NCBI GenBank assembly: GCA_964432675.1
Contig: CAYSOG010000001.1
Location: 4,523-68,522, forward strand
Length of the DNA: 64,000 nt
Reading direction: 5' to 3'
Origin: an uncultured Gammaproteobacteria bacterium
GTDB taxonomy: Bacteria > Patescibacteriota > Microgenomatia > CAYSOG01
Below, piece by piece: positions 1 through 64,000 of the stretch. A program made the position numbers and the translations under genes. Positions within the stretch are counted from its first letter, which is position 1. Every line of letters begins with the position of its first letter. The notes under the pieces were generated by a model that worked only from the letters and a program-made list of their open reading frames with translations, had not been told where the DNA came from and did not search any database.

Positions 1-291
1 CTTTGATGGTTTGATCTTCAGAGAGGTTTGTTAAAAGGATTACGGGGATTGGTTTTGTGGTAGGGTTTTCCTTCAGCCGCTTCAAGACCTCAAGGCCTGA
101 CAGTTTTGGCAACATGATATCAAGCAGTATAATGTCTGGTTTTTGCTCTTCAACTTTTGCAACACCTTCAGTACCATCTTCTGCAGCGCTAACGCCAAAG
201 CCGCTTTTGGTAAACTGGCGTATGTATAAATCACGTACGAAGAAGTCATCTTCAATGATCAAGACATTTTTTTTGGCATCTGTTTGGTCCA
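1..291 (-). CDS. Response regulator receiver (CheY-like REC) domain protein, partial (continues beyond window edge)
   Basis: Reverse-complement translation from ATG at 289-291 gives MDQTDAKKNVLIIEDDFFVRDLYIRQFTKSGFGVSAAEDGTEGVAKVEEQKPDIILLDIMLPKLSGLEVLKRLKENPTTKPIPVILLTNLSEDQ..., the canonical REC domain with conserved D-D, phospho-acceptor D and K. Not in ORF track because it runs off the window. Confidence 0.85.
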
Positions 292-478
292 TATATTTGC
301 CGCCACTACGTATGCTTAGTATATACTTTTCGCTTCAATTGGTCGATCGTTATTTATCAGCCGATATAACTGTCTTTAAAAAGTTACTCGAGCGAAAAGT
401 GCTAATTTATAGATAAAAACTCCATCTTAGTATATTATTTTGCAATTCAGTATAAAATAGCAACTTATAAAATGCCGT

Positions 479-1246
479 TTAACTAGCATTTTGCCAAATT
501 AAAGTAATTGCTTGTGCCACTACCGCAAGTCCTAGCCCTGCAAGTAATACCAATGTTGTGGCGATAAGTGTAAGGAGTGGATTGTTATCGAGCGCGAGAA
601 AATAGAAGGCTGCTCCTAATATAACGTACACCCACCAGATTAATTCTAGGCCAATTTTTGTTAATCTAGGTTTTTTTCTTGATTGTCGTAGCCCAAAAAG
701 TAAAAATTTATAGCTTCTTCGAATTTTCCTTTGGAATATTTTTGCATTTTTTACGATACTGCTTCCTAAAAAGTTGTACTTTCTTGCGGCTTTACTTGAG
801 GTGCGTGCCCGCTTATTCGTTGTTTGTTTTCTTGTTATAGCAGGTTTCTCATTTAGTCTTAGAAATATCCTTAGTGTATCGAGCTGGGCAATTAAAAGTA
901 CTGTGGTAGCTATGCTAGCGGCTAAAATAACTAAAACAATTATGCCAAAAACATCACCAAGTGTATCAGCAAAGAATGGTGCAAAAGAAAAAATCAGAAA
1001 ACCTGTGAAAACACCGAGTATGAGGCAAAGTACTTGCTTAACCTTATCATTTCTCGCACGGTTACTTATCATATCGAACAAAAATGGCAAAAGAGCCATC
1101 CAAAATATTGAGCGTAAGAAGATAATTTGCATTGCCACAATAGCATAGAGACAGAATAGTAATCCAGATATAACAACAGTTTTAATCCTTAATATTGTAA
1201 AGTTATGCATAGTCTCTTTGCCGATATTGAAGAGCTTCAGCGACAT
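479..1246 (-). CDS. Hypothetical polytopic membrane protein with basic cytoplasmic loop
   Basis: Long ORF with several hydrophobic helices and a K/R-rich loop. Overlaps the 3' end of the downstream-coordinate comM-like gene by 44 bp, so the true start may be the internal Met near 1210. Confidence 0.45.
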   Translation of the reverse strand: MSLKLFNIGKETMHNFTILRIKTVVISGLLFCLYAIVAMQIIFLRSIFWMALLPFLFDMISNRARNDKVKQVLCLILGVFTGFLIFSFAPFFADTLGDVFGIIVLVILAASIATTVLLIAQLDTLRIFLRLNEKPAITRKQTTNKRARTSSKAARKYNFLGSSIVKNAKIFQRKIRRSYKFLLFGLRQSRKKPRLTKIGLELIWWVYVILGAAFYFLALDNNPLLTLIATTLVLLAGLGLAVVAQAITLIWQNAS

Positions 1247-2753
1247 GTTCCTTGCTGATAGAGGTTTCTGAGGCTAAATCTGCAATAGTTCGGGCTACTT
1301 TGAGAGTACGGTAGTATGATCGAGCTGTTAAGTGCATTTTTTCAATAGCAGCCCGCAGTAATATTCTAGTTTCGTCGTTAATTGCGCAATGCAATTTTAT
1401 ATCTTGAGTTCGCATTTCTGCATTACACGTGATTGGCTGTTTTGTAAAACGTTTTGTTTGCATATTGCGGGCTTTTTGCACGCGCTTTTGCACGGCTTTA
1501 GAATTTTCGGCTTCTGCTGTACCAGTTAATTTTTCTAGTGATACCTTCGGTACATCAATGTGTAAATCGATGCGGTCTAAAATAGGGCCAGAAACCCGCT
1601 TTTGGTAGCGAATAACTTGGGATGATGTACAAATGCAATGTTTTGCTTCGTCGCCTAAATAACCGCACGGGCAAGGATTTTGTGCAGTTACAAGCATAAA
1701 CTTCGATGGAAAGGTTAAGGCTTGGGTTGCCCTAACAATTGTGGTTGTACCGTCTTCAATTGGCGCGCGCAATGACTCGATACAACTTCTGTTAAACTGC
1801 GGAAATTCGTCCAAAAATAGAATACCACGATGGGCTAAGCTTATTTCACCAGGGCGTGGTTTTGAACCCCCACCCACTAATCCAATTGGCGAAATAGTGT
1901 GGTGCGGTGAACGAAATGGCCTACTTGCAACGAGACCTGTATCAGGTTTTAATAGCCCACAGACACTATATATTTTCGTGACTTCCAGCATTTCGTTTTC
2001 TGTCATAGTGGGAAGTATTGAAATTAAGGCGCGTGCTAGCATTGTCTTTCCAGCGCCGGGTGCTCCTTTCAAACTAATGTTGTGGCCACCAGCTGCACAA
2101 ATTTCTATTGCACGCTTTGCTTGTTCCTGGCCTTTGATTTCGGTCATATCAAATGCAAAGTCGGTATTAAAATGGCCATTGGTTTGGGGTGTTTTACTGA
2201 TCGGTGAAAGTAACGTGTTGCCGCAAAGGTGGTCAAATATTTCAGATAGGCTAGCGGCAGCATATACTGCAATCGGTTTCTGTTCGTTATGCTGTAAAAG
2301 CGCAGTGACGACACTAGCTTCGGGTGCATTTGCACTTGGGACAAAGATAGTGTCGATATTATGCTCTTTAGCAAGATACACCATTGGCAATACACCGTTG
2401 ACACTGCGCAGGCTTCCGTCTAGTGAAAGTTCGCCAAGGAGTAAGGTTTTTGAAACGTCAGCCGATAATTGGCCAGAAGCGATTAGAATGCCGATGGCAA
2501 TAGGTAAGTCGTAGTGAGTTCCTTCTTTGGGAATATCACTCGGGGCTAAATTAATAGTGATACGCTTTGGTGGAAAATCGGCACCCGAGTTTTTAATGGC
2601 TGCACGTACCCGCTCTTTAGCTTCTTCAACTGCTTTGTCAGGTAAACCAACGATAGTGAAAGAAGGTAAACCCATGCCAACAATATCAACCTCCACTTCA
2701 ATTGGAACAGATTCTAAACCAATAATAGCGCATGATTGTACTTTTGCGAGCAT
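1203..2753 (-). CDS. comM: YifB/ComM family Mg-chelatase-like AAA+ ATPase
   Basis: Start trimmed to MLAKVQSCAIIGLESVPIEVEVD.. (ATG 2751-2753). Carries an N-terminal Lon-like domain, a Walker A GAPGAGKT and a C-terminal ChlI-like domain. Typical 505-520 aa length. Confidence 0.88.
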   Translation of the reverse strand: MLAKVQSCAIIGLESVPIEVEVDIVGMGLPSFTIVGLPDKAVEEAKERVRAAIKNSGADFPPKRITINLAPSDIPKEGTHYDLPIAIGILIASGQLSADVSKTLLLGELSLDGSLRSVNGVLPMVYLAKEHNIDTIFVPSANAPEASVVTALLQHNEQKPIAVYAAASLSEIFDHLCGNTLLSPISKTPQTNGHFNTDFAFDMTEIKGQEQAKRAIEICAAGGHNISLKGAPGAGKTMLARALISILPTMTENEMLEVTKIYSVCGLLKPDTGLVASRPFRSPHHTISPIGLVGGGSKPRPGEISLAHRGILFLDEFPQFNRSCIESLRAPIEDGTTTIVRATQALTFPSKFMLVTAQNPCPCGYLGDEAKHCICTSSQVIRYQKRVSGPILDRIDLHIDVPKVSLEKLTGTAEAENSKAVQKRVQKARNMQTKRFTKQPITCNAEMRTQDIKLHCAINDETRILLRAAIEKMHLTARSYYRTLKVARTIADLASETSISKEHVAEALQYRQRDYA

Positions 2754-2827
2754 GTTGGGCAAAGTATACCCAAAAAAGACCCAAAGATGCAAGTTAGAAT
2801 AAGGATTAAAATGCTAATGAGGAAAAC

Positions 2828-3103
2828 TTACGATTGTTTCTTCCATTCACCACCGGGTGTATTAAGGAATTCAGGTGAAACATCGGCGCCGTTGGGCCAG
2901 TAGATTCCACCGATATCATCAACTTTAACTTGGGCAAAATAAGCCTCGTCTTTAAGTGGTTCGAATGCTTCGCCCCACAATTCTTCTGCCATATCAATAA
3001 CATTATGACTTTCGTCATCGAAGGTTACATCAATTGTATATGGCGGAATTACTTTTACATCTACGACGCGCTTATCTCTTCTTTCCATAGTGATAGTATA
3101 CAA
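2828..3103 (-). CDS. Small DUF2442-like protein
   Basis: 91-aa ORF. The IYWPNGADVSPEFL motif resembles the DUF2442 family. The internal Met (MERRDKRVV) may be the true start. Confidence 0.4.
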   Translation of the reverse strand: MYTITMERRDKRVVDVKVIPPYTIDVTFDDESHNVIDMAEELWGEAFEPLKDEAYFAQVKVDDIGGIYWPNGADVSPEFLNTPGGEWKKQS

Positions 3104-3106
3104 CTT

Positions 3107-3847
3107 TTATGCAAGCCGCTTTTCCTTGGCAATAACGCAATTTGGACAACGGAGAGAATTTGCTGCCAAGATAATTGCTGGATCTTTTGAAGCCTGGATT
3201 ATAATCCGGTCGTTTTCTTTTAATCTTGTTACATTATGATTATTGTCGATAGATAGAATGGCTGGGCCCCGGACGATGGTTACAATAATTTGATCCTTAT
3301 CGGTAAAAAATAACGGGTCTAAGGGGTGGACAGGATTATTGAAGGCTAAACCGAATCCTTGGTCGAACATTTGGCGTGTAATGCTATGGAAGTAAGCGGT
3401 TGAGCCAAATGGCGTGGCTGCAACTACACCGTCACCAATAATAATTTCATTGTCCTGAACCGTTTGTCCGTTAAGCAAGACAGAAAGCCGAACTGCATGA
3501 ATTGGTAGCTCATTTGTTATGACAATTTCATTTAAGGCATGTTGGACTTTACCTGCAAAATCAACAGCTAGTTTTTGGTAGGCCTTCTTTTCTAATTGAT
3601 TCTTAGCGAGCGCTTGTATCAAAACTTCATTGGCATGTTCGGCACATTTGACACAAGTAGCACTGTCCCTGATGGGTAATTTTGGTATACCCGGATACTC
3701 TTGTTCAGAAGCCAATAGCGTTCCATCCCCACCATAAGATATTACGATATCCGGGTTATTTTGGACGACCATTAGCCCTTCAGCTTTAACTAAGTTTTCT
3801 AATGACAGGGCATTTTTACCGTAAAGAAGAATATTCATCTTTGTCAT
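3107..3847 (-). CDS. nadK: NAD+ kinase
   Basis: GGDGTLL motif, NE/D short motif and the conserved C-terminal DGxxxxTPxGSTAYxxSAGG-like segment (ATPFGSTAYFHS). Start trimmed to MTKMNILLYG. Confidence 0.85.
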   Translation of the reverse strand: MTKMNILLYGKNALSLENLVKAEGLMVVQNNPDIVISYGGDGTLLASEQEYPGIPKLPIRDSATCVKCAEHANEVLIQALAKNQLEKKAYQKLAVDFAGKVQHALNEIVITNELPIHAVRLSVLLNGQTVQDNEIIIGDGVVAATPFGSTAYFHSITRQMFDQGFGLAFNNPVHPLDPLFFTDKDQIIVTIVRGPAILSIDNNHNVTRLKENDRIIIQASKDPAIILAANSLRCPNCVIAKEKRLA

Positions 3848-3886
3848 TGTATCAATTTCTTGCCCTTGTGTGTACAATGTGCAACT

Positions 3887-4477
3887 ATGTTACGGAGTAA
3901 GCGAAGGATAGCTATTTTTGTCGTATCGTGCGTGCTCATCATATCGAGCGGTGTCATAGCAACGCGAAGTCGAGCAAGTGAAGCTGATATTGCGTCGCAA
4001 ACGCCACTAGATTCAGCAGCAGTTGAAACGGTTGCAACAAACTCCGCGACTACTAGTCCAATTAAACTTGACAGGCAGAACATTGTTAAAGTAACAAGGG
4101 TTATTGATGGCGATACAATTGTAGTGGAAGGAAGTATAAAAGTTCGTTACATCGGAGTAGATACACCAGAAACGGTCGATCCGCGCCGGCCAGTTGGTTG
4201 TTTTGGAAAGGAAGCCTCTAATTTCAATAAGCAATTGGTGGAAGGCAAGATGGTCCGGTTGGAAAAGGATGTATCTGAAACTGACAAGTTCGGCAGGCTA
4301 CTGCGTTACGTTTATTTACAAACTGATAATGGAGAAATTTTTGTTAATGACACGCTTGCAAGACAAGGATATGCCATGGTTAAAACATACCCGCCTGATG
4401 TAAAATACCAGGACCAATTTTTGCAGGCACAGCAAGAGGCACGTCAAAATAATCGCGGTCTTTGGTCCAAATGTTAA
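3887..4477 (+). CDS. Thermonuclease (staphylococcal nuclease, SNase-like) with N-terminal membrane anchor/signal
   Basis: VTRVIDGDTIVVEG..VRYIGVDTPET....FGKEASNFNKQLVEGKMVRLEKD...DKFGRLLRYVY...VNDTLARQGYA is the SNase fold signature. N-terminal hydrophobic segment. Confidence 0.8.
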   Translation: MLRSKRRIAIFVVSCVLIISSGVIATRSRASEADIASQTPLDSAAVETVATNSATTSPIKLDRQNIVKVTRVIDGDTIVVEGSIKVRYIGVDTPETVDPRRPVGCFGKEASNFNKQLVEGKMVRLEKDVSETDKFGRLLRYVYLQTDNGEIFVNDTLARQGYAMVKTYPPDVKYQDQFLQAQQEARQNNRGLWSKC

Positions 4478-4620
4478 TAAAACTTAAGTAGCAAGCTTGC
4501 ACATTTCCTTAGATATAAACAATCATTTTACTATTCCCCAACATCAAACTCGCCGGTAAGTCTAGATGTAAAAAATAGACGAACTGGCGAGCTGATATAA
4601 AAAACCTTTTAACAAATTTA

Positions 4621-4773
4621 TTATGCCGCTTTTGGCGCACCAATCTTGAACATGGTTGTGCCACAAACTGGGCACTTACCTGTAGCAGCTGGCTTACCAT
4701 TTTTCATAGTAACCTGCTTTTCATCTTGGGCTTCGCGTTTTGCTCTGCATTTAACACAGTACATTTCTGACAT
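4621..4773 (-). CDS. Small zinc-ribbon protein (DUF5679-like), 50 aa
   Basis: Minus-strand translation MSEMYCVKCRAKREAQDEKQVTMKNGKPAATGKCPVCGTTMFKIGAPKAA with two C-x-x-C pairs. Too short for the ORF track. Followed by a hairpin on the minus strand. Confidence 0.6.
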   Translation of the reverse strand: MSEMYCVKCRAKREAQDEKQVTMKNGKPAATGKCPVCGTTMFKIGAPKAA

Positions 4774-5026
4774 TCAAAAACACCTCCCTTTTATGAGCAG
4801 ACGTTTCATTGCTAATTATTAATTAAAATGGCGTTATGAGCATCTGCAAGTATTGCAAGCACATTTCATGCCTGAACAGTATCAACAGTAGTATATCTTA
4901 TACAGGCTTGTCAAGATGTAAAGTATGGAAAATAGGCACGGAATATGACAATAAATCTATCTATATATTGGAATTTGCTATTACAATAGGCTAATCTAAT
5001 TTTGATGGAACCGTGATGTTTTTACC

Positions 5027-5374
5027 TTAAAACCCGAGGATATGCTCGAAATGAACGAGCCAGAAGACCGAGAATTCAATCACAAGGATAGCGGCGGTTA
5101 AGAAGATAATTCTGGTTAAGTCTTTGCGAACATAGCTAATATCCTGCTGCACTACGGATGTATTCTGAGTTACTATCTTGGGACTAACTGACTTTTCTGC
5201 CTGTAAAGCAGGTAAGCGATAAGAAGGTGCTGCGGTAATTGTTTGACTTTCTTGTTGGCTCGGTGGTGTATCCGCTATAGCAGGCGAAGCAGAAAAGAGC
5301 GTTTCGTCAAGGTGCTTAAGCCTTTTTTGTTGTGCCCGTAGCTTTTGTTCACGTGTTTTCTTTGGCATGGCCAT
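5027..5374 (-). CDS. Hypothetical protein with C-terminal transmembrane helix
   Basis: 115-aa ORF with a basic N-terminus (KKTREQKLRAQQKRLKHL), a low-complexity middle and a C-terminal hydrophobic helix. Confidence 0.4.
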   Translation of the reverse strand: MAMPKKTREQKLRAQQKRLKHLDETLFSASPAIADTPPSQQESQTITAAPSYRLPALQAEKSVSPKIVTQNTSVVQQDISYVRKDLTRIIFLTAAILVIEFSVFWLVHFEHILGF

Positions 5375-5489
5375 TATTGTATATCAGACTATCCCAGTTA
5401 TGCAACGCTTACCGACTACCCTTGGCCATAGATTGACGCATGAATAACAAGTATGCTACAAATGGGGTAAGATTTTACCCATTTATCCG

Positions 5490-5921
5490 ATGGACTATAT
5501 TATTGTTGGGCTTTTAATTATTTCACTTTGGCTGCTTGTATTAACAGGCTACTTCTTTTATTCCCTTGGGAAAATAAAACAGCTCTATAGCCATTCCGAC
5601 ACTGGTAAGCTGGATGAGCATCAGAAGCTATTGGGAACCATGGCAGAACAAATAAGCAAGATGCGTAAAGCCGGAGCGTCGTATGTTCAGCGGGTTGGTT
5701 TAGTGCGGTTTAACCCATTCCAAGATGTTGGTGGCGATCAGAGTTTTTCACTTGCGTTATTAGATGGCGATGGTAATGGTGTTGTTATTTCGAGCTTACA
5801 CTCCCGGGCTGTAACCCGAACGTATGCTAAGCCAATTATCGGGGGCAAAAGCTTACGGCATGACCTATCACAAGAAGAAGAGCGGGCAATAGCCCAAGCC
5901 ATTGAAGAAAAGATTAAATGA
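5490..5921 (+). CDS. DUF4446 family protein
   Basis: N-terminal TM helix, then VGLVRFNPFQDVGGDQSFSLALLDGDGNGVVISSLHSR..RTYAKP, which matches the DUF4446 pattern. Confidence 0.6.
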   Translation: MDYIIVGLLIISLWLLVLTGYFFYSLGKIKQLYSHSDTGKLDEHQKLLGTMAEQISKMRKAGASYVQRVGLVRFNPFQDVGGDQSFSLALLDGDGNGVVISSLHSRAVTRTYAKPIIGGKSLRHDLSQEEERAIAQAIEEKIK

Positions 5922-6021
5922 TACTGGCCTTTGTCTTAAAGAATGAATAACAAACTCCGGTCAAAAAGCCAGAGGGACGGCCATATTAGAAATATAATTT
6001 GTTGTCTGGTATACTAAAAAT

Positions 6022-7179
6022 ATGGAACCTACTAGTCAAGGCATAACTAAGCAGAAGTTTTTTATTCCAGCGCTGTTACTCTTTTTGTTTGTGGGTAGCT
6101 TTTTAGCCTCATTTTTTTACTTCAGAACTAATTCTTCGGCGAAGATGGTAGGTATGACCAGTGATGGGACAGTAAAGAGTAAGGCCGGTGACATGGTATG
6201 CCCATTAAACGGCGTTAAATATGACAAGGCAAGCCAAGATGTTTGGGAAAAGCGTCGGCCACTAGGTATTATGGTAGAAAACGAAATCGAGGCTCGGCCG
6301 CAATATGGTCTGTCAAAAGCTGATGTCATTTACGAAGCTGTGGCTGAAGGTGGTATTACTCGGTTTATGGCTGTTTACCTTTGCCAAGGTGCCGATAAAG
6401 TCGAACCAATCCGCAGTGCCAGAACATACTTTTTAGATTGGATTTCAGAATATGATGGCCTCTATGCTCATGTTGGCGGTGCCGGCACGTCGGGTCCGGC
6501 TGACGCCCTTGGCCAGATTGACCGCTATGGCATTAAAGATTTAAATCAATTTAGTATCGGTTTTCCAACATTTGAGCGTGACCAAGACCGTATAAGCCGT
6601 GGCTTGCCAATCGAGCATACCATGTTTACATCTACCCAGAAATTATGGGATTACGCACTTTCAAAATTCGGTTGGGGAGCAAAAGATAAAAACGGTGTCC
6701 CCTGGGATGCAAACTTTGTACCCTGGAAATTTATTGATGACGCAGCACTTAACCAGCGTGGTTCAATGACAACTGCCACCATACCATTCTGGGACAAAGG
6801 CCCTGGTGACTATCGAGTTGAGTGGACATATGATAAAACCCAGAACATCTATAAGCGTGCCAATGGCGGCATTGACAGCATCGATGAACTTACCAAGCAA
6901 CAGCTTACAGCAAAAGATGTTGTTGTCCAATTTATGGACGAAGAGCATGCGAATGACGGCTACCCAGGCAACCAACACTTAGTGTACGGTACGATTGGTA
7001 GTGGGACTGCGATCATTCTTGAAAATGGCAATGTAATCAACGGTACTTGGCAGAAGAAAGACCGTCTGGCAAAAACAAAGTACTTTGACGCTTCGGGTAA
7101 TGAGGTCAGTTTTGTACGAGGACAAATTTGGATTGAGACTGTACCAACGTACAATAAAAGTTTAGTAACGACAAAATAA
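6022..7179 (+). CDS. DUF3048 domain-containing secreted/membrane-anchored protein
   Basis: N-terminal TM anchor. RPLGIMVENEIEARPQYGLSKADVIYEAVAEGGITRFMAVY is the characteristic DUF3048 core. Confidence 0.7.
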   Translation: MEPTSQGITKQKFFIPALLLFLFVGSFLASFFYFRTNSSAKMVGMTSDGTVKSKAGDMVCPLNGVKYDKASQDVWEKRRPLGIMVENEIEARPQYGLSKADVIYEAVAEGGITRFMAVYLCQGADKVEPIRSARTYFLDWISEYDGLYAHVGGAGTSGPADALGQIDRYGIKDLNQFSIGFPTFERDQDRISRGLPIEHTMFTSTQKLWDYALSKFGWGAKDKNGVPWDANFVPWKFIDDAALNQRGSMTTATIPFWDKGPGDYRVEWTYDKTQNIYKRANGGIDSIDELTKQQLTAKDVVVQFMDEEHANDGYPGNQHLVYGTIGSGTAIILENGNVINGTWQKKDRLAKTKYFDASGNEVSFVRGQIWIETVPTYNKSLVTTK

Positions 7180-7190
7180 AAAACATTGTT

Positions 7191-7235
7191 GGCCAGGAAA
7201 GGTTGCTAGATTGGCCTGGTTTGTTATAAAATTTG
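7191..7235 (+). terminator. Weak intrinsic terminator downstream of DUF3048 gene
   Basis: ccagg...cctgg stem extended by G-U pairs, followed by ttgttataaaattt. Confidence 0.35.
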
Positions 7236-7351
7236 CGTAGAATTAATACTACGTATCAAAGCAACCGAATGTATATCTGCCTAGTAAAGGAAAGTTTATA
7301 TCGCAAGGGTATAAGAAATTACCTCCTGTCTCCTTGAGGTAGATATATAAA

Positions 7352-7933
7352 ATGCTTGAAGACATTATCATCTCAAAAGTCCGTATCAAATTGCTTACCC
7401 TCTTTTTGCGTAATCCAGGGAAACTCTTCCATGTTCGGGAAATTACCAGACGTACCGAAGAAGAAATTAATGCCGTTCGGAGAGAATTGGCTAGAATGGA
7501 AAAATCGGGTATGGTAGCTTCCGAGTGGCGGCAGAATAGACGGTTTTACCACTTTCGTAAAGATTATCCTCTTTATCCAGAACTAGCGGCATTGATTGCC
7601 AAAACTGTTGGCCTTGGTGCTGAAATTATTAAAAACAGAGCCAAATTAGGCAAATTACGCTACGTTTTTATGACTTCTGCGTTCGCGAAAGGGACAACGC
7701 GCCAGCAGGGTAATATCGATGTATTGCTTGTGGGGAATGTCGTATTACCCGAACTCACGGCACTTGTGAAAGAGGAAGAACTGCGTTTAGACGAGGAAAT
7801 TAATTATACCGTCATGGCAGATGATGAGTTCACCTTTCGCAAACAGCGACGAGACCCGTTTGTCATGAGTATATTAAGTCTGCCCCGTGTCATGTTAATT
7901 GGTGATGAGGATGAAATGTTAAAACCAGTTTAA
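7352..7933 (+). CDS. Winged-helix transcriptional regulator fused to minimal nucleotidyltransferase-like domain
   Basis: N-terminal wHTH-like segment (KVRIKLLTLFLRNPGKLFHVREITRRTEEEINAVRRELARMEKSGMV). The C-terminal part has a G[ST]..x(8-10)..DxD-like pattern (AKGTTRQQGNIDVLLVG). Confidence 0.5.
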   Translation: MLEDIIISKVRIKLLTLFLRNPGKLFHVREITRRTEEEINAVRRELARMEKSGMVASEWRQNRRFYHFRKDYPLYPELAALIAKTVGLGAEIIKNRAKLGKLRYVFMTSAFAKGTTRQQGNIDVLLVGNVVLPELTALVKEEELRLDEEINYTVMADDEFTFRKQRRDPFVMSILSLPRVMLIGDEDEMLKPV

Positions 7934-7999
7934 AAATCTTCCCTTTTTGTCTATTCCTTTGCCCATCTGTTACAATATAACTAGATCAAAGAATATCAT

Positions 8000-9343
8000 A
8001 TGCGATTACCTTTTTTGAAACGCACACTGCCACAACTAAAAATCAGATTTGGCCTGCTGGTTATTATTTGTTTGGCGGCCCTTGCCTTCTATCTTGATTT
8101 ACCAAAAATACCGCTCAAATTTTCCTTTGGTTCTATCTCTATTAATAGGACTATCGAACATCCAAGCCTTAAGCTTGGTAGTTTTAATCGGGATTTAAAC
8201 CCCAAATTGGGTCTTGATTTAAAAGGTGGTACGCATATTGTCTTGGAGGCTGATATGAGCAGCGTACCAAAAGACCAACGTGACCAAGCGCTTGCTTTTA
8301 CACGCAACGTTATCGAGCGTCGCGTCAATTTGTTTGGTGTGTCTGAGCCGGTTGTGCAAACTTCCAAAAGTGGCAATACTTACCGGATAGTCGTTGAGCT
8401 TGCTGGTATTAAAGATATTAACGAAGCAGTTGCCGTTATTGGTAAGACCGCAAAACTCGAATTTCGGCAATTTACCAACACAAACCAGACGATGGTGGCA
8501 CCTGATTCAACAGTCGATAATACTGAACCGACTGGACTAGACGGTTCTGACCTCGCGAGTGCTGAGGTAATTTTCGATCCGCAAACCTCAGCGCCAGAAG
8601 TCGGTTTTAAAGTTGCCAGCGGCAGTCAAGATAAATTTTATAAGGTAACACAATCATTACTTGGTAAGCCTATGATTATTGTGTTAGATGGCCAGCCAGT
8701 ATCCGCACCAACAGTGCAGGCGGCTATTCGTGATAGTGGCCAGATTACAGGAAATTTTACCTTGCAGCAAGCCAAGGACTTAGCGCTTGAGCTGAATGCT
8801 GGATCACTCAAAGCACCAGTTAAAATTGTCAGCCAAAGCAATGTTGGTGCAACACTCGGAAGCGATTCGATTAAGAAAAGTATTATAGCAGGCGCAGTTG
8901 GTGGAGCAATTATCGCGTTCTTTATGATCGCTAACTACGGCCTTTTAGGTGTTATTGCCGATTTGGCATTGATTGTTTATACTTTGGTAACATTTGCAGT
9001 CTTTAAATTTATTCCGATTACATTAACGCTTGCTGGTATTGCAGGTTTTATTCTTTCAATCGGCATGGCGGTTGATGCTAATATCTTGATTTTCGAGCGG
9101 ATGAAAGAGGAAGTCCGCTGGGGAAAATCTCAAACGGCTGCCTTGACCTTAGGTTTCGACCGGGCGATGAGTTCCATTAAGGCATCAAATATTTCAACAC
9201 TTATTACAACAGCCATTTTGTATACCTTTGGGACAGGACTAGTGAGAGGGTTTGCACTAACCCTAGCAATCGGCGTATTATTGTCAATGTTTTCAGCAAT
9301 TACTGTTACAAAGACCTTTTTAAAAGCTCTGTATAGGATATAA
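8000..9343 (+). CDS. secD: Protein translocase subunit SecD
   Basis: LGLDLKGGTHIVLEAD...NVIERRVNLFGVSEPVVQ....LEFRQ, plus a six-TM C-terminal domain. Typical SecD. Confidence 0.9.
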   Translation: MRLPFLKRTLPQLKIRFGLLVIICLAALAFYLDLPKIPLKFSFGSISINRTIEHPSLKLGSFNRDLNPKLGLDLKGGTHIVLEADMSSVPKDQRDQALAFTRNVIERRVNLFGVSEPVVQTSKSGNTYRIVVELAGIKDINEAVAVIGKTAKLEFRQFTNTNQTMVAPDSTVDNTEPTGLDGSDLASAEVIFDPQTSAPEVGFKVASGSQDKFYKVTQSLLGKPMIIVLDGQPVSAPTVQAAIRDSGQITGNFTLQQAKDLALELNAGSLKAPVKIVSQSNVGATLGSDSIKKSIIAGAVGGAIIAFFMIANYGLLGVIADLALIVYTLVTFAVFKFIPITLTLAGIAGFILSIGMAVDANILIFERMKEEVRWGKSQTAALTLGFDRAMSSIKASNISTLITTAILYTFGTGLVRGFALTLAIGVLLSMFSAITVTKTFLKALYRI

Positions 9344-9432
9344 TAAAAACAAGTGCTAAAAATTAAAGTTTGAAAATCAAATATAAAGATTTGTTTAGTT
9401 TTAAATAGTATTACCTGTCCTAACTGTCATTC

Positions 9433-10434
9433 GTGTTACTTTATATGGATCAACCAGGGGAATTAATACAACCAAAGCCACCTGAGAAACAAGAACAGAA
9501 AGATCTGTTTGATATTCTTAGCCAAATGCTGCAACAAAAACAGCAGCAGGTAGTCCATGATTTTAAGGCCAAACATAAACAGTTTAACCAATGGTTGACT
9601 GCCAATAACCATCAATTAGTGAAAGTTCAAGGGCACTTGGTGCGATTTGTCTTAGCGAGTGGTTTTTCTGCATCGATCATTATTGCGACAGCGTTACCAG
9701 GAGGGGGGGTGCAAGCGTCACCGCCGGCACCGACACCGATTATCCAACAGACACCGTTTCCTGAAGCGTCTAGCTTACCAGAATTTTCTGGCAAATCATT
9801 ACATGATGTTATTGCCTCATATAAGAGTTGGCCTAGTACGCAGCTCGAAACTGAGCTAGGCATAAGGATTTCTAATGCCACACATATTCAATCTACCGCC
9901 GTCCTTGATGGGCACAAAATGAATAAAAGCGTGGGATTAATGGGCGCTGAACAGCACCTCTACCGTTACCCTGGCGATACGTTAGAAGACCATGTTAAAA
10001 CACCTGACGAACGTGCGATGTATTACGGTTCAGGGATTGCACCAGGATTAGGTGCATGGGGTTACTTTGCCCCGTCAAAGGCAAAGTTCACTGCCGACGA
10101 TGAAGCACGCGAAAAATGGTATGTTGTTGCCCAAACATTCCTTTTCCCTGGCTATTATTCTGACCGCAGTTATCGTGACTGGTTAAAGTATCGAAAAGTC
10201 TTAGTCTATAATCCGCAAAATGGCCAAGCTGTTGTCGGCGATATTGGTGACTCTGGCCCGGCAACCTGGACTGGTAAAACCTACGGTGGTTCTCCCGAAG
10301 TTATGCAGGCTTTAGGTCTTGGTGGCGGACCAAGAAAGGGCGAAGTCATTGTCCTTTTCATTGACGACCCAAATAATACGGTGCCATTGGGTCCGGTAAC
10401 GATGCCAACGCCGCCGCCAACGACAGGGAATTAA
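9433..10434 (+). CDS. Hypothetical membrane-anchored protein with Pro-rich linker and conserved C-terminal domain
   Basis: Gln-rich N-terminus, one TM helix and a PPAPTP linker. The C-terminal domain (YGGSPEVMQALGLGGGPRKGEVIVLFIDDPNN) has unknown function. Confidence 0.45.
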   Translation: MLLYMDQPGELIQPKPPEKQEQKDLFDILSQMLQQKQQQVVHDFKAKHKQFNQWLTANNHQLVKVQGHLVRFVLASGFSASIIIATALPGGGVQASPPAPTPIIQQTPFPEASSLPEFSGKSLHDVIASYKSWPSTQLETELGIRISNATHIQSTAVLDGHKMNKSVGLMGAEQHLYRYPGDTLEDHVKTPDERAMYYGSGIAPGLGAWGYFAPSKAKFTADDEAREKWYVVAQTFLFPGYYSDRSYRDWLKYRKVLVYNPQNGQAVVGDIGDSGPATWTGKTYGGSPEVMQALGLGGGPRKGEVIVLFIDDPNNTVPLGPVTMPTPPPTTGN

Positions 10435-10435
10435 T

Positions 10436-10777
10436 ATGAAAATATCAAAAAGTTTACTCTCAGAAGAATCATTAATGAAGGAATTGGGATTAACCGATTT
10501 CGACCCAAATCACCAGGAAGAACTATTTACCCTGATGATGGACATTCTTGAAATTAAAGTGCTTGATTGTGTTCTTTCAGAATTATCGGAAGAAGACAAA
10601 CGGCAGTTTACTGTTATCTTACTTGGAGAAAATACCGATGCTGCTAAAGAATTCTTGGATCGACGGATAAAAGGTTTAGATAAAAAGCTTGAACAAGTGG
10701 TGCAAGCTTTTAAAGAAGAATTAGTTGCAGACGTTTTGGAAGCCAAAAAAGAATTATTAAAGAAGCAGAAGAGTTGA
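10436..10777 (+). CDS. Small hypothetical helical protein
   Basis: 113-aa charged, coiled-coil-like ORF abutting the upstream gene's stop (start 1 nt after it), which suggests translational coupling. Confidence 0.45.
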   Translation: MKISKSLLSEESLMKELGLTDFDPNHQEELFTLMMDILEIKVLDCVLSELSEEDKRQFTVILLGENTDAAKEFLDRRIKGLDKKLEQVVQAFKEELVADVLEAKKELLKKQKS

Positions 10778-10819
10778 GCTGTTTAACCGACGTGTTTAGG
10801 AAGAATTTACCGCTGTCAT

Positions 10820-12439
10820 ATGGATAGAGAAAGCCATGATTTGGCCCGCCGCATAGAAACTAATAGTATTACCTTCGAAAGCCCTGACCATTTAGCAGTC
10901 AAAACTATTCCCACCTTAGAGCGATATTTATTGGAACTCAAGCTAAAAGGCAATGAACAATACCAAGCTGGTTACCAGCTAATGGTTGATGTCGCAAGAG
11001 ATATAAGTGAAAAGCATGGCATGGCATTGTTAGTCGGGGGTGCTGTGCGTGACATGATTCAAGGGAACCTAGTGAAAGATTTTGATTTGGAAGTTTATGA
11101 CCTTAGTGTTGACGAGCTAGCGGCAGTTGCCAAAAGGTATGGCAAAGTTTCTGAAGTTGGTAAGTCATTTGGCATTCTAAAAGTCGCGACAAGTTCGGGT
11201 ATTGATTTGGATTTATCACAGCCTCGCGAGGACTCTAAAATTGGTGAGGGTCACAAAGGATTTGCTGTAAGAACTGACCAGTCAATGTTAATACGCGAAG
11301 CTTGCCAAAGACGTGACTTTACGATTAATGCTATGGCAGCCGACCCCATAAGTGGCAAAATATATGACCCATATGGCGGCTTTGAGGATTTAGAAGAAGG
11401 TGTACTGCGCGTTGTTGACCCTGTAACGTTTGTTGAAGACCCACTAAGAGTAATGCGGGGCGTGCAGTTTGCCGGCCGGTTTAATTTAACGCCTGATGCC
11501 AAAACGCTCGAGGTCATGCGCGCATTATCACCAAAACTTACCGAATTACCAAGCGAGCGATTATTTGAAGAATGGAAAAAACTGTTATTAAAATCTGAAA
11601 AGCCTTCTGTAGGCTTGCAGCTTGCCAAAGACGCTGGTGTTTTGGCTGCCGTACACCCTGAATTTCTACCGCTTGAAGAAACTGAGCAAGATCCAAGATG
11701 GCACCCGGAAGGTGATGTATTTGTCCATACAAAATTAGGTTTAGACCAGGCAGCAAAAATTATTCGGCGTGACAATTTTGCTGATAACGAAGCACTAACC
11801 TTAATGCTCGCTATCCTTTGCCATGACTTGGGAAAACCCCAAACCACAAAGCGCGACGAACATGGCCATATTACTGCCCATGGCCATGATGAGGCGGGTG
11901 TTTTACCATCAAAGCAATTTTTACGAACCATTCATGCCGACACTCTGACTAAAGACAAAGTTACCAAATTAGTCGAATATCACATGTGGCCGCATAATAC
12001 ATTCCAAATGTATGGTCGTGGCCAAGACACAACAGATGGTGCGGTACGGAAACTTGCCCATCGCTTATTTCCAGCGACAATTGATGAATTGGCATACTTA
12101 GCAGAAGCTGACCACTCCGGCACCGGGTATTATGTGGGTGAAGACAGTCGACTAGTATTGCCAGTGCATTTTCAGGAAGGAATTTGGTTGCGCCAAAAAG
12201 CATCTGCGCTCAGTGTTGAAAAGGGTAGGCCCCAGCCGGTTATTCGGGGTCAAGATTTGCTATCACTGGGGTTAGAGCCAGGGGCAAAGTTTGGTGAGAT
12301 CATTCGACTTGCCGAGCAATTACATAACGACGACGGTGTATCGAAGGAGGCAATCTTAGCGAGCATAAAAGATGTTTCAAGCACTGAGGAAGCAATTGAT
12401 CGCTTACATAGTCAGGTAGTATCAGTTAGTGCGCTCTAA
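10820..12439 (+). CDS. Class-II tRNA nucleotidyltransferase / poly(A) polymerase family protein with HD domain (paralogue 1, 539 aa)
   Basis: Head domain LLVGGAVRDMIQGNLVKDFDLEV....RRDFTINAMA, then an HD domain (LAILCHDLGKPQT). Long C-terminal extension. Confidence 0.85.
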   Translation: MDRESHDLARRIETNSITFESPDHLAVKTIPTLERYLLELKLKGNEQYQAGYQLMVDVARDISEKHGMALLVGGAVRDMIQGNLVKDFDLEVYDLSVDELAAVAKRYGKVSEVGKSFGILKVATSSGIDLDLSQPREDSKIGEGHKGFAVRTDQSMLIREACQRRDFTINAMAADPISGKIYDPYGGFEDLEEGVLRVVDPVTFVEDPLRVMRGVQFAGRFNLTPDAKTLEVMRALSPKLTELPSERLFEEWKKLLLKSEKPSVGLQLAKDAGVLAAVHPEFLPLEETEQDPRWHPEGDVFVHTKLGLDQAAKIIRRDNFADNEALTLMLAILCHDLGKPQTTKRDEHGHITAHGHDEAGVLPSKQFLRTIHADTLTKDKVTKLVEYHMWPHNTFQMYGRGQDTTDGAVRKLAHRLFPATIDELAYLAEADHSGTGYYVGEDSRLVLPVHFQEGIWLRQKASALSVEKGRPQPVIRGQDLLSLGLEPGAKFGEIIRLAEQLHNDDGVSKEAILASIKDVSSTEEAIDRLHSQVVSVSAL

Positions 12440-12479
12440 GCCTGGCAATAACATACAGGAATATGCTACAATTTGGTCC

Positions 12480-13457
12480 ATGAATATAATCGGTAAAAAA
12501 TGGTGGTACTTTGTGCTTTCTGGGCTTATTATTGTGCCAGGACTTATTTCACTACTCCTTTTTGGTTTAAAACTTGGTATTGATTACACTGGTGGCACCC
12601 TGCTTGAGTTAAAGTTCCACGATACTTCTAAGCTCCCACAATCTAATACCGAACTCGCTCAAGTTCTGACGCAAGACGGTGTTCAAGTTGCCTCAATTTC
12701 AAATTCAGGACCGGATACTTATTTGTTTCGGCTAAAGGCGATCGACAACGTTAAAAACGAACAGATCAAGTCGGATTTGTCTCAAAAATTTGGTAATGTC
12801 GAAGAATTACAGTACGATACTGTCGGCCCAACAATCTCTGGTACGCTCAGTTGGAAAACATTCTTGTATCCTATACTTTATCCACTCAAAGTGTTTGGTA
12901 TTTTTATTCCTGATGATAATATAACATTGGCGTTTTCAGCTGTATTTTGGGCCTCGTTAGGTATTTTAGCGTACATTGCCTGGTCATTCCGTAAAATGCC
13001 GAAACCAGCTTCTTCTTGGCGCTTTGGCGTGGCAGCGATTGCAGCATTGTTACATGATGTTCTTGTTGTTATAGGCATATTCTCTATATTAGGGAAGGTG
13101 TTTAATGTTGAAATTGATGCACTATTTATAACGGCACTTTTAACTGTGATGGGCTTCTCGGTCCACGATACCATTGTAGTATTCGACAGAATTCGAGAAA
13201 ATTTGTATAAGTATTCTAGTCAATCGTTTGCGACTGTCGTTAATACTTCTATGATCCAAACCCTTGGCCGGTCATTAACAACATCGTTGACCGTGATCTT
13301 TGTCCTTTTGGCCTTACTGCTTTTTGGTGGCACTTCAATTCGCTGGTTTATTGTCGCTTTGCTAGTTGGTATTATTTCGGGAACGTATTCCTCAATCTTT
13401 AATGCTTCACCAATCTTGGTTGTCTGGCAAGATTATCTCCAAAACAAAAGAAAATAA
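12480..13457 (+). CDS. secF: Protein translocase subunit SecF
   Basis: Start trimmed to MNIIGKKWWYFVLSGLIIVPGLISLLLFGLKLGIDYTGG, which aligns with the SecF N-terminus. Six TM helices. An upstream GTG at 12429 is an alternative start. Confidence 0.88.
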   Translation: MNIIGKKWWYFVLSGLIIVPGLISLLLFGLKLGIDYTGGTLLELKFHDTSKLPQSNTELAQVLTQDGVQVASISNSGPDTYLFRLKAIDNVKNEQIKSDLSQKFGNVEELQYDTVGPTISGTLSWKTFLYPILYPLKVFGIFIPDDNITLAFSAVFWASLGILAYIAWSFRKMPKPASSWRFGVAAIAALLHDVLVVIGIFSILGKVFNVEIDALFITALLTVMGFSVHDTIVVFDRIRENLYKYSSQSFATVVNTSMIQTLGRSLTTSLTVIFVLLALLLFGGTSIRWFIVALLVGIISGTYSSIFNASPILVVWQDYLQNKRK

Positions 13458-13465
13458 CCCTATAG

Positions 13466-13494
13466 TTGATACATCGCTAATTTTTTGTTATACT
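13466..13494 (+). promoter_or_regulatory. Sigma70-like promoter (TTGATA-17 bp-TATACT) for the ORFan cassette
   Basis: TTGATA at 13466-13471, a 17-nt spacer and TATACT at 13489-13494, leaving a roughly 100-nt leader before GTG 13602 (RBS AAAGGA). Confidence 0.55.
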
Positions 13495-13601
13495 TATACC
13501 GTCCTGCTGTGTGTCTGCGTCATAAACGCTGTAACTCGTCGCCGTACCTTCACACAAAAGCTGCGATTATTCGGTAACCGAAGAGCCGAAAGGAATTAAC
13601 C

Positions 13602-13940
13602 GTGAAAGTACTTCATTTGTTTGAGCCTGGTGCAAGCGAGCTTACGCTTGAGGCGTCACAGGTATTAAGCCAACATCTTTTAGATACTGTTGAATTGCAT
13701 GAGCACCAACTGGGTACTGACGAAATGCCACTGACGAGTACTATTATGCGAAGCATATGTCAAAGCCATAGGCCGCATTTTATCGTTCTTGATGCCGAGT
13801 ACCAAGTTGACAATAAGTTTATGCATGATTGTTTGCATCGGCAAAGCGATTTTGGCGTAATAAAAGTACTTTGGTACCTGGCAGAAACTGCCGACGGTAC
13901 CGGCCATCGTTTTTTGCATTTTCCACCAGGTAGGGGCTAA
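13602..13940 (+). CDS. Hypothetical protein (ORFan cassette gene 1), GTG start
   Basis: 112-aa ORF with RBS AAAGGAAT 8 nt upstream. His/Cys-containing, no recognisable family. Confidence 0.45.
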   Translation: MKVLHLFEPGASELTLEASQVLSQHLLDTVELHEHQLGTDEMPLTSTIMRSICQSHRPHFIVLDAEYQVDNKFMHDCLHRQSDFGVIKVLWYLAETADGTGHRFLHFPPGRG

Positions 13941-13996
13941 CTGATCTCAGAATATCACTCTACAAAAATATTCTAGGGGAGAAAGGATCGAGTGCC

Positions 13997-14491
13997 ATGC
14001 CGCAAGAAGCAGTCTGCGACATTACCTTAAGCGACAAGTATATTTCCCATGAAGTTTGGTACGCTCTCTTTATTGAGTATCATTTCTATCATGTCGATCT
14101 TGGGCATCGGATGGAAATGAAAGGCGATGTACCGGAACGCTTTACAATCGATATAAAGAAATTACTTCATACGGTTAGCTGGAGTGCTATAAATCCTGGA
14201 CAGATGAGTATTGATACCTATTCTGATGTCCATGTCTTTGACCATGGTACGGTTTATACCGTCGTAACATCGCGCGGCGAGTGGCTACCGCTCACAGAGA
14301 AGCTCTATCACCGATATCGTCGTGCGGGATACGGGGAGAGTAACAATACGACATACCGGCTGCTCCGAAATATCGATGAGCGTGGTAAACTCCTTGACTA
14401 TGAATTGCAGCCTTTTGAGGTTGAAGAGGAGCAAAAAGTAAGCCTAGCGGCCTTTGAGTTGGAACGGGAGCCCACCCTTTCACACGACTGA
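13997..14491 (+). CDS. Hypothetical protein (ORFan cassette gene 2)
   Basis: 164 aa. RBS GGGGAGAAAGGA 9 nt upstream. Acidic C-terminus. No recognisable family. Confidence 0.45.
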   Translation: MPQEAVCDITLSDKYISHEVWYALFIEYHFYHVDLGHRMEMKGDVPERFTIDIKKLLHTVSWSAINPGQMSIDTYSDVHVFDHGTVYTVVTSRGEWLPLTEKLYHRYRRAGYGESNNTTYRLLRNIDERGKLLDYELQPFEVEEEQKVSLAAFELEREPTLSHD

Positions 14492-14529
14492 CAACACCGT
14501 AGCATACTTTTAATTCCTCGTTTGAACAC

Positions 14530-14566
14530 GGCGGCCGCTGGATTTCCAGTGAGCCGCCTATTTTTT
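14530..14566 (+). terminator. Intrinsic terminator after cassette gene 2
   Basis: GGCGGC...GCCGCC stem followed by TATTTTTTGG. Confidence 0.55.
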
Positions 14567-14591
14567 GGCATCTTCTACATTAATCCCATAG

Positions 14592-14620
14592 TTGCGACCA
14601 TGCCCATTGTTTGCTATAAT
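14592..14620 (+). promoter_or_regulatory. Sigma70-like promoter (TTGCGA-17 bp-TATAAT) for cassette gene 3
   Basis: Consensus-quality -35/-10 with a 17-bp spacer. The roughly 120-nt leader contains a strong-SD 5-codon mini-ORF (ATG 14691, MQLFH*). Confidence 0.6.
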
Positions 14621-14742
14621 ATCACTTGCCCAAATAGTAGTGGCTCTTTAAAACCATCTGATTGCCGAAAATAGTTTGAGGAGGTTGCGATATGCAATTA
14701 TTCCATTAGGTAGCTTAGTTGCTATCAAAGGAGAGTTGCCCG

Positions 14743-15582
14743 TTGGCTGTTAAACTTACCAAAGGCGGTCTTGTCGACGAGAACGATAAAGAAACGAAAC
14801 TCGTTGACCCTACATTGGGGAATGTGCTGCGATATTGGCGTTACGTTATCGATATTGACCCGGGATATACGATCGGCGATTTAGTCAATTTACTCAGTCA
14901 TGTTGTAGATGAACATCATGTCCTTTCAGCTTTGCTCCATTGTGACCTTGCAGCTTACCTCGAAGCCGCACGGCAATCGGTCCAAGCCAAAGCTGCAATA
15001 GCAGTAGCCGACGAAATTATTCCAGCCGAACCTGATAGTAGTGATGACATAGACTATATCGAAGTTTACAACCACGCTGATATCGACCATTTCGTTCCCG
15101 GTAAAAAAGTCGGCAATCGTCGAACCATGGGTGAATTTACGCCGCCATATACAATTAACCGGAATTGTCATGGCGTTGGCCCTTGGGCTGAACCATATGA
15201 AGGATATAATCAAGAGTTTCCTAATCACCCTGCAACGACTGGCTATGCAATAGAATATACCCCAATTGGGGAACTGCTCGATTACGAAATTCGGTACGAT
15301 CCGAAAATCGAATTTGAAAAAAACTACCTAAAAGGCGATATTGCATTCGCCACCGAAATCAATATTACCTTTGGTGAACTCATCGAAGCAGTGTTTTGGG
15401 AAATCGGTTGGTTTGGAACACCAGAAGGTACGCTTGAAGCAACTGATAATCTTTATGTACTCCAAGATGATGTAAAAAAGATCCAAGATGGTACACTCGA
15501 AACGCACAGTTTCGATGAACTTCTTAAAGAGACATTTGTACTCGATGATGAACTTGATGATGACGCGGCTGACAAGAGCTAA
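14743..15582 (+). CDS. Hypothetical acidic protein (ORFan cassette gene 3)
   Basis: Open frame from 14719. Likely TTG start at 14743, 6 nt after RBS AAAGGAGAG. The 280-aa product has a very acidic C-terminus (DDELDDDAADKS) and no recognisable family. Confidence 0.45.
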   Translation: MAVKLTKGGLVDENDKETKLVDPTLGNVLRYWRYVIDIDPGYTIGDLVNLLSHVVDEHHVLSALLHCDLAAYLEAARQSVQAKAAIAVADEIIPAEPDSSDDIDYIEVYNHADIDHFVPGKKVGNRRTMGEFTPPYTINRNCHGVGPWAEPYEGYNQEFPNHPATTGYAIEYTPIGELLDYEIRYDPKIEFEKNYLKGDIAFATEINITFGELIEAVFWEIGWFGTPEGTLEATDNLYVLQDDVKKIQDGTLETHSFDELLKETFVLDDELDDDAADKS

Positions 15583-15602
15583 CAGTTCTTCAGTATAGCC
15601 AT

Positions 15603-15630
15603 GGCCCCGAATTATTCGGGGCCTTTTTTT
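15603..15630 (+). terminator. Strong intrinsic terminator (GGCCCCGAA-tta-TTCGGGGCC + T7)
   Basis: Perfect 9-bp GC-rich stem with a 3-nt loop and TTTTTTT. The T-run overlaps the stop codon of the convergent CCA-type gene. Confidence 0.8.
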
Positions 15631-16999
15631 ATGCTGAACTATTAATTTCGTGTATTCTCTTTATTAAATAGTCACGATTGTTCTTGGACATATCCTCATC
15701 GACTTCTTCAAATAATTTTTGCAGGGTTTGGCCGATCTTTGGTCCTGGTTTTATATTTAGTTCTTTCATAATGTCATTTCCATTAACTGCAAGATCCTTA
15801 ACCGCAAACGCTGGATGTAGTTCCTTATCAATCCGCTCGCGGAATTTTTTAAGCCGCCAACTTTCTTCGCGCTCTTTGGGGATGCCGCTACCTAACCTGT
15901 CACCAATACGTAAATCAATCATATCCTGGATATTGTCCAATCCGACGTTGCGGATGAAACGGCGGACAGCACTATCAGTCTGAAACTCATCCACACTAAA
16001 TTGGTGCCAGCGAACGAGGGATACCAGTTTGTCCCGGTCTTTTTTTGACAGATGTAATCGGTTTGCAATATTACGGGCAATATTAGCACCGACGACTTCA
16101 TGGTTGTAGAACGTTGGGTTACCACGGGCGTCACGGCCTAATACTTGCGGCTTGCCAACGTCGTGCAGTAAGGCTGCAAAGCGGACGAGTGGGTCTTTGC
16201 TTGGCGTTGTCTTAAGTGATAAAAAGCAATGTGTGCCGACATCATAAATATGGTGCCGGTTAGGTCCAATTTGTTCTATCCCAAAGCATTGCTCTAACTC
16301 TGGTAAAATTTCTGCCAATAACCCGGTATTACGTAAAATCATAAAGCCGTCATACGGAAAATCGGATGCCAAAATTTTGAATAGTTCATCCCTAATTCTT
16401 TCACCCGAAATATGGGTAATCAGCACGACGTTTTTTTGGATTGCCGCAAAAGTTTTTTCCTCAATTTGAAAAGAAAGCTGTGCCGCAAACCGAACGGCGC
16501 GGAGCATCCGCAGTGCATCTTCATTAAACCGCTCATGTGCATCGCCGACGGCACGAATAAGTTTTCGTTCAAGATCTTCCTGTCCGTCAAAAGGGTCGAT
16601 AATATTTGAAACTTGAAGCTTGAAGCTTGAAACGTCCACTGCCATTGCGTTGATGGTAAAATCACGGCGGGTTAAGTCTTCGTCAATAGTTTTACCCCAA
16701 GTAACTTCGTCGGGATGACGTTTATTCGAGTATCCTTTTTCGCTGCGAAAAGTTGTAATCTCGACAATGCCAAAATTTTCTGTTGGAATACCGACAGTGC
16801 CATATATGTTATCGTAAAAAGCATTTGGAAATAATTTTTGGATTTGGTCTGGTATGGCGTTTGTCGTGAAGTCAAAATCTTTAGCTTCTTTTTTAAGCAA
16901 AAGATCACGGACACTTCCCCCAACAAGATATATTAAATAACCAGCATCGACAATTTTTTCACTGATTGTTTCAACTTCCTTTGGCAACTCTAAATTCAT
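15629..16999 (-). CDS. Class-II CCA tRNA nucleotidyltransferase family protein with HD domain (paralogue 2, 456 aa)
   Basis: LIYLVGGSVRDLLLKKEAKDFDFTT....RRDFTINAMAVD head, then an HD domain (AALLHDVGKPQ). Confidence 0.85.
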   Translation of the reverse strand: MNLELPKEVETISEKIVDAGYLIYLVGGSVRDLLLKKEAKDFDFTTNAIPDQIQKLFPNAFYDNIYGTVGIPTENFGIVEITTFRSEKGYSNKRHPDEVTWGKTIDEDLTRRDFTINAMAVDVSSFKLQVSNIIDPFDGQEDLERKLIRAVGDAHERFNEDALRMLRAVRFAAQLSFQIEEKTFAAIQKNVVLITHISGERIRDELFKILASDFPYDGFMILRNTGLLAEILPELEQCFGIEQIGPNRHHIYDVGTHCFLSLKTTPSKDPLVRFAALLHDVGKPQVLGRDARGNPTFYNHEVVGANIARNIANRLHLSKKDRDKLVSLVRWHQFSVDEFQTDSAVRRFIRNVGLDNIQDMIDLRIGDRLGSGIPKEREESWRLKKFRERIDKELHPAFAVKDLAVNGNDIMKELNIKPGPKIGQTLQKLFEEVDEDMSKNNRDYLIKRIHEINSSA

Positions 17000-17041
17000 A
17001 CCACAATTTTAGCAGGTTCTTCGATGGTATAATAGTGAGCT

Positions 17042-18760
17042 ATGCAGCAGAAAGTTTGGGAAATTAACAATAAATGGAAAGCGGAAGGTGGGAAGCGGAA
17101 AGTTGATGAGATTGTCAACGAGTTACTCATCCAAAGAGGTGTTAGGACAAAAAAGCAGAAAGACACCTTTCTTCATCCCAAGCTTGAATCGCTGATAGAC
17201 GCTATACCATTCCCGCAGATGGACAAAGCACTCAAACGGATAGAAAAAGCCATCAAATCGAAGGAAAAGATTGCTATTTTTTCCGATTACGATGCTGATG
17301 GTATTTGTGCAACCGCCATCCTTTGGGAAACAATTCACGAATTAGGTGGCGACGTTATGCCATACGTACCCGACCGTATTGCAGAAGGCTACGGCCTCTC
17401 TGTTTATGCCGCAAAAAAGTTGGCCGAAGAAAAGATTAATCTCATCATCACGGTCGATAACGGTATTACTGCGGTCGAGGCAGTCAATACCGCTAACGCG
17501 CTTGGTGTTGACATCATTATCACCGACCATCACCAAAAACCAACTGTTCTACCAAAACCGTATGCATTTGTTTGGAGTGATAAAATTTGTGGCACTGTTG
17601 TTGCCTGGTATTTGGCAAAAGCACTTACCAAGCACAAAGATCTAAAGTCTCACCTTGAATTAGCAGCGCTTGCAACGATCGCGGACGTTATGCCTCTGGT
17701 TGATGTTAATCGGACGATTGTTAAGTTTGGCTTAGAAGAGTTGAATAAGACGAAGCGTGTCGGATTGATAGCGTTGTTTAACGAAGCGGGGCTTGAACTA
17801 GGAAAAGTCGGCTGGTGGGAAATTGGACATGTTATTGCCCCAAGGCTTAACGCCATGGGCCGATTAGAAAATGCCATGGACTCACTTCGCCTTTTGTGTA
17901 CAACTAATCCGCTTAAAGCAAAGTCGTTAGCGATGACATTGGCGAGAACCAATACTGAGCGCCAAAAGTTGACCGAAAAGATGGTTACCGATGCTCGGCT
18001 ATTATATAACCAGGATTTTACAGTTGGCGTGTTAGCTCATGAAACCTGGCATGAGGGAGTTGTTGGGCTTGTTGCAGGTAGGATGACAGAGGCCTTTTAT
18101 CGCCCAATGATAGCAATCGCTAAAGGCGAAGAGTTTTCCAAAGGCAGCGCCAGGTCAATTCCAGGATTTAATATTATTGAAGCCTTGCGAAGTCTTGATG
18201 GTGTATTTGAAAACATTGGCGGGCACCCAATGGCAGCAGGCTTTACTATTCGAACCGAAAATATTGCCAAACTTGAAAAGCAACTCTTGAAGGTTGCCGA
18301 AAAACAATTAACCAATGGCCTTTTGCAACGCAAACTGCGTGTTGATCTAGAATTATCAATAAGCGAATTAACAAGGTCACTTTATGATGCGCTTGAGCAA
18401 CTTTCTCCTTTTGGCAATGGTAATCCTGAACCAATTTTTGTAACGCGCCGACTAGAAGTTGAAGAGGTAAAGAAAGTTGGTAGCACTGGTAAGCATATTA
18501 AACTTCGTGTCTGTCAAGCTGATGATGGCGATCTACTAAATGGTGAAGAAGTAGAAGCTGATGTGACCGATTTACAAAATTATTTCAGCTTACCACCGAA
18601 ACCTTTTTTCGAAGCTATCGGTTTTGGTATGGGGGAATTATTAAAACATTTGCGGCCAGGGCAGATTATTGATATAGCTTATACTCTCTCACTAAATACC
18701 TGGCATGACGTTAGCCGCATCGAATTGAAAATTAAAGATATGCGGTTTTCAGATCAATAA
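17042..18760 (+). CDS. recJ: Single-stranded-DNA-specific exonuclease RecJ
   Basis: DHH motifs (IAIFSDYDADGICATAIL; IITDHHQ) and the DHHA1 region (GGHPMAAGFT). Confidence 0.9.
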   Translation: MQQKVWEINNKWKAEGGKRKVDEIVNELLIQRGVRTKKQKDTFLHPKLESLIDAIPFPQMDKALKRIEKAIKSKEKIAIFSDYDADGICATAILWETIHELGGDVMPYVPDRIAEGYGLSVYAAKKLAEEKINLIITVDNGITAVEAVNTANALGVDIIITDHHQKPTVLPKPYAFVWSDKICGTVVAWYLAKALTKHKDLKSHLELAALATIADVMPLVDVNRTIVKFGLEELNKTKRVGLIALFNEAGLELGKVGWWEIGHVIAPRLNAMGRLENAMDSLRLLCTTNPLKAKSLAMTLARTNTERQKLTEKMVTDARLLYNQDFTVGVLAHETWHEGVVGLVAGRMTEAFYRPMIAIAKGEEFSKGSARSIPGFNIIEALRSLDGVFENIGGHPMAAGFTIRTENIAKLEKQLLKVAEKQLTNGLLQRKLRVDLELSISELTRSLYDALEQLSPFGNGNPEPIFVTRRLEVEEVKKVGSTGKHIKLRVCQADDGDLLNGEEVEADVTDLQNYFSLPPKPFFEAIGFGMGELLKHLRPGQIIDIAYTLSLNTWHDVSRIELKIKDMRFSDQ

Positions 18761-19233
18761 TCAATATATTCTATATCGTTTTCAGAGGAAGTAGGTTCAG
18801 GTTTTGTGGCAGTCATCTGATCGTAAAGTGATACGGGTTTTGCGCCTAATTCACCAACGACAATTTCGGTTGTCGTATTTTTTGCATTTACGTCTTCTGC
18901 CTCACGTTCGAAGCGCCATTTCCAGTAGGCATCTACCATTTTTAGCTGGCGTCTTTTTGTATCCGGCTGCCTTTGTTGGACACGCATCCGCAAGGCCGAA
19001 TGATAAAGCTTTTTAGCAAGGGCAAATTGCATTTCTATCTCATCTGGTTCTTGTGAAGCATTCAATTCATCGATACGCCCTTGGATGTATGCTTCCGGCA
19101 ACATGAGCTCTGATCCGACTGACCGTAGCCAATCGGTAGACTCATGTTTTATAAATCCCACAACATCAGGATTTGTAAGCCTTTCGACTGTAGTAGTATT
19201 TTCAGGTTTTGCAGCCACCATGTTCTCCATCAA
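18754..19233 (-). CDS. Hypothetical protein
   Basis: 159-aa ORF. A terminator-like hairpin plus T6 sits immediately upstream of its start. Confidence 0.45.
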   Translation of the reverse strand: MMENMVAAKPENTTTVERLTNPDVVGFIKHESTDWLRSVGSELMLPEAYIQGRIDELNASQEPDEIEMQFALAKKLYHSALRMRVQQRQPDTKRRQLKMVDAYWKWRFEREAEDVNAKNTTTEIVVGELGAKPVSLYDQMTATKPEPTSSENDIEYIDY

Positions 19234-19533
19234 AAAACCCTACCGATGTGCGGTAGGGTGTTAGCTATTTGTTATTACTTTCCAGCTACCCCACCGTGGT
19301 TTGCCATTGTATGCTAAACATGGCAAACTTGCCAGCATTACATGCTGAAGTACATAGTGTAATGGTAGTTTGATCTTTTGCAGCCATAATTACTCATTCA
19401 AAAACCTTTCCCGTTTTTTGAGAAAGGCTTATGTTTTTAGAAATAGTAACCTATTTCAATTGAACCTAGATAAATCATAGCGCAGGTAAGCGAAGCTTGT
19501 CAAGCACCTTCGAATAGCTGTACAATCACTGGT

Positions 19534-20865
19534 ATGGAACGAACACTGGTTGCTAATACTATCAATAAAACTGACCAAAAGGTTGCTATTAAAGGTTGGG
19601 TCAAAACTCGACGGGACCACGGTAAAATTGTCTTTTTGGATGTTTCAGACCGCAGTGGCGTATTGCAGGTTGTTGTCACTGATCCAGAAGTTGCATCAAA
19701 TAGCAATGTGTTCGACGTAGTTGCAATTACCGGAGAAATCCATAAACGCCCGGAAAAGTTGATTAATCCGGCTTTAGCAACTGGTACTATTGAAATGCAA
19801 GCTGAAAAGATTGAAATTATCAACAAGTCGCGGGAATTGCCGTTTGATTTAGGCGGTACAGATTTGCAAGTTACCTTACCAACATTGTTAGACAACCGGT
19901 CATTAACATTACGGCATCCAAAAGTGAGAGCAATCTTTAAAGTCCAAGCCCAAGTTATGGAAGGCTTTCGACAAGCGGCAAAAGCGCTTGATTGTGTTGA
20001 AATATTTGTACCAACGATAGCCGCTTCTGCAACCGAAGGAGGTGCCGAGGTTTTTACCGTTGATTATTATGGCCACCACGCGTTCTTAACCCAAAGTCCG
20101 CAGTTATATAAACAAATGTTAGTGCCGGTGTTTGAGCGAGTTTTCACTGTTGCCCATGCTTACCGCGCAGAACCATCGGTTACAACACGGCATCTTGCCG
20201 AAAGCATCCAAATGGATTGTGAGTTTGGTTTTGTGACATTCGATGAACTGCTCACATTGGTAGAAACGGTAGGTATTGAGACTTTAAAATATGTTGAAAA
20301 GATGTGCCAGGAAGAATTACAACTCTTTGGTGTTGAGAAAATTGCCTTCGGTAAAGTGCCACGTTTGACCTTACTTGAGGCACAGGAAATTATTTATAAA
20401 GAATTTGGCCGTGATGAACGCAAGGAAAAAGACTTAGCGCCACAAGATGAAGTCGATATTTGCAAGTGGGCGCTTGAAAAATATCATAGTGATTTGGTAA
20501 CGATTACCCACTTTCCCACAAAAAAGCGGGCTTTTTATACAATGCCCGACCCACAAAACCCCGAACTAAGTTTAAGTTACGATTTATTATTTCGCGGCGT
20601 TGAAATTTTAAGCGGCTCACAAAGAATACATGAGTACGATAAGCTAGTTAGTGCGATTAAAGATCGTGGCATGGACCCCGAGAACTTTGCCATGTATCTG
20701 CAAGCCTTTTTGTATGGTATGCCACCAGAAGGTGGATTTTCCTTCGGTCTGGAACGGATGACCCGCAATATCCTCGGTTTAGAAAATATTAGAGAAGCTT
20801 CGCTATTTCCAAGAGATATGGAAAGGGTTGATATTCGTTTTAGCAAGCTTGAAGAAGATGACTGA
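19534..20865 (+). CDS. aspS: Class IIb aminoacyl-tRNA synthetase, archaeal/eukaryal-type aspartyl- (or asparaginyl-) tRNA synthetase
   Basis: N-terminal OB fold (VAIKGWVKTRRDHGKIVFLDVSDRSG). Class II motifs (FRAEPSVTTRHLAE; GSQRIHEYD; GGFSFGLERM). The 443-aa length fits the AspRS2/AsnRS type. Asp versus Asn cannot be resolved by eye. Confidence 0.75.
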   Translation: MERTLVANTINKTDQKVAIKGWVKTRRDHGKIVFLDVSDRSGVLQVVVTDPEVASNSNVFDVVAITGEIHKRPEKLINPALATGTIEMQAEKIEIINKSRELPFDLGGTDLQVTLPTLLDNRSLTLRHPKVRAIFKVQAQVMEGFRQAAKALDCVEIFVPTIAASATEGGAEVFTVDYYGHHAFLTQSPQLYKQMLVPVFERVFTVAHAYRAEPSVTTRHLAESIQMDCEFGFVTFDELLTLVETVGIETLKYVEKMCQEELQLFGVEKIAFGKVPRLTLLEAQEIIYKEFGRDERKEKDLAPQDEVDICKWALEKYHSDLVTITHFPTKKRAFYTMPDPQNPELSLSYDLLFRGVEILSGSQRIHEYDKLVSAIKDRGMDPENFAMYLQAFLYGMPPEGGFSFGLERMTRNILGLENIREASLFPRDMERVDIRFSKLEEDD

Positions 20866-21895
20866 CCGCTCCAAACCATTTCGAAAATTCATAAAAAAAC
20901 TTGGAAGAACTAGGCAACATCCAGGTATGGTAATTATTACGCTATACCAGGTTGCAGCATACCTTATCATTTTTGCCATTTTTTTAAACTTACCCGGGAC
21001 AAATGCGTACAGTTTTAGTATATCTAAAAAATACCCTCCTCTTATTCAACATCTACCAATTTCCCAACCCACTATAGCTCCTTATCCAGTTGAAGTTAGT
21101 CGAACCGAGCCTCCAAGTGTCAGTGCCCAATCGATTATTATTACCGATTATGCAACCGGTGCGGTATTATTTCGGAAAAATGCGGCAGAACCCAGGCCGC
21201 CAGCTTCTTTAATCAAATTGCTCACAGCAAGGGTGGCACTAGAACATTGCGATAGGCAAACAGTGGTCGAAGTCCCGCAAACACTACGGCTGAAAAGTGA
21301 TGAATCGCGGATGGGGCTTGTTCCAGGTGAAAAGATTACTGTCGAAAACTTAATTTATGGCATGCTTTTACCTTCTGGTAACGATGCCGCTGATGTGTTA
21401 GCGCTTACTTGCACAGTACCAAAAACGTCGTTTGTAAGCTTGCTCAACGCAAAGGCCAATGAACTTGGGCTCATGCAAACACATATCACAAACCCATCAG
21501 GCCAAGACGAGGAAGGCAACGTAACATCAGCGAGTGACCTACAAAAAATTACAGCTTATTTTCTTGGAGACCCGTTTTTGGCTGCCGTTGTACGCACGCC
21601 CTATAAAGAAGTAACGGATACGAGTGGCACAATGAAGCACCAGTTGTTGAACACGAACGTCTTGCTTTCGGCAAACAGTAACGTTTTTGGCGTTAAAACC
21701 GGTACAACCGACAAAGCAGGCCAAAATTTTATTACACTGCTTAGTGTTTCGGAAGGTCGGAAAATCTATTTGGTTGAGTTGGGGAGTATAAGCCGCTTTT
21801 CCGAGGCGATACTCCTGGCGCGATGGGTTCAAGATAATTTTCGGTGGAAATACCCTTTACCGCCGCTTGATTATTCGCAGTATCTAATGAACTAG
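20858..21895 (+). CDS. D-alanyl-D-alanine carboxypeptidase (S11 peptidase, PBP5-like)
   Basis: SxxK (ASLIKLLTA), SGN (LPSGNDAA) and KTG (VKTGTTDKAG) motifs. N-terminal TM. Start ambiguous (TTG 20828 or ATG 20858). Overlaps the aspS stop. Confidence 0.8.
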   Translation: MTDRSKPFRKFIKKLGRTRQHPGMVIITLYQVAAYLIIFAIFLNLPGTNAYSFSISKKYPPLIQHLPISQPTIAPYPVEVSRTEPPSVSAQSIIITDYATGAVLFRKNAAEPRPPASLIKLLTARVALEHCDRQTVVEVPQTLRLKSDESRMGLVPGEKITVENLIYGMLLPSGNDAADVLALTCTVPKTSFVSLLNAKANELGLMQTHITNPSGQDEEGNVTSASDLQKITAYFLGDPFLAAVVRTPYKEVTDTSGTMKHQLLNTNVLLSANSNVFGVKTGTTDKAGQNFITLLSVSEGRKIYLVELGSISRFSEAILLARWVQDNFRWKYPLPPLDYSQYLMN

Positions 21896-22976
21896 ATTGG
21901 TTTTGTTGCGTTGTATCTATCTGGCTTGTTTGGGATGTATTGACTGCATCACTTTTTAATGCAGAAACATAAGCTGTAAAATTTTCACCAATAAAAATAT
22001 AAACCGGATAAAGAAAACTGGTGCCATGTTCGAAATAAGCCAGCCGAACTTCATTAATCGTAACGCTACCGCTGTTGTCGGATTGTGCAATATAGGCATT
22101 ACCATTTTTTAAAGCAGTAAACGCTTCATCATGACTGATAGTGGGGTATGTTTCCGGCTTATCAGCGATCGGAAAGTAATATTGTTGAGCCTCGATGACT
22201 TGCTTTGCAGGCATATCATTGGCTGTGACGATTGCATACGTTGGACTTTCGTTTGGCATATCGTAAACAATTGGCACGTCTTCCTTAGTATCACTGACGT
22301 CTTTTGGAAAGAAGTTAACCCGTACTGCATCGGGCGTTTGGGAAGCATCGGCAAGTGGCACAAGCTGGCCGTCGCTATATGAGAAATTTTCCGGAATTGG
22401 ATCGTTTGCAGTTAAATCATCAGGCAAGCTCGCGGCACCATGAAAGAACTGCCTTGCTTTATCGATATAATCTTGGGGGGCTAGCTGTGCAGCGGCGGTA
22501 AAAACGGAAGGATCGTTGCGGAAATTGTAGCGCATAATAAAGTTTTCCCCAAGTAGCGTGACTTGCAGGGTTCGGCTTTTGAGTTGGGTGTCAGTGAACA
22601 AGAGGGTATTATTGTTGCTTTGGGTTGGTGTTTTGGGAAAGCCTAGTGCAGCGGCTTTTGCTACCGCAGTTTCTTTATCACCAAAAGCTAATTTGGGCAC
22701 CTGGATTTTCCAAACAGCTGCAACACCAGGGAAATCATTCGGTGTTTTAATTGGCTCGAGTGTTAGTTGCGGCAGTGAAAATTGGCTCTTTGGAAAAAGC
22801 GGTGGCGGCAATTTGCCGTACCCCATTGTAGGTACCGCCACTGCCTCTTTTGGGGCGAAAAATGACTTTTGGGCATACGCCCAAGCGTAGACTGCTATAG
22901 TTAAAATGATAAGCACAAGTGCTGCGACCTTCAAAAAGGTACGCATAACCTGGGCAGTTTCAGTGAGCGAAGACAT
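21741..22976 (-). CDS. Hypothetical membrane-anchored secreted protein with low-complexity C-terminus
   Basis: N-terminal TM (VAALVLIILTIAVYAWAY). 411 aa. The 3' end overlaps convergently with the D-Ala-D-Ala carboxypeptidase gene by about 155 bp. Confidence 0.45.
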   Translation of the reverse strand: MSSLTETAQVMRTFLKVAALVLIILTIAVYAWAYAQKSFFAPKEAVAVPTMGYGKLPPPLFPKSQFSLPQLTLEPIKTPNDFPGVAAVWKIQVPKLAFGDKETAVAKAAALGFPKTPTQSNNNTLLFTDTQLKSRTLQVTLLGENFIMRYNFRNDPSVFTAAAQLAPQDYIDKARQFFHGAASLPDDLTANDPIPENFSYSDGQLVPLADASQTPDAVRVNFFPKDVSDTKEDVPIVYDMPNESPTYAIVTANDMPAKQVIEAQQYYFPIADKPETYPTISHDEAFTALKNGNAYIAQSDNSGSVTINEVRLAYFEHGTSFLYPVYIFIGENFTAYVSALKSDAVNTSQTSQIDTTQQNQSSSLDTANNQAAVKGISTENYLEPIAPGVSPRKSGLYSPTQPNRFSDLPKH

Positions 22977-23190
22977 ATGTTAGGTAAGTATGAGTATACC
23001 AGGTTGAACGTAACCTGTGCTACAATGAGGCAAAATCAGTGGCAGAAACATTAAAAAATTAAGTATCAAAATGCAAAATGACAATGTAATAATCAAGCTT
23101 ATTTATAGTTCTTAATTAATTAGTACCTTTGCATCTTGCATCATAATTTTGCTTTTTACATGTTAATTTTTACTAGAAGCCAGATTTACT

Positions 23191-24618
23191 ATGAAGAAAA
23201 AATACTCTGAAATAGTTTCGCGTTTTGCTCCTTCGCCGACGGGTGATCCTCATATTGGGAACATTAGAACGGCATTATTTACGTATCTTTTTATTAAAAG
23301 CCAACATGGTAAATTTATTTTACGGATTGAAGATACTGATAAAGCCCGGGAAGTTCCTGGCAGTATCGATCGGATAAAAGACGGCTTACAATGGCTCGGT
23401 ATTTCCTATGACGAAGGCCCAATTTTGCAATCCAGTAGGCTGGCTCTTTATAAAAAAGCAGCTTTAGACCTCGTCCAGCATGGCCACGCTTATTATTGTT
23501 TTTGCACACCGCAACGGTTAGAAGAACTGCGGAGAAAGCAGGAAAAAGACCATTTACCGCCAATGTACGATCGGCATTGCCGCACCTTATCGCGCGATGA
23601 AGCATTGCAACGAACCCAAACTGAACCGTACGTCGTCCGTCTAAAGGTGCCAGATACTGGGGAAACTGCGTTTACCGATTACTTACGTGGCACTATTACC
23701 GTCCAAAATAAAACCATAGACGACCAAGTCCTTTTAAAATCCGATGGCTACCCCACTTATCATTTGGCAGTTGTGGTTGATGACCACGACATGGGCATTA
23801 CCCACGTTATGCGTGGTGAGGACTGGATTTCTTCTACTCCAAAGCATGTCCTTTTATACCAATTTTTTGGTTGGGAAATGCCTACCTTTGTCCACCTCTC
23901 ACTCATCATAGGCAAGGACAAAAAGAAACTATCAAAGCGCCTTGGTGATCTGTCATTACTCAGTTATAAAGAGCAAGGCTACCAACCATTAGCAGTGCTT
24001 AACTTTTTGTCTCGATTGGGATATTCACCAAAAGACGATCGTAAGTTATATAGTTTGGATGAGCTAGCCCAGGAATTTTCCCTTGACCGGCTACATAAAA
24101 ATCCAGCTATTTTTGATTTGGATAAGCTCAATTGGTTCAACCGCCTGGCGAAAGAAACCGGTGAAACAGAAGGAAACTTGATTGAACCAATTACTGAAAC
24201 ATTGCAAAGCCACCACGTGGTCCAAAATCCGTTGACCGACGTTGAATATCATTTTGTTAAAGAAGCTGCCAAACGTATAACGACGACAAATGAAGTAGCG
24301 GCTACTTTGTCTTATCTTTGGCAACGTCCAGAAAAGGTGCATTTGGATGAGTTAGTAAATGCACATAGTGAAACGTCTGTTAAAAATGTTTTTACAGATA
24401 TTGAAGCAGCAGCCGAGAAAATAACTGACTGGGACGAAAATACCGTGGGTACGCTACTGCGGGAACAGCAACGAATGTTAAGCGATTGGCCTAGTCGTGA
24501 CTTTTATCAACTTTTAACATTAGTTATTTCTGGGTCAACTTCCGCACCGCCACTATTTGCATCAATCGCATTACTGGGAAAAGAAGAATTTTTGAAACGC
24601 TTGGAAAATGCGTTATAA
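23191..24618 (+). CDS. gltX: Glutamyl-tRNA synthetase
   Basis: HIGH motif (PSPTGDPHIGNIRTALF) and KMSKS-like KLSKR. Typical 475-aa bacterial GluRS. Confidence 0.9.
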   Translation: MKKKYSEIVSRFAPSPTGDPHIGNIRTALFTYLFIKSQHGKFILRIEDTDKAREVPGSIDRIKDGLQWLGISYDEGPILQSSRLALYKKAALDLVQHGHAYYCFCTPQRLEELRRKQEKDHLPPMYDRHCRTLSRDEALQRTQTEPYVVRLKVPDTGETAFTDYLRGTITVQNKTIDDQVLLKSDGYPTYHLAVVVDDHDMGITHVMRGEDWISSTPKHVLLYQFFGWEMPTFVHLSLIIGKDKKKLSKRLGDLSLLSYKEQGYQPLAVLNFLSRLGYSPKDDRKLYSLDELAQEFSLDRLHKNPAIFDLDKLNWFNRLAKETGETEGNLIEPITETLQSHHVVQNPLTDVEYHFVKEAAKRITTTNEVAATLSYLWQRPEKVHLDELVNAHSETSVKNVFTDIEAAAEKITDWDENTVGTLLREQQRMLSDWPSRDFYQLLTLVISGSTSAPPLFASIALLGKEEFLKRLENAL

Positions 24619-24643
24619 AAAAGGGAGACATATATATGTCTCC
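24614..24643 (-). terminator. Intrinsic terminator for minus-strand small genes (palindrome GGGAGACATATATATGTCTCCC + T6 on minus strand)
   Basis: Perfect palindrome at 24622-24643 preceded on the plus strand by AAAAAA. Lies between the gltX stop and the minus-strand gene stop. Confidence 0.6.
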
Positions 24644-24656
24644 CCGAATAATCCTA

Positions 24657-24848
24657 CTATGGTAAACCGGCTCTGGCTATCTTGCCTGCAAGTAGACGAA
24701 GTTCATTTATAATTTCCTTTACATCTTCTCGGGTATGTTCAGGGAAACTAGTTGTATCAGTGACATGCAATGCCTCTTGCAATCGGTTTGCGTATTTTTC
24801 TAAAGAGTCATAATATGCTGCCATTTGATGTGCTTTATCACCGGCCAT
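24657..24848 (-). CDS. Small hypothetical helical protein (63 aa)
   Basis: ORF paired with the adjacent 70-aa ORF. Both are predicted helical, with no recognisable family. Confidence 0.35.
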   Translation of the reverse strand: MAGDKAHQMAAYYDSLEKYANRLQEALHVTDTTSFPEHTREDVKEIINELRLLAGKIARAGLP

Positions 24849-24863
24849 GAATGCATCCCTCCT

Positions 24864-25076
24864 TTAGAGTGCCACTCTTCGATTGACCTGTTGCCGTATA
24901 TCTTCTGTCTTTTGTGAAAGATCCTTTAATTCTTTTGCAATACCGAGGAAAAAATATTCCTGCTGATGAGAAGCTGCATTTACGGTCGCTTGTTCCATTG
25001 CTTCATCTGCAAGAAGGCCAAGCTTTCGCGAAATAGCAACTAATTCATTCGAAAACTTTGGTAAAGCCATCGCCAC
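24864..25076 (-). CDS. Small hypothetical helical protein (70 aa)
   Basis: ORF upstream of the 63-aa partner, 15-nt gap. Confidence 0.35.
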   Translation of the reverse strand: MAMALPKFSNELVAISRKLGLLADEAMEQATVNAASHQQEYFFLGIAKELKDLSQKTEDIRQQVNRRVAL

Positions 25077-25214
25077 TCCTTCTATTTGGAAGTGCTATCC
25101 TGCTTCGCTAACAGGGTTTGTATTATTATAATCCTGTGTTGCAACTAGCACTAAGCATAATTGCGCGTTTACAATTTTTCTGAAATATAGTAAGGTGGGT
25201 ATACAGGTGAAATT

Positions 25215-26378
25215 ATGACTGAAACAGGTAAAAAAGCACTTGCGTTATACAAAAAATTCAACGGAACACTTGCCACCACCATTAAAGTTCCTCTCGAAAC
25301 TGAAGAAGATTTTTCCATAGCCTACATGCCCGGTGTCGCCGAGGTGGCTATGGCATGCACGGTCGACCAGGCAAACGCATCTCTTTATACCATTAAAGGG
25401 CACTCGGTTGCTGTTGTAACTGATGGTTCTTCTGTATTGGGTCTGGGAAATATTGGGCCGCTTGGTGCTTTGCCGGTTATGGAAAGTAAGGCGATGCTCT
25501 ACAAAAAGCTTGTTGATATCGACGCTTTTCCGATTTGTTTAGCGACACAAGACGCTGATGAAATGGTCAAAACAATCAAGAATATCGCTCCGGCTTTTGG
25601 CGCCATTCATTTAGAAGACATCGCTGCACCAAGATGTTTTGAAGTTGAAAATACGCTACAGGAACAAGGTATACTGGCTGCCCATAATGACCAACATGGC
25701 ACGGCACTTGTAATTCGCGCGGCCTTAGTAAATGCCGCAAAAGTAGTTGGCAAACCGTTTAGCTCGTTGAAGGTGGTAATTTCTGGCGGTGGCGCTGCGG
25801 CGCAAGCTACGGCAAAACTTCTTCTTTGTGACGGTGTTACGAAAGACTGTGAGGGCGTAGCCGATGTTATTGTGGTTGACAGCAAAGGTATTATTGAACC
25901 AGCTCGAAGAGATCTCGACACTTACAAGCAATACATCGCAGAGCACACAAATAAGGAAAAGAAAACGGGCGATATCGATAACGCATTAACCGGCGCTGAC
26001 GTTTTTATCGGCGTTTCTCGCGGTAATATTATAGCCGATACTATACTAAAAGAAATGGCCCAAAAGGCAATTGTTTTCGCGCTTTCCAATCCTGATCCTG
26101 AAGTTCATCCAGACAAGGCAAAAGATGCCGGTGCTGCCGTTATCGCAACAGGCCGGGCCGATTTTCCAAACCAGGTTAATAATGCGCTCGGGTATCCAGG
26201 CCTATTCAAGGGTGCAATCGAAGCGAAAGCTAAAAAGATTACACAAAACATGGTTATTGCAGCAAGCGATGCACTCGCTGCAGCTGTCGAAAACCCAACT
26301 GCCGATAATATAATTCCCACAATATTCACCCCGGGCATTTTCGACAAAATCGCTCAAGCCGTCAAAGAAGCCGTCTAA
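25215..26378 (+). CDS. NAD(P)-dependent malic enzyme (short form)
   Basis: YMPGVAEV; VVTDGSSVLGLGNIGPLGALPVMESKAMLYK; Rossmann GGGAAAQA. Matches short roughly 390-aa malic enzymes. Confidence 0.85.
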   Translation: MTETGKKALALYKKFNGTLATTIKVPLETEEDFSIAYMPGVAEVAMACTVDQANASLYTIKGHSVAVVTDGSSVLGLGNIGPLGALPVMESKAMLYKKLVDIDAFPICLATQDADEMVKTIKNIAPAFGAIHLEDIAAPRCFEVENTLQEQGILAAHNDQHGTALVIRAALVNAAKVVGKPFSSLKVVISGGGAAAQATAKLLLCDGVTKDCEGVADVIVVDSKGIIEPARRDLDTYKQYIAEHTNKEKKTGDIDNALTGADVFIGVSRGNIIADTILKEMAQKAIVFALSNPDPEVHPDKAKDAGAAVIATGRADFPNQVNNALGYPGLFKGAIEAKAKKITQNMVIAASDALAAAVENPTADNIIPTIFTPGIFDKIAQAVKEAV

Positions 26379-26455
26379 AATTGCTTTCACTCCCTAAAAT
26401 CTGCTAAAATTATGCCTGTTTGAAGGCGTTTTTTCTCGTCTCACGCCCTAAACTA

Positions 26456-26526
26456 TGCGGGATCGTCTAATGGTAGGACACATGCCTCTGGAGCATGGTA
26501 TCTAGGTCCGAATCCTAGTCCCGCAG
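26456..26526 (+). tRNA. tRNA-Gln (anticodon CUG), no encoded 3' CCA
   Basis: Manual fold: acceptor TGCGGGA/TCCCGCA with U1-A72 and G73 (typical tRNA-Gln identity). D-arm GTCT/GGAC. Anticodon stem CATGC/GCATG with loop CUCUGGA (CUG at 34-36). T-arm CTAGG-TCCGAAT-CCTAG. 3' end followed by CTCG. Confidence 0.7.
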
Positions 26527-26596
26527 CTCGTGTTCTGCCAGATAGACGATGTGGGAACTTCCCTATCGTAATTTTGTAATCTGATATACTCTATTT

Positions 26597-27064
26597 ATGT
26601 ATAATCACGCTCCAAACGAGTATATGTGCCCGCTTTGTTTACTTGGAAAAGAAGCATATAAGTCACCGCTTGTTGTTGTTCCAGACGACGTTGTTTTACG
26701 GACAGAAAAGATAACGGCATTTATTTCTTCTAAATGGTGGCCAAATAATAAAGGCCATATCATTATTATCCCAAATGCTCATTTTGAGAATGTATATGAT
26801 ATTGAGACAGATTATCTTCATGAAATTGCTGACACCTCAAAGAAAATGGCCATTGCGATAAGGAAAGCATATGGTTGTGATGGAATAACTATTCGGCAAC
26901 ACAATGAGCCAGCAGGAAGTCAAGATGTTTGGCATTACCACATGCATGTTATCCCACGGTATACAAATGACGACTTTTATCGAACTGATGCGATTAAAGG
27001 TTGGATTAATCCGAAAGAAAGAAAAGTTTATGCAGATAAAATTAGAAAAGTATTATCTCGATAA
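26597..27064 (+). CDS. HIT (histidine triad) family hydrolase
   Basis: C-terminal HxHxHxx motif (VWHYHMHVIPR) and the HIT fold core (KGHIIIIPNAHFENVYD). Confidence 0.8.
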   Translation: MYNHAPNEYMCPLCLLGKEAYKSPLVVVPDDVVLRTEKITAFISSKWWPNNKGHIIIIPNAHFENVYDIETDYLHEIADTSKKMAIAIRKAYGCDGITIRQHNEPAGSQDVWHYHMHVIPRYTNDDFYRTDAIKGWINPKERKVYADKIRKVLSR

Positions 27065-27095
27065 AAAGTTCCCACATAGTCAACCAGTGCCAGCT
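27062..27095. repeat. Direct repeat copy A (34 bp, perfect) ataaaaagttcccacatagtcaaccagtgccagct
   Basis: Identical to 27413-27446. Begins within the HIT stop codon. Confidence 0.85.
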
Positions 27096-27137
27096 CAGCT
27101 TGTGCTTAGCGTATGATTTAAGAAATATCCTACTATT

Positions 27138-27398
27138 TTATTTGAACCAGTGGAAAAAGGCAAAGAGGTTACTAATTATAACTAAGGCACCTACTAACAA
27201 CAAGATTACAACTCCAGCAATAATGCTTACTGTTAGCGAGGTCATTTTGGCCTTATAAAATTGGTCGCCAACTTTGGTAAGGGTAGTAACTTTGCCATTT
27301 TGTTGATCGTGTAGTGATTTGAGTGCTATATAACCAATTACAAGAACGAAGATAAAACTCAAGATTACAGAAATAGGTATTTGAGGGTCATTACCCAT
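27138..27398 (-). CDS. Small two-TM membrane protein (86 aa) bracketed by the direct repeats
   Basis: Two hydrophobic helices. This is the only gene between the repeat copies. Confidence 0.45.
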   Translation of the reverse strand: MGNDPQIPISVILSFIFVLVIGYIALKSLHDQQNGKVTTLTKVGDQFYKAKMTSLTVSIIAGVVILLLVGALVIISNLFAFFHWFK

Positions 27399-27412
27399 AC
27401 TTACATGGTAGC

Positions 27413-27446
27413 ATAAAAAGTTCCCACATAGTCAACCAGTGCCAGC
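27413..27446. repeat. Direct repeat copy B (34 bp, perfect)
   Basis: Identical to 27062-27095. Confidence 0.85.
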
Positions 27447-27490
27447 TTTGATCCGCTTGCAATTTTGATAGGAAAGTCGGTCTCCGTTAT

Positions 27491-27874
27491 TTGAGTTTAC
27501 AAGATCATCCAGGTAAGTCGTTAGACGAATTGATAGAAATTATTACTAAAACCGGAACTGATAGGTACAATATTTCACGAAAAATGGCTGTTGCACATGA
27601 TTTTTATTCTGATAAAGGGATTGAAATTTTTGCCGTACCAGCAGAAGTGAACAAAGAACTGGACATATCCGCAGAAGCGATCCAAGATTTTTATGAGGGT
27701 GCATTAAAAGATAGAGGATATTCATTAAAGATTGATCTAGTAGTTATTTATGACCTAGAACAGCTTGAACTTATTCCTATAAAATATGACGACGGTATTG
27801 GCAAAGATGCATATAAATTTCGGTATCCCAGCAGAAAAAGTGATGCGGTGTTAGGATTTATTAAAATTACATAA
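27491..27874 (+). CDS. Hypothetical protein (TTG start)
   Basis: Frame opens at 27452. TTG 27491 lies 12 nt after AGGAAAG. 127 aa, no family recognised. Confidence 0.35.
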   Translation: MSLQDHPGKSLDELIEIITKTGTDRYNISRKMAVAHDFYSDKGIEIFAVPAEVNKELDISAEAIQDFYEGALKDRGYSLKIDLVVIYDLEQLELIPIKYDDGIGKDAYKFRYPSRKSDAVLGFIKIT

Positions 27875-27944
27875 ATAAGGTCTAACTCTGTCAATAAATC
27901 CAGCTGAAAAGACAATAGACAAATGGTGATAAAATAAAGTCATT

Positions 27945-28361
27945 ATGGATAAAAAAGCAATTACTATTGAAGCTTTGATAAATGCGCCGATTGAAAAAGT
28001 ATGGGAATATTGGAATGAGCCTGATCATATTACGAAATGGGCTTTTGCTGCTGATGACTGGGAAGCGACAAAGGCAGAAAATGATTTACGAGTTGGCGGA
28101 AAGTTTAAAACGGAGATGGCGGCAAAAGACAAAAGTGCAGGTTTTGATTTTGCAGGCACATACAGTATTGTGAAGGAACACGAGCTTATCGAATATGACC
28201 TTGATGATGGCCGGCATGTAAAGGAAGAATTTACCAAAGAACCGGATGGTGTAAAGGTAGTTATAATCTTTGAGCCGGAAAATGAAAACTCAGAAGAAAT
28301 GCAAAAAAGTGGTTGGCAGGCAATTCTCAATAACTTCAAGAAATACACCGAAAGTAATTAA
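27945..28361 (+). CDS. SRPBCC superfamily protein (AHSA1/activator-of-Hsp90-ATPase-like domain)
   Basis: ITIEALINAPIEKVWEYWNEPDHITKWAF......GGKFKTEMAAKD...FAGTYSIVKEHELIEY is the AHSA1/SRPBCC pattern. Confidence 0.7.
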   Translation: MDKKAITIEALINAPIEKVWEYWNEPDHITKWAFAADDWEATKAENDLRVGGKFKTEMAAKDKSAGFDFAGTYSIVKEHELIEYDLDDGRHVKEEFTKEPDGVKVVIIFEPENENSEEMQKSGWQAILNNFKKYTESN

Positions 28362-28433
28362 CTGCATACTATCTCCCATTACAAACTAATTTATCTATTG
28401 CATTACTCCTTTTTTCTATGGTACAAATAGCTC

Positions 28434-29780
28434 ATGCATTATCGGACACTAGTAATTGCCGCTGCAATGCCACTTTTGTTAACAGCATGTACGTTACCGT
28501 GGCAAGCAGGCCAAAATGGTAAGGCTACAATTTCAGGCATATTTGATTTGAACGGCACAATTCCGCAGGGTGCGACAATTGCTATTGGTTCGCGGGCGGC
28601 AGGCGCAACAGGTAACTTTACGACCGTTGTTTCTGGCCTGCCGACACAAGATAATGGCGCTTGGTCAATTAACGCAGTTAGTGGTAAATCATACGAACTC
28701 CAAGCAACAATGACTCAAAATGGCCAGTCGGTTGCAACTTCCGATCCAATCGACGTGACCGCACCGGCGACGAATGAAGTATTACGTCTTAATATTACAA
28801 ACGGCACACAAACCGCTAATGCGACTATTTCAGGGAAAGTCGTTGTTAATGGTTATATCCCAAGCGGCGCGACACTAACAATAGAAGGTAAAAAGACGGG
28901 AAGTGTTGATTATGCAGTAGTTTCTTCAAACCTCCCGGCCCAAAAGAGTACTACCTTAAGCTATACTACTGCAACTGCTGGACAAGAATACGATGTCCGT
29001 GCAACCTTATATACAAATAGTGGCCAAGCGATTGGAGTCTCGAGCGTACTCATTGTTAGTGCTCCGGCTGCCAACGAAATGCTGACGGTAAATTCAACAG
29101 CCGTACCACCGACGCCTTCACCGACAACTGCACCAGCTTCTGCGAAACCAACCCCCACGCCGTCATCTGCAATTTCCGGCAACATCCAATTCAATGGTGC
29201 TGCACCTGGCAATAGCTCGGTTGTTGTCCTTGCCAGAGTGAATGGGTCAGGTAATACTTACCAATCTGTGGCAAGCGGTATCAATCCGGTGAATGGGTCA
29301 ACCTGGAACTGGCCAAATGCGACAACCGGAACGCTATATGATATGGTAGCAGTGCTTAAACAAAAAAATCAGAATAATACCTATTCTGACGTTGCTTCTT
29401 CGCAGACCCTTACGGTTGCGGCACCAGCATCGAATATTAGTTTTGTTATCAATTCTGGTTACTCGCTTTCAGCGCCTACGGGCAGCATCAATATAAGTTG
29501 TTCAAACCATGACAATAATGCTAATACCTGGAATGCAAATGTAACATTCGGTTCAGTCCAGACCGCGCAATCATACTGGTTCCAACTTGGTACAACCAAC
29601 GGCGGTACTGATACCTATAATAATATGCAAAATGGACAAAATAATATGACACAATCCATTTCACTCACGATTAAAGATAGTGTTATCTACTATGCCCGTT
29701 ACGCGTATGCCAATACCCAAACCAATAACTGGGCAGCCTATTCCCCGTTCTCTTCTGTAACCCAAGTAAAATGTCCTTAA
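28434..29780 (+). CDS. Lipoprotein with three tandem roughly 95-aa beta-sandwich-like repeats and Thr/Asn-rich C-terminal domain
   Basis: Lipobox LLLTAC. Three repeats each start ISG(I/K/N)..NG.IP.GAT and end AP(A/T).NE.L. Pro/Thr linker PPTPSPTTAPASAKPTPTPS. Confidence 0.55.
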   Translation: MHYRTLVIAAAMPLLLTACTLPWQAGQNGKATISGIFDLNGTIPQGATIAIGSRAAGATGNFTTVVSGLPTQDNGAWSINAVSGKSYELQATMTQNGQSVATSDPIDVTAPATNEVLRLNITNGTQTANATISGKVVVNGYIPSGATLTIEGKKTGSVDYAVVSSNLPAQKSTTLSYTTATAGQEYDVRATLYTNSGQAIGVSSVLIVSAPAANEMLTVNSTAVPPTPSPTTAPASAKPTPTPSSAISGNIQFNGAAPGNSSVVVLARVNGSGNTYQSVASGINPVNGSTWNWPNATTGTLYDMVAVLKQKNQNNTYSDVASSQTLTVAAPASNISFVINSGYSLSAPTGSINISCSNHDNNANTWNANVTFGSVQTAQSYWFQLGTTNGGTDTYNNMQNGQNNMTQSISLTIKDSVIYYARYAYANTQTNNWAAYSPFSSVTQVKCP

Positions 29781-29790
29781 ATCGCTAAGA

Positions 29791-30213
29791 TTGTCTGTTA
29801 TAATTTTATTGATGGCTGAAGAACAAACTCCTTCCTTTTTTGGCGATGAAACTGGGCTGGAAATCGAAAAAAGTTTGGCTAAAGTTGCGGCAGAACTTGG
29901 ATTTATACAAACAGATAGTCTTAAATTATTAGAAAAGAGATTGTCAGACAATAAAGTAGATGATGAATTGTCAGATTTAATTTCTGCTTGGCAGCTTGAG
30001 GCCCGGAAGATTGTTACAGAACAAACTAATCCGACAGATCCAAAACCTCAAGTAGGTTTATTGGTTGCCTCGATACAAGTTTTTCTTCGCTGTGGCCGTT
30101 TAGATGACGCTCGGTTTGAGTTAGATGATGCTATAACGTATGCAAACGGCATAGGTGATATTGCTACTGTGAACCAATTAGCAGAGATACTTATGCAACT
30201 AGATAAGAGATAG
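29791..30213 (+). CDS. Hypothetical protein
   Basis: 140-aa ORF, probable start MAEEQ at 29812. Acidic, helical. Confidence 0.4.
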   Translation: MSVIILLMAEEQTPSFFGDETGLEIEKSLAKVAAELGFIQTDSLKLLEKRLSDNKVDDELSDLISAWQLEARKIVTEQTNPTDPKPQVGLLVASIQVFLRCGRLDDARFELDDAITYANGIGDIATVNQLAEILMQLDKR

Positions 30214-30270
30214 CTTTATAAGGTCTTGTACTTACGAATATATTAACAATCCGTTTGGTAAACTCTGGCT

Positions 30271-30534
30271 ATGGCTAAAACATGCACACATCTTGACCAA
30301 ATAAAAGACGTTAAACCAAAAACGCCGGAAGGCTGTGAGGAATGTTTGCAGATGGGCGATGAATGGTTTCACTTACGGCTTTGTTTAACATGCGGTCATG
30401 TCGGTTGCTGTGACCAATCTAAAAATAAGCACGCAACGAAGCATTTTCATAAAACAAAACACCCGATTATTCAGTCATTCCAGCCTGACGAGGATTGGCG
30501 ATATTGCTATATTGATGATTTGACATGGGAATAA
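30271..30534 (+). CDS. UBP-type zinc finger (Znf-UBP) domain protein
   Basis: CTHL..x..C.EC......WFHLRLCLTCGHVGCCDQSKNKHATKHFHKTKHP is the bacterial UBP-type zinc finger pattern with its Cys/His ligands. Confidence 0.65.
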   Translation: MAKTCTHLDQIKDVKPKTPEGCEECLQMGDEWFHLRLCLTCGHVGCCDQSKNKHATKHFHKTKHPIIQSFQPDEDWRYCYIDDLTWE

Positions 30535-30571
30535 TGGAAGCTTATGGTCTGTTGATAGTCTTTGCTAAGGA

Positions 30572-30601
30572 ATAAAAAAAGCCCCAACGATATCGTTGGG
30601 G
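30572..30601 (-). terminator. Intrinsic terminator for the CE4 deacetylase gene (GCCCCAACGAT/ATCGTTGGGGC + T7 on minus strand)
   Basis: Perfect 11-bp palindrome preceded on the plus strand by AAAAAAA. Confidence 0.7.
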
Positions 30602-30619
30602 CGTAATGTTGATCACGAT

Positions 30620-31246
30620 TTAGCCAAGGACGCCGAAGGTATAGCCTTGGGCAAGCAAACCTGGGACGACAGATTCTAAAGCTGCGACCGTATTTGGTCC
30701 TTGCGTATGCATTGTTACAACACCAGGTCGAATGCGGGCTGCAATGTAGGCGGCAGAAGAGCCAGCCCAGTCGTTGGTATCCCAGTTCGTTTGAATAGAA
30801 GTAAAGCCGACTTGGCCTGCTGCGGCACGCACCGTTGCATTATCAGCAAAAAATGGCGCATGTAGTAATGGGGCAGTGCTGACGCCGATTTTTCGAAGAG
30901 CAACTTTTTCACATTGCACGATTTCATCCTGAATGCCGTCGTATGAAAGTGTTCGCAAGTTCTTATGATCCCAGGTATGATTTGCCAAACGGTGGCCTGA
31001 ATTGACAGCGAACTGCACTTCATTGGTATGCCAATCAATCATTTGTCCGGTTATAAAAAATGTTCCCAATACGCCTAAAGCATTTAGGGCCATAGCTTTT
31101 GCTTGCGTACCAACGGCACCATCGTCGAATGTCAGGTAGATAACACTGTCTGCCGCATTGGCTTCTTTGCGGACTTGTGGCATTAATAAAGTAATGCCAA
31201 GTGCTCCTAATCCGGAAATAAATCCGCGTCGTCCGACTTTAAGCAA
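30620..31246 (-). CDS. Polysaccharide deacetylase (CE4, NodB homology domain) with twin-arginine (Tat) signal peptide
   Basis: Tat motif GRRGFISGLGALG. NodB motifs TFDDG and HTWDH. Confidence 0.8.
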   Translation of the reverse strand: MLKVGRRGFISGLGALGITLLMPQVRKEANAADSVIYLTFDDGAVGTQAKAMALNALGVLGTFFITGQMIDWHTNEVQFAVNSGHRLANHTWDHKNLRTLSYDGIQDEIVQCEKVALRKIGVSTAPLLHAPFFADNATVRAAAGQVGFTSIQTNWDTNDWAGSSAAYIAARIRPGVVTMHTQGPNTVAALESVVPGLLAQGYTFGVLG

Positions 31247-31440
31247 TTCCCTTGCATGTCCTTTCCAAGGTGTTAATGTGCAACATAGGTTGCCTCGATT
31301 GCGTAATTATAGCTTAAATAAAGCATAAATCATATCTTTTCCGGTTAACAGGCCAAGAAAAAAGGCGCCGCAGGTTTCCCCTTGGCGCCGAACTTACATT
31401 GCGTTCGGAAGTGATACATAAGAACATATCCTTCCGAAGT

Positions 31441-32904
31441 TTATCCTTCAGTGGGTATCGAATACACACTTCCCAACAGCTTATGCGCTGCCATACCTTC
31501 AGCCTCGGAAAGCTTATGAGAAGTTTTATCCCAATAATAGGGGTCGCCCCATAATATTTCCCGTGCCGCCTTAACACTTGCCCGAAAGCCAACTGTCCAT
31601 AGGTGGAACGGGTAAGTAAATGACCACAGAAAAAGCGAATATTGCTGCGTCCGTCGAATACCATACCAGGTATGATATATATTAAGCAGGTTGCTGATCA
31701 TTGCCAACATGCCCATGTATTCGATCGGCTGCGGAATAATCTGCTGGATAAGACCCAGCCTCGTGCAAACCCAAATACAGGTCAAAGACCAGTAAAATGG
31801 TGCAAAGATGCTAAAGGGCAATGCACCGCCGACAACCGCCGCAAGTGCAATACTGCCAAGCGGGCCGACTTCGCGCAAGAGACGAAACGGGTTTCGGGTA
31901 TGGACGATAAACGTCATCGCGAAGCCTTTTCGCCACCTAGATGTTTGGTTGACTTGCGATTTAAACGTTGACGTCGCCTGCTCTAATGTCGTTGAGTCGA
32001 CCATAACGGTTTTGTAGCCCAAACGGGCAATCCGTATGCCTAAATCGGCGTCTTCGGTAACGTTAAACTGGTCCCAACCACCCGCTTCTGTGAGTGCATC
32101 CATCCGAAGATAGTTAGTTGTACCACCAAGCGGAACGGGCAATTTAGCTCCGGCTAAACCACGGAGGCGCACGGTAAATGCCGTGGCGTAGTGGATCGCG
32201 AACATCCGGGTAAACCAATTGAGCTTGCTATTATATTGGGCCAGTGTTCCTTGAAAACAGCCGGTAGTGGCATACTTCGGGTCTTGCCACAATGTTGCGA
32301 CCGCCCGCAGGCCTTGTGGATCAGGGATGCCCTCTGCATCGAAGATGACAAGCATCTGGCAATGTGCCAAAAGTGCCTGCCGATGCTCACGCATAAACTC
32401 CAATGCCCGCGGTTTTCCCTTCGGCCCATATGCATGAGAGGGAACAGTAATTACCTCAAACCCTTGCGGCAGCTCTTGCTGCCCAAGTGCTTGCTGTGTT
32501 ACGTCATCTCCCTCATCAATAACCAGCAGTACATGCCGTTTGTCTTTTGGATAATCGATCCGATCAAGCCCCTTTAATAGGGGAACAATAACATCACTGC
32601 CTTCCTTATGCAGTGCCGAAACGATTGCCGCATGTGGGCAATTTTCATCGGAAAGTAATACCGCGGGTTTTTGAGCCATCGCTTCTTCCCGAAAACTCAT
32701 AACCCAGAGGTACGAATTAAATAGCTCTGCCAAAAACGACAAAGCAATTGGCGTACTGACAATAACGGTAATGGTAAACAGGAGATTAACCTTGGCACAA
32801 CCAATAATCAGTGCAATCAAGACAACGGGCACGATTTTTTGCCAAGTCGCTGCCCCTTGCTCAGCACTGATTTGCTGAATACTTTCCGGGCTTGCACGCG
32901 TCAC
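31441..32904 (-). CDS. Processive family-2 glycosyltransferase (cellulose/chitin-synthase-like, membrane-embedded)
   Basis: N-terminal TMs. DxD-type region (VIFDAEG), TED motif (NVTEDADLG) and QxxRW motif (QTSRWRKGF), followed by C-terminal TM helices. Confidence 0.8.
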   Translation of the reverse strand: MTRASPESIQQISAEQGAATWQKIVPVVLIALIIGCAKVNLLFTITVIVSTPIALSFLAELFNSYLWVMSFREEAMAQKPAVLLSDENCPHAAIVSALHKEGSDVIVPLLKGLDRIDYPKDKRHVLLVIDEGDDVTQQALGQQELPQGFEVITVPSHAYGPKGKPRALEFMREHRQALLAHCQMLVIFDAEGIPDPQGLRAVATLWQDPKYATTGCFQGTLAQYNSKLNWFTRMFAIHYATAFTVRLRGLAGAKLPVPLGGTTNYLRMDALTEAGGWDQFNVTEDADLGIRIARLGYKTVMVDSTTLEQATSTFKSQVNQTSRWRKGFAMTFIVHTRNPFRLLREVGPLGSIALAAVVGGALPFSIFAPFYWSLTCIWVCTRLGLIQQIIPQPIEYMGMLAMISNLLNIYHTWYGIRRTQQYSLFLWSFTYPFHLWTVGFRASVKAAREILWGDPYYWDKTSHKLSEAEGMAAHKLLGSVYSIPTEG

Positions 32905-34846
32905 TTTTCACCTCTTGCTTAGGTACTTTATCAACCACCTCATAGATACGGCCGAATTTATTCTCAAAAACAATTGTAAAATTCGTATACCGCTCGGGAT
33001 GGTTTTGCATTTCCAAAGCGATATTGTCGTTTTGATGCGTCAGAATCCACTCAACATACGTATCAGGACTATTGAGCACTTTTCCAACCCAGGGCAAAAG
33101 CTCTGAGCGATATTGCCCAAGTGGAATTTGGGCAGCATACTGAACACCCTTAGTGGTACCGAAGGCTTCAAGCAAGATTGCGCCGCCGTCGTAGTGGTCA
33201 TGTAGCCAACTCGCGATTTCTGTACTGCCGGGATCTTCTTGAGCTGATGCATCCATAAGAACCGCGGTGTTGTGGTAAAGATCGCGCCAATCCTTGGCTT
33301 GTAGACTAACAGCTCCAACCATAATCACTAGGCCGACAAGCGTACCTAGCGCTTGCAAACGTATGCGACTTGCATAATGGATGAGTAAGCCTATGCCAAT
33401 GGCCACAAGCGGCAATGCAATAGTGCCATACCGAATATTGACTGATAAAAGCGTTCCCCGCACGATCTTGATTGCGTTGTTGCCCGTATAAAGTGAAACG
33501 ATGAAGTATACGGGAATAAGCATAAGGTACACGGGTGCCAAGTAACGTACTTTGCCTATAACAAGTAGAAGGCAGTATATCGCAAGTCCGGCAATGGCGA
33601 ATGCCAAAAGCGGATCTTGAAAATTCCACCGCACTGCAGCAACGTAATTAGTGATCGTAAAGTGGAGATTATGCACAGCGTCTTGATGGGTTACTTGAAC
33701 TGCGCTTCGGCCAATGACATCAATTGCCCTGGCAGAATAAGGTCCAGTTGCAAAAAACAATGCCGAACCAATAATAACTTGCTCCCAAACGAACCAACCG
33801 CCAATGGCTGAGAACGGAAAGAACGCTAGTATAGCGATATCAGTCAACCACTGTCCACGCAGCCAATCTCTGACAATGCCAGATGTGTTGCGGAAGACTA
33901 AAGGGTTATTGATGCGGTGGATACGACAACTTTTGACAAAGTTAGTAATCACTGCTCGAACAACGAAGATGCCGAAAAATCCAACGAACAAAAACCACGT
34001 TTCATAACGCATAACACAGGCAAGCGCCAGTGCTATTGAGGCCTTGGCCATATTCCCTTCTGTGGGATGCTTTTCGTAGATGATGATGCACAAGCAAGCC
34101 AGCGCTATTGAGCCGATAATACACGACTCCGTCATGGCAGAAACTGAGAAGTACCCCATATTGGGGTTTAGGAACAGCAGTGCAGCACTGCCAAAACTGG
34201 CTATCCTGTTACCGGTTAATTCTTCAACGATGCGGTATGTTGACCGCACGGCAATGATATAGAACAATGCCGACCAAAAGATTGCCGACCAACCCGAGGT
34301 ATAGAGTGGCGTTATCCAGACGGTCAATGCCGTTAAAAACGTATGACCTGGCAGCCACACCGAACCCCAGTCGGCAAGGTTAAATTTGCCTTCAGGATTG
34401 TCCCACATCGAACGTGCATTAATGATCTTTGCGATGGCATCGCCGTATATAGGTGCATTATGGTGCACAACGTGGAAGATAATGTACGACACGACCATAA
34501 ACGCAAAGGCTGCGATAGTGACCGTGTGGCAAGAGAATGTTACCCGGCCGAGGAATTTTATTCCACTAACAGCTGCAGTAATAGACTGTTGCAACCACTT
34601 TGTCAGCGAGCCAATAATAGTCTTGCCATCAGAAGAGATTGTGTTTGTTGCGTAACCGTATTGCGCGTTTGCGCCTTGTTGTCTTATCACGAGCTCCTGT
34701 ACCTTGTTATCATTTCCAGGCTGTGGCGCCACCGTTATTGGCCCAGATAGGGCATAGGTTGGTGGGACAGACCTTGAAAATATCAATTTGATATATTCCA
34801 CCAAGGCGTATGTTAAAACGGCCCACACAAGGGTGCGTCTCATCAC
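32861..34846 (-). CDS. Large polytopic membrane protein, putative GT-C-fold glycosyltransferase/polymerase with C-terminal extracytoplasmic domain
   Basis: 661 aa with more than 12 predicted TM helices, then a roughly 150-aa soluble C-terminal domain. Overlaps (translational coupling) with the GT2 gene. Confidence 0.45.
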   Translation of the reverse strand: MMRRTLVWAVLTYALVEYIKLIFSRSVPPTYALSGPITVAPQPGNDNKVQELVIRQQGANAQYGYATNTISSDGKTIIGSLTKWLQQSITAAVSGIKFLGRVTFSCHTVTIAAFAFMVVSYIIFHVVHHNAPIYGDAIAKIINARSMWDNPEGKFNLADWGSVWLPGHTFLTALTVWITPLYTSGWSAIFWSALFYIIAVRSTYRIVEELTGNRIASFGSAALLFLNPNMGYFSVSAMTESCIIGSIALACLCIIIYEKHPTEGNMAKASIALALACVMRYETWFLFVGFFGIFVVRAVITNFVKSCRIHRINNPLVFRNTSGIVRDWLRGQWLTDIAILAFFPFSAIGGWFVWEQVIIGSALFFATGPYSARAIDVIGRSAVQVTHQDAVHNLHFTITNYVAAVRWNFQDPLLAFAIAGLAIYCLLLVIGKVRYLAPVYLMLIPVYFIVSLYTGNNAIKIVRGTLLSVNIRYGTIALPLVAIGIGLLIHYASRIRLQALGTLVGLVIMVGAVSLQAKDWRDLYHNTAVLMDASAQEDPGSTEIASWLHDHYDGGAILLEAFGTTKGVQYAAQIPLGQYRSELLPWVGKVLNSPDTYVEWILTHQNDNIALEMQNHPERYTNFTIVFENKFGRIYEVVDKVPKQEVKSDACKPGKYSANQC

Positions 34847-34853
34847 TTTCCCT

Positions 34854-35708
34854 TCATGCGAATTTCAAAAGCACGGTAGTTGATACAACGAAGCATAAGA
34901 CAAGAATGCCTTGTATCGGGTCGGTTAGGATGTGTATACCAGGATGGATATCCTCAACAGCGGCGGCCATTTTTGCGCGCAACCGCTTAATAGCAACAAA
35001 GCTTAGGACCAAAAGAATAAGGTAAAGCGGTGACAAGTAAATTGCCGTTGCAATATAGACGACGCAAATACCTGCAACAACTGCATCAGTCAAAAGACGG
35101 GTAGTCTTTGGTGTGTAGAACGCCATTGTTTTTCGGGTATTGATTGATCCACCGTGCCGTTGTTCGGCTCGGCGCTTTTCAAGCTCAATGCCTGTACAAA
35201 GCAAGAAAGCCAGAGCGGTCCAACTCCACCAAACGGCAGGGTGAACCTGGGCTGCGGTAAAACTAGCCAAAACGCGAATGCCAAACATTGCACCAACGAT
35301 AACGACGTCACCAATCGGCACATGCTTAACATACAATGTATAGGTAATGTTTGCGCCAAGATAGACCAGAAGCCATCCTAGCGTTGGTAATCCTAACCTG
35401 CTTGCTAGGGCAAGACTGCCACTAACAAGCAACACACTTGCTGCAACAGCAAGCTGGATTGGGATTTTACCCGAAGCAATGGGCCGAAATTGTTTTGTCG
35501 GATGTTGTCGGTCGCGATCGCGGTCAAGAATGTCGTTAAAAACATAAACCGCGCTTGCAGCGAGGCAGTAGGCCAAAAAAAGAGTGATCAGTTTTGGACC
35601 TTTTTCTGCGATGCCGCCTTGTGTCACGAGAAATGGGAGTGCGGTAAGGCAAAAGACGTTTTTTGTCCACTGCCACACGCGAAGTTGCTTAATCCATACA
35701 CGAACCAT
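34854..35708 (-). CDS. UbiA-family prenyltransferase, decaprenyl-phosphate phosphoribosyltransferase (DPPR synthase)-like
   Basis: NDILDRDRDRQHPTK matches the NDxxDxxxDxxHPxK signature of DPPR-synthase-type UbiA enzymes. Eight or nine TM helices. Confidence 0.7.
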   Translation of the reverse strand: MVRVWIKQLRVWQWTKNVFCLTALPFLVTQGGIAEKGPKLITLFLAYCLAASAVYVFNDILDRDRDRQHPTKQFRPIASGKIPIQLAVAASVLLVSGSLALASRLGLPTLGWLLVYLGANITYTLYVKHVPIGDVVIVGAMFGIRVLASFTAAQVHPAVWWSWTALAFLLCTGIELEKRRAEQRHGGSINTRKTMAFYTPKTTRLLTDAVVAGICVVYIATAIYLSPLYLILLVLSFVAIKRLRAKMAAAVEDIHPGIHILTDPIQGILVLCFVVSTTVLLKFA

Positions 35709-35783
35709 TTTCAGCAGCTTCTTCCTTTTGGGATATCTTGTGTTGTACTTTTTAGGCCTTAGGAACTACGAACTACTGCGTTT

Positions 35784-36353
35784 TTAAAGAGATGGTTGTT
35801 CCATTATGAGTTTAGGATGGGACAATATTTTGGCCGTAAAACCAAAGGACAGTTTGTCTGCGCCAATGTAATTGAGAACAGTACAAATAGCTTCCATTAA
35901 AAACCATGCCAACAGAATTGGCATATGTAGTGCATGTTCCAGTCCACCAACACCCATAATCTTAAGTGGCACCGATGGTGTCGTCAGATTAAAGGCGATG
36001 AATAATGGCAGAAATGCCATAAGCTTTTGCCGGCTGGTATGGTGGGCAAACCTATCTTGCCAAGTAAAGCGCCAATTAAGGCAAAAATTACATAGCAGTG
36101 ATAGTTCAACCGCAATAGCAATTGCGGTAAACGTTTCAACCCCCCGACTTTTCAAGAATGTAAGTAGGGTAAACTGAATAACCGTACTGGCACCACCGAT
36201 AGGTAAAAAACTTGATAGACGCAAAACAAGCCCAGGCTTTTTTTGATAAAGCCAGTATTGGCCTGCAAGGACGGCTGATGCAAGGAACGCTAAGGGGGTA
36301 TTAGTCAGCGGTAAAATTATTCTTGTCGTGAGATTGGATGGGATGTTGTACAC
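35784..36353 (-). CDS. GtrA family membrane protein
   Basis: GtrA-like four-TM pattern with LLCNFCLNWRFTWQDR (NFxxNRxWTF-like). Confidence 0.6.
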   Translation of the reverse strand: MYNIPSNLTTRIILPLTNTPLAFLASAVLAGQYWLYQKKPGLVLRLSSFLPIGGASTVIQFTLLTFLKSRGVETFTAIAIAVELSLLCNFCLNWRFTWQDRFAHHTSRQKLMAFLPLFIAFNLTTPSVPLKIMGVGGLEHALHMPILLAWFLMEAICTVLNYIGADKLSFGFTAKILSHPKLIMEQPSL

Positions 36354-36753
36354 TTTTTTCTCCTGTAGTTTTCAATTGTGTATTCGATTGTTAAGGTACT
36401 GTTTCCCACTAGAAACTGCTCTATGCCGTATTTATGCTTCTTACGTCCAGAATTTGGACTATAGGGGCAAGTTCAGGCAATAGAGCAGCCAATAGTAATT
36501 GGACGGAACAAAAATGCTTTCGTCCGATATCAATAGGATACTATGAGATTATATCAATGGGGTGGTAATATTTCAACCTTTTTAATTTTTTTGCTTGATA
36601 TAGTTATAAAAAATATGACTATTATGGTGACCGATATGAAGCGTAGAATATTACTATATCACAATATATCATAATATAACTATTAACACACGAAGGCCGG
36701 TTATGGCATCTATATCTACCTGTAAAACCGTGAAGCTTATATCAAAGTAAGTA

Positions 36754-36784
36754 ATAAAAAAGGGACTACTTGTTAAGTAGTCCC
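36754..36784 (-). terminator. Intrinsic terminator for putative glycosidase gene (GGGACTACTT/AAGTAGTCCC + T6 on minus strand)
   Basis: 10-bp perfect stem with a 3-nt loop, flanked by AAAAAA on the plus strand. Confidence 0.7.
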
Positions 36785-36913
36785 TAAGAATTGCTAGAAT
36801 TGGGATAGTCTAGCATGAGTATGCTATAGCGTCAGTTACCTTGCGAGTGCCTGTTGATTTTGGATAAATTCCAGTATATTAAGGTACCTCACCTATTACG
36901 ATCAAGGTTAACA

Positions 36914-38236
36914 TCATCCGGTAGCAGGAACGCATGCTGCGAGCATTGCTTCACCAGGTTTGCCCATCACGTCAAAACTGCCGTCGGAAATTGGGTTGTA
37001 TGACCTGTCATGGTAGTTAAAAATCCAGTAGAATTCTCCATTAGGGGTTACATTTTGCCTGACGACCACATTGCACATGGCTTCGATGTAATTTGCCTGA
37101 TCGTTAAGGTTAATACCGGTACCTGGATTCCACTCCCATGGAACAAGATAGGCATGGTTCTGAGAGCCAATACCCCATTCTTGCAATACAAAGTAAACAC
37201 CACGGTCGGTAACGTTCATAGCCTTGACTTTTTCAGCTATCTTTGCAAGACCGAATTCTAGTTGCTGTTCCGTAGCATTTGATGGCACGAGATTTTTGAG
37301 CTCGAAGTACCAGTCAATACCGATAAGTTGGACGTACGGTTGCTGCATATAATCTTTGAGGGTGTCGTCCCAGTTGATTGAGAGAGCAGTAAGGCCTTTA
37401 AACCCGTTTGCCCTCATTTGGTTGATAATCCCTATCCATTGGTCTCCGAAGTATTCAAGATAGGCGTTTTCTGAGCTAATGGAAACTGATTCGGCACCAT
37501 TTTGGACTGCCAGCATTGTGATGGGTCTCATAACGTTTAGCCAGTAATTCGCAAACCACCTTTGAATATTTGCAGGAGGTTCGTCCATCATGGCGTTACC
37601 CTTCCAGTGTTTACTGGCATTAGGCCCATAATACTGGATTGTGCCATTTGGTGCAGTAATCTGCCACTCTTCAGCCATTAGCGGTCGCAGCATGACCGTA
37701 AGCCTTCTTTCGTGAGCCATGCTGATGAATTGAGCTATGTGCTGTGGTGACAATCCCCGGTCTTTGAACGACATGCTTCCAGTTTCGTAGTAGGGAAACT
37801 GCGGGTTTACGTCGTTGTAATCAAGCGTGTAGTACGCCAAGTTTAAGGCAACAGCGTTGGCATGGACTGCAGTGGCGCGATCCAGAATTTGGGTTGCTTG
37901 CGCTGTAAAGTCTTGGTCGGACGGATTAGAATACCAGGCGGTATTAATGCCGACAAAGCGGTAGGGTGCACGTGGTGCTTGATCTACGGGTTGTGCTGGT
38001 GTCTGATCGGTACTCGCTATAGTGTTAATGTGCGATTGGTTGCCAATGGCAAGATCTGGTATATCGCGGCTGGCTGCGGCTTTCGCAGGGCTGCTCATAT
38101 TTGGATCATCGTATCCTACTGCCTTGTTAACCTTAAAGAGTGAACTTATGAATGAACTACTAACTAGAATGACGATAGTAATAAGTTCTTTCTTTCTCAT
38201 AATAGGAATTATACAATATCGGCGGTTATTATTCAA
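36914..38236 (-). CDS. Putative secreted TIM-barrel glycoside hydrolase (GH5/GH26/GH113-like), membrane-anchored
   Basis: N-terminal TM. Glycosidase-like motifs (NAVALNLAYY; WIFNYHDR; VLQEWGIG with a candidate nucleophile Glu). Family assignment is tentative. Confidence 0.4.
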   Translation of the reverse strand: MNNNRRYCIIPIMRKKELITIVILVSSSFISSLFKVNKAVGYDDPNMSSPAKAAASRDIPDLAIGNQSHINTIASTDQTPAQPVDQAPRAPYRFVGINTAWYSNPSDQDFTAQATQILDRATAVHANAVALNLAYYTLDYNDVNPQFPYYETGSMSFKDRGLSPQHIAQFISMAHERRLTVMLRPLMAEEWQITAPNGTIQYYGPNASKHWKGNAMMDEPPANIQRWFANYWLNVMRPITMLAVQNGAESVSISSENAYLEYFGDQWIGIINQMRANGFKGLTALSINWDDTLKDYMQQPYVQLIGIDWYFELKNLVPSNATEQQLEFGLAKIAEKVKAMNVTDRGVYFVLQEWGIGSQNHAYLVPWEWNPGTGINLNDQANYIEAMCNVVVRQNVTPNGEFYWIFNYHDRSYNPISDGSFDVMGKPGEAMLAACVPATG

Positions 38237-38316
38237 GCCTATAGAAATACTAATATCTTTGAGGAACTGTTATCCTTACGAGAATTCCCAAGTGGTGTAA
38301 TTGAAGATATAGAAAG

Positions 38317-38817
38317 TTATAATTTGCGGTTGTCGCCTAGTTCTAGAAGGTAATCATTAATGCCGCCGTCGTCTTTCATTTCGCGCAAGGCGCTGCCTTC
38401 ACGGTCTAATTCCAATGCAGCTTCTATTTTGTAAGTCTTGCCGTCTGCGGATGTTTTAAATATATAGCACTGTTTTGGTGCAAGTGGATCTTGGGGCAAC
38501 CTGGGAAAATATTTTTGAATGTTGAGATAGTGGGGGTCGAACTTAAGCCAGCCAGTGCCGTCAACAGCTTGCGATTGGTCACATGAACTGCTAGAAACTG
38601 ATTTTGGAAACAGTGCGACATCGGTTGGCAACGATTTTAACTCTAAATTGATCATATAATCTAAGGAGTACAATTGTGCAAGGCGCTGGTTATTGTGCCT
38701 GATTATTGCTTCATTGGTTGGCATTAAGGCGTAAAAGACTATCGCGCCAAGTACGATAAGAATGATACATGCGATGAGGTAATCGATTTTCCGGCCGTAT
38801 TTTGTGAAGGACTGCAT
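38317..38817 (-). CDS. Hypothetical membrane-anchored protein
   Basis: 166 aa with an N-terminal TM (YLIACIILIVLGAIVFYAL). No family recognised. Confidence 0.4.
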   Translation of the reverse strand: MQSFTKYGRKIDYLIACIILIVLGAIVFYALMPTNEAIIRHNNQRLAQLYSLDYMINLELKSLPTDVALFPKSVSSSSCDQSQAVDGTGWLKFDPHYLNIQKYFPRLPQDPLAPKQCYIFKTSADGKTYKIEAALELDREGSALREMKDDGGINDYLLELGDNRKL

Positions 38818-38948
38818 CCTACATATATTATATAGTGTTATGGCAGAATATGCAGTTTATACTCTCTCTTTTCAGATTAACCTCAGGTAGTACTTGTGTT
38901 TGTAGGGTATACTAAGACACAGCATTCTACGAAAGGTGGTGAACATTT

Positions 38949-39434
38949 TTGCCGAGAAAAACGCTTTTAAGTGCAATTATTTTAATCATATTAGTGGTCG
39001 GTGCAGTGCTTGTAGCAAAAACTGTTTTGAAACCAAACCAGGCTGGCGAAAATAATACAACAGCCATGGGACAAGCAACAGAAAGTGCAATGGCTACGCC
39101 ACAGGAAATGGCAAGTACTTCTGCCATCAGTCCACAACCAACAACAGCTAGTACATCAAACATTAAGTCATTCACCGTAACCGGAAGCAATTTTGCGTTT
39201 AGTCCAAGCACACTGACTGTTTCCAAAGGTGATACGGTGAAAATAACATTTGTCAATTCTGGTGGCATCCATGATTTTGTGATTGACGAATTTAATGCCA
39301 AGACCTCTAAGATACAATCAGGCCAAAGCGAAACTATCCAATTTGTGGCCGATAAGGCTGGGAAATTTAGCTATTACTGCTCTGTTGCTAACCACCGTGC
39401 TATGGGGATGGAAGGGACACTCACCGTACAATAG
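38949..39434 (+). CDS. Cupredoxin (type-1 blue copper) domain protein, membrane-anchored
   Basis: TTG start 8 nt after RBS AAAGGTGGTGA. N-terminal TM. C-terminal cupredoxin with ligand pattern H (GGIHDF)...C-x4-H-x2-M (YYCSVANHRAMGM). Confidence 0.7.
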   Translation: MPRKTLLSAIILIILVVGAVLVAKTVLKPNQAGENNTTAMGQATESAMATPQEMASTSAISPQPTTASTSNIKSFTVTGSNFAFSPSTLTVSKGDTVKITFVNSGGIHDFVIDEFNAKTSKIQSGQSETIQFVADKAGKFSYYCSVANHRAMGMEGTLTVQ

Positions 39435-39516
39435 TGCGTTATAGCTTGTCACTAGAAATTAGCAAAGTCTTCAAAGTAGGCGGAATGGGAAAGGGTTTGT
39501 ATAGGGCGTATTAAAT

Positions 39517-40317
39517 TTAGCTTAGTAAGACGCCGCCATCGACGACGATTTGTGCGCCAGTCATGTACGATGACATATCAGAAGCTAAAAAGAGTGCAAC
39601 TTTGCCGATATCATCTGGTTCACCCATACGGTGCATTGGAATTTTTGCTAAAAACGCTTCAATAAACTTTGCCATGTCAATTGTTGATGCTGATTGGTCC
39701 TTTGGATGAGTTCCAGGTGTATCAATACCGCCTGGGGCAATAGCGTTCACCCAGATTTTATGGGGCGCCAATTCCAGTGCACTATTTTTCGTAAATCCCC
39801 ACATACCATGCTTTGATGAGTCATAGTGGGCTAGTCCGACCATAGAAGGATGTAACGCATCTATTGAGGTAATATTAATGATTTTGCCACCCTTGCCTTG
39901 TTTTATCATTTGGGCTGCGGCATATTTAGTGCAAAGAAAAGTTCCTTCTAAGTTTACCTTGATAACCCTTTCAAAATCGGAAGCTTGCATATTCATGACC
40001 GGTATGTTTGGGTAAATGCCAGCGTTGTTAACCAGAATATCAAGTGAACCAAAAGTTTTGACCGTTTCCTCAACCATGCCTTGGATGTCTAACTCGCGCC
40101 CAATATCAACACTTACGGCATGAGCAGTAAAGCCCTTGTCAGACAGCTGTTTTTGTGCCTCCTTGGCCTTATCTTCCTGCATGTCGGCAATGACAACCTT
40201 GGCTCCAGCTTCGGCTAACCGATAGGCAATACCAAATCCAATACCAAGGGCTCCACCAGTAACAACTGCAGTTTTTCCAGAGAGACTAAGTAGATGTGCA
40301 TTCGGTACCATATCCAT
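39517..40317 (-). CDS. SDR family NAD(P)-dependent oxidoreductase
   Basis: TGGALGIG Rossmann motif, NNAG, and the catalytic YxxxK region (HYDSSKHG). Confidence 0.85.
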   Translation of the reverse strand: MDMVPNAHLLSLSGKTAVVTGGALGIGFGIAYRLAEAGAKVVIADMQEDKAKEAQKQLSDKGFTAHAVSVDIGRELDIQGMVEETVKTFGSLDILVNNAGIYPNIPVMNMQASDFERVIKVNLEGTFLCTKYAAAQMIKQGKGGKIINITSIDALHPSMVGLAHYDSSKHGMWGFTKNSALELAPHKIWVNAIAPGGIDTPGTHPKDQSASTIDMAKFIEAFLAKIPMHRMGEPDDIGKVALFLASDMSSYMTGAQIVVDGGVLLS

Positions 40318-40357
40318 ACATTTTTAGACTACATAGTTTTAAGAAGAAATGCAAGAT

Positions 40358-41101
40358 TTACCTAAGGTGTTGGGCCAAAAAGGTAAGCGTTTTGTGCCAA
40401 GAGTCTACTGCGGCTTCTTTATTGTAGGTGGCAGGATTGGTATCGTTGAAAAAAGCATGGCCAGTATTGGGGTAAACGATGTCTACAAATTGTTTGCCAT
40501 ATTTTGCCATGGCGTCTTTTAGTTGGGGCAATGATGCCATAAGCTTTGTGTCTTGTTCTCCATAAAAGGCAAGCACAGGACACTTCATTGCCTTGATTTT
40601 CTCGAGTGGTTCAGGTGGTCGTCCGTAAAATGGTACGGCTGCTTTAAGGCCAACACCAGTGCAGGCTAAAGCGAAGCTATAAGTACCACCGAAGCAAAAG
40701 CCAACAATCGCAATTTGTCCGTTTGACCTTGGATGATTATAAAGGTAAGAAAACACGGCTTGTAATTTACCAACCGTTTCTGCCCCAAATTCCGGTGAAT
40801 GGACAGGCGCTGTTGCCTCGCGCATTTGTTTCTGTGCATCGTCGCGTGTCGCAGGGTTTTGCATCTTTGCAAGCAAATCTTGGCTAATTTTTTCCGTTAC
40901 ACCACTTTTAGACAAAAGGTCTGGCGCCAAAACAATATAGCCCTGTTGCATGAACCGATTGGCGATGTCTTTTATATGGTCGTTCAAGCCCCAGATTTCA
41001 TGGATTAAGATTATAGCGGCATGCTTTGCCTTATCATCAGGTGCAGCCAAATAAGCGTTTATTTTGCCATTATCGAATTCCACTGAAAAGTTAGATCCCA
41101 T
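40358..41101 (-). CDS. Dienelactone hydrolase family protein
   Basis: IILIHEIWGLNDHIKDIANRFMQQGYIVLAPDL and the nucleophile elbow GFCFGG. C-terminal His. Confidence 0.8.
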   Translation of the reverse strand: MGSNFSVEFDNGKINAYLAAPDDKAKHAAIILIHEIWGLNDHIKDIANRFMQQGYIVLAPDLLSKSGVTEKISQDLLAKMQNPATRDDAQKQMREATAPVHSPEFGAETVGKLQAVFSYLYNHPRSNGQIAIVGFCFGGTYSFALACTGVGLKAAVPFYGRPPEPLEKIKAMKCPVLAFYGEQDTKLMASLPQLKDAMAKYGKQFVDIVYPNTGHAFFNDTNPATYNKEAAVDSWHKTLTFLAQHLR

Positions 41102-41505
41102 ATCCTCAAAATTATATCACCCAGGAGAAGTAATTATAGATAGGCACCGAAGTTCTGTGCAGCCATAATTTTACTAGTGTACAATAAATTGCATGCAATC
41201 GATTGTGCCAATATTTAGTAATTTTAATGGGAGCATACAACCTATTTTGTATGCCATAAGTCACCCGCTGCCATTCGTTTTTTACTTTGTCGGTGGAATA
41301 TTCAATAGCATTCGGCAAGTACAAGACAATGCCGCATCGGCAGTTTTTGGCTTCCGGGCATATATTTGGTCTGTATCAGGGCAACTACAAGATACGATTG
41401 TAGCTACCCTTTCCCAAATCCCCCTATTAAAACCGCTTATTATGGCTGTAATGCAAAAGTAATATTTCCTAAAAATCCTTCTGAATTAGCTGATGTGTAT
41501 CGTGG

Positions 41506-43335
41506 CTATTTATATTCAATAACATAAAAATCAGGATCACCGTTTGGGTAGCGGATAACGGATTTTAACAAGGGGGATTGGTTATACGCCTGCGAGATTA
41601 ATGGTTCATTCGTACTTAGTGCATCAGCTGCAATGATCGCCAGTGTCCCCTTGGGTACTATGCTTGCGAGAAAATAATCACGCCAACTTCGTTCACCTGG
41701 GGCCAAGATGTAGATATTGCCGAATCGATTGCCACTGACATTTGGGATAAACTGCTGTGTTTTGAGAGGAAGGCTTTTTTGAAACACTGACGGTTGGACT
41801 TTGCTGTAAAAAAGATACGCCATGAGTGCCGAATCATGATGGGCATCTATTATAATTGTATCGTAGTTTGGGCTTTGTGTGATGGCCAGTTTGACTGCCT
41901 GATCAAATCCGTAATTGAAATATGGTGCACTTTCTTGTCGGTAGACACTAAAGTAGTAGTTGTAAAAATTTAATACTTCAATCGACCAGATTGCGGCGAA
42001 CAAAATAATCGCAAGAACTTTTATTTTTCCACGGAGAATGGTAAATAAGTACAAGATACCGCAGCTTGCCACAAATCCGAGCGCCGGTACCATAAAAAAT
42101 AAACGAGACGCATGCGAACCGCCGTCACGGGTTAAGGCTGAAGGAATTGGTGCTAACAATAGCCAAATAAGTAAAATCCACACTGGTTTGCCTAATTTTT
42201 GCCTCTCTACGACAAGGTAAGTAAAGCCAAATAATAATACTAATGACATAATGCGGTACATTTCCCCAAGACCATCTTTGGCGGGGGATTGGCGTAAATT
42301 CGGGTCACCATTAATAAACAGGAAATGTATAGAAAATGCTTCAAGATAATTAGTCGTAAACTTGTCGATAATATAGAAAGGCTTGTTAATTAACACCTTG
42401 TCAATCAAGCGGGGCTTGAGTCCAATTTCCTTTTTCGCACCCGAACTTAGTTCTGAGAGTTCACGCTGATAATTAATTTGTGTAGCGATTGTTGGGTCGG
42501 TAAAGATAGAGGTTTCCAAAAATCGCTGGTTGCCCTTGCCTTCGAGATTTTGTGTTACTGCCGGAAAGACAATGAAAAAAAGTACTAATGTTGCACCTAT
42601 AAGATACTTTTTTTTGAATTGCATAAGCTGACGCCAATAGAATGCTAGCAATGTTAGTAATACCATAGGGGCAAATAATTTTGCGGTGCTGTAAGTATAT
42701 GGGAGTAAACCAAAGCAAATTGCAGAAACAAAAATCCATTTTCGATTTTTATCAAGCGCGTTAAAAAAACTATACAATCCAAATACAGCAATCGGAAGTT
42801 GGCTTACTACTTCAAACGCCATGCGGCTATATTGGAAGTACCAAGGTGAAACACCAAGTACCAACGCTGGAATCCAAGCCCATTTCTCACTTTTAAATAT
42901 TTTTGAGGCTAAAAGATAGGTTGTAATAATGCCGATAAGACTAAAGATAACCGCGGGTAACCGAACAGCCGTTGCAGTGAGGCCAAATAGTGCCACGAAT
43001 GGTACGGTCGCATAGATATAAAGTGGTGTTCGATACTCGGCAAAGGAATGTAGCTGAAGCGGCAAGAAATTACCAAAATAGTCTTTGCCGGTTTTTAGTA
43101 AGGAAAATGCTTGGTAACCGACGTCCATTTCATCCCAATAAAGCCCCGAAGGGAGTTTCGAAAGTTGCCACAAACGTAAAATTGCTGCAACAATTAGTAT
43201 GATAATAAGTATTATTCTCGGCCGTTTATTTTCAAAGATGATTTTGGAAAAACGGTTACTGAGTTTTTTTTGTCGTTGACCTTGGGCCATGATGTACAAA
43301 GCATACGGTGAAGTGATGAAGAGGTCAAGCGGCAA
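41506..43335 (-). CDS. GT-C glycosyltransferase family 39/83-like (PMT/ArnT-type polyprenyl-phosphate-sugar transferase)
   Basis: RLWQLSKLPSGLYWDEMDVGYQAFSLL (the DE motif in the first periplasmic loop) and more than 10 TM helices. Confidence 0.75.
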   Translation of the reverse strand: MPLDLFITSPYALYIMAQGQRQKKLSNRFSKIIFENKRPRIILIIILIVAAILRLWQLSKLPSGLYWDEMDVGYQAFSLLKTGKDYFGNFLPLQLHSFAEYRTPLYIYATVPFVALFGLTATAVRLPAVIFSLIGIITTYLLASKIFKSEKWAWIPALVLGVSPWYFQYSRMAFEVVSQLPIAVFGLYSFFNALDKNRKWIFVSAICFGLLPYTYSTAKLFAPMVLLTLLAFYWRQLMQFKKKYLIGATLVLFFIVFPAVTQNLEGKGNQRFLETSIFTDPTIATQINYQRELSELSSGAKKEIGLKPRLIDKVLINKPFYIIDKFTTNYLEAFSIHFLFINGDPNLRQSPAKDGLGEMYRIMSLVLLFGFTYLVVERQKLGKPVWILLIWLLLAPIPSALTRDGGSHASRLFFMVPALGFVASCGILYLFTILRGKIKVLAIILFAAIWSIEVLNFYNYYFSVYRQESAPYFNYGFDQAVKLAITQSPNYDTIIIDAHHDSALMAYLFYSKVQPSVFQKSLPLKTQQFIPNVSGNRFGNIYILAPGERSWRDYFLASIVPKGTLAIIAADALSTNEPLISQAYNQSPLLKSVIRYPNGDPDFYVIEYK

Positions 43336-43395
43336 TTATAGTATAGTGTTCATCCCCATTTAAGCCGGTGTGAGAGCAAAAAAGGCATTATACTG

Positions 43396-44226
43396 TTGAA
43401 CAACAGTAAAAAAGCAGTCGGCCGAGAATTGCAAAAATATCATTGTGATCATACAATACAATCACTTATGAAATCACATAGCACCAAAATGATTAATGAT
43501 ACGCCGGTTGAAATCGAAACGTTTGACCCAAAAGGCAAGCGTATTTTAATGATAAGCGCCCATCCTGACGATGCCGATTTCGGCGCCAGCGGCACGCTTG
43601 TAAAATGGCTGAAAGAAGGGGCAAAGGCCGCTATTGTCATTTGTACGAACGGTGATAAAGGGTCGAGTGATCCAAAACTGACAAGCAAAGAGTTAGCAAA
43701 AGTCAGGCACGACGAGCAACTTGCAGCCAGTAAGTTTTTAGGGTTAGACAATACGTGGTTTTTAGATTATCCCGATGCCCATTTGGAAGTAACCCAAGAG
43801 TTAAAAGAAAAACTAGTCCGTATTATTCGTGAGTATAAACCCGATGCTATTATGACTTTTGATCCAACAATGGTGTATTCTGTTGTCCGCGGCACGATCA
43901 ACCATCCCGACCACCGGGCCGTTGGACAAGCGGCGCTTGATGCCATTTTTCCTATGGCACGTGACTTTTTAACATTTCCAGGTCATGGAAAAGAAGGCTT
44001 ACAACCGCATAAAGTAATCGACATTTTTCTTTACAACTTTGATAAAGCCAATTTCTTCGTTGATATTAGCCAAACAATTGACACAAAACTAGCCGTATTA
44101 GCCACCCACAAAAGCCAAGTCAATTTTCCTGATACCGAAACATGGTTACGTGAATGGAATCACAGAAACGGCAAAAAAATCGGTGTTGAATACGCTGAAG
44201 GCTTTGTTCATATCCACCTACACTAA
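43396..44226 (+). CDS. PIG-L/LmbE family N-acetylglucosaminyl deacetylase
   Basis: ILMISAHPDDADFGASGTL (HPDD motif) and HPDH. Confidence 0.8.
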   Translation: MNNSKKAVGRELQKYHCDHTIQSLMKSHSTKMINDTPVEIETFDPKGKRILMISAHPDDADFGASGTLVKWLKEGAKAAIVICTNGDKGSSDPKLTSKELAKVRHDEQLAASKFLGLDNTWFLDYPDAHLEVTQELKEKLVRIIREYKPDAIMTFDPTMVYSVVRGTINHPDHRAVGQAALDAIFPMARDFLTFPGHGKEGLQPHKVIDIFLYNFDKANFFVDISQTIDTKLAVLATHKSQVNFPDTETWLREWNHRNGKKIGVEYAEGFVHIHLH

Positions 44227-44243
44227 ATTGGTAGAGAGGCATG

Positions 44244-44271
44244 AAAAAAGCCCCGGCTTATGAGCCGGGGC
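44244..44271 (-). terminator. Intrinsic terminator (GCCCCGGCT-tatg-AGCCGGGGC; T-run on minus strand)
   Basis: 9-bp GC stem. AAAAAA on the plus strand precedes it, so it points at the minus-strand genes 44296-44927. It may also act weakly for the plus-strand PIG-L gene. Confidence 0.6.
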
Positions 44272-44295
44272 TTGCTATATAGCAAATTAGACTGG

Positions 44296-44478
44296 TCACA
44301 GAACCGGGTCGCGTTTATCGTGTTCGTCCCGGTCAATTGCTTCTTGGCTTTTCCACACTAAAGCAAAAAAATTGTATCTAACACTGAATCCTTTTACTTC
44401 CCAACCGTCCAATTCTAATTCATTAAGTCTGCGCGATAACTTAAATTCATCTGAATTTGATACCACCATAAACGGCAT
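44296..44478 (-). CDS. Small DUF4177-like protein (60 aa)
   Basis: LNELELDGWEV...FALVWK resembles the DUF4177 pattern (LNELGEEGWEL). Confidence 0.4.
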   Translation of the reverse strand: MPFMVVSNSDEFKLSRRLNELELDGWEVKGFSVRYNFFALVWKSQEAIDRDEHDKRDPVL

Positions 44479-44516
44479 AGTTTAACCACTCCTTAATGTG
44501 CAGGGCTTGAGGCAGA

Positions 44517-44927
44517 CTACTTTTGTAGTGTCCAGTATTTGAGCTGCAACAATTCATCTTCAGACCCTGCGATATCAGGCCCTTCGCTAACATGGTACCT
44601 GAGATGGCAATGCTCCAGGCCCTGAAGTGATGAAATCGGCACGAGGATAATGGATGGAGCGTGGTCGCGGGTTGAGGAGCTAAACTCTTGCAGCATTGCA
44701 TTAATTGCTGCTGAGCTTTCAGAATCCTCTGAAGAAAGCTCTAATATCCATCTGCCATCTTCATCTTTGGCAAGAATTGCTTCAAGTTTGACCTTTTGTT
44801 TAGTCGTCACTACTTTTTCCTTGCATGATTGTATGATCGGCTTATCTATCTTCCAAGATTTTGAGTGCGCCGTCGGCGCCTGGGACATGCCGGACGTAGA
44901 ACATAAGTGCCGATATAATTCCAGCAC
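44517..44927 (-). CDS. Hypothetical protein
   Basis: 136-aa ORF upstream of the DUF4177-like gene. Acidic. No family recognised. Confidence 0.35.
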   Translation of the reverse strand: MLELYRHLCSTSGMSQAPTAHSKSWKIDKPIIQSCKEKVVTTKQKVKLEAILAKDEDGRWILELSSEDSESSAAINAMLQEFSSSTRDHAPSIILVPISSLQGLEHCHLRYHVSEGPDIAGSEDELLQLKYWTLQK

Positions 44928-45121
44928 CAGACTTGTCCTTCATGGACAATTACCTACCCTCCTAATCTATCAACATGATGCTGAAGGTATGTGGGATACT
45001 CGATGTTAACGTACCAATTGCAAGCGCAATTGAATAGGCAAATTATAGAAGTACTAGCCGTAATTAGCAACGATGTTTTCAAGTCAAGTTCCTTCGATAT
45101 GATATATTAGAATAACGAACA

Positions 45122-46339
45122 ATGGATACTATGAAACTGCCTAAGATTTCCTCTACTGGTAACAACAATGCAGGGTTTGCCCAATTGGTTATTGTATTAG
45201 TTCTGTTAGCTGCGGTTAGTAGTTTTGTGGTTGTGCGGCACATTGTCCAAACACAATCAAAAACAACTAACACCCATTCTCTTGATACCTCATATCTTTC
45301 AGTACTCGGTAGCTTCAAGGCACTTAAGCAAAAAGCCCAAGATGATGGACAAAAAGGTGCATCAACGTCTGCAGTTGTGGCGCAATTTCCACAGATATTG
45401 CTATTTGTTAAGGAAAACCAAAACGATAATGCTTTGAAGCTGATTGCAAGCTTGTCGGCGCAACTTGATGCAAACCTGGCTGCAAAATTGGAAGCAGATC
45501 GTATTGCTTCCGAAGCTGCTAAGAAGAAAGCCCAACAAGATGCTGCGCGACAAGCTGCCGTTGCAGTCCAGCAAACTCCTGTGGCAACGCCAGCTCCAGC
45601 CCCAGCGCCTAGTAATCCACCGCCAACCCAAACAGCGGGGAATGGCTATTCACACATTACCGTCTCGAATGATCATGGTAGTTTTGCCGTTGACGTTATT
45701 AAAGTTGATTTAGGTTCTGGTGACAGAATTATTACGGATAGTGGCAACACTACAGACTGTGCTGATGGTTGTATCGCCTTACCATTTACCGAATATCTTA
45801 ACCGCAATAACGCTTATGCCGGCATGAACGGGACCTATTTTTGTCCGCCAGATTACTCATTTTGTGATGGCAAAACTAATTCATTTAATTGGTTTGTCTT
45901 TAATTATCCGGCCAAGACATTTTTGAATGCCGATAAAAGGGATTACTCAAATGCTGGCAGTTTATTCGTTTTTCGGCCGGGGTCGGTTACGTTTTACCGA
46001 AATCCGCAATCGTTTGGGCTAGATACTTCTATCACTGGTGCAATTGCTTCATTCCCGACAATGCTGGCTGACGGCGCTTGGGTATTAGATGACAGTTTAA
46101 TGGATGATAAACAGCGTACCACCAAGGGTAACCGAGGTGGTTTAGGTAATAGCGGCAACACTGTCTATTTAGTTATTGCCCATAATGCGACAGTGCCAGA
46201 CTTGGCCTCGGTGATGCAAACCATGGGTATTACAAACGCGGTTAATTTGGATGGCGGTGGTTCCTCAACAATGTACGATGGTGGTTTTAAGGATGGCCCC
46301 GGCCGCCAACTACCTAATGTAATCCTCGTAGCCCACTAG
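45122..46339 (+). CDS. Phosphodiester glycosidase family protein (NAGPA-like, DUF2233)
   Basis: N-terminal TM, coiled-coil/Ala-Pro linker, then the C-terminal NLDGGGSSTM motif typical of the phosphodiester glycosidase domain. Confidence 0.7.
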   Translation: MDTMKLPKISSTGNNNAGFAQLVIVLVLLAAVSSFVVVRHIVQTQSKTTNTHSLDTSYLSVLGSFKALKQKAQDDGQKGASTSAVVAQFPQILLFVKENQNDNALKLIASLSAQLDANLAAKLEADRIASEAAKKKAQQDAARQAAVAVQQTPVATPAPAPAPSNPPPTQTAGNGYSHITVSNDHGSFAVDVIKVDLGSGDRIITDSGNTTDCADGCIALPFTEYLNRNNAYAGMNGTYFCPPDYSFCDGKTNSFNWFVFNYPAKTFLNADKRDYSNAGSLFVFRPGSVTFYRNPQSFGLDTSITGAIASFPTMLADGAWVLDDSLMDDKQRTTKGNRGGLGNSGNTVYLVIAHNATVPDLASVMQTMGITNAVNLDGGGSSTMYDGGFKDGPGRQLPNVILVAH

Positions 46340-46417
46340 AAAAATCTTACTGTGTATGTTACTATTCATCGCGCAACCTTAAAATCTAGCCTTAAATTGC
46401 TTATGGAGGATAGGTAG

Positions 46418-46621
46418 TTGCTCGTCACTAATGCCTCAGTGAAGGATGACCTAAAATTTGAGCATGAATTACTGACACAATTTTTATCCGTCACCGATGA
46501 CCTATACAGCAAAGTTAATGCACAACTCCGAATGCTTAATAGTCCACTAAAACTACGGCATCGAAATTTTGCTGTGATTAGTAGGCGATTAAATGAACTA
46601 GATCACGATTTAGCCGATTAA
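46418..46621 (+). CDS. Small hypothetical protein (67 aa, TTG start)
   Basis: ORF followed immediately by a strong intrinsic terminator. Confidence 0.3.
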   Translation: MLVTNASVKDDLKFEHELLTQFLSVTDDLYSKVNAQLRMLNSPLKLRHRNFAVISRRLNELDHDLAD

Positions 46622-46628
46622 TTGCTAG

Positions 46629-46657
46629 CCCCAGGAAAACAACCTGGGGCTTTTTCT
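46629..46657 (+). terminator. Intrinsic terminator (CCCCAGG-aaaacaa-CCTGGGG + CTTTTTCTT)
   Basis: 7-bp GC stem followed by a T-run. Confidence 0.7.
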
Positions 46658-46687
46658 TAAGCAAAACCTCTTACTCGCAGTAAGCCA

Positions 46688-47863
46688 TTGACTAGAGATA
46701 TAATAGGAGAAATGGCTGGTACTTCCAAAATAAATCGAATTATTGAACTTGATATGTTACGCGGTATTGCGATTATTGCGGTCATTGGCACACATATCAC
46801 AACGCTGGTCTTACAAGTTTATACTGAACAGCGGCATATAATTGACTTCGGTACACAACTAAGCCACTTCTTTAACCAGTTCTTCAGATTTTCGGTTCCG
46901 CTTTTTCTATTATTATCCGGCCTTACGCTAACCTTGTCTCAAGAACGTCGTGGCTTAAACCTCTTTCGGTTTTACGAAAAGCGTTTTGTTAAAATTTTAG
47001 CGCCTTACGTTCTGTGGACAGTATTTTTTACCTACTACTTGAGTACTTCTGTCGCGACAATTTCATTGCAGACCATTTACCACAACATCCTCTACGGTGA
47101 TGCAGATTATCATCTCTATTTTATGGTTGTTATTCTACAGTGCTATTTGGTATTTCCGTTGTTTTATTCGCTGCTTAAAAAATGTTCGACAACTTGGCGC
47201 CAAGCTATTGTAATTTTACTCATTTTATTACAAGGGTTACTCTACTTCTTTTTTGAACTATACAAAGTTCGTAATTACCAAATTGATGAATACCATGCTT
47301 TCCGCTTTGCGGGATTTTGGTTTATCTATTTCCTATTAGGTATTGCTTGTGGATTGTCGTACGAAACAATCTCTGCGTTTATAAAAAGGATGTGGTTGCC
47401 ACTTATCCTCTGCTTTGGCTTGGTAACCTTTGGAATAGTATATTGGGAGGCCAATGATTACTTTAAGATTTCCCATTATGCTATTTTGAACTACTTCCGT
47501 CCTTCGGTTTTAGTTTATGCATTGGCGAGTTTTTTGGTACTATATCGATTAACAGGTATACTCGTCCAAACGGCAGGTTTTGGATTAGTGAAAAGTTTCC
47601 TCCTAAAAATAGGCGGTTATTCTTTTGGTATTTACTTTATTCATACTTTAGTGATACGGAAAGTAATGGCGACCGGGTTGATACAACCATTACCAAGCAG
47701 TGCTGCGTTTGTGGCATTGTTTATTGGGACGACCGGTATTAGCTTTGCACTCCTCTTCTTTTACCACAAGCTTCTTCGCAGTGTTTCGGATAGTTATGTA
47801 TTGATAAGAAGAAGAATAAGGCAGCCGAAGGTATTTTCACCTGGAAAACCGCCGGTTATATAA
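46688..47863 (+). CDS. Acyltransferase family 3 (OatA/OafA-like) membrane protein
   Basis: ELDMLRGIAIIAVIGTHI is the acyltransferase_3 signature. Ten TM helices. Confidence 0.8.
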   Translation: MTRDIIGEMAGTSKINRIIELDMLRGIAIIAVIGTHITTLVLQVYTEQRHIIDFGTQLSHFFNQFFRFSVPLFLLLSGLTLTLSQERRGLNLFRFYEKRFVKILAPYVLWTVFFTYYLSTSVATISLQTIYHNILYGDADYHLYFMVVILQCYLVFPLFYSLLKKCSTTWRQAIVILLILLQGLLYFFFELYKVRNYQIDEYHAFRFAGFWFIYFLLGIACGLSYETISAFIKRMWLPLILCFGLVTFGIVYWEANDYFKISHYAILNYFRPSVLVYALASFLVLYRLTGILVQTAGFGLVKSFLLKIGGYSFGIYFIHTLVIRKVMATGLIQPLPSSAAFVALFIGTTGISFALLFFYHKLLRSVSDSYVLIRRRIRQPKVFSPGKPPVI

Positions 47864-47873
47864 GGAAATTGCT

Positions 47874-49253
47874 ATGGTACGAAACCTTGTGCAAAAATAT
47901 CCAATCGCTATTCCGACACTATTTTTTATTACTTCTGTAGTGCTGCAGAATTATAATTTGGGCCGGTTTTTAGATGTCATTTCAGATGAAGGTGTTTATT
48001 TGTATGCCGCTAAATTACTTTCAGCAGGCTTTATTCCATATAAAGACTTCTTTTTGGCCCACCCACCTTTTTTGATTGCGATTATTGCCGGATTTTTTAA
48101 GGTCACCAACACGAATATTAATATGTTCCACTTTGTTTATTCCATTTGGATATTTACGACGTTGTTCCCACTTTATTTCTTGGCCGAGAAAATAAGTAGA
48201 AGCAGACTTATTGCTTCAGTGTCGATGCTTCTGTTGATTACCTACCAAGGGCTCGTTTTACTTAACGCTAGAGAATTTTCGCTACGGGCTGCAGCATTAC
48301 CCTTTTTAGCATTCGCATTCTATTTTATTTTTGTATACACAAAGTATTGGCTCGCTGGTATTATGCTTGCCCTGTTTGCTGCCACAACAGTTTCAAATCT
48401 TATTTTAGCTATCGTGTTTATTTTGGCTCTTATCGGTATTGATTTTATTAATGGTGAGCGGAACATTATAAATCTAGTTCGAAAGTACCTTTGGCTTACA
48501 ATCTCATTTACTGCCATAACTGGTAGTTATTATCTTGTGGTATTAGTGTTGCCACAGGCATATGCCAACGTTGTAACATTCCAAACTCACCGAGGATACA
48601 CACCTTTTTCAGATAGGTTGCATGTTTTAGCAAAGGACATCGGTTTAAACATTCCCTATTATCTTTTCGGTATTGCTGGTAGTTTTCTATTGCCAAAGCA
48701 GTATAAAAGCATTGGTGTTTGGACGATAGCAGCCCTTCTTATCACCGTCTTTGTGTTCGGTAGTTTCTATGACCATTACTTAGTCATATTGGCTTGCGGC
48801 GTTGCAGTCAGTGCAGTTGGATCAGTGGCCTACCTACAGCGCAGCCGTTACAAATATATTTATCTTGCCCTTTTAACTGCTGCGATCATTATCGTTGCGT
48901 TGCCAAACATGTACTACCAGTTAATTGTTCGGACAACACCCGAAGTCTACTCGACAGTTTCAATAATAGCGAAACAACCTGAACCGCTTTTTAGTGTAGA
49001 ACCAATGTATGGTTTGTTGGCCAATAAGCGTTTGGTATTTTCTTATTATGTTGCCGACATGCGGGCATTCGGTACTTTAAACAAGAAAATGGGGGACCCC
49101 ACTTATCGTTCGCTTTTTGATAAAAGCCACACTATTTTAATCGGACCCTTTCCAACACAAGCAATTGACCAGGCAGCAAAGCAATACGTTTCATCACATT
49201 TCCAGCTTATTTATCAAGACGATTATCACACCGTCTATCAAAATAATAAGTGA
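47874..49253 (+). CDS. Polytopic membrane protein, putative GT-C-fold glycosyltransferase (DUF2029/PMT-like)
   Basis: DEGVY motif in the first loop and more than 10 TM helices. Location within the envelope cluster. Confidence 0.5.
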   Translation: MVRNLVQKYPIAIPTLFFITSVVLQNYNLGRFLDVISDEGVYLYAAKLLSAGFIPYKDFFLAHPPFLIAIIAGFFKVTNTNINMFHFVYSIWIFTTLFPLYFLAEKISRSRLIASVSMLLLITYQGLVLLNAREFSLRAAALPFLAFAFYFIFVYTKYWLAGIMLALFAATTVSNLILAIVFILALIGIDFINGERNIINLVRKYLWLTISFTAITGSYYLVVLVLPQAYANVVTFQTHRGYTPFSDRLHVLAKDIGLNIPYYLFGIAGSFLLPKQYKSIGVWTIAALLITVFVFGSFYDHYLVILACGVAVSAVGSVAYLQRSRYKYIYLALLTAAIIIVALPNMYYQLIVRTTPEVYSTVSIIAKQPEPLFSVEPMYGLLANKRLVFSYYVADMRAFGTLNKKMGDPTYRSLFDKSHTILIGPFPTQAIDQAAKQYVSSHFQLIYQDDYHTVYQNNK

Positions 49254-49329
49254 TTTTCTATTTGTTATTTTTCCTTCTTGCATAATGAATTAGGTTTGTA
49301 TAAGATGCCGTAAAGAAGGGATTTTCGTT

Positions 49330-50217
49330 GTGCGAATAAAAAATGCCATATTTATCCAATTTGCTTTTGTGCCTTTAACGCTGGTTTCAAGCATTTTCCC
49401 TCCTTCCCATAATCAATTACCTACTGTTCCTCAAAAACCTCAAGCTTCTTTGCCTGCTGATATTTTGTTACCCGGTATTGAAGCAGAACTTTCTTCACCC
49501 TCAGCTTCACCGCGTATCACCCAGCAAACTGTGTTGCCACATTTCCGAATCCCGGTTTTGATGTATCACTATATTCGGTATATGAAAGACCAAAATGACA
49601 AAGTAGGCTTTTCACTTTCAGTGAGGCCCGACAATTTTGAAAAGCAAGCCCAATATCTCACCTCGCATGGGTTTTCAACTGTAACACCGAAGCAGGTCTA
49701 TGATAATTTAGTCTTTGGCAAGCCACTGCCACCCAAGCCCATTATGCTCACATTTGATGACGGGTATGCTGATTTTTATTTTGAAGCCCTACGGATTGTC
49801 GATAAATACAATTTAAAAGCGACATTATTCATCCCTTCAGAAAAAATAGGTTCTCCGAATTATTTAACCTGGGACGAATTACGAAAGTTAACGACTGACC
49901 CAAACATCGATATTGCAGGCCACACCATGACACATATCAATTTGGCTCAAATTCCGTTGAACCAAGCTGCTGCGGAAATTGTTGGCAGCAAGCTGGCACT
50001 ACAACAAAAACTTGGTATTTCGATACAATTTTTTGCATATCCTTATGGTGCGTTTAATAGCCAGGTGATTGATGTTGTGAGAAAGGCAGGGTTTAAATTA
50101 GCGTTTTCGACAATTTCGGGCGACACACAAACGCTGGCTGACCAGTATACTTTACACCGGCTATCGGTTACTGGAGAAGAAGATATGGACGCATTTGCAA
50201 AATTGGTTGGCCAGTAA
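49330..50217 (+). CDS. Polysaccharide deacetylase (CE4, NodB domain), secreted
   Basis: IMLTFDDGYADFY and HTMTHINL motifs. N-terminal hydrophobic signal. Confidence 0.8.
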   Translation: MRIKNAIFIQFAFVPLTLVSSIFPPSHNQLPTVPQKPQASLPADILLPGIEAELSSPSASPRITQQTVLPHFRIPVLMYHYIRYMKDQNDKVGFSLSVRPDNFEKQAQYLTSHGFSTVTPKQVYDNLVFGKPLPPKPIMLTFDDGYADFYFEALRIVDKYNLKATLFIPSEKIGSPNYLTWDELRKLTTDPNIDIAGHTMTHINLAQIPLNQAAAEIVGSKLALQQKLGISIQFFAYPYGAFNSQVIDVVRKAGFKLAFSTISGDTQTLADQYTLHRLSVTGEEDMDAFAKLVGQ

Positions 50218-50275
50218 TTGGTACCATGTGGGTTTGGAACAAAGCGCATTTCATATGGCATAATTGTTTTAGAGT

Positions 50276-51013
50276 ATGAGAGTTATTTCCCTTGCACCGT
50301 CAAATACTGAAATTTTGTGCGCGTTGGGTTTAGCACATGATATTATCGCAACCACGATCTACTGCGATTATCCAAAGTCAATGGTGAAGAAACCGAAAGT
50401 TGGCAGTTGGATTGCTATTAAGCAAGATTATGTTGCCAGTCTTAAGCCGGACTTGATTGTTACTGCAACCGTCGTTCAAGAAAAAATCGCTGAAAGGTTA
50501 CAGCAGTCCAAACTTCCTGTGTTGCACCTTGATCCAAGGACAATAGATGGGATATATCGAAGTATTTTAGCAATTGGCCAGGCAACGGGTACTGAGGCAA
50601 AAGCTACACAGCTTATTGCCAGTATGAAGGATGAGCTTGAGAATCACAAAAATAAACTTCCAAAAAGACAACGGGTATACATTGAAGAATGGCATAGACC
50701 GCCATTTGCTTCTGGAAACTGGGTTCCCGAGTTAGTCTTTTATGCTGGTGGACAATATGGTTTAGTTTCACCAGGCATCCTTAGCAGAACAGTGACAACG
50801 AAAGAAGTACAGCAGTATGATCCGCAAGTCATTTTTCTCTCAATTTGTGGTTTTCATGATAAATTACCTACCGATATTGTCAGGCGGCGGAAAGGTTGGG
50901 AAAACCTATCTGCAGTTAAGCATAATCAGGTATACGTACTTGATGATACGGTTTTAAATCGTCCAGGCCCAAGAATTGTGAACGCCGTTTCCACCCTTCG
51001 GCAATACTTGTAG
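50276..51013 (+). CDS. BtuF/TroA-like (helical-backbone) periplasmic-binding-protein-fold protein, possibly cobalamin/metal binding
   Basis: RVISLAPSNTEILCALG...DLIVT and a C-terminal lobe. No obvious signal peptide. Confidence 0.55.
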   Translation: MRVISLAPSNTEILCALGLAHDIIATTIYCDYPKSMVKKPKVGSWIAIKQDYVASLKPDLIVTATVVQEKIAERLQQSKLPVLHLDPRTIDGIYRSILAIGQATGTEAKATQLIASMKDELENHKNKLPKRQRVYIEEWHRPPFASGNWVPELVFYAGGQYGLVSPGILSRTVTTKEVQQYDPQVIFLSICGFHDKLPTDIVRRRKGWENLSAVKHNQVYVLDDTVLNRPGPRIVNAVSTLRQYL

Positions 51014-51046
51014 TAACCGTTTCGGTAATGCAGTAGACTATATATA

Positions 51047-51532
51047 ATGCAAAAACCGCTGATTGGCTTAATGTTCCTTGTCGTTATTGGTCTAAGTGTT
51101 ATTATTGCGTTTGTCTATTTTGGAAAATCGCGGTTTTTCACCCCAAAGCTGCAAGCGACCAAACAGAACATCCTTATTATCGATAACACTGTTATACCCT
51201 TAGAGGTTGAACGCACACCCCAGCAAGAAGCTTTAGGGCTGTCGAACCGAGCAAGTTTGGCTCGTGATAGTGGAATGTTATTCGTTCTGCCGAACCGACA
51301 AATACCGACATTTTGGATGAAAGATATGCATTTCCCCCTTGATTTTATTTGGATAGACCATGATAAAGTAATTGATATAACTGAAAACGTACCACCACCA
51401 AATGGTCCAAGTGATCCGCTCCCTTTTTATTCACCAAAACTTCCCGTCACATATGTACTTGAAGTCAATGCGGGATTTGCTAAAGCACATAACATTAGTA
51501 TTGGAAATAAAGTCGACATGAGAATAGAGTAA
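51047..51532 (+). CDS. DUF192 domain protein
   Basis: N-terminal TM. GLSNRASLARDSGMLFV...MKDMHFPLDFIWID matches DUF192. Confidence 0.7.
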   Translation: MQKPLIGLMFLVVIGLSVIIAFVYFGKSRFFTPKLQATKQNILIIDNTVIPLEVERTPQQEALGLSNRASLARDSGMLFVLPNRQIPTFWMKDMHFPLDFIWIDHDKVIDITENVPPPNGPSDPLPFYSPKLPVTYVLEVNAGFAKAHNISIGNKVDMRIE

Positions 51533-51579
51533 AACGCAAAAAGTAAAAGATACAAAACAAAGAGAAAATCTTTTATCTT

Positions 51580-52131
51580 ATGGGTATTCCTTATCGGATC
51601 ATCACTATTTCTGGGCTTGGCTGTAGCGGCACAACAACATTAACCCGCTTACTGTCAAAAGCAATTGGGTGGCCGCATAGTCATCCCGCTAGTGAGCAAA
51701 TGCGGACATTTTTACACGCGCACCAGTTACCGCTTTCGGCTATGGACCAATTACCTGATGAGCAAGAAGTCAGTATTGATAATTACCTAAAATCAATAAT
51801 CCAAAATAGTAACCATCAAATTGTTAATGGCAGGTTAAGCGGTTGGCATGCTCAAGGCATTGGGGATGTCTTTAAGGTTTTTGTTACGGCAAGTGACGAA
51901 AAAAGGGTAGAACGATTTGCGGCTAGGGAAAATTACTCTATTGCCCAAGCCGGCCAAGAATTGAAAGCCAGGGATGCTAATGAATTCGAGAAGTACAAGC
52001 GGCTATATGGTGCTGATGCCACAGATCCGAAGTTATACGACCTTATTATCGATACCACAAATACAACGCCGCAAGAATGCCTTGATCTGCTATTGAATAA
52101 AATAGGCGCCATACAAGAAAATAAAGGCTAG
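51580..52131 (+). CDS. Cytidylate-kinase-like P-loop NTPase
   Basis: P-loop ITISGLGCSGTTT, plus a lid region and a C-terminal DLIIDT. Confidence 0.5.
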   Translation: MGIPYRIITISGLGCSGTTTLTRLLSKAIGWPHSHPASEQMRTFLHAHQLPLSAMDQLPDEQEVSIDNYLKSIIQNSNHQIVNGRLSGWHAQGIGDVFKVFVTASDEKRVERFAARENYSIAQAGQELKARDANEFEKYKRLYGADATDPKLYDLIIDTTNTTPQECLDLLLNKIGAIQENKG

Positions 52132-52184
52132 CGTTTACGTCTTTTTTTGCTCCCGTTTGTTTGATAGACTAAAGTCTAAGCTCT

Positions 52185-52922
52185 ATGCATAAAGTAATTT
52201 TCCTTTTGTTATTATTTACTGCTATAAGCGGCATTGGCTTCGCCACTGCTAAGTTACTTGATCCAACACCGGCACCGTTGACAATGCGGAACATTTGGGC
52301 GAAAGTGGCCTATAAAGTGCTACAAAGGCAAAGTGAAAATAGCCAACAATGGTATGTAAACGATATTTTACGTCAGGTTAGCACTGGCAAGGTTACTACC
52401 CAGCTATCACAAGCAATTTATAACGACGAGCCAATTACGGTTCCAAAAATTTCCCGCGTATTGTCAGATTCAGCTGCAGTGCTACCAGCCGATGTTGGGA
52501 ATGGTACAAAATGGATTGAAGTTAATCTTGGCAACCAAACACTATATGCCCATGAAGGTGACAATGTGATCTATACTATGCGAATTTCTTCAGGTTTACC
52601 TTGGACGCCAACGCCAACTGGAACATTTAATATTTGGATTAAACTAAGGTCGACCCGAATGAAAGGCGGTTCTAAAGAAACGGGTGACTATTACGATTTA
52701 CCCAACGTGCCGTATACAATGTACTTTGACGGTGGTTATGGCATTCACGGTGCCTATTGGCATAATAATTTCGGCCATCCAATGAGCCACGGTTGCGTTA
52801 ACCTTTCACCCAAAGACGCCGAAGTTTTGTTCAATTGGGCAGACCCGACTTTGCCAGATGGGCAAAGCGCTATCCGGTCAACTGATGATAATCCTGGCAC
52901 CCAAGTTGTTGTCCACAGCTAA
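52185..52922 (+). CDS. L,D-transpeptidase (YkuD domain)
   Basis: Catalytic HGAYWHNNFGHPMSHGCVNL (His/Cys dyad). N-terminal signal. Confidence 0.8.
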   Translation: MHKVIFLLLLFTAISGIGFATAKLLDPTPAPLTMRNIWAKVAYKVLQRQSENSQQWYVNDILRQVSTGKVTTQLSQAIYNDEPITVPKISRVLSDSAAVLPADVGNGTKWIEVNLGNQTLYAHEGDNVIYTMRISSGLPWTPTPTGTFNIWIKLRSTRMKGGSKETGDYYDLPNVPYTMYFDGGYGIHGAYWHNNFGHPMSHGCVNLSPKDAEVLFNWADPTLPDGQSAIRSTDDNPGTQVVVHS

Positions 52923-52949
52923 ATTTTCTTATCATCTGCTATAATTTTC

Positions 52950-52997
52950 CTCGTTACTTGCAGTATACTCGTGAGCACACTCGTTACTTGCAGTATA
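52950..52997. repeat. Two direct copies of CTCGTTACTTGCAGTATA (18 bp) spaced 30 bp apart in the promoter region of gene 53024
   Basis: Copy 1 at 52950-52967, copy 2 at 52980-52997. Copy 2 reads TATAAT at its 3' end. Confidence 0.7.
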
Positions 52998-53023
52998 ATA
53001 AATTAACACGAGAATTCTGATTT

Positions 53024-53923
53024 TTGATGAAAAAATTACTTTCCCTCTTTATTGCTAGCATGCTTTTTTTGTTTGCCGCAAGGTTTTTTTCTGGGCCGGT
53101 TAGCGCACATACTGGTTCAGGTCCACCATTCTTACTCGTGAATGGTCAGTACGCCCAAACAAACCCATTCTATATGGGAGTGCCAGATTTTAAACTACTA
53201 ATTTCACAAGATGTCTCACCAGCAAAGTATTTAGTGAACCAACCCATACAGTTTTCGATAGATGGGCCAAAGCTACAAGTGCCGCAGGATGTTTTAAGCC
53301 ATTCTACTTTTCGGTGGAGCTTCGAAAATGGCAGTACTGATTACAAGTTTGGTCTAACGCAGCCATATACTTATAGCAAGGTTGGTTCCCACCTACTATC
53401 AGTATGGGTGAAAGGGCCGCAAGAAACGGAATATACCTTAATCGATACGGTCAAGGTTGATGTGGTGCCTAACATGCACTATCAATTGCCGCAAACAAAA
53501 ATTACGGTTTCGGGTAATAAATTACAATTGCACCAACCATTGTCGTTTTACAATAACACTACCACCGATAAATCGGCCAAGGTCCAATCATATTTATGGT
53601 ATTTAGACAATAATAGCTACACTACGCAGGCTAACCCTGTCTATACCTATAACCAGGGCGATTTTTTAAACTACGTCTTTTTACAGGTGACCGACAGTAA
53701 TGGTTTTTTGGTTGACGCGGCAATTACCGTCGATGGGACTGGACAAGATTTGGCATTCGCTAATTTAGATCCAAACGACCAAACCGCGGTTGTTGTATCG
53801 AAAGATACTAAAGCTAAATCGGCCTTTGCATTTAGTCCAATCTACCTCGAAATCGGTGCTATCATTATAATAATGGCCGCAATGACAATCGGATTATTCC
53901 GCAAAGCAAAGTCGAAGAAGTGA
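53024..53923 (+). CDS. Secreted protein with C-terminal membrane anchor, predicted mature N-terminal His (signal ...PVSA|HTG)
   Basis: Signal peptide, beta-rich PKD/Ig-like segments, C-terminal TM plus KAKSKK. Confidence 0.45.
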   Translation: MMKKLLSLFIASMLFLFAARFFSGPVSAHTGSGPPFLLVNGQYAQTNPFYMGVPDFKLLISQDVSPAKYLVNQPIQFSIDGPKLQVPQDVLSHSTFRWSFENGSTDYKFGLTQPYTYSKVGSHLLSVWVKGPQETEYTLIDTVKVDVVPNMHYQLPQTKITVSGNKLQLHQPLSFYNNTTTDKSAKVQSYLWYLDNNSYTTQANPVYTYNQGDFLNYVFLQVTDSNGFLVDAAITVDGTGQDLAFANLDPNDQTAVVVSKDTKAKSAFAFSPIYLEIGAIIIIMAAMTIGLFRKAKSKK

Positions 53924-53948
53924 TAGGGGAATTACAAGACATTAAGGT

Positions 53949-55511
53949 ATGAACCTTTTCTTAATCAAATATATTCGGCATATGGTATTGACCGCTAGTT
54001 TCATTACGGCGGTTGTCGTTTATATCATCTTATCGTTGACTTTTGCTGACACAAGCTTGCGTATAATTAGGTTAGTTGAAATATATGCCTTTTGTGCCGT
54101 CATTATGCTGTATTTAGCAATGTTGGCAAGTCCTCTCTATGCCGTTTTCCCAAATTTTCCATTTCGTCCGTATTACATTAAAGCGAGGCGCGCGATCGGT
54201 AATTCGGCATTCTTCTTTGGACTTACTCACGGTACGTTGGCGTTTTTTATGCTGTTGGGCGGATTTTCGGGTTTAGGGTTCCTGGCGCCGCAGTATCTGC
54301 TCGCTATTATTTTGAGTTTTACTGCCCTACTTATTTTGACATTAATGGCCGCCACATCGTTTGACTATATGGTGCAAAAACTTGGCACAAAGTGGAAAAA
54401 ATTACATCGTTTTGTTTATATTGCCGGCTTATTAGTCATCATCCACACATTCCTTATTGGTACGCATTTTCAGGATTTGTCAGGTTGGATACCGCAGCTC
54501 TTTATTGGAGCACTTGTGTTCTTGTTGTTACTTGAGTCCATTAGGTTTGACCGTTTCATTAGTAATAAATTTCTAGGCCTACCCCGATATGGCATCGTAT
54601 TTGTGCTTTGCGTAGTTGCCATGGCCGCTGCTATTTCCTATTTGTACTTTCCACAAGGGTCAGGGACACCAACTTTGGGTATTCATGCTGCCCATATCCA
54701 GCTAGCCAAGCAAGCCCAAAACACAACAGCCAACCAGCCATCGACCAATATCCCCGGACTAAATTGCGATAGGACAAAACGGTACACGGTAAGCTTTAAC
54801 AATCCTCCAAACGTTCAGCCGAACCAAGATGTAACCCTTACTTTTACGGTGTACGATGCTTCAAGCGGTAATCCGGTCACCTTCTTCACCCCAATTTATG
54901 AGAAAGTTATGCACCTTGTTATCGTTAACAATGATCTTACTTACTTTACCCATATTCACCCCACCCAAAATGGCGCAACGTTTAGTATCACTACAAAATT
55001 TCCAACCGATGGTGTTTACCATCTATACATAGATTTTCAACCCCTGGGGGCCATAGAACAGCAGATTGGTTTTACACTTCCAGTTGGTAATACGGCAAAT
55101 GTCCAACCTCCATCAATGCCAGCGGATACTAGTCTCACGAAGAATTTTGGCAATTATCAAGTGACCTTATCAAAACCAAATCCATTGAAAGCTGCCAATA
55201 TTTCGATCGGAGAGCAAACTTTAACCTTTACCATAAAAGATGCCAAAACCGGTCAGCCAATTACAACATTAAAGCCCTATTTGGCAGCATATGGTCACTT
55301 ATCGATGATTAACCAACAAACGTTCGATTTTATTCATGTCCACCCATCTAATTTAACCCCACCGGCACCAAATGCTAATGGTGGCCCAAATGTTACATTT
55401 TTACCACTTGGACTGTACGGACCAATTAAACCTGGCGTTTATACAATCTTTGCTGAATTTAATCCCGACGGAAACTTATTCACAGCAACTTTTACGGTAG
55501 AAGTACAATAG
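53949..55511 (+). CDS. Ferric-reductase-like transmembrane domain (di-heme, MsrQ/YedZ-type) fused to two tandem periplasmic His-containing beta-domains
   Basis: FRD-like 6-TM region with conserved His (GLTHGTLAF; LHRFVYIAGLLVIIHTF). Two roughly 110-aa repeats each carrying F(T/I)H(I/V)HP. Confidence 0.55.
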   Translation: MNLFLIKYIRHMVLTASFITAVVVYIILSLTFADTSLRIIRLVEIYAFCAVIMLYLAMLASPLYAVFPNFPFRPYYIKARRAIGNSAFFFGLTHGTLAFFMLLGGFSGLGFLAPQYLLAIILSFTALLILTLMAATSFDYMVQKLGTKWKKLHRFVYIAGLLVIIHTFLIGTHFQDLSGWIPQLFIGALVFLLLLESIRFDRFISNKFLGLPRYGIVFVLCVVAMAAAISYLYFPQGSGTPTLGIHAAHIQLAKQAQNTTANQPSTNIPGLNCDRTKRYTVSFNNPPNVQPNQDVTLTFTVYDASSGNPVTFFTPIYEKVMHLVIVNNDLTYFTHIHPTQNGATFSITTKFPTDGVYHLYIDFQPLGAIEQQIGFTLPVGNTANVQPPSMPADTSLTKNFGNYQVTLSKPNPLKAANISIGEQTLTFTIKDAKTGQPITTLKPYLAAYGHLSMINQQTFDFIHVHPSNLTPPAPNANGGPNVTFLPLGLYGPIKPGVYTIFAEFNPDGNLFTATFTVEVQ

Positions 55512-55667
55512 GAAAATCAAATATTAAGAATTGAAATGCAAAATCGTATAGTAGAATGTAACATTTTTCATTTTTTGAGCTATCCACCATCCGACAGCTG
55601 GCTGGAGGAGGGTTGCTTCATGAGTACATGACACTCGTACAATATTGATTTTTGATTTAACTACTAT

Positions 55668-56252
55668 ATGCTGAAAAAGATATCTGCTAGTATTCTTCTA
55701 TTTATAGTTTCTGGAATTATATTTGTCCCGATTGTTTCAGCTCATATCTTAAGGTCCGATGGTTCTATCGGTGCAGTATTACATATCGATCCAGAAGACG
55801 ATCCGATTGCTGGCCAACAATCTGGATTTTTCTTTGAGTTTAAGGATAAGCAAAATAAATTTACTCCCACCAATTGCGATTGTACATTTTCCATTAATGA
55901 ACAGAGCAAGGAAATTTATAGCCAGCCGTTGTTTGCGGGCAATGCTAATCCAAATTTAGAAAATGCATCGATATTTTATACGTTCCCCAAAAAAGACGTC
56001 TATGAAGTGGCGGTAGTTGGTAAGCCAATCCAAGCCAACGCTTTCCAGCCATTTACTCTACGATACGACCTGCGGGTAGATCGGGAAGTACAAAATGGCT
56101 ATACGTCCAATAACATCTTTTTCAGTGATCTAGAGCAGCTTAATAATAACTTAGGTGGTCATCTACCACATTATGTTGGTCTTGCGATTATTGTTATTGC
56201 GTTCCTTATATTTTTATATATTGATAGACGTAATCGTCCAAAAAATATATAA
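55668..56252 (+). CDS. Secreted His1 protein with C-terminal TM anchor (CopC/YtkA-like candidate copper-binding protein)
   Basis: Signal peptide ending VSA|HIL. CxC (NCDC). C-terminal TM (VGLAIIVIAFLIFLYI). Confidence 0.4.
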   Translation: MLKKISASILLFIVSGIIFVPIVSAHILRSDGSIGAVLHIDPEDDPIAGQQSGFFFEFKDKQNKFTPTNCDCTFSINEQSKEIYSQPLFAGNANPNLENASIFYTFPKKDVYEVAVVGKPIQANAFQPFTLRYDLRVDREVQNGYTSNNIFFSDLEQLNNNLGGHLPHYVGLAIIVIAFLIFLYIDRRNRPKNI

Positions 56253-56297
56253 CTATTAAAAACAAATATAAGTTAGGCAATTTTAAAAGGAGTAATT

Positions 56298-56951
56298 ATG
56301 CATCGGAAAATTATTACTGTTTCTGTCGTTACAATGGCGTTTCTGCTGTTGAGCGTTTCGGTTGCATCGGCACATATGGTTGTTAAACCTTCTACTGTTG
56401 GTATTGGCAGCGTCCAAAACTTTAGTTTGGGTGTACCAACTGAAAAGGGAGGCTCGACGGTTGCTGTTCGTTTGCTAGTTCCGGATGGCCTAGATGACGT
56501 AACACCAAATGTCAAACCCGGCTGGAGGATTGAAGTCAAGAAAAATGGTACAGGCGATAACTTACCAGTTACCGAAATTGATTGGAGTGGTGGCAGCATC
56601 CCATCAGGTCAGCGAGATGAGTTTTTATTTTCGGCCCAAGTCCCGGCGAACACGACAATATTGCAGTGGAAAGCCTACCAAATATACAACGATGGTAGTA
56701 CGGTTGCTTGGGACCAACCTCCAGTAAACAATGCTGCGTCACCCGCTGATGATAGCACGATGAAAAACGGATCTTATTCTACTACGCAGGTTGTTAATGA
56801 CCTGACTAGCAATGCAACCGGATCGGTTATGGCAAATGCTTCATCGGATAAAACAGTTAGTTATGTTGCTTGGGCAGCTCTTGCTATTGCCCTAGTATCA
56901 TTGGTGTTGGCGGTAAAGCCAATGATGAAGCCAAAAGACACCAACATCTAA
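56298..56951 (+). CDS. YcnI-like (DUF1775) copper-binding protein, C-terminal TM anchor
   Basis: Signal ending ASA|HMVV, then GIGSVQNFSLGVPTEKGGSTVAVRLLVPDGL..VKPGW....IDWSGG.I..GQRDEFLF, which matches the YcnI/DUF1775 architecture. Thr/Ser linker and TM. Confidence 0.7.
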   Translation: MHRKIITVSVVTMAFLLLSVSVASAHMVVKPSTVGIGSVQNFSLGVPTEKGGSTVAVRLLVPDGLDDVTPNVKPGWRIEVKKNGTGDNLPVTEIDWSGGSIPSGQRDEFLFSAQVPANTTILQWKAYQIYNDGSTVAWDQPPVNNAASPADDSTMKNGSYSTTQVVNDLTSNATGSVMANASSDKTVSYVAWAALAIALVSLVLAVKPMMKPKDTNI

Positions 56952-56981
56952 AGAGTTTGAAATTGCTATAGAAATGAAAAA

Positions 56982-57014
56982 TGGCTTGTACCTTTTGGGG
57001 TGCAAGCCATTTTC
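56982..57014 (+). terminator. Intrinsic terminator after YcnI-like gene
   Basis: TGGCTTGTACC-ttttgg-GGTGCAAGCCA followed by TTTTCAATAT. Confidence 0.6.
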
Positions 57015-57605
57015 AATATAAGACCTGGTAGTAAAACCACCAGGTCTCAAAAAAGGAGGTGAGAGTGTCCCTTGCGGGACAAAAGTATACTACCATATTA
57101 GTCGACAAATGTCAAACCTATAAGTAATAAATAATGATGTTCACTTTGCTCTGTTTTAGATACGTTTTGAGATTAGCCGAAGCCAGCATATATGCAATAA
57201 GTTAGAATTACTTATAAACCTATAGCAGAATATTAATGTCACCACTAATATACCAAAAGTTATCACTTTAAATTTACTATTGCCAATCTGCAAAGTAATT
57301 ATTCAAGTTGATATAGTTTAAAACTAGAGTGTATTTAATTGATAGAATTGACAGGGCATTTATGGTCCATGGTATTGTACACCCAGTACGGTTGCTCGGC
57401 TTAAGTAAGGTATCAATACTGAGCAAAATGCAATGATTTCCTTCCGATAATCCATTAGCAGGCTTACGGCCGTACAAATGTTTCGGAAAGCGCTTTTTCA
57501 CTGAAAAATGCGCTCCTGCCCTTTTTCGAAACATGTCATTATTTACTGTTCCAACTAATGCAAAACAACACTTGCCCATTTATTAATCAATCTATTATTT
57601 TTACT

Positions 57606-57654
57606 ACCGGTAACGAATACTCTCATGCAGAGGGATGTGTTACCGGTTTTTATT
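57606..57654 (+). promoter_or_regulatory. Terminator-like long hairpin (ACCGGTAAC...GTTACCGGT + T5) in leader about 45 nt upstream of TasA-like gene; candidate attenuator/riboregulator
   Basis: 9-bp perfect stem, 24-nt loop, then TTTTTATT. It sits between a roughly 650-bp non-coding region and the RBS GGGAGGTGAGGG. Confidence 0.5.
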
Positions 57655-57701
57655 GATCAAAAGTAAAGTCAAAAATTTCAATTGAAGGGAGGTGAGGGAA
57701 T

Positions 57702-58316
57702 ATAAATACAAAAATTGCATTAAGCGGCCTCTCCGTCGTTGCCTCACTAGCCCTCATGGGTGGTGCAACGTTTGCATTTTTTACTAGCACTGCAACCAGC
57801 ACTGCAAATGCTTTTTCATCAGGAACCCTAATATTACAGGTTAATGATAATAATGAAACAGCAGCAGCATCTGTTACTGCCTCATTTAATACGGGTAATA
57901 CTGGATTAAAACCGGGGGATACTACGTCTGGCTTCATCTCACTTGATAATACTGGATCAATTAATATAGATCATATTACTTTGGCAGTATCTCAGACGGC
58001 TAATAGCACCCCGAGTTTAGCAGACGTATTAAATGTTACGGCAGCAGGATTATCAACAAGTTCATCGTGTACTAGCCCAACAGATTTACTCGCAGGTTGG
58101 CAGGCACAATCAGGTTTAAGTGGACCCACAACGTTAACTAAATTAATAACCAAGGGTGAGTTTAACGCTGTACCAGGAGGTTTAACAGCAGGAGCAACGA
58201 AGTATCTTTGTATGACTTTCACGATGGATAGTAATGCAACAAATACTTACCAAGGTGCTACAACGACGGATACATTTAGCTTTATTGGGAAGCAAGATGC
58301 GTCGCAATTACCTTAG
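57702..58316 (+). CDS. TasA/camelysin-like secreted protein with SipW-cognate-type signal peptide (fibre subunit candidate 1)
   Basis: In-frame upstream of the first ATG (57756) the frame encodes NINTKIALSGLSVVASLAL-MGGATFAFFTSTATSTANAFSSGTL. This is a complete n/h-region plus the TasA-class motif, so initiation probably occurs at ATA/ATT (57702/57714) 5-17 nt after the RBS. Thr/Ser-rich. Confidence 0.6.
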   Translation: MNTKIALSGLSVVASLALMGGATFAFFTSTATSTANAFSSGTLILQVNDNNETAAASVTASFNTGNTGLKPGDTTSGFISLDNTGSINIDHITLAVSQTANSTPSLADVLNVTAAGLSTSSSCTSPTDLLAGWQAQSGLSGPTTLTKLITKGEFNAVPGGLTAGATKYLCMTFTMDSNATNTYQGATTTDTFSFIGKQDASQLP

Positions 58317-58396
58317 AAACGAAGAAGCTGGTAGTGGGGTAAAAATTGCTCCACTACCAGCCGAGAGTACATAAATAATTATAGTACACGAAAGCT

Positions 58397-58966
58397 ATGA
58401 GGAAAATAAAAACTTTAGCAAGAGTTGGGTTTAAGACAATACTTTTTGTGTTGATGCCGGTGGTGGTGTTCACATTAGTTACATCTAAAACAGCATTTAT
58501 CGGCGGTATTAAGTCATTTATTGTTATGACGGGATCAATGCAACCAACGGTGCCGGTTGGTAGTATTGCTTTTGTCCAAAAGCAGCGAGTATATGATATT
58601 GGCGATGTTGTAACCTATCAACACGGTGATGTTTCTATAACGCACCGAGTGGTTCAGAAATTCTATAAAGATGACGGTGTTTATTACCAAACAAAAGGGG
58701 ATGCAAACAATGTCGCTGACAGCGAGTTAGTGAAGCAGTCCGACATTATCGGCAAGGGCATATTCCAAATCCAATATGCCGGTAAAATTATTGTCTTTAT
58801 GAAAACGCTACAAGGATTTTTAAGCTTAGTTATTTTCCCCACCCTTTTATTTGTTGGATTCGAGCTATGGGGTATAAAAAATGAGATCGTCAAGGAAACT
58901 GAAAAAAGAGTATTGAAAAAAATGGAGGGCAATGGACAAACGATACTTGGCCTTAGCAATACTTAG
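58397..58966 (+). CDS. sipW: Signal peptidase I, archaeal/SipW type (S26B), copy 1
   Basis: N-terminal TM, catalytic box MTGSMQPTVPVGS (SGSMxPT) and the conserved His region. C-terminal TM. Confidence 0.8.
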   Translation: MRKIKTLARVGFKTILFVLMPVVVFTLVTSKTAFIGGIKSFIVMTGSMQPTVPVGSIAFVQKQRVYDIGDVVTYQHGDVSITHRVVQKFYKDDGVYYQTKGDANNVADSELVKQSDIIGKGIFQIQYAGKIIVFMKTLQGFLSLVIFPTLLFVGFELWGIKNEIVKETEKRVLKKMEGNGQTILGLSNT

Positions 58967-59603
58967 TATTCCAGCCGCTTCGATTATTGGCTTTGTGGCA
59001 ACACATTCTTTTTACAGCGGTGCTGCCAATTCAACGAGCAATGTCTTCGCTGCTGCCTCTCTTTTCCCAACACCGACACCACCTCCACTAGCCTCGACGT
59101 TAGTAATAAATGAAATACTACCTGCTTCTAGCTGTGTTGATGGAAATAAAACAGTTAATTGGATCGAACTTTGGAACGGGACAAGTGGCACAGTTAACTT
59201 GCAAGGTTTCAAGATTAGTGATGGCACAAATATAACGGATTTAGTAAATTCAAGTACAACTATAGCTTCTCACCAGTTTGCACTCATCGCAAAAGATGGA
59301 AGTATATTCAATCATGGTACAAGTAAAGGCAACAAATGTTATGCAGATAATAACGCGGTCACTGCTAATCTTGGTAATAGCTCGCCAGTGGTTTTTACAA
59401 CTGGCGTGTTAAGGCTACTCCAATCTGATGGAACTACAGTAATCGATAGGGTTCAATTTAACGGAACATTCGACGGTCAAAACCTTAGCGCACCAACTGA
59501 TCAATCTATCGAAAGAAAAATTACGGGTCAAGATTCAGCTATCGGCGACACATTTAATGGTCAAGACTTTGTTATACGGACGACACCAACACCGGGTCTA
59601 TAA
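58932..59603 (+). CDS. Lamin-tail-domain (LTD) protein with SipW-cognate-like signal
   Basis: N-terminus GFVATHSFYSGAANSTSNVFAAASL (TasA-class signal motif). LTD signature LVINEILPA....NWIELWNGTSGTVNLQGFKISDG. Confidence 0.6.
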   Translation: MDKRYLALAILSIPAASIIGFVATHSFYSGAANSTSNVFAAASLFPTPTPPPLASTLVINEILPASSCVDGNKTVNWIELWNGTSGTVNLQGFKISDGTNITDLVNSSTTIASHQFALIAKDGSIFNHGTSKGNKCYADNNAVTANLGNSSPVVFTTGVLRLLQSDGTTVIDRVQFNGTFDGQNLSAPTDQSIERKITGQDSAIGDTFNGQDFVIRTTPTPGL

Positions 59604-59608
59604 AAATT

Positions 59609-60919
59609 ATGAAAAAACGAATTATTCGATTAACTGCGCTTGTTATGATCATTGCAATAGTTTTTGCGACACATCAGAGTGAGTTTTTGGCGCTGTTTAA
59701 TCCGAAAACGGTTCGGGCATTTGGTGATTTGACGGTTGACTTTCATGTGCCAACAAATGCCCCGATTTTTACTATTACAAATATGGCACCGGGGCAAATG
59801 GAAACGAGAAATGTTGATGTCAATAATACTGGCAGTGTTGACCGCATGGTTTCGGTCAAAGGGGTTAAAACTTCTGAAACTGGCAATTTATCAAATGTTC
59901 TTTCAATCGTTATTAGCGAAGGCAGTACTGATTTATATGGTGGGACAGCGCTTGGGGGCCCAAAGCACTTATCAGACTTTTTTGCCGATAGCAGTAGTGC
60001 CAATGGCATAATGTTAAGTACTTTGCAAGCAGGACACCATACTACTTATATCTTTAAAGTAACGTTTGATTCGTCGGCGGGTAATGCCTATCAAAATAAA
60101 CAAGTAATTTTTGACTTAACGTTCGGTGAGGTAACTGGTAATAATGTTGTCATTAATGAAGTCTTTTATAATGTTGACGCAGTGCATGGCTTAGATTCTC
60201 CTGGCGATCGTGGGGTAACTGTCGGCGGTATCAGCACAAGCATTATCGGTAATGGTGCGGGATCGGTTAATAAGATATTTATTGATATTGACAACAATTG
60301 CTCGATCAACCAAGTGAACAATTCATCAACTACAACAACGATTAACCAGAATGCTAATACCGGTAATAATTCAGCCAATGGCAATACTGGAGGAACTACA
60401 ATTATTCAAACGGGATCGATTACGCAATCGGTTAGCGTTACTAACAAAGGGAATGTTAACAGCGCCCAGTGTTCACAAGGCAAAAAGTTAGGCCAAAACG
60501 ACGAATGGGTAGAGTTATTCAACCCCACGGACCATGATATTAGCCTGAAGAATTATAGCTTTGTTGATAATTCAGGCATTGTGACCAAAATAAATGGTAA
60601 CTTCACTATTAAGTCGCTGAAATTTGCCTTAGTTTCTAAAGACAATAGTACCTGGACTCATTGGTCAGTTCCTGCAGGCACGCTGAAGATTCCTTTGGGT
60701 CATCAAATCGGTGATGGATTAAATAATAGTGGTGACCATTTAACCCTTAATGATGCCGCCAATCACAATATTGATGCACTTTCATGGGGCAATGATACTA
60801 CTATATTTACCTTAAGCGGCGTTTTAGCCGGCCATTCGCTTTCGCGCAACGTGCCCGGCTTAGATACCGATTCGGCTACCGACTGGCACGATCAAAATCC
60901 ACCAACTCCAGGCAGTTAA
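59609..60919 (+). CDS. Membrane-anchored camelysin/TasA-like domain protein with C-terminal lamin-tail domain
   Basis: N-terminal TM, TasA-like beta-rich domain, Asn/Thr-rich linker, LTD (VVINEVFYNV...DEWVELFNPTDHDISLKNYSFVDNSG). Confidence 0.55.
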   Translation: MKKRIIRLTALVMIIAIVFATHQSEFLALFNPKTVRAFGDLTVDFHVPTNAPIFTITNMAPGQMETRNVDVNNTGSVDRMVSVKGVKTSETGNLSNVLSIVISEGSTDLYGGTALGGPKHLSDFFADSSSANGIMLSTLQAGHHTTYIFKVTFDSSAGNAYQNKQVIFDLTFGEVTGNNVVINEVFYNVDAVHGLDSPGDRGVTVGGISTSIIGNGAGSVNKIFIDIDNNCSINQVNNSSTTTTINQNANTGNNSANGNTGGTTIIQTGSITQSVSVTNKGNVNSAQCSQGKKLGQNDEWVELFNPTDHDISLKNYSFVDNSGIVTKINGNFTIKSLKFALVSKDNSTWTHWSVPAGTLKIPLGHQIGDGLNNSGDHLTLNDAANHNIDALSWGNDTTIFTLSGVLAGHSLSRNVPGLDTDSATDWHDQNPPTPGS

Positions 60920-60934
60920 TCTGCTATCATTATA

Positions 60935-61438
60935 GTGATGGATCACACGCACCGACGACTTATTTTTCTATTTGCATTTCTCCTGTTTGGTATTTTATTA
61001 GCAGTCGTGTTGTCATGGACTTTTGTTTCATCAGTTAATTTGTCTGCTAAGAAAACTCCCATTTTACAAGCCTCAGTATTACCAAAGCCAACGCAGCAAA
61101 CATCATTACCAGCACAACCCCGTGGTACTTTAACTGGTAACGTTACCATTGGCCCGAATTGCCCAGTAGAGCGTATCGGGCATCCTTGTACACCTTCGCC
61201 ACAAGCATACACTCGTTACGTTCTTCTCCTTTACACACAGGATAAAAGTACCGTCGTAAAGACCATAGTGCCAGACCAAAGAGGAGAGTTTACTGTTGGG
61301 ATTGACCCTGGAACATATATTTTAGATAGTGCAAACCAGGGAATTGGTTTTCATAGCAAAAATTTACCTCAAACGATTGTTATTATGCCAAACCAAATTG
61401 AAAGTGTAAGCATTGCCTTTGATACAGGTATCCGATAG
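60935..61438 (+). CDS. Hypothetical membrane-anchored protein
   Basis: N-terminal TM. 167 aa. No family recognised. Confidence 0.4.
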   Translation: MMDHTHRRLIFLFAFLLFGILLAVVLSWTFVSSVNLSAKKTPILQASVLPKPTQQTSLPAQPRGTLTGNVTIGPNCPVERIGHPCTPSPQAYTRYVLLLYTQDKSTVVKTIVPDQRGEFTVGIDPGTYILDSANQGIGFHSKNLPQTIVIMPNQIESVSIAFDTGIR

Positions 61439-61535
61439 CTGTGTGACAGAATTACTTGACTTGTTTTTCATCCAATTTCCCTAAGTACTCAGATATTGAT
61501 ATAGAAACTTGATAGAATGATATTAATTGTTCCAG

Positions 61536-61563
61536 TTGACAGTTTTGCTTGCTGTGCTATTAT
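61536..61563 (+). promoter_or_regulatory. Sigma70-like promoter (TTGACA-16 bp-TATTAT) for second TasA-like gene
   Basis: Consensus -35 with a good -10. The roughly 140-nt leader carries three CTGCCC-containing direct repeats before the RBS AAGGAGGTGG. Confidence 0.55.
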
Positions 61564-61706
61564 GGGTTTTGTTAGGGTTTTTGCATAAATATCTGCCAAC
61601 TGCCTCTACTTTCTTTACAAAATCCTTAAGCTTTATAATTTTCTGCCCCATATTGATATTCTGCCCGGTCTTACTGCCCACAATGCATTCGAAAGGAGGT
61701 GGAAGT

Positions 61707-62360
61707 ATGAGTAAACGGTTAGTGTTAAGTTATGGACTAATCGGCGCTGTGTTGCTCTTATTTAGCACTGCTACCTATGCGTATTTTAACGAAACCAGTA
61801 CTAGTAGCGGTAATATACTTGGTGCTAATACGCTAACAATGTCACTTTCAAACGATAATATTGCCTACGCAGACAATGTTACCGGAACGATTGGCAGTAA
61901 TGGACTAAATCCTGGTGATTTATTCAATGGAGATTTGTTCATTAAAAATAATGGTAATTCAAGTGCTAACCATCTCGATTTGAGCTTTAAGAATGCTGTT
62001 GTTAACGCATCGTCGGGTCCAGGAACTGGTACATCGCCAACCTTTTCTTCTGTATTAGAAGTTCAACAATTAATGTGGGATGCAGATGGCGATGGTGTAG
62101 CCGAAACGAATATGTTGCCAGCTACCTGCGATACAGCATCAACCTCAAACCATAATGGCATCTGCGACTTGCAAGATTTAGAAAATCTTGGTGTTTCCGG
62201 GGCTGCCGATGTACCGAATTTACTGTTTGAGGGTACGCAAAATGCTGGTCATAAACTCCATGTTGCAGGCAGGTTAAGTTCACTTGCGACAAATGTTCAT
62301 CAAGGTGATAGCGATACGTTGTCATTGACTATATTCATGGACCAAGGGCCGCATTCATAA
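61707..62360 (+). CDS. TasA/camelysin-like secreted protein with SipW-cognate-type signal peptide (fibre subunit candidate 2)
   Basis: ATG 7 nt after RBS AAGGAGGTGG. MSKRLVLSYGLIGAVLLLFSTATYAYFNETSTSSGNILGANTLTMSLS. The long ORF-track start at 61527 lacks an RBS and is rejected. Confidence 0.65.
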   Translation: MSKRLVLSYGLIGAVLLLFSTATYAYFNETSTSSGNILGANTLTMSLSNDNIAYADNVTGTIGSNGLNPGDLFNGDLFIKNNGNSSANHLDLSFKNAVVNASSGPGTGTSPTFSSVLEVQQLMWDADGDGVAETNMLPATCDTASTSNHNGICDLQDLENLGVSGAADVPNLLFEGTQNAGHKLHVAGRLSSLATNVHQGDSDTLSLTIFMDQGPHS

Positions 62361-62530
62361 GGAGTGTTATTCTGCGCCTAGCGAAGAATCTAGGCAAAGC
62401 TGTAGACCAATATCGGAAAACGCTTGCACTAGATCCTTCGCTAATCCTCCTTCTCCCGCTTACTGCAGGATACGGAAGGACAGACTACTCAGGATGACAA
62501 AAGTTACTTAGAATTACTAAGAAAAAATAT

Positions 62531-63100
62531 ATGAAAAAGATATTAGGTATTACCTTTGCATTACTAAAAACTGGACTGATGATTATTGTACTGGTTATGC
62601 TACCATTAATTGTCTTTACTTTCGTGACAGCAAAAACTTCGTTGTTTGCTACTGTTAGATCGTATGTTGTTGTTTCAGGCAGTATGGAACCCACAATACC
62701 GGTTGGCAGTATTGCTTTTATGATGCCATTTACCGACTATGACATAGGTGATGTCATTTCCTTTAAGCGTGGTAATGAAGTCATAACTCATCGTATTGTC
62801 CAAAAAATGGTCAAGCCAACAGGTACAGAGTACCAAACAAAAGGTGATGCAAATAAGCAGCCCGACGAACAGCTGGTAAATGAAGAACAGATTATCGGCA
62901 AGGGTGTGTTCCAGGTATTATATGCCGGTAGAATATTTTTCTTTCTTAAGTCACCATTAGGGTTTATTACTTGCATTTTTCTTCCGACCTTTAGTTATAT
63001 AGCGTTGGAAGTACATACAATTCAGCAGCTAACTTCAAGGCAAACCGAACAACGCCTTTTGCAAAAACTTGCCAAACAACCATGGCCCGCTACAGCTTAA
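62531..63100 (+). CDS. sipW: Signal peptidase I, archaeal/SipW type (S26B), copy 2
   Basis: VVSGSMEPTIPVGS catalytic box. Same architecture as copy 1. Confidence 0.8.
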   Translation: MKKILGITFALLKTGLMIIVLVMLPLIVFTFVTAKTSLFATVRSYVVVSGSMEPTIPVGSIAFMMPFTDYDIGDVISFKRGNEVITHRIVQKMVKPTGTEYQTKGDANKQPDEQLVNEEQIIGKGVFQVLYAGRIFFFLKSPLGFITCIFLPTFSYIALEVHTIQQLTSRQTEQRLLQKLAKQPWPATA

Positions 63101-63256
63101 TCGCGCTTGTTTTATTATCAGTTCTTGTCGCTACTTTTACGTTGTCGCATGCATACTTTAACTCCCAGAAAACATCTTCACAAAACTACTTCTCTGCATC
63201 AATGAATTTTCCCACACCAAAACCCTAGATTTGCCAAATGCTATACTATAAATGAC

Positions 63257-63685
63257 ATGAGTACCGGAATTATATTTGCCATTATTGCAGCAGCAGCATT
63301 TGGCTCAATTACAGTTTTTCAAAAATTAGCGGCAAATTATGTGTATTACTTTTTTGGTGCATTGCTTATATCTATAACTGCAATTGTCATAGAAATATGT
63401 TTTCTAATCCCAAGATTTAGGAACATAACACTTGTTTCCAATCCAAAAGGTATAATATTTGCAATCGCTGCAGGAGCTTGTGCAACAGTAATAGATGTAG
63501 CTTCAATTAAGGCATATTCTAGTGGTCTTCCGGTTTCTATTGGTGGTCCAATAATACTAGGAGGTAGTGTTGCTGTTGCTGCGGTTATCGGTTTATTTTT
63601 AGGCGAGTCACTGTCGCTTCTTAAATTTTTAGGATTGATACTTATTATTGCCGGCTCAGTAATTCTTGGAGGTATAAGTAAGTAG
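63257..63685 (+). CDS. Small DMT/EamA-like four-TM membrane protein
   Basis: 142 aa with four hydrophobic helices and Gly-rich packing motifs. Confidence 0.45.
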   Translation: MSTGIIFAIIAAAAFGSITVFQKLAANYVYYFFGALLISITAIVIEICFLIPRFRNITLVSNPKGIIFAIAAGACATVIDVASIKAYSSGLPVSIGGPIILGGSVAVAAVIGLFLGESLSLLKFLGLILIIAGSVILGGISK

Positions 63686-63736
63686 ATTGTAAATTGAATT
63701 GCAATATTGTAGAGTAGCAAGCACGAGGTGAGGAGA

Positions 63737-64000
63737 GTGCAGACTACAAAAGCAATGCCGTTTCAGGCAAGCCACTATAAAATCAATACCTATAATACCT
63801 GTCCACAGAAATACTTTTTTGAATATTTAGATGAAGATTTAGCGCCGATTAAGCGACAGATTAAGAAGCCTCGTCCAGAACTAGAAGTTGGCAATGTTGT
63901 TCATGTCACACTCTTTAATTATTTTAAGGAGCCAAAAGCAAATCGAACTTTTTTAACCCTCAAAAATATTCTTGCATCTACCTGGAAACCACCGCGCGGC
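63737..64000 (+). CDS. PD-(D/E)XK nuclease superfamily protein (RecB/Cas4-like N-terminus), partial at window end
   Basis: N-terminal ..FQASHYKINTYNTCPQKYFFEYL is the S-x-S...Y..CP.KY(Y/F)F.Y motif of PD-(D/E)XK/AddB-like nucleases. RBS GAGGTGAGGAG upstream. Confidence 0.45.
   Translation, partial: MQTTKAMPFQASHYKINTYNTCPQKYFFEYLDEDLAPIKRQIKKPRPELEVGNVVHVTLFNYFKEPKANRTFLTLKNILASTWKPPRG

Follow-up and report, generated by a model that had tools for sequence, protein, structure and literature searches.

Four neighbouring genes of an ultra-small CPR (Microgenomates-like) bacterium, lying within a 64,000-nucleotide stretch of DNA (the whole stretch analysed, hereafter the window), raise the question of what their products do outside the cell and with which metal. 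Taken together, these products (p1 to p4) look like an undescribed extracytoplasmic copper-capture machine, which probably reduces copper outside the cell.

A conserved four-gene unit

The four ORFs were confirmed on the plus strand at the positions given by the first-pass annotation, and a hairpin follows the last of them:

53024 to 53923, plus strand: p1, with a predicted signal peptide (aa 1–28), His29 as mature residue 1, the motif H-x-G-x-PPF-x-ING-x-Y, PKD domains (aa 71–132 and 166–227) and a C-terminal TM anchor (aa ~273–292) with a basic tail
53949 to 55511, plus strand: p2, whose parts are given below
55668 to 56252, plus strand: p3, with a predicted signal peptide (aa 1–25), His26 as mature residue 1, an eight-strand beta-sandwich and a C-terminal TM anchor
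56298 to 56951, plus strand: p4, YcnI/DUF1775, with a predicted signal peptide (aa 1–25), a Ser/Thr/Asn-rich linker and a C-terminal TM anchor (aa ~187–206)
56978 to 57013, no strand assigned: terminator-like hairpin (inverted repeat I8; 15-nt arms, 93% complementary, 6-nt loop)

The intergenic gaps are 25 nt (p1–p2), 156 nt (p2–p3) and 45 nt (p3–p4), and the hairpin, at which Rfam gave sub-threshold matches only, closes the unit; the common strand, these gaps and the 3′ hairpin are evidence for an operon. In the NCBI annotation, p1 starts at the ATG at 53027. The three proteins with an N-terminal His had been described as consecutive, which they are not, because p2 sits between p1 and p3.

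Two elements lie upstream of p1:

52937 to 52945, plus strand: extended −10-like element TGcTATAAT, read from the sequence, directly following the stop codon of the preceding YkuD gene
52950 to 52997, plus strand: the 18-bp direct repeat CTCGTTACTTGCAGTATA in two perfect copies, located after the promoter-like element and before p1

The −10-like element is weak evidence, because a consensus promoter scan showed no enrichment over shuffles. The repeats, previously noticed near 52923–53023, are real: the copies start at 52950 and 52980 (30 bp apart start to start), and at least two matches occurred in 0 of 100 shuffles, making the repeat unexpected by chance. CTCGTTACTTGCAGTATA is unique in the window and to this genome, shows no stable RNA fold (z = −1.0), and is possibly an operator or a duplicated promoter. 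The search for a Cu-responsive regulator or operator (CsoR, CopY or YcnK type) found none, and the repeat was not found in 49 related loci.

Among these 49 related CPR loci, p2, p3 and p4 are adjacent and in the same order in nearly all, and p1 orthologues adjoin the trio directly, either upstream or downstream, while no conserved flanking genes were detected across them. A p1 homologue is fused to a p2 homologue in P0368 (a Rosetta-stone fusion). In 20 related loci there is a gene for a small TM protein that bears an H(P)CC motif and has R(S/A)PP at its C-terminus; it lies just upstream of ycnI in 13 and is fused to p3 in 7 (a Rosetta-stone p3–p5 fusion). The protein matches the RAPP-type arrest peptides, a class reported to be encoded ahead of YcnI genes that take part in copper homeostasis (PMC12992588). 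The window's cluster contained no copper importer (CopD, CcoA or CTR-like), P1B ATPase, CopZ or copper regulator, and none recurs in the 49 loci.

Three tethered proteins with a predicted N-terminal histidine

The signal peptides of p1, p3 and p4 have a basic n-region, a hydrophobic core and a −3/−1 motif (V/A)-x-A followed by His, with predicted cleavage junctions VSA↓H (p1), VSA↓H (p3) and ASA↓H (p4). Orthologue alignments across the 49 loci revealed that the A↓H junction is conserved while the signal peptides vary, with the His retained in 28 of 31 p1 orthologues (Asn in the other 3), 45 of 46 p3 orthologues (the sole exception being a truncated ORF call) and all 39 p4 orthologues. As a chance test, a regular expression for a signal peptide followed by xA↓H was run over the 365 six-frame ORFs of the window and matched only p1, p3, p4 and one obvious false positive. 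The proposal that His becomes residue 1 of all three mature proteins is backed by the conserved junction and, for p4, by the alignment of His26 with the first residue of the crystallised mature YcnI of B. subtilis (7me6, E = 2.4e-13). p1, p3 and p4 are predicted type-I membrane-tethered ectoproteins of three different folds.

The assignment of p4 to YcnI/DUF1775 was borne out (79.5 bits against a cut-off of 25), and the full YcnI Cu(II) ligand triad, aligned to 7me6, is present (His26, Glu49, Trp138) and retained in 39 of 39 orthologues. YcnI is a Cu(II)-binding protein, and Cu(II) exchange between it and CopC has been described (PMC8424229; PMC12362106). The PKD match in p1 scored 29.7 bits, and PKD_4 scored 23.7 bits, under its cut-off of 27. 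For p3, no sequence match was obtained in Pfam, NCBIfam or PDB, and judged by sequence it is a new beta-sandwich outside every existing family. Its invariant residues (mature numbering) are H1, H14, D19, D35 and C45-x-C47; in the model (pLDDT 89.4), the register of strands 2–6 and 9–16 would set His1 opposite His14. The best fold match was PmoD (6cpd, E = 6e-4, TM-score 0.57 normalised to target length).

A predicted flavocytochrome b with two 3-His ectodomains

Three parts were distinguished in p2:

53949 to 54569, plus strand: residues 1–207, six-helix MsrQ/YedZ-type ferric-reductase domain (PF01794, MsrQ alignment, model)
54594 to 54722, plus strand: residues 216–258, seventh TM helix and juxtamembrane helix with His246 and His249, motif IHAxHIQLA
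54777 to 55508, plus strand: residues 277–520, two beta-sandwich domains with three invariant His each (alignment, model)

The first-pass annotation had read p2 as a ferric-reductase-like domain fused to two extracytoplasmic repeats with His motifs, and this is supported: PF01794 (Ferric_reduct) matched p2 at 29.5 bits (cut-off 28) and was also matched in 20 of 20 homologues, the domain was modelled with a pLDDT of 90.5, and the repeats carry FTHIHP (aa 333–338) and FIHVHP (aa 461–466). The same annotation called the membrane domain di-heme, which is not supported: the domain has the MsrQ/YedZ/STEAP signature, in which Arg80/Arg81 replace the first heme His and His94, Trp149, His153 and His166 complete the pattern. 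This pattern denotes one heme and one flavin (PMC12525009; PMC3591440). In the alignment with E. coli MsrQ, the heme and flavin columns are all invariant, with His94 and His166 as predicted heme b ligands and Arg80, Arg81, Ser137, Trp149 and His153 as predicted flavin-pocket residues, meaning that the domain would hold one outer heme b and a cytoplasmic-side flavin pocket. Helices were modelled at 216–233 and 245–258; because of the extra seventh TM helix the C-terminus would lie outside, and the basic loop 196–214 would fit a cytoplasmic position. All FRD-fused relatives (100%) have H246 and 90% have H249; the IHAxHIQLA motif was not found in non-FRD relatives. CPR bacteria are not known to synthesise heme, so p2 would need a scavenged cofactor, which counts against the explanation favoured below.

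Each beta-sandwich carries an invariant H-x12-H-x-H-P motif (H322/H335/H337-P338 and H450/H463/H465-P466), the six His being at least 96% conserved in the best 148 representatives of a 4145-member family. The tandem 3-His domain has no Pfam family. Of two copper-related families considered for the cluster, CopC is absent and YtkA is a remote relative of p2, at 21.6 bits against the Pfam cut-off of 25.9; in CtaK and YcnJ, the YtkA domain functions in assembling CuA (PMC13344008; PMC9145763). Elsewhere, the tandem domain occurs in fusions with cupredoxin, HMBD, cytochrome c or PKD+FRD, and relatives are encoded inside csoR-copA-copZ on an S. aureus plasmid (with a homologue in 101 Staphylococcus plasmids), inside an HMA/P1B-ATPase/CsoR cluster in Rhodococcus and inside a MerR-type/HMA/RND cluster in Anabaena. 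The motif histidines are invariant in these relatives from cop/heavy-metal operons. The copper link is strengthened by the cop-operon relatives, the cupredoxin and HMBD fusions and a blue-copper protein in the window:

38949 to 39434, plus strand: membrane-anchored blue-copper protein of the plastocyanin/azurin family (type-1 Cu ligands H...C-x5-H-x4-M; Cupredoxin_1 46.9 bits, Copper-bind 39.2 bits)

Its gene lies 14 kb upstream of the cluster, outside the operon, and its product is a possible client or partner of the cluster. As a separate observation, the 3-His domain of the cop-operon relatives works without any reductase, which also counts against the favoured explanation.

A proposed copper route and its alternatives

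Our leading, tentative explanation is capture of Cu(II) by the tethered proteins, followed by its reduction on the p2 ectodomain. In this scheme p1, p3 and p4 would capture Cu(II) at the cell surface via the exposed N-terminal His, p4 through the YcnI mono-histidine brace (His1, Glu, Trp) and p3 probably through a His1/His14 pair, its Cys-x-Cys being potentially suited to Cu(I). They would hand copper to the two 3-His domains of p2, positioned above an MsrQ/STEAP-type flavocytochrome b on its outer side, and electrons would pass from a cytoplasmic reductant to the flavin, the single heme b and the outside, where Cu(II) would become Cu(I). Cu(I) might then be imported by an unlinked transporter or loaded onto surface cuproproteins, for example the cupredoxin upstream. 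A Cu(II)-to-Cu(I) reductase role for p2 is plausible, and among its relatives STEAP and FRE act as ferri- and cupri-reductases (PMC3591440; PMC12525009). That copper is the metal of p1, p2 and p3, and that it flows in this direction, we infer; a protein with an N-terminal His can have a preference for Ni or another metal (PMC12537917). Also weighing against the favoured explanation are the importer, P1B ATPase, CopZ and regulator genes looked for and not found, the Asn that replaces His in three p1 orthologues, the YtkA score below its cut-off and the mostly generic Ig-like fold matches of p2 and p3.

A less probable explanation is a copper-cofactored surface redox enzyme or conduit, in which the 3-His sites would hold Cu permanently (type-2-like) and, fed by the MsrQ-type domain, would reduce O2, superoxide or nitrite or feed a cupredoxin, with p1, p3 and p4 as loading chaperones. 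The fusion of the tandem domain, in different lineages, to a ferric-reductase domain, cupredoxin and cytochrome c fits such a conduit, as do the cupredoxin gene in the window and the cupredoxin homologues within a few kb of the cluster in three loci (L004, L005, L033); MsrA and Sod_Ni among the neighbours hint at an oxidative-stress theme. MsrQ feeds an enzyme, not a metal ion (PMC12525009), and the electron route to extracytoplasmic cupredoxin and NirK in CPR bacteria has been described as unknown (PMC5581439). However, the csoR-copA-copZ relatives and HMBD fusions suit copper as cargo better, the remote YtkA relatives are trafficking domains, and neither the window nor the loci showed a terminal enzyme candidate (NirK, oxidase). 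Three-His type-2 sites are also poor electron relays.

Some neighbours point to metals other than copper: in 5 loci the gene directly upstream of p2 encodes a ZIP transporter, a Fur-family gene adjoins the cluster in 5, and Sod_Ni with an S26 maturation peptidase lies within about 2–5 kb in 8 of 49. The first two favour reductive uptake of iron or a broader range of metals, which we consider improbable, with p2 as a STEAP- or plant FRO2-like ferric reductase, ectoproteins that bind Fe or use a Cu cofactor (P19, FetP, EfeO-like), and Fe(II) entering via ZIP or another transporter under Fur. ZIP with a ferric reductase recalls the FRO2/IRT1 pairing, and the Cupredoxin_1 family is also found in EfeO-type iron systems. 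PF01794 takes its name from ferric reductases, and both Fe(III) and Cu(II) are substrates of STEAP and FRE (PMC3591440). Yet ZIP and Fur are missing from the window and about 90% of the loci, FTR1/EfeU and FeoB were not found, and YcnI and the cop-operon relatives point to copper. Fe(III) is not the usual metal of His-only sites or of an N-terminal His brace, which are typical for Cu(II) or Ni(II).

The Sod_Ni neighbours would suit nickel acquisition for the nearby Ni-superoxide dismutase of some relatives, with the N-terminal His as Ni(II) ligands, as in DUF4198 proteins and HupE/UreJ-linked domains, which have an N-terminal His and bind Ni (PMC12537917). We regard this as very improbable: Ni(II) needs no reductase, which leaves the invariant electron-transfer fusion unexplained, the ligands of YcnI form a characterised Cu(II) site, and neither a sodN gene in the window nor a Ni permease linked to the cluster was found. 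Hardly credible, finally, is a set of structural or adhesive Ig/PKD surface proteins whose His motifs have no metal role and whose reductase domain serves something unrelated, since the His residues are invariant while neighbouring sequence diverges to 30% identity, the YcnI triad is intact, relatives lie in copper operons, the genes keep their order and fusions occur, even though PKD and generic Ig/FnIII matches dominate the structure searches (mostly generic Ig-like for p2 and p3), proteins of this sort abound on CPR surfaces and the genes that follow downstream (camelysin-like, SipW-like, LTD) also relate to the surface.

Comparison with known systems

As in B. subtilis ycnKJI (YcnI; YcnJ, which is CopC-CopD-YtkA; YcnK), an anchored YcnI with His/Glu/Trp adjoins a polytopic membrane protein with extracytoplasmic YtkA-like, trafficking-type beta-sandwiches, and several tethered Cu(II) binders would be placed for exchange. 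The cluster differs in lacking CopC, the CopD permease and the YcnK repressor, in its membrane partner, an MsrQ-type electron carrier rather than a transporter, in the p2 ectodomains, which form a tandem 3-His family under the YtkA cut-off, and in two more His-1 proteins (p1, p3).

With MsrQ (YedZ)/STEAP, p2 shares the six-helix domain, Arg for the first heme His, one predicted outer heme b (His94/His166) and a cytoplasmic flavin pocket, and its presumed acceptor, as in STEAP/FRE, is a metal ion outside the membrane. It nevertheless falls far below the MsrQ equivalog (47.6 vs 130 bits), has no MsrP partner, unlike MsrPQ, carries a seventh helix and fused ectodomains of about 290 residues that MsrQ and STEAP lack, and has no fused NADPH-oxidoreductase domain, unlike STEAP2-4.

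The proposed cupric reductases CcoG (4Fe-4S, cytoplasmic face) and CrpH (PepSY_TM, di-heme) are likewise membrane proteins suggested for Cu(II) reduction and cuproprotein supply. Like CrpH, p2 is predicted to be heme-based, has a large extracytoplasmic part and stands with candidate copper-acquisition genes, with a RAPP-type upstream ORF in relatives; in contrast to both, its fold and cofactors are unrelated and its putative substrate-binding domains are fused 3-His beta-sandwiches, and it is partnered by His-1 proteins in place of a TonB-dependent transporter.

In methane and ammonia oxidisers, PmoD/AmoD resemble p3 in having a signal peptide, one beta-sandwich ectodomain, two strictly conserved Cys and a C-terminal TM helix, but share no sequence similarity with it; the PmoD motif Cx7MxHxnC is missing from p3, which has His1, His14, Asp19, Asp35 and Cys45-x-Cys47 instead. 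In the "signal-strapped" binders (CopC, LPMO-like X325/Bim1, DUF4198, Ang-1/Ang-2), cleavage exposes a His1 chelator on a beta-sandwich, as predicted here, and the binders are either attached to membrane proteins for metal uptake or associated with them. Unlike those families, p1 and p3 match none by sequence and their second ligands differ, and three predicted His1 folds are combined in one operon.

A conserved four-gene cluster in CPR bacteria

The cluster consists of four tightly spaced genes, referred to here as p1 to p4, with intergenic gaps of 25 nt (p1/p2), 156 nt (p2/p3) and 45 nt (p3/p4), followed by an inverted repeat:

53024-53923, + strand: p1, secreted protein with predicted N-terminal His and PKD domains, 299 aa (NCBI start, ATG at 53027)
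53949-55511, + strand: p2, ferric-reductase domain with two His-motif ectodomains, 520 aa
55668-56252, + strand: p3, beta-sandwich protein with predicted N-terminal His, 194 aa
56298-56951, + strand: p4, YcnI/DUF1775 protein, 217 aa
56978-57013, 3' of p4: inverted repeat, hairpin with a 15-bp stem

Across 49 related CPR loci, p2, p3 and p4 followed in this order on one strand wherever the flank sufficed, and a p1 homologue was located either immediately 5' of p2 or immediately 3' of p4. Clustering of the neighbouring ORFs placed the four cluster families in 48, 44, 38 and 31 loci, with all other families in 9 or fewer. The genes are further tied together by P0368, a p1-p2 fusion of 787 aa that retains the signal peptide and the Ala-His cleavage motif, and by the fusion of p3 to a small membrane protein (p5) in seven loci; p1-p4 are one unit rather than a coincidence. 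The nearest p2 relatives were all found in CPR/Microgenomates-type assemblies, e.g. Woyke-, Davies-, Curtiss- and Levybacteria. Base composition gave no sign of recent horizontal transfer of the cluster, its GC content (~0.40-0.41) being the same as that of the flanks.

Upstream, an L,D-transpeptidase gene adjoins the cluster, and three genes upstream of the cluster lies a Peripla_BP_2 homologue (50276-51013, + strand; iron-siderophore/cobalamin/heme-type binding protein), which has no obvious signal peptide and is not kept beside the cluster in other loci. In the ~800 nt past p4 (56952-57755), the + strand carries no convincing ORF. Two hairpins stand side by side there, at 56978-57013 and at 57021-47; a perfect Shine-Dalgarno sequence (AAAGGAGGTGAG, 57052) precedes an ORF of 20 codons that opens with GTG at ~57066 (MSLAGQKYTTILVDKCQTYK), and an antisense ORF of 100 aa without a family occupies 57277-57579. 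Beyond this stretch, a Pfam scan identified camelysin-like, SipW-like and LTD-domain genes. The camelysin-like gene is listed with an ATG at 57756, and its true start is probably further upstream (57685-57760): at 57685, a strong Shine-Dalgarno sequence (AAGGGAGGTGAG) precedes an in-frame ATA AAT ACA AAA... that encodes a signal-peptide-like stretch, which suggests a non-canonical start codon (ATA/ATT).

Predicted N-terminal histidines of p1, p3 and p4

Each of p1, p3 and p4 begins with a basic n-region, a hydrophobic core and a (V/A)-x-A↓H junction, the arrow marking cleavage. We judged this junction from conservation by aligning orthologues taken from the 49 related loci; those of p1 were likewise drawn from the loci and not from the word-index homologue search, which returned only p1 itself. 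While the signal peptides vary freely, the A↓H junction was kept in 28 of 31 p1 orthologues (Asn in the other three), in 45 of 46 p3 orthologues (the sole exception being a truncated ORF call) and in all 39 p4 orthologues, which upholds the first-pass prediction that His becomes residue 1 of the three mature proteins. When the 365 six-frame ORFs of the window were searched for a signal peptide plus xA↓H, only p1, p3, p4 and one obvious false positive were retrieved.

The first-pass reading of p4 as a YcnI/DUF1775 protein was confirmed by its match to Pfam PF07987 (DUF1775; 79.5 bits versus a cut-off of 25, aa 26-150) and by the alignment of His26, Glu49 and Trp138 with His1, Glu24 and Trp111 of B. 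subtilis YcnI (7me6, E = 2.4e-13). The Cu(II) site of YcnI is a mono-histidine brace composed of the N-terminal His, a Glu (BsGlu50) and a Trp (BsTrp137) (PMC8424229). The corresponding His-Glu-Trp triad was kept in 39 of 39 p4 orthologues, and His26 occupies the position of residue 1 in the construct crystallised for mature B. subtilis YcnI, by which the junction is independently fixed. Judged by its Pfam score, brace ligands and C-terminal TM anchor (hydrophobic aa ~187-206, then a Lys-rich tail), p4 belongs to this family and is predicted to bind one Cu(II).

Among 223 p3 homologues, no informative Pfam domain was detected (a single PF12420 match in one, none in the others), and no solved-structure relative of p3 was found by sequence. 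In the confident model of mature p3 (pLDDT 89.4), eight strands form a beta-sandwich and a TM helix comes after it; the invariant residues, in mature numbering, are His1, Gly10, His14, Pro17, Asp19, Pro21, Asp35, Cys45, Cys47 and Tyr87. The register of strands 2-6 and 9-16, which make up the first hairpin, sets His1 opposite His14 in this model. We infer a brace-like Cu(II) site at these two residues, a candidate bis-histidine brace of LPMO/CopC type in which the amine and imidazole of His1 would join a second His in T-shaped geometry, and the Cys-x-Cys pair is a plausible, putative Cu(I) site. The best PDB fold match was PmoD (6cpd, E = 6e-4), the others being generic Ig/PKD folds. PmoD shares with p3 a signal peptide, an ectodomain with two invariant Cys and a C-terminal TM helix; however, the PmoD/AmoD motif Cx7MxHxnC, which belongs to a cupredoxin-like ectodomain, is missing from p3, which has C45-x-C47 (PMC6189053), and membership in PmoD/AmoD was rejected despite the shared architecture and fold. 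The idea that p3 had diverged from a duplicate of the p2 domains was also rejected (hhalign probability 3%). CopC, which has an H-x-x-L ... D-x-H Cu(II) site and was invoked at first pass as a model for the N-terminal His, dropped out, since neither p3 nor any other cluster protein gave a Pfam CopC match even at an E-value of 10.

The p1 protein has a short N-terminal segment with His1 (H-x-G-x-PPF-x-ING), two PKD domains and an anchor, and is fast-evolving; the two features that point to a metal role for it are His1 and linkage to the cluster. The small two-helix protein p5, absent from the window, was present in 20 related loci, either just 5' of ycnI (13) or fused to p3 (7). Its 113-156 aa include an EHxxH at the N-terminus, an H(P)CCxPQ motif and a C-terminal R(S/A)PP 3-4 residues before the stop; p5 has no Pfam family, and a Pfam scan of p5 and p3 at E ≤ 10 yielded nothing meaningful, DUF2946 included. 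The separate p5 genes lie between p3 and ycnI homologues (L001:8036-8395, L006:9103-9468, L028:5633-5989, L031:8094-8522 and 9 more loci), and the fusions to p3 occur in L008, L018, L021, L023, L036, L037 and L043. Arrest peptides of RAPP type that contain TM segments are reportedly over-represented in front of YcnI genes, with a role in copper regulation (PMC12992588), and p5 looks like an upstream ORF of this type.

A predicted single-heme flavocytochrome in p2

The first-pass annotation had described p2 as a di-heme ferric-reductase (FRD) domain fused to two F(T/I)H(I/V)HP repeats. The fusion was reproduced, with a ferric-reductase match of 29.5 bits versus a cut-off of 28 and the motifs FTHIHP and FIHVHP both present, but the di-heme assignment had to be withdrawn: TM3 holds only H94, an invariant Arg lies 14 residues upstream, and the NOX/FRE pattern of four heme-ligating His, two each in TM3 and TM5, is absent. 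By alignment, the invariant R80/R81, H94, S137, W149, H153 and H166 of p2 have their counterparts in R77/R78, H91, S135, W147, H151 and H164 of E. coli MsrQ. The YedZ/MsrQ/STEAP signature is an Arg in place of the first heme His, with one heme b on the outer side and a flavin on the cytoplasmic side held by the Arg pair, the Trp and His151 (PMC3591440; PMC12525009). Since the residue pattern of p2 equals this signature, its membrane domain is predicted to be a single-heme flavocytochrome of MsrQ/YedZ/STEAP type. An MsrQ orthologue was rejected for p2, which scored 47.6 versus 130 bits for the NCBIfam equivalog NF003831 and has no MsrP partner, no molybdoenzyme (MsrP-type) gene being found in the cluster.

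No solved-structure relative of the membrane domain was found by sequence. In the AlphaFold model of p2 (pLDDT 90.5), seven TM helices are succeeded by a short helix at 245-258 and a pair of beta-sandwich domains. The extra seventh helix comes after a basic loop and is predicted to bring the C-terminal 290 residues to the outside. H246 and H249, both on the juxtamembrane helix, are conserved in reductase-fused relatives only.

A tandem three-histidine domain linked to metal operons

The pattern H-x12-H-x-H-P occurs in both outside domains of p2 and gives each of them three invariant His (H322/H335/H337 and H450/H463/H465). When a profile was built from residues 236-520, it retrieved 4145 cluster representatives, 2179 of them at E ≤ 1e-10, and the six His were at least 96% conserved in the best 148 of the 4145. 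No sequence-related solved structure was found for this tandem domain, and the fold search with full-length p2 gave only generic tandem Ig/FnIII matches. Its resemblance to YtkA (PF13115) is weak, with 21.6 bits for p2 versus a cut-off of 25.9, matches in 5 of 20 homologues at E ≤ 0.01, and 36.3 bits for the distant relative P0349; the YtkA domains of CtaK and of the YcnJ C-terminus act in CuA assembly (PMC13344008; PMC9145763). Elsewhere the domain is partnered with Cupredoxin_1, YHYH, HMBD heavy-metal-binding repeats and PKD plus a reductase domain, and one architecture has a weak, sub-cut-off cytochrome c match.

A stand-alone relative of the domain matched 242 plasmids, 101 of which were staphylococcal. 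Its gene immediately follows csoR, copA and copZ on S. aureus plasmid CP030478.1 (L053:5932-6585; 218 aa), is flanked on Rhodococcus opacus pROB01 (L054:5755-6696) by genes for an HMA-domain protein and for a P1B-type ATPase, with a CsoR gene adjoining, and comes after a MerR-type regulator, an HMA-domain protein and an RND efflux pair on Anabaena pANACY.02 (L052:6893-7771). The three encoded proteins are annotated as 'Hypothetical proteins' and have no Pfam model. The cop-operon relatives gave no Pfam domain match. All six His are invariant between p2 and the plasmid relatives at 30-36% identity. This metal-operon context, read from gene neighbourhoods, provides the strongest new evidence suggesting that the p2 ectodomain handles copper, and the tandem domain appears to be a large, unrecognised, copper-linked family.

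Upstream regions and RNA elements

The first-pass suggestion of a Cu-responsive regulator site near the 18-bp repeats upstream of p1 was not borne out. The cluster has no CsoR, CopY, YcnK or Fur gene, no CopY-box (TACAnnTGTA) was read in the two upstream spacers, and the repeat is real but found in this genome only, being absent from the 49 loci, among which no upstream k-mer or repeat was shared. An Rfam scan of the whole window at the gathering cut-off detected tRNA-Gln only, and when 52800-57800 was scanned at lenient settings, nothing rose above the threshold, the weaker matches falling on terminator hairpins. RNA folding of the two spacers yielded z = -1.0 and, for the p2-p3 spacer, z = -2.0. 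The latter spacer (55512-55667), 156 nt in the window where the genes of most related loci abut or overlap, contains the perfect palindrome AATGTAACATT and has in common with the region 5' of p1 the elements ACACTCGT(T)AC and AAT(A/TC)TGATTTTTGAT. It may be an internal promoter or operator.

Discussion

Past domain identity, conservation, topology and gene linkage, our statements on function are what we infer. Our tentatively preferred reading, which we consider a real possibility, is a surface relay in which copper is captured by the His-1 proteins, reduced on p2 and passed on. The tethered His-1 proteins would catch Cu(II), which is established chemistry for YcnI and presumed for p3 and p1, and p2 would receive it from them on its 3-His domains. 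There Cu(II) would be reduced to Cu(I) by electrons that reach it from a donor in the cytoplasm by way of flavin and heme b, and the Cu(I) would end up either with an unlinked importer or with cuproproteins at the surface. One gene of the window codes for a membrane-anchored blue-copper protein (38949-39434, + strand; Cupredoxin_1 46.9 bits, plastocyanin/azurin 39.2 bits) with type-1 Cu ligands in the pattern GIHDF...YYCSVANHRAMGM, from which the organism is predicted to have a surface cuproprotein to supply; in L004, L005 and L033, homologues of this cupredoxin are encoded only a few kb away from the cluster. The lineage carrying it is usually described as fermentative. A search of the window for CopA, CopZ, CsoR and multicopper-oxidase motifs returned the cupredoxin only, and the recurrent neighbours in the 49 loci include neither a copper importer nor a P1B ATPase nor a copper regulator.

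In the main rival, which we regard as unlikely, the copper of p2 stays in place as a cofactor and serves either a redox enzyme at the surface or the conduction of electrons to the cupredoxin. Such a role would address the electron route to extracytoplasmic cupredoxin/NirK in CPR bacteria, which was left as 'unknown means' (PMC5581439). Iron reduction coupled to ZIP and Fur is improbable. A ZIP transporter gene lies directly 5' of p2 in five loci and a Fur-family gene adjoins the cluster in five, with neither in the window. Nickel supply for NiSOD seems very improbable. At a distance of 2-5 kb, 8 of the 49 CPR loci carry Sod_Ni with an S26-type maturation peptidase, neither of which is in the window, and N-terminal His proteins can bind nickel (PMC12537917). 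Neighbours of these kinds were noted at L008:1291-2084, L033:1740-2530, L014:486-1261, L017, L018, L023, L037 and L040, and also at L055:5294-6087. Together, the Sod_Ni, ZIP and Fur neighbours, the nickel-binding N-terminal His proteins and the lack of a recurrent copper importer, P1B ATPase or copper regulator are cautionary for the copper reading. A purely structural role of the cluster is hardly credible.

A bolder form of the relay, which we think somewhat doubtful, would make p2 the first bacterial extracytoplasmic cupric reductase of ferric-reductase-domain (MsrQ/STEAP) type, a conduit joined to a tandem 3-His copper domain. Its copper would be delivered by three catchers whose N-terminal His arose by convergent evolution. 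Were this the case, copper acquisition in bacteria would include Cu(II) reduction by an enzyme as an integral step, and electrons and copper would have a dedicated route to the surface cuproproteins of CPR bacteria. CPR bacteria have a minimal redox metabolism, and the cluster bears on the copper, possibly also electron, supply to their extracytoplasmic cupredoxins. The cluster is a compact, testable candidate for enzymatic Cu(II) reduction: physical or genetic fusion unites the electron conduit, the metal-binding domains and the Cu(II) chaperone, so that function can be tested with few components. The analysis also defines two families without a Pfam model, the p3 His1/CxC beta-sandwich and the tandem H-x12-H-x-H domain, the latter with thousands of members that include proteins on clinical staphylococcal copper-resistance plasmids.

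Enzymatic catalysis of Cu(II) reduction in bacterial copper acquisition has been stated as open in B. subtilis work (PMC13344008), and our literature search found no paper naming both DUF1775 and 'ferric reductase'. The bacterial cupric reductases proposed so far are CcoG and, tentatively, CrpH (PMC13038864), both of which are unrelated to p2. B. subtilis ycnKJI, to which the cluster had been likened at first pass, combines a CopC-CopD importer with the YcnK repressor, whereas CopC, CopD and a regulator are absent from the window cluster and from the recurrent neighbours in the 49 loci; only YcnI is shared, and a ycnKJI-type operon was rejected. YcnI, the MsrQ/STEAP-type domain and the YtkA-like fold are each of a known kind; their assembly is not.

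Follow-up and report, generated by a model that had tools for sequence, protein, structure and literature searches.

A conserved four-gene cassette of TasA-like, SipW and lamin-tail-domain proteins, a candidate extracellular fibre system, in an uncultured CPR bacterium

The locus described here is best regarded, with a probability of about 0.55, as a TasA-type extracellular fibre system encoded by a conserved four-gene cassette, whose subunits would assemble by donor-strand exchange and whose end pieces would carry lamin-tail domains (LTD). It lies in the window, namely the whole stretch of 64,000 nucleotides that was analysed, and consists of a complete four-gene cassette (g1-g4), a gene for a generic surface protein (g5) and a truncated second cassette. 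The organism is an uncultured ultra-small bacterium of CPR/Microgenomates type; indeed, every named homolog belongs to a CPR/Microgenomates lineage, in agreement with the preliminary description, which had argued against a Bacillus host.

In the ORF list of the window, seven co-directional ORFs, all of them real genes, occupy positions 57702-63100 of the plus strand, to which all features below belong, and an eighth (63082-63228) is part of the same locus. The seven had previously been taken for a single module starting at 57340. That reading is rejected, for the unit conserved in other loci comprises four genes (TasA-like, SipW, LTD, TasA-like plus LTD), g5 is absent from the other cassettes, and g6 and g7 form a cassette of their own; the first gene begins at 57702 instead, and only a weak promoter-like match is found at 57339-57366. 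The family assignments (TasA/camelysin, LTD and SipW) stand, with HMM matches above cut-off for g1-g4, g6 and g7, notably PF12389 for g1 and g6 and PF00932 for g3 and g4, and so does the proposal of an extracellular fibre or adhesion apparatus, such a role being the best reading of the locus.

The first gene, g1 (57702/57756-58316), encodes, by homology, a compact relative of TasA bearing a SipW-type signal, and it is the candidate major fibre subunit. PF12389 matches with 45.4 bits (cut-off 22.5) over the first 81 residues only, TIGR04088 with 22.2 bits (cut-off 19) when g1 is read from codon 57702, and signal and donor-strand motif read ATFA followed by FFTSTATSTANAFSSGTL; the mature protein, of some 180 aa, is a minimal TasA homolog with this conserved motif and nothing else. 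The g1 family profile aligns nearly full length with TasA (5of1/8aur, E 1e-8), and a Foldseek search of the PDB with the AlphaFold model of g1 (pLDDT 83.6) returns a single significant match, the TasA fibre 8aur_A (E 6.6e-8). In the monomer model the core exceeds pLDDT 88 and residues 1-40 lie at 48-64, which fits a free N-terminal extension. A peculiar feature of g1 is its first codon, ATA at 57702, where all homologs have Met; 37 aligned homologs begin MNxKIALS at this position, and a ribosome-binding site, GGAGGTGA, lies 6 nt upstream of it. The next in-frame ATG (57756), which NCBI takes as the start of its gene (P0121, 186 aa), would drop the signal peptide; with ATA in place of the start codon, the output of g1 may thus be low or lost.

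The product of g2 (SipW1, 58397-58966) is, by homology, a dedicated signal peptidase of the S26B (archaeal/ER) type, with transmembrane helices at both the N- and C-terminus and Ser47, His83 and Asp102 as predicted catalytic residues. The archaeal-type signal peptidase I model TIGR02228 scores 95.4 bits for g2 and 96.4 bits for g7 (SipW2, 62531-63100; cut-off 51.85), whereas the bacterial LepB model TIGR02227 reaches 18.8 bits for g2 and 18-19 bits for the two peptidases (cut-off 47), so the S26B assignment stands against an ordinary LepB-type (S26A) box. The best PDB sequence matches of g2 are human SEC11C and SEC11A, with which the motifs TGSMQP/SGSMEP, ITHRV/IVHRV and TKGDAN/TKGDNN pair so that Ser, His and Asp are aligned; SEC11A/C are also the nearest solved relatives of both peptidases. 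SipW2 is 45% identical to SipW1, its closest relative among 29 aligned SipW sequences, and SGSMEP, ITHRIV and TKGDAN are conserved between the two. A second SipW within one locus, earlier thought unusual, also occurs in two other loci (L020 and L030).

The gene g3 (58932-59603) overlaps sipW1 by 35 nt and encodes an LTD protein (PF00932, 44.1 bits; cut-off 34.3) in which a transmembrane signal is followed by the SipW-type motif and a TasA-like donor strand (THS, then FYSGAANSTSNVFAAASL), immediately after which come a Pro/Thr linker (FPTPTPPP) and the LTD. TIGR04088 gives no match to g3; yet when the 291 ORFs of the window are searched with an N-terminal profile of the g1 family from which the window sequence was left out, g3 ranks third (E 1.6e-5), and it is also matched by an N-terminal profile of the g3-type proteins of other loci (E 4.8e-6). 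At the level of sequence, g3 and g1 are shown to have N-terminal motif and spacing in common. Of the three SipW-type signals proposed earlier, TIGR04088 supports those of g1 and g6, while that of g3 is recovered by the g1-family profile. Across 90 sources the motif profile matches only TasA-like proteins, g3-type LTD proteins and a 48-codon remnant ORF (see below). All g3-type proteins display the architecture of g3, some being fused to the C-terminus of SipW.

The fourth gene, g4 (59609-60919), encodes a hydrophobic helix (aa 1-21), a TasA-like jelly-roll (aa 31-173), the first LTD strand (VVINEV, about aa 179-190), an inserted Asn/Gly-rich repeat ('i-repeat') of about 90 aa (aa ~196-292, nt ~60194-60484) and the remainder of the LTD (aa 293-436); PF00932 matches with 43.3 bits (cut-off 34.3) over aa 295-394. 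In relatives lacking the insert (L005, L008, L009) the LTD is contiguous. Although a Pfam search of the N-terminal half found no match, its description as camelysin-like is confirmed: this half is homologous to the g1 family (hhalign of aa 31-173, probability 98.9%, E 3.4e-17), and the AlphaFold model (pLDDT 83.4 overall and 53-69 in the insert) has the TasA fibre 8aur_A as its best PDB match (E 1.1e-5), further Foldseek matches being lamin Ig folds (E 6e-5 to 8e-4). A SipW-type motif was not detected in g4 by either the g1-family or the g3-type N-terminal profile. Ala37, in a V-x-A context before F, is invariant in 50 of 50 sequences (position -3 being V, A, I, S or L) and directly precedes the strand aligned with TasA F39-L44; where the N-terminus of a relative is short, it forms a canonical signal peptide that ends at the equivalent of this Ala. 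Formerly described as membrane-anchored, g4 is probably cleaved and secreted. The 16 residues from hydrophobic core to Ala37 (family range 5-21) are, however, long for a signal peptide, and g4 may be anchored in the membrane, or cleaved after VFA21 with retention of a poorly conserved N-terminal extension. Homologs of g4 alone form 236 clusters, and its equivalents in other CPR classes are as long as 700-1000 aa and contain one or two LTDs.

Membership of g5 (60935-61438) in the system is doubtful. It begins 15 nt after g4 and encodes a transmembrane anchor at the N-terminus and, after it, a beta-sandwich of prealbumin/CarboxypepD_reg-like type, with a sub-threshold SpaA/prealbumin-like match only (SpaA E 7e-4). 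Its C-terminal ~105 aa have 1843 homologs in proteins of many architectures, themselves with weak CarboxypepD_reg/SpaA matches, and no g5 homolog was found in the 89 other loci. It is a generic surface protein and probably a bystander.

Downstream lies a partly deleted paralogous cassette, formed by g6, g7 and the 48-codon ORF, with its own promoter-like site but with neither an LTD gene nor a TasA-like end gene. The product of g6 (61707-62360) is a divergent second TasA-like subunit (PF12389, 23.4 bits, cut-off 22.5; TIGR04088, 26.8 bits, cut-off 19; 25% identity to g1, E 6e-12) with the signal STATYA followed by YFNETSTSSGNILGANTL. Its single homolog among 5.8 billion proteins (P0170, 50% identity) heads a complete TasA-like, SipW, LTD, TasA-like cassette in another locus (L089). 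The ATG at 61707 is preceded by the ribosome-binding site GGAGGTGG and, at 61536-61563, by a sigma-70-like promoter match (TTGACA, a 16-nt spacer with extended TG, TATTAT), which at 11 of 12 positions is the best in 56900-63400, a region whose total of matches is not above shuffled expectation. The 48-codon ORF (63082-63228; MARYSLIALVLLSVLVATFTLSHAYFNSQKTSSQNYFSASMNFPTPKP, then a stop), missing from the preliminary gene set, overlaps sipW2 by 19 nt and is followed after 28 nt by an unrelated EamA gene. It has a g3-type N-terminus, i.e. signal, SipW-type motif with donor strand and the start of a Pro/Thr linker, and stops before any LTD; with the N-terminal profile of the g1 family it ranks fourth among the window ORFs (E 8.7e-4), while the g3-type one matches it with E 1.2e-6 and, in the 90 sources, matches no other protein that lacks both a TasA-like domain and an LTD. 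Most likely it is what is left of an LTD gene that was truncated.

Besides the window, 28 further fetched loci, each of them named for a CPR/Patescibacteria lineage or doubtfully labelled, have the order TasA-like (one to four copies), SipW, LTD, TasA-like (the last one with or without an LTD); such a recurrence argues that the grouping is not due to chance. SipW and a g3-type LTD even share one ORF in L001/L002, L003/L004, L007, L013, L022, L036, L088 and L012, in most cases with a transmembrane segment and SipW-type motif between the two domains.

From sequence and monomer models we infer how the fibre would polymerise, which polarity it would have and what g3 and g4 would do in it. Cleavage by SipW1, immediately ahead of the F-[AFY]-F/Y...N-x-F motif in g1 and g3, would free a strand at the N-terminus that corresponds to residues 28-38 of TasA, and g1 would polymerise as each subunit inserts its strand into the beta-sandwich of the following one. 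Having a donor strand, no jelly-roll and, after the Pro/Thr linker, a complete Ig-like LTD, g3 would be donor-only, for which a TapA-like initiator or cap role is proposed: it would occupy the groove in the g1 subunit that comes first, start or cap that end and carry its LTD there. Conversely, g4, with a jelly-roll but without a donor strand after cleavage at the invariant V-x-Ala37, would be acceptor-only, taking up the free strand at the opposite end and bringing a second LTD with its Asn/Gly-rich insert. Such a fibre would have a defined polarity and bear one LTD at either end, a g3:g4 complex being its minimal version; one end would presumably sit on the cell envelope, the other on a substrate, a neighbouring cell or matrix. 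The ligands of prokaryotic LTDs are not known (PMC6085458).

An unlikely alternative is that these are modular surface or secreted proteins which do not polymerise, SipW being an export peptidase dedicated to a few cargo proteins, and jelly-rolls and LTDs stand-alone binding domains for cell wall, glycan or extracellular DNA. In its favour, the jelly-roll of g4 is one module of a multi-domain protein with much larger equivalents elsewhere in CPR, and the LTDs of prokaryotes, which are not known to have a structural role, belong for the most part to membrane-associated hydrolases and nucleases. On the other hand, g1 is reduced to the minimal TasA fold and its donor-strand motif, every structurally solved TasA-family member cited forms donor-strand filaments, and g3 keeps exactly the donor strand without the jelly-roll while g4 does the reverse, a complementarity hard to account for without strand complementation.

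The system may also be decaying in this particular genome, given the ATA of g1 and the truncated second cassette. That the locus is by now a largely non-functional relic, telling little about a working apparatus here, is quite unlikely: apart from g1 with its ATA and the 48-codon stub, every ORF of the locus is intact, ribosome-binding sites are present and neighbouring genes overlap or are tightly spaced, the ATA could be a metagenome assembly error or a weak start, intact g6 and g7 could supply subunit and peptidase, and the closest relatives keep the four-gene cassette intact. Hardly credible is the chance juxtaposition of two ordinary TasA/SipW biofilm operons and unrelated LTD genes; LTD proteins are indeed very common alone (in 60 of 90 sources an LTD protein has neither SipW nor a TasA-like gene as a neighbour within about 8 kb), but SipW-LTD gene fusions in at least eight loci, the SipW-type signal of the g3 family, the TasA-like domain fused to LTD in g4 and its relatives, and the fixed gene order all contradict it.

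To sum up, CPR genomes commonly carry a candidate TasA-like fibre kit together with LTD proteins. The coupling of TasA/SipW to LTD proteins had been called unusual, which holds for the searchable literature, where no description of it was found, and fails for CPR genomes, where it is common, as the many g4 homologs indicate. A precedent for the donor-strand assembly preferred here is the TasA fibre, which assembles via the donor strand 28-38, the first strand being supplied by TapA (PMC9674648). TapA itself combines an N-terminal donor strand with an already complete Ig fold (PMC10151520); likewise, B. subtilis TapA and g3 both pair an N-terminal donor strand with a complete Ig-like fold, which in g3 is the LTD.

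The plus strand of the window carries seven co-directional ORFs, g1 to g7, between 57.7 and 63.1 kb. The family assignments of the preliminary description hold, every score lying above its cut-off: the TasA/camelysin family PF12389 (cut-off 22.5 bits) for g1 (57702 or 57756 to 58316, depending on the start; 45.4 bits) and g6 (61707-62360; 23.4 bits), the lamin tail domain PF00932 (LTD; cut-off 34.3) for g3 (58932-59603; 44.1 bits) and g4 (59609-60919; 43.3 bits), and the S26B peptidases, matched by the archaeal-type signal peptidase I model TIGR02228 (cut-off 51.85), for g2, hereafter SipW1 (58397-58966; 95.4 bits), and g7, hereafter SipW2 (62531-63100; 96.4 bits). Matches to the TasA and LTD families being present, and the SipW box not being of the bacterial LepB type (TIGR02227, 18.8 bits for SipW1 and 18.3 for SipW2 at a cut-off of 47), the original observation stands. 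Scans of the window for tRNAs and Rfam families yielded a single tRNA-Gln at 26456, irrelevant to the locus.

Among proteins of solved structure, human SEC11C and SEC11A come nearest to SipW1, and its Ser, His and Asp motifs align with theirs (S47 in TGSMQP, H83 in ITHRV and D102 in TKGDAN in the alignment with SEC11C); in the alignment SipW2 keeps SGSMEP, ITHRIV and TKGDAN. These residues we take to be catalytic, following established knowledge on SipW and SEC11. Both peptidases are thus of the S26B type, with predicted Ser-His(-Asp) catalytic residues and not Ser-Lys. On the Bacillus SipW equivalog NF046067 they score 87.6 and 81 bits, below the cut-off of 190, and g1 reaches 30.5 bits on the TasA equivalog NF046066 (cut-off 450); searches of the seven proteins in Pfam and NCBIfam returned no match to any TapA-related family. 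By their profile scores, proteins of the g1 and g6 type are TasA/camelysin family members, not TasA orthologs.

The candidate fibre subunit is g1. Its family profile matches Bacillus subtilis TasA (5of1, 8aur) over nearly the full length (E 1e-8), and its AlphaFold model (pLDDT 83.6) has one significant PDB match, 8aur_A (E 6.6e-8). Model confidence is low over residues 1-40 and exceeds 88 in the core, which fits a free N-terminal extension; the N-terminus of the family carries a conserved F..F...N-x-F motif, and by analogy with TasA g1 would polymerise by N-terminal donor-strand exchange. The start of the gene is peculiar. MNxKIALS opens 37 aligned homologs, all with an initiator Met, and at the position of this Met the window reads ATA (57702-57704), while 6 nt before it the ribosome-binding site GGAGGTGA is intact. 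In the public annotation (protein P0121) the gene starts at an internal ATG (57756), whereby the signal peptide is lost; translated from 57702, g1 scores 22.2 bits on the SipW-cognate signal model TIGR04088 (cut-off 19). Three explanations offer themselves for the ATA: the start codon may truly have mutated, the codon may serve as a weak non-canonical start, or the assembly may be wrong at this point.

Signals of the SipW type had been attributed to three proteins. For g1 and g6 (26.8 bits) this agrees with TIGR04088, whereas g3 gave no match in the search with that model and is recovered by custom profiles only: two of them, made without window sequence, return it at E 1.6e-5 and 4.8e-6, and with the first of these, built from g1-family N-termini, g1, g6 and g3 are the top three among 291 window ORFs. 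The N-terminus of g3 consists of a transmembrane segment, THS|FYSGAANSTSNVFAAASL and FPTPTPPP, followed by the LTD, and g3-type proteins elsewhere share one plan, namely a transmembrane segment, [ST]-x-[FY]-[AS]-F-F-[ST]...S-x-x-N-x-F-x-A, a Pro/Thr linker and LVINEV. On account of the profile matches and of this common plan, g3 is read here as a putative SipW-type pre-protein which keeps a TasA-like donor-strand segment, the jelly-roll being replaced by a linker and an Ig-like domain. B. subtilis TapA, which starts TasA filaments, consists of an N-terminal donor strand and an already complete Ig fold (PMC10151520; PMC9674648); g3 has this architecture in common with TapA but not homology, its globular part being an LTD on a Pro/Thr linker.

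The fourth protein combines the two families. By hhalign, homology to the g1 family extends over residues 31-173 of g4 (probability 98.9%, E 3e-17), and in Pfam this N-domain has no match to PF12389; the AlphaFold model (pLDDT 83.4) has as its top PDB match the TasA fibre 8aur_A (E 1.1e-5), followed by the Ig folds of lamin A/C and B1/B2 (E 6e-5 to 8e-4, TM about 0.6 on the target). A TasA-type jelly-roll fold is predicted by the models in both g1 and g4. Ala37 of g4 is invariant (50/50 family members), with V, A, I, S or L at position -3, and is directly followed by FGDLTV, which aligns with the F39-L44 segment of TasA, whose donor strand comprises residues 28-38 (PMC9674648); relatives with a short N-terminus have textbook signal peptides ending at the equivalent Ala. 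Since the invariant Ala lies just before FGDLTV and the signal peptides of the relatives end there, mature g4 would have no equivalent of the TasA donor strand, yet this is open to doubt because 16 residues separate the hydrophobic core from Ala37. The possibility that g4 is a SipW substrate with a TIGR04088-type motif was unsupported by three profiles.

In all 90 sources, namely the window and the 89 fetched comparison loci (L001-L089), ORFs were called and then searched with iterated profiles of each part. SipW, TasA-like and LTD proteins occur together in 29 of the 90, window included, and L026 has TasA-like and LTD genes with SipW not detected. The order is invariable: one to four TasA-like copies, SipW, an LTD protein, and last a TasA-like protein, which may or may not carry an LTD. 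Among the 60 LTD-only loci (Chloroflexota, Archaea, Bacteroidota and others), a sample picked by LTD similarity to g4 and covering only about 8 kb per side, none has a SipW near the LTD gene. SipW and LTD genes are even fused in L001/L002, L003/L004, L007, L012, L013, L022, L036 and L088 (in frame at L001:8659-9996, L003:8674-9990, L007:3-1196, L013:7098-8435, L022:7164-8501, L036:7140-8420 and L088:5532-6815). Most fusions, not that of L012, have a transmembrane segment and a SipW-type motif between the domains, and inside the L003 fusion TIGR04088 gives 17 bits (cut-off 19). The existence of such peptidase-substrate gene fusions ties the LTD protein to SipW, and their layout suggests that a fused SipW cuts off its own C-terminal cargo, in a form of self-processing.

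Longer variants occur in other bacteria of the Patescibacteria type (CPR): in L014, L015, L018, L019, L021, L023 and L035 two to four TasA-like genes precede sipW, the product of the gene after it has 740-1020 aa with a TasA-like part and one or two LTDs, and the protein that follows, of about 370-520 aa, has a TasA-like part only. Because of these long TasA-like/LTD variants, the cassette is better regarded as a variable, CPR-wide theme. A few kb at most separate the cassette from sortase genes at L003:12622-13308 and 20055-20738, L088:9663-10211 and L089:5943-6671; the C-termini of g3 and g4 read PTPG-x and carry no LPXTG-type sorting signal, so that a sortase link is not evident.

The LTD of g4 is in two pieces, the first strand VVINEV (around aa 181-186) and the remainder (aa 293-436), between which sits an insert of about 90 aa, rich in Asn and Gly, with two Cys and low model confidence; in relatives devoid of the insert the LTD is contiguous. 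The insert (aa ~196-292, window ~60194-60484) represents a single copy of a repeat of about 85 aa, likewise rich in Asn and Gly, with the pattern ISGNGAxSxN...NTGGNDANxNTGGD...TGDA, here called the i-repeat. Secreted proteins of one to five i-repeats, with ordinary AxA signal peptides, are encoded beside the cassette, and such genes adjoin it in L001/L002, L003/L004, L011, L012, L013, L017, L087, L088 and L089 (other i-repeat sites are L001:2923-4233, 4465-6819 and 7030-7389, L087:2259-3515 on the minus strand, L088:8472-9128 and L089:10889-11497). A known domain was considered and rejected, the Pfam search being without match and model confidence inside g4 low. The i-repeat may link the fibre to a surface layer of repeat proteins.

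The seven genes had been described as one module, a view which has to be given up: the closest relatives of the window (g4 54-60% identical) have the four-gene cassette only, g5 is absent elsewhere, and g6 and g7 are part of a truncated second cassette. The product of g5 (60935-61438), for which the SpaA match is sub-threshold only, has a generic prealbumin-like domain with 1843 matches and weak CarboxypepD_reg/SpaA scores; with such a generic domain and homologs in 0 of the 89 other loci, it was dismissed as a specific component of the system. Downstream of an 11/12 promoter-like site, g6 is 25% identical to g1, and its sole homolog, P0170 (50% identity), heads its own complete cassette in L089. 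SipW2 is 45% identical to SipW1, its nearest relative among the aligned SipW sequences (that of L089 being at 41%), which speaks against a foreign acquisition and makes an old within-lineage duplication more likely.

A 48-codon ORF (63082-63228, plus strand) overlaps the 3' end of sipW2, as g3 does that of sipW1, and matches the g3-type N-terminal profile (E 1.2e-6). Its product has a g3-type signal, HAYFNSQKTSSQNYFSAS and FPTPKP, then a stop, and no LTD; an unrelated EamA gene begins 28 nt further on. In the 90 sources it is the only match of that profile with neither an LTD nor a TasA-like domain. A recurrent donor-strand-only peptide was rejected, since a second example is absent from the 90 sources, and for the same reason a deletion remnant is favoured: the ORF is probably what a deletion left of an LTD gene, a mini-protein with nothing but the donor strand being the less likely reading. 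Most simply, deletion has removed both the LTD gene and the TasA-like end gene from the second cassette.

Upstream of g1 lie a membrane protein resembling ferric reductases that also has a YtkA-like domain (53949-55511), a protein without family assignment, secreted or membrane-bound (55668-56252), and a DUF1775/YcnI-like protein (56298-56951; E 4e-22), a cluster which is probably copper- or metal-related and outside the fibre system. About 750 bp devoid of a convincing gene follow (56952-57700), with a sole ORF of 100 codons on the minus strand (57277-57579), for which a transposase remnant was discarded after a Pfam search without match; the start assigned to the module in the preliminary description falls on a weak promoter-like match (57339-57366).

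All named g4 homologs belong to Candidatus Curtiss-, Levy-, Roizman- or Woesebacteria or to the 'Patescibacteria group', in agreement with the earlier remark that the gene content does not point to Bacillus, and a scan of species-representative genomes adds Gottesman-, Chisholm- and Portnoybacteria, CPR3 and others. The cassette loci bear the names Curtiss-, Roizman-, Gottesman-, Chisholm- and Portnoybacteria, CPR3 and 'Saccharibacteria'-labelled MAGs. As the named g4 homologs, the only basis used here, are all from CPR, the window (G+C about 41%) most likely derives from a Microgenomates-type CPR bacterium. Four contigs titled 'uncultured Gammaproteobacteria' (L009, L018, L030 and L036) have the CPR-type cassette, the g4 homolog of L009 being 54% identical to that of the window, and the labels on these co-assembly bins look unreliable.

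How, then, could the four proteins work together? SipW1 would cleave g1 and g3, and g1 would polymerise by donor-strand exchange in the manner of TasA; the donor-only g3 could then fill the open groove at one end of the fibre and the acceptor-only g4 take the free strand at the opposite end, so that one LTD would be carried at each end. A tentative extension, to which we give a probability of roughly 0.2, is that the cassette makes a short, polar tether with defined ends, g3 and g4 forming its two termini and TasA-like subunits in varying number its middle part, serving the attachment of CPR bacteria to host cells or the capture of ligands (extracellular DNA, envelope polymers) via the LTDs, with fused SipWs freeing their own cargo by self-cleavage; it would be a CPR-wide organelle distinct from type IV pili. 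Three rival readings of the fibre have to be weighed. The products may be surface proteins that do not polymerise. The locus may be decaying, to be considered together with the ATA of g1 and the truncated second cassette, and with the four-gene cassette kept by the closest relatives. Or the genes may be coincidental neighbours, a reading to be set beside the constancy of gene order and the SipW-LTD fusions.

CPR, or Patescibacteria, account for a substantial part of the diversity of bacteria, and for many of them an attached life on other cells is supposed; to our knowledge, little has been reported of their surface structures beyond type IV pili. Four small proteins, among them one end piece that would only donate a strand and one that would only accept it, offer a simple, testable assembly model, which would extend the TasA/TapA donor-strand mechanism beyond Firmicutes and Archaea, and the cassette is a concrete setting in which to find the function of bacterial LTDs; were the tether real, it would be the first defined role for a prokaryotic LTD. 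TasA homologs in Patescibacteria have received one passing mention (PMC9245690), and our literature search did not find LTDs combined with TasA, SipW, camelysin or Patescibacteria. The coupling of LTDs to TasA and SipW, earlier called unusual, is so as regards the literature searched, but not as regards CPR genomes, where the cassette is widespread (236 clusters of g4 homologs).

Among known systems, the sipW-tasA-calY (camelysin) locus of Bacillus cereus reportedly has two paralogous TasA-family subunits, one SipW and no LTD proteins. Like the window, it pairs two TasA-family paralogs with SipW; unlike it, the window has two SipWs and LTD proteins, and between its two cassettes identity is as low as 25% for the subunits and 45% for the peptidases. 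Chaperone-usher pili with FimH or PapG tip adhesins offer an analogy only: an acceptor pilin domain lacking a donor strand is joined there to a binding domain, the logic proposed for g4, and searches with the g1 and g4 models gave weak structural matches to FimG and the PapGII pilin domain. There is no homology, neither chaperone, usher nor outer membrane here, and export would be by Sec and SipW. ExeM of Shewanella and Hvo_1477 of Haloferax are likewise secreted or membrane-associated proteins with a PF00932 LTD, and the L001 fusion has a faint match to the ExeM model over its LTD; these are nucleases or hydrolases, whereas g3 and g4 have no catalytic domain and are tied to TasA-like parts instead.

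Also comparable are the AbpA/AbpB bundling pili of Pyrobaculum calidifontis (PMC9245690): their pilin is TasA-like and polymerises through donated strands (as would g1), an adjoining multi-domain beta-rich protein is proposed as first-strand donor and adhesin, and there is neither chaperone nor usher; the archaeal operon, however, has no dedicated peptidase, AbpB has a TapA-like sandwich and not an LTD, and the relation is visible at fold or profile level only. With the tapA-sipW-tasA operon of B. subtilis (PDB 8AUR, 5OF1) the cassette shares a jelly-roll subunit of the TasA family bearing a SipW-type signal, an S26B peptidase of its own and an accessory gene overlapping sipW. It differs in gene order, in its CPR host, in a g1 much smaller than TasA, in the occasional fusion of SipW to its presumed substrate in relatives, and in a fourth component, TasA-like with an LTD and presumably no donor strand, that has no Bacillus counterpart. 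The parts come from known families, and the system would work like tapA-sipW-tasA, yet stands outside that operon type, since it has no TapA homolog, scores far under the NF046066 and NF046067 cut-offs and possesses an additional TasA-LTD component.

Follow-up and report, generated by a model that had tools for sequence, protein, structure and literature searches.

The stretch of DNA analysed here, 64 kb long (hereafter the window), contains an intergenic region of 750 nt (56952–57701) between a DUF1775 gene (56298–56951) and the first TasA/camelysin-like gene. An earlier reading of the sequence (the original prediction) described an ORF-poor region of about 700 bp at this place; the region is non-coding and 750 nt long, but it does hold a single long ORF, of 100 amino acids, on the minus strand (57277–57579). 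We regard this ORF neither as a gene nor as a pseudogene, since it lacks both a Pfam match and a visible upstream Shine-Dalgarno (SD) sequence and overlaps the promoter and hairpins described below. The DUF1775 gene has its own terminators at 56975–57047. An Rfam match to the EF3314_EF3315 sRNA (56980–57090, minus strand) scored 32.6 bits, below the gathering threshold of 100 bits, and consists of generic terminator hairpins. A candidate sRNA runs from 57080 to 56972 on the minus strand.

TasA-like gene 1 (57702–58316, plus strand) is preceded by an SD sequence, GGGAGGTGAGGG, at 57687–57698 on the same strand. Its homologues begin with MNTKIALS, and the window reads I(ATA)NTKIALS. Because the homologues' MNTKIALS aligns with the ATA, and because initiation at the first ATG (57756) would cost the protein its signal peptide, the non-canonical ATA at 57702–57704 is the probable start codon. 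The gene family here is that of TasA/camelysin (Pfam PF12389), together with a SipW-type signal peptidase. In a search of 5.8 billion proteins the closest TasA homologue was 53% identical; the metagenome scan used a 12-sequence alignment as its query. Considered as a whole, 57348–57701 is best explained as the 5' leader that precedes a TasA-like fibre operon, the host being a bacterium of the Microgenomates/CPR type.

The leader begins with a predicted promoter of the sigma-70 type on the plus strand. Its consensus-like elements are a −35 box, TTGACA(G), at 57348–57353 and, after a 19-nt spacer, an extended −10 element, TGgTATTGT, at 57370–57378; an alternative plus-strand promoter is predicted from TTGATA (57339–57344) and TATGGT (57361–57366), with a 16-nt spacer. 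Transcription would start at about 57373–57386, giving a predicted 5' UTR of about 320 nt. The predicted promoter of the second TasA-like gene (61536–61563, plus strand) is a strong one and combines TTGACA, a 16-nt spacer and TGcTATTAT, with 11 of 12 matches and an extended −10. A decamer, TTGATAGAAT, which abuts the −35 box of the first leader at 57339–57348 (plus strand), is found again, exactly, at 61509–61518 in the second TasA-like leader, and these are its only two perfect matches in 64 kb. Since two regions of about 300 nt would share a 10-mer by chance with a probability of roughly 0.2 (a rough estimate), we regard this sharing as only suggestive.

Two hairpins stand out in the first leader. 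One is a long imperfect inverted repeat of 57 nt, which we place at 57478–57534 (plus strand), correcting the coordinates of an element previously put at about 60 nt. Its arms, ATGTTTCGGAAAG (57478–57490) and CTTTTTCGAAACAT (57521–57534), are 12 nt long and 92% complementary, and they enclose the expected GCGC-U5/A5-GCGC inner hairpin, GCGCTTTTTCA/TGAAAAATGCGC, at 57490–57513. The minimum free energy (MFE) of the RNA hairpin is −20.7 kcal/mol (z = −4.5), with 0 of 200 shuffles as stable, and the minus strand gives a weaker fold (−17.8, z = −2.4). The other hairpin (57606–57651) resembles an intrinsic terminator. Its stem pairs ACCGGTAAC (57606–57614) with GTTACCGGT (57639–57647) over a perfect 9 bp, forming an outer stem of 9–10 bp that is extended by an inner stem (MFE −20.9, z = −5.0), and is followed by T5 (57647–57651) and then ATT. 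This T-run places it on the plus strand; its minus-strand counterpart has none. It is thus a stable, G+C-containing stem-loop followed by a U-tract, as intrinsic (Rho-independent) terminators are, and is predicted to terminate transcription.

About 50 nt separate this terminator-like hairpin from the start codon of TasA-like gene 1 downstream of it, and 650 nt separate it from the stop codon of the upstream gene; its presence ahead of the ribosome binding site (RBS) had been foreseen, but the distance is 35 nt and not about 45 nt. It is the only strong hairpin with a T-run in the 64-kb window that is not placed after a gene. A candidate second leader terminator, at 46651, was discarded as ordinary, as it follows a small SD-preceded ORF. 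Folded as a whole, 57340–57700 is not unusually stable (z = −1.1), and the individual hairpins alone stand out. Both are far more stable than their shuffles, in agreement with the proposal that a structured non-coding 5' leader precedes the fibre module.

The two TasA-like leaders of the window share a short plus-strand motif with the core CTGCCC. In the first leader, copy 1 (TCCTGCCC at 57514–57521, CCTGCCCT at 57515–57522, core at 57516–57521) falls in the 3' internal loop of the long inverted-repeat hairpin, where its predicted unpaired probability is 1.0, and copy 2, TTGCCCAT at 57572–57579, is a degenerate variant of the core, with 28 nt between it and the terminator stem downstream. The second TasA-like leader holds five copies, all in the 5' UTR, and no terminator hairpin: CTGCCA at 61593 and CTGCCT at 61600, followed by CTGCCCC at 61643, CTGCCCG at 61661 and CTGCCCA at 61674, the last of which ends 13 nt before the SD sequence (61693–61702; start ATG at 61707). 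The CTGCCC direct repeats reported for this leader are present, but the element reported as a second TTCTGCCCC is in fact TTCTGCCCG at 61661. YCTGCCC is not over-represented window-wide (7 found versus 10 expected); the clustering of CTGCCC in the window's TasA-like leaders is non-random.

When 18 non-redundant homologous leaders (labelled L0xx, with W1 denoting the first window leader) were screened for enriched k-mers in an unbiased way, CTGCCC(A) came out among the top-ranked words, alongside the SD sequence and the TTGACAG −35 box. CTGCCC occurred in 11 of the 18 leaders (expected 0.6), CTGCCCA in 9 (expected 0.2) and CCTGCCCA in 6 (expected 0.02). TTGACAG, itself among the most enriched k-mers, was always upstream of the CTGCCC motif, at a distance that varied greatly (the motif at about +10 to about +190). 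On the sense strand, the 18 non-window leaders contained 13 copies of CTGCCC, whereas the flanking 94 kb predicted 1.07 (Poisson P = 1.5e-10). The only two antisense copies belong to L013 and have the sense orientation relative to a divergent surface-repeat-protein gene. CTGCCC was also present in L033, a further distant locus.

The consensus, hCUGCCCR, is compact, with information confined to positions −1 to +6 and GCCC invariant. Seven leaders carry two copies (W1, L002, L011, L018, L023, L024 and L032), and about a quarter lack the canonical motif (none in L010, CTGCCT in L006 and L015, ATGCCCA in L019). In L003, L006 and L007, whose TasA homologue lies inside the operon, the module of motif and terminator precedes the operon's first gene; second TasA-like genes of other loci have short leaders without the motif. 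L008 and L023 have further motif-bearing hairpins directly 3' of the TasA1 stop codon.

Apart from these words the leaders have no nucleotide similarity to one another, including in a direct comparison with 8 related loci, which makes a classical covariation analysis of orthologous leaders impossible; the proteins of the genomes sharing the module are only 35–55% identical. Homologous leaders do not conserve the sequence of the long inverted repeat, which appears to be one of many differing hairpins that present the motif unpaired. The original prediction had considered a shared regulator-binding or RNA motif possible and had named a lack of conservation in orthologous regions as evidence against it. 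Sense CTGCCC in 11 of 18 independent leaders (P ~ 1e-10) is the opposite outcome.

The motif is predicted to be unpaired more often than other GC-rich hexamers in the same leaders (0.57 versus 0.27, Mann-Whitney p = 5e-5). Its flanks are more complementary than shuffled flanks (z = −4.9), indicating a place in the loops or bulges of hairpins with stems that vary between genomes. Its hairpin-loop context is only marginally above that of random positions in these hairpin-rich leaders (z = −2.0), and the context ranges from loop to bulge and even, in L011, to stem. In 9 of the 11 leaders scored, the motif lies 8–38 nt upstream of a terminator-like hairpin with a T-run, the gaps clustering at about 22–38 nt. 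A both-strand scan of the available loci found the module in 13 other loci besides the window. The terminator usually follows a consensus TTGACAG promoter and has its place 35–90 nt ahead of the start codon. No convincing promoter was seen between terminator and start codon in W1, L001, L004, L005, L023 or L024. The gene upstream of the leader is divergent in L024 and L029, which means that the hairpin there cannot be that gene's terminator.

The layout of the first leader had been likened to a transcription attenuator or a riboswitch expression platform. A terminator-like hairpin does lie between the predicted promoter and the RBS, but neither an aptamer nor a competing antiterminator accompanies it. 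Rfam cmscan returned no relevant family in 56000–64000 (E <= 10), in the whole window (gathering score) or in the 18 related loci. Control by c-di-GMP through GEMM-I or GEMM-II gained no support, with no aptamer match by Rfam in the leader, the window or those 18 loci. An extended conserved aptamer is absent, the enriched words being limited to the SD sequence, the −35 box and the 7–8-nt motif, and pairing of the upstream 70 nt with the 5' arm of the terminator was no better than in shuffles (11 leaders, combined z = −0.5). With no competing antiterminator helix and no conserved extended aptamer, a classical riboswitch is unlikely.

Several other roles for the motif were rejected. Leader-peptide attenuation would draw on short ORFs that begin close to the motif and run into the terminator (57558–57656 in W1, and in L018, L023 and L024), but these have no SD sequence, are missing in L002, L004, L005 and L029, and stand in a frame to the motif that differs between leaders. 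By inspection, pairing of the motif as an anti-SD sequence or with the conserved signal-peptide MGG codons amounts to 4–5 bp with a mismatch and is uncorrelated across loci. As a sigma-54, ECF or −35 element, the motif has inconsistent spacing to −10-like hexamers. A leader of the CsrA/RsmA type would carry several A(N)GGA sites in loops, one of them across the SD sequence; here CUGCCCR is the enriched motif, and GGA words are enriched as SD sequences only. The ops consensus GGCGGTAGnnTG is absent from the leader, and the enriched motif differs from it. As for a neighbouring regulator, all-against-all ORF clustering of the loci found fibre-module proteins only, phmmer found no NusG/RfaH-like ORF in the 64-kb window, and a Pfam scan of 30 window proteins found no obvious RNA- or DNA-binding regulator.

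We consider the best reading to be attenuation or antitermination through a trans-acting factor that binds hCUGCCCR, and we give it somewhat less than an even chance of being correct. An mRNA with about 320 untranslated nt would arise from the consensus promoter (TTGACAG and extended −10), and its leader would display single-stranded hCUGCCCR twice, with copy 1 in the bulge of the inverted repeat and copy 2 before the terminator. Transcription would normally halt at the 57606–57651 hairpin. A putative trans factor would read the motif on the nascent RNA or the non-template DNA and, once bound, would permit read-through into the fibre genes; a protein that binds RNA or associates with RNA polymerase is the likeliest candidate. 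The lack of both an antiterminator helix and an Rfam family favours such a factor over a self-contained riboswitch. At the second TasA-like leader the same factor may act on translation or stability, or may load for downstream sites; five copies there without a terminator imply that one mechanism does not cover everything.

Of the alternatives, the one that survives best, though we think it unlikely, is that a short RNA of about 100–270 nt, leader-derived or independent, runs from the distal TTGACAG promoter to the hairpin, with the C-rich, single-stranded CUGCCCR as its seed, and that the TasA mRNA comes from a proximal promoter. The hairpin would then be an insulator terminator and a 5'-terminal stabiliser, and the motif would lie roughly at a −35 or activator position. 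In 8 of 15 modules a −10-like TAnnnT hexamer does stand 5–9 nt ahead of the hairpin (TATTAT at 57593–57598 in the window; binomial P = 4e-4 versus the leader-wide rate), which leaves room for a proximal promoter with the hairpin at the mRNA 5' end. Correction for local AT-richness, however, reduces this enrichment to an estimated P of about 0.04, and no such hexamer is found in L002, L003, L006, L024 or L032. By manual count, the spacing from motif to hexamer is 14–16 nt in 5 of those 8 modules but 14–24 nt overall, too variable for a −35/−10 pair, and CTGCCC matches TTGACA at 3 of 6 positions, yet its GCCC is invariant. The clustering of motif-to-hairpin gaps would suit this alternative, and Gram-positive sRNAs typically have single-stranded C-rich seeds beside a terminator. 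On the other hand, the five copies of the second window leader follow a near-perfect promoter, with no −10 element between them and the SD sequence.

Marginally less likely again is a post-transcriptional role, in which CUGCCCR is the site of a CsrA-like or other global RNA-binding protein, or of an endoribonuclease, that affects translation or mRNA stability of the fibre genes, and the hairpin is an unrelated, constitutive partial attenuator or stabiliser. The motif keeps a tight distance to the terminator and not to the RBS, lies 100–350 nt from the SD sequence in most leaders and pairs poorly with it by eye, all of which argue against this explanation. Multiple copies, frequent hairpin-loop contexts and variable spacing would nevertheless fit, as would the copies reaching to 13 nt from the SD sequence in the second window leader, the hairpins that follow the TasA1 stop codons of L008 and L023, and the separate SD-sequestering hairpins (CCTCC...GGAGG) of several leaders.

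We find it improbable that CTGCCCR is a DNA site for a transcription factor of a fibre regulon, acting as a repressor roadblock or an activator. The gene set is regulon-like, comprising TasA operons and the divergent surface-protein gene, the second window leader has direct repeats, and the matrix operons of Bacillus are repressor-controlled (SinR). A DNA operator is, however, hard to reconcile with the strict strand bias (13 sense versus 2 antisense), with a non-palindromic motif of 7–8 bp that is often single-copy and is predicted to be unpaired in RNA, or with its very variable position downstream of the conserved promoter. Variable flanking inverted repeats around a conserved centre are the signature of an RNA loop and not of a dimeric operator.

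A very small riboswitch of the size of mini-ykkC/guanidine-II or preQ1-I, with CUGCCCR as its loop core and direct control of the adjacent terminator, is more improbable still. It would account for a conserved loop on variable stems beside a terminator and for the two copies in many leaders, but many others are single-copy, loop size and context are inconstant, and the motif is not self-complementary; there is also no Rfam match, no alternative antiterminator pairing and nothing else conserved. That nothing here is functional, CTGCCC being a coincidence and the hairpins either ordinary terminators or palindromes that arose by chance in an AT-rich spacer, could draw on the whole-leader z of −1.1, the motif's lack of window-wide enrichment and the absence of nucleotide conservation with relatives, but is already strongly disfavoured by the strand-specific cross-genome enrichment (P ~ 1e-10), the positional coupling of motif to terminator, z scores of −4.5 or lower for each hairpin, and the 650 nt that separate the terminator from the stop codon of an upstream gene with terminators of its own (56975–57047).

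Attenuation or antitermination through a trans factor would resemble the factor-dependent antitermination of LoaP and lambda-N leaders, with a small conserved hairpin or loop before a terminator. LoaP is a NusG paralogue that acts on the Bacillus dfn and mln polyketide operons, in whose leaders a small hairpin with a conserved loop lies upstream of an intrinsic terminator; the determinants are all in the leader, there is no antiterminator helix, and a costly long operon is controlled (PMC12691694). Here the motif is predicted to be unpaired, is often in a loop and lies 8–38 nt before a terminator-like hairpin, but the hairpin context is not universal. The LoaP element is a UNCG tetraloop, whereas here hCUGCCCR occupies loops and bulges of variable size; no NusG paralogue was found in the 64-kb window or beside the related loci, and the hosts are CPR bacteria rather than Bacillota.

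RfaH with ops, and EAR RNA, are processive antitermination systems that act during elongation on operons for pili, capsules and biofilm matrix; ops is a 12-nt element, GGCGGTAGnnTG, read on the non-template DNA, and EAR RNA is structured and about 120 nt long. The resemblance lies in a short, orientation-specific element within the long leader of a surface-structure or biofilm operon, but neither the sequence nor the structure of these elements is present here, and there is no Rfam match. The tight spacing of the motif from one terminator (8–38 nt) suggests local rather than processive action. TRAP at trp, HutP at hut, PyrR, BglG at RAT and CsrA at pgaA likewise involve short single-stranded motifs near a leader terminator or SD sequence, in some cases repeated or placed in loops, that are read by RNA-binding proteins. 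Those systems use GAG-, UAG- or GGA-type sites, and the attenuators among them use competition between antiterminator and terminator; our motif differs, and no such competition is detectable. The tapA-sipW-tasA operon of Bacillus and calY/tasA of B. cereus belong to the same gene family and likewise concentrate their control upstream of the operon. There, DNA-binding repressors and activators (SinR, AbrB, RemA) act at the promoter, whereas here a conserved, strand-specific element follows the promoter and is coupled to a terminator.

Gene regulation in CPR bacteria is, to our knowledge, almost entirely unexplored; their genomes are tiny and encode few recognisable regulators, and cultures are lacking. 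The recurrence of the motif–terminator pairing in about 15 very distant relatives points to what is probably an undescribed switch for surface-fibre production. More broadly, it is possible, though we are less confident of this than of the mechanism at the locus itself, that hCUGCCCR plus terminator is the cis element of an undescribed antitermination or attenuation system found throughout the Microgenomates/CPR lineage, in which a new factor that binds RNA or modifies RNA polymerase activates TasA-like surface-fibre operons and associated secreted repeat proteins. If so, it would be the first defined regulon and the first elongation-level switch in these uncultured, reduced-genome organisms, and it would extend the small set of factor-dependent antitermination and attenuation systems by a new recognition element. 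The motif could serve as bait for the regulator or as a search pattern for the regulon across thousands of MAGs, and its recurrence offers a testable handle on when episymbiont-type cells build their surface fibres.

The leader under study lies in the 750-nt intergenic region at 56952-57701, which is flanked upstream by a DUF1775/YcnI-like gene (56298-56951) and on its other side by the fibre module, which comprises a first TasA/camelysin-like gene (PF12389), a SipW-like signal peptidase, two LTD-domain proteins, a SpaA-fold protein, a second TasA-like gene (61707-62360) and a second SipW-like peptidase. The source genome is of Microgenomates/CPR type. The nearest relatives of the TasA-like protein come from Daviesbacteria, Levyibacteriota and Roizmanbacteria MAGs and from MAGs labelled 'uncultured Gammaproteobacteria', the closest homologue sharing only 53% identity. 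Several MAGs with the latter title carry the closest homologous fibre loci (L001, L002, L003, L006 and L008); judged by gene content and nearest relatives they resemble Microgenomates/CPR, so the titles are probably taxonomic mislabels.

Every element described in the original prediction is present in the sequence. An imperfect inverted repeat (57478-57534; 12-nt arms, 92% complementary) encloses a GCGC-T5/A5-GCGC hairpin and folds at -20.7 kcal/mol (z = -4.5 relative to shuffles), better on the plus than on the minus strand. A terminator-like hairpin follows at 57606-57647 (a perfect 9-bp stem plus an inner stem, -20.9 kcal/mol, z = -5.0), with T5 on the plus strand only, and ends 35 nt upstream of the RBS GGGAGGTGAGGG. 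The CTGCCC motif occurs as TCCTGCCC (57514-21), within the 3' bulge of the inverted repeat in the predicted fold, and as a degenerate copy, TTGCCCAT (57572-79), and a predicted consensus promoter with an extended -10 (57348-57378) lies upstream of it. Terminators belonging to the DUF1775 gene lie 600 nt before the leader hairpin, and a window-wide survey found the one at 57647 to be the sole strong terminator not placed after a gene. The second leader has a near-perfect promoter and five motif copies, three intact (CTGCCCC 61643, CTGCCCG 61661, CTGCCCA 61674) and two variant (CTGCCA 61593, CTGCCT 61600), the nearest 13 nt from the Shine-Dalgarno (SD) site, and no terminator.

Several features of these two genes were recorded alongside. 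The first TasA-like gene has an apparent ATA start (57702-57704): the position at which homologues begin MNTKIALS is occupied in the window by ATA-AAT-ACA-AAA, 9 nt after GGAGG. Starting at the first ATG (57756) would remove the signal peptide, and the only identical public protein, P0001 (186 aa), is this truncated ATG-start form; the ATA may be authentic as a rare start codon, or may reflect a sequencing error or an inactivating mutation. The listed 277-aa ORF of the second gene (61527-62360) is an artefactual 5' extension through its leader, the true start being ATG 61707 after the SD at 61693-61702. An exact decamer, TTGATAGAAT, occurs at 57339-57348 and 61509-61518 and nowhere else in the 64 kb, each time directly upstream of a TasA-like gene's -35 box and in the second leader adjoined by a TTGATATAGAA half-repeat; it may be a transcription-factor site, a UP-like site or chance.

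The window by itself would make only a weak case, because the whole first leader folded in one piece is not unusually stable (z = -1.1) and the heptamer is not over-represented across the window. Intergenic copies of the motif in the window are confined to the two TasA leaders, apart from one TTGCCCAT at 7959. From species-representative genomes (L001-L008), JGI metagenomes (L010-L021) and contigs encoding individual homologues (L022-L033) we gathered a non-redundant set of 20 leaders that precede homologous genes. None showed nucleotide similarity to the window leader, and among themselves only two pairs had short blocks in common, so alignment-based covariation was impossible, while architecture and short motifs could still be compared. 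In an unbiased screen of every 6-8-mer in 18 leaders against Markov shuffles, the top signals were the SD (GGAGGTGA), the CTGCCC family and the -35 box TTGACAG. CTGCCC was present in 11 of 18 leaders (0.6 expected), CTGCCCA in 9 and CCTGCCCA in 6 (0.02 expected).

Since CTGCCC had been proposed from the window alone, as a motif shared by both TasA leaders, the 18 other leaders test it independently. In their 6.7 kb the sense-strand copies number 13, where the rate in 94 kb of flanking DNA predicts 1.07 (Poisson P = 1.5e-10), which considerably strengthens the original claim. Only two antisense copies were found, both in L013. These are in sense orientation for a divergent gene whose product, a secreted repeat protein, is homologous to the middle part of the protein encoded at 59609-60919 in the window; L022 is arranged likewise. 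L033, a more distant locus at 37% identity, has the motif too. In L003, L006 and L007, whose TasA homologue lies inside an operon, the motif is missing from the short spacer before the homologue and occurs instead in the leader that precedes the first gene. Position-weight analysis restricts the information to hCUGCCCR. The motif is real.

In 9 of 11 leaders a hairpin and T-run follow the motif after 8-38 nt (in the window after 28 nt, counted from the second copy), and a both-strand scan of the collected DNA found this module in 13 other loci besides the window, so that the predicted attenuator geometry likewise gains considerably from the comparison. The hairpin lies 35-90 nt upstream of the start codon in the first window leader, L001, L002, L004, L005, L023 and L024; a search of the hairpin-to-start intervals of all these but L002 found no convincing promoter. 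Most leaders have a consensus TTGACA(G)/TAnnnT promoter ahead of the motif. The hairpin cannot be the terminator of the preceding gene in L024 and L029, where that gene is divergent. In predicted folds the motif is unpaired far more often than the other GC-rich hexamers in these leaders (0.57 versus 0.27, p = 5e-5). Its flanks are more complementary to each other than shuffled flanks (z = -4.9) but exceed random positions only marginally, the leaders being rich in hairpins (z = -2.0). In about half of cases it sits in a hairpin loop whose stem differs in every genome; a conserved centre with variable arms is the pattern of an RNA loop, unlike that of a dimeric DNA operator.

One live alternative is a proximal promoter, with the hairpin forming the mRNA 5' end and the distal promoter yielding a short motif-bearing RNA. 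Of 15 modules, 8 do have a -10-like TAnnnT 5-9 nt ahead of the hairpin (P = 4e-4 relative to the leader-wide average), but P rises to an estimated 0.04 or so once local AT-richness is allowed for, the distance from motif to hexamer varies too much for the motif to serve as a -35 box, and the second leader does not match this scheme. A CsrA-like post-transcriptional operator, a DNA operator and a mini-riboswitch are also possible, though the strand bias, the terminator coupling and the absence of a constant structure agree less well with them. The cross-genome statistics exclude pure chance.

Other hairpins and small features were noted. In L004, L008, L010, L019, L022 and L029 a separate hairpin within the last 20-70 nt before the start codon pairs CCCTCC or CCTCC with the SD (for example tttCCTCCgataaGGAGGtg in L029), and in L022 the SD lies inside the terminator stem of a minus-strand module, which suggests an extra layer of control at translation. 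A GC-rich hairpin without a T-run directly follows the first TasA stop codon (58327-58361) and recurs after the major-subunit gene in all seven other loci inspected (L001, L002, L005, L008, L023, L024, L027), its loop again containing CTGCC in L008 and L023; it may stabilise the mRNA or act as a partial terminator setting subunit stoichiometry. Elsewhere, 46400-46660 holds an unannotated ORF of ~68 codons with its own SD (GGAGGATAGGTAG-TTG), ending at 46620 before a strong terminator (46630-46655), after which the start of the next gene is probably ATG 46713, behind its own promoter, and not the listed TTG 46688.

The DNA upstream of the leader elements encodes a candidate small RNA on the minus strand (56972-57115), convergent with the DUF1775 gene, with a consensus promoter of TTGACA (57115-10), a 17-nt spacer and TAGTAT (57092-87) preceded by TG. 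The ~105-nt RNA would form three hairpins (MFE -50.8, z = -9.0), end in a U5 terminator used bidirectionally with the upstream gene, and expose CUCUCACCUCCUUUUUU between hairpins 1 and 2; this anti-SD-like stretch could, judged by eye, pair over ~14 nt with the RBS region of the first TasA gene. A weak Rfam match to EF3314_EF3315 (32.6 bits) arises from it. Alternatively, the same DNA reads on the plus strand (57052-57127) as a near-copy of the TasA RBS (AAAGGAGGTGAG), 1 nt and a GTG (57065) opening a 20-codon ORF (MSLAGQKYTTILVDKCQTYK), listed from the in-frame GTG 57059 as 22 aa.

An Rfam search of the leader gave no match even at E ≤ 10, the sole weak matches being generic terminator hairpins at 56975-57090. 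The suggestion of a riboswitch or c-di-GMP control was thus not borne out: neither the window leader nor 18 related loci matched GEMM or any other riboswitch. A self-contained riboswitch or T-box-like platform is unlikely, since no alternative pairing able to compete with the terminator was detectable and nothing beyond the short motif was found conserved. Neither a regulator gene conserved beside the loci, nor a NusG-like ORF within the window, nor an obvious regulator among 30 Pfam-scanned window proteins was found. The closest likeness is to factor-dependent antitermination by LoaP on the dfn leader, where a small conserved loop precedes an intrinsic terminator, the determinants all lie in the leader and an antiterminator helix is absent (PMC12691694); N/boxB, RfaH/ops and EAR resemble the layout more loosely. 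From this likeness we tentatively propose, with slightly less than even confidence, that a trans-acting factor reads hCUGCCCR on the nascent RNA and that, bound there, it would set read-through past the terminator into the fibre genes. At the second leader, with its motif copies close to the SD, the same factor may also act on translation or stability. The element, absent from Rfam and from the literature searched, is best classed as attenuation or antitermination within a leader, in a form that uses a novel recognition motif, and is specific to the TasA-like fibre operons of CPR bacteria.
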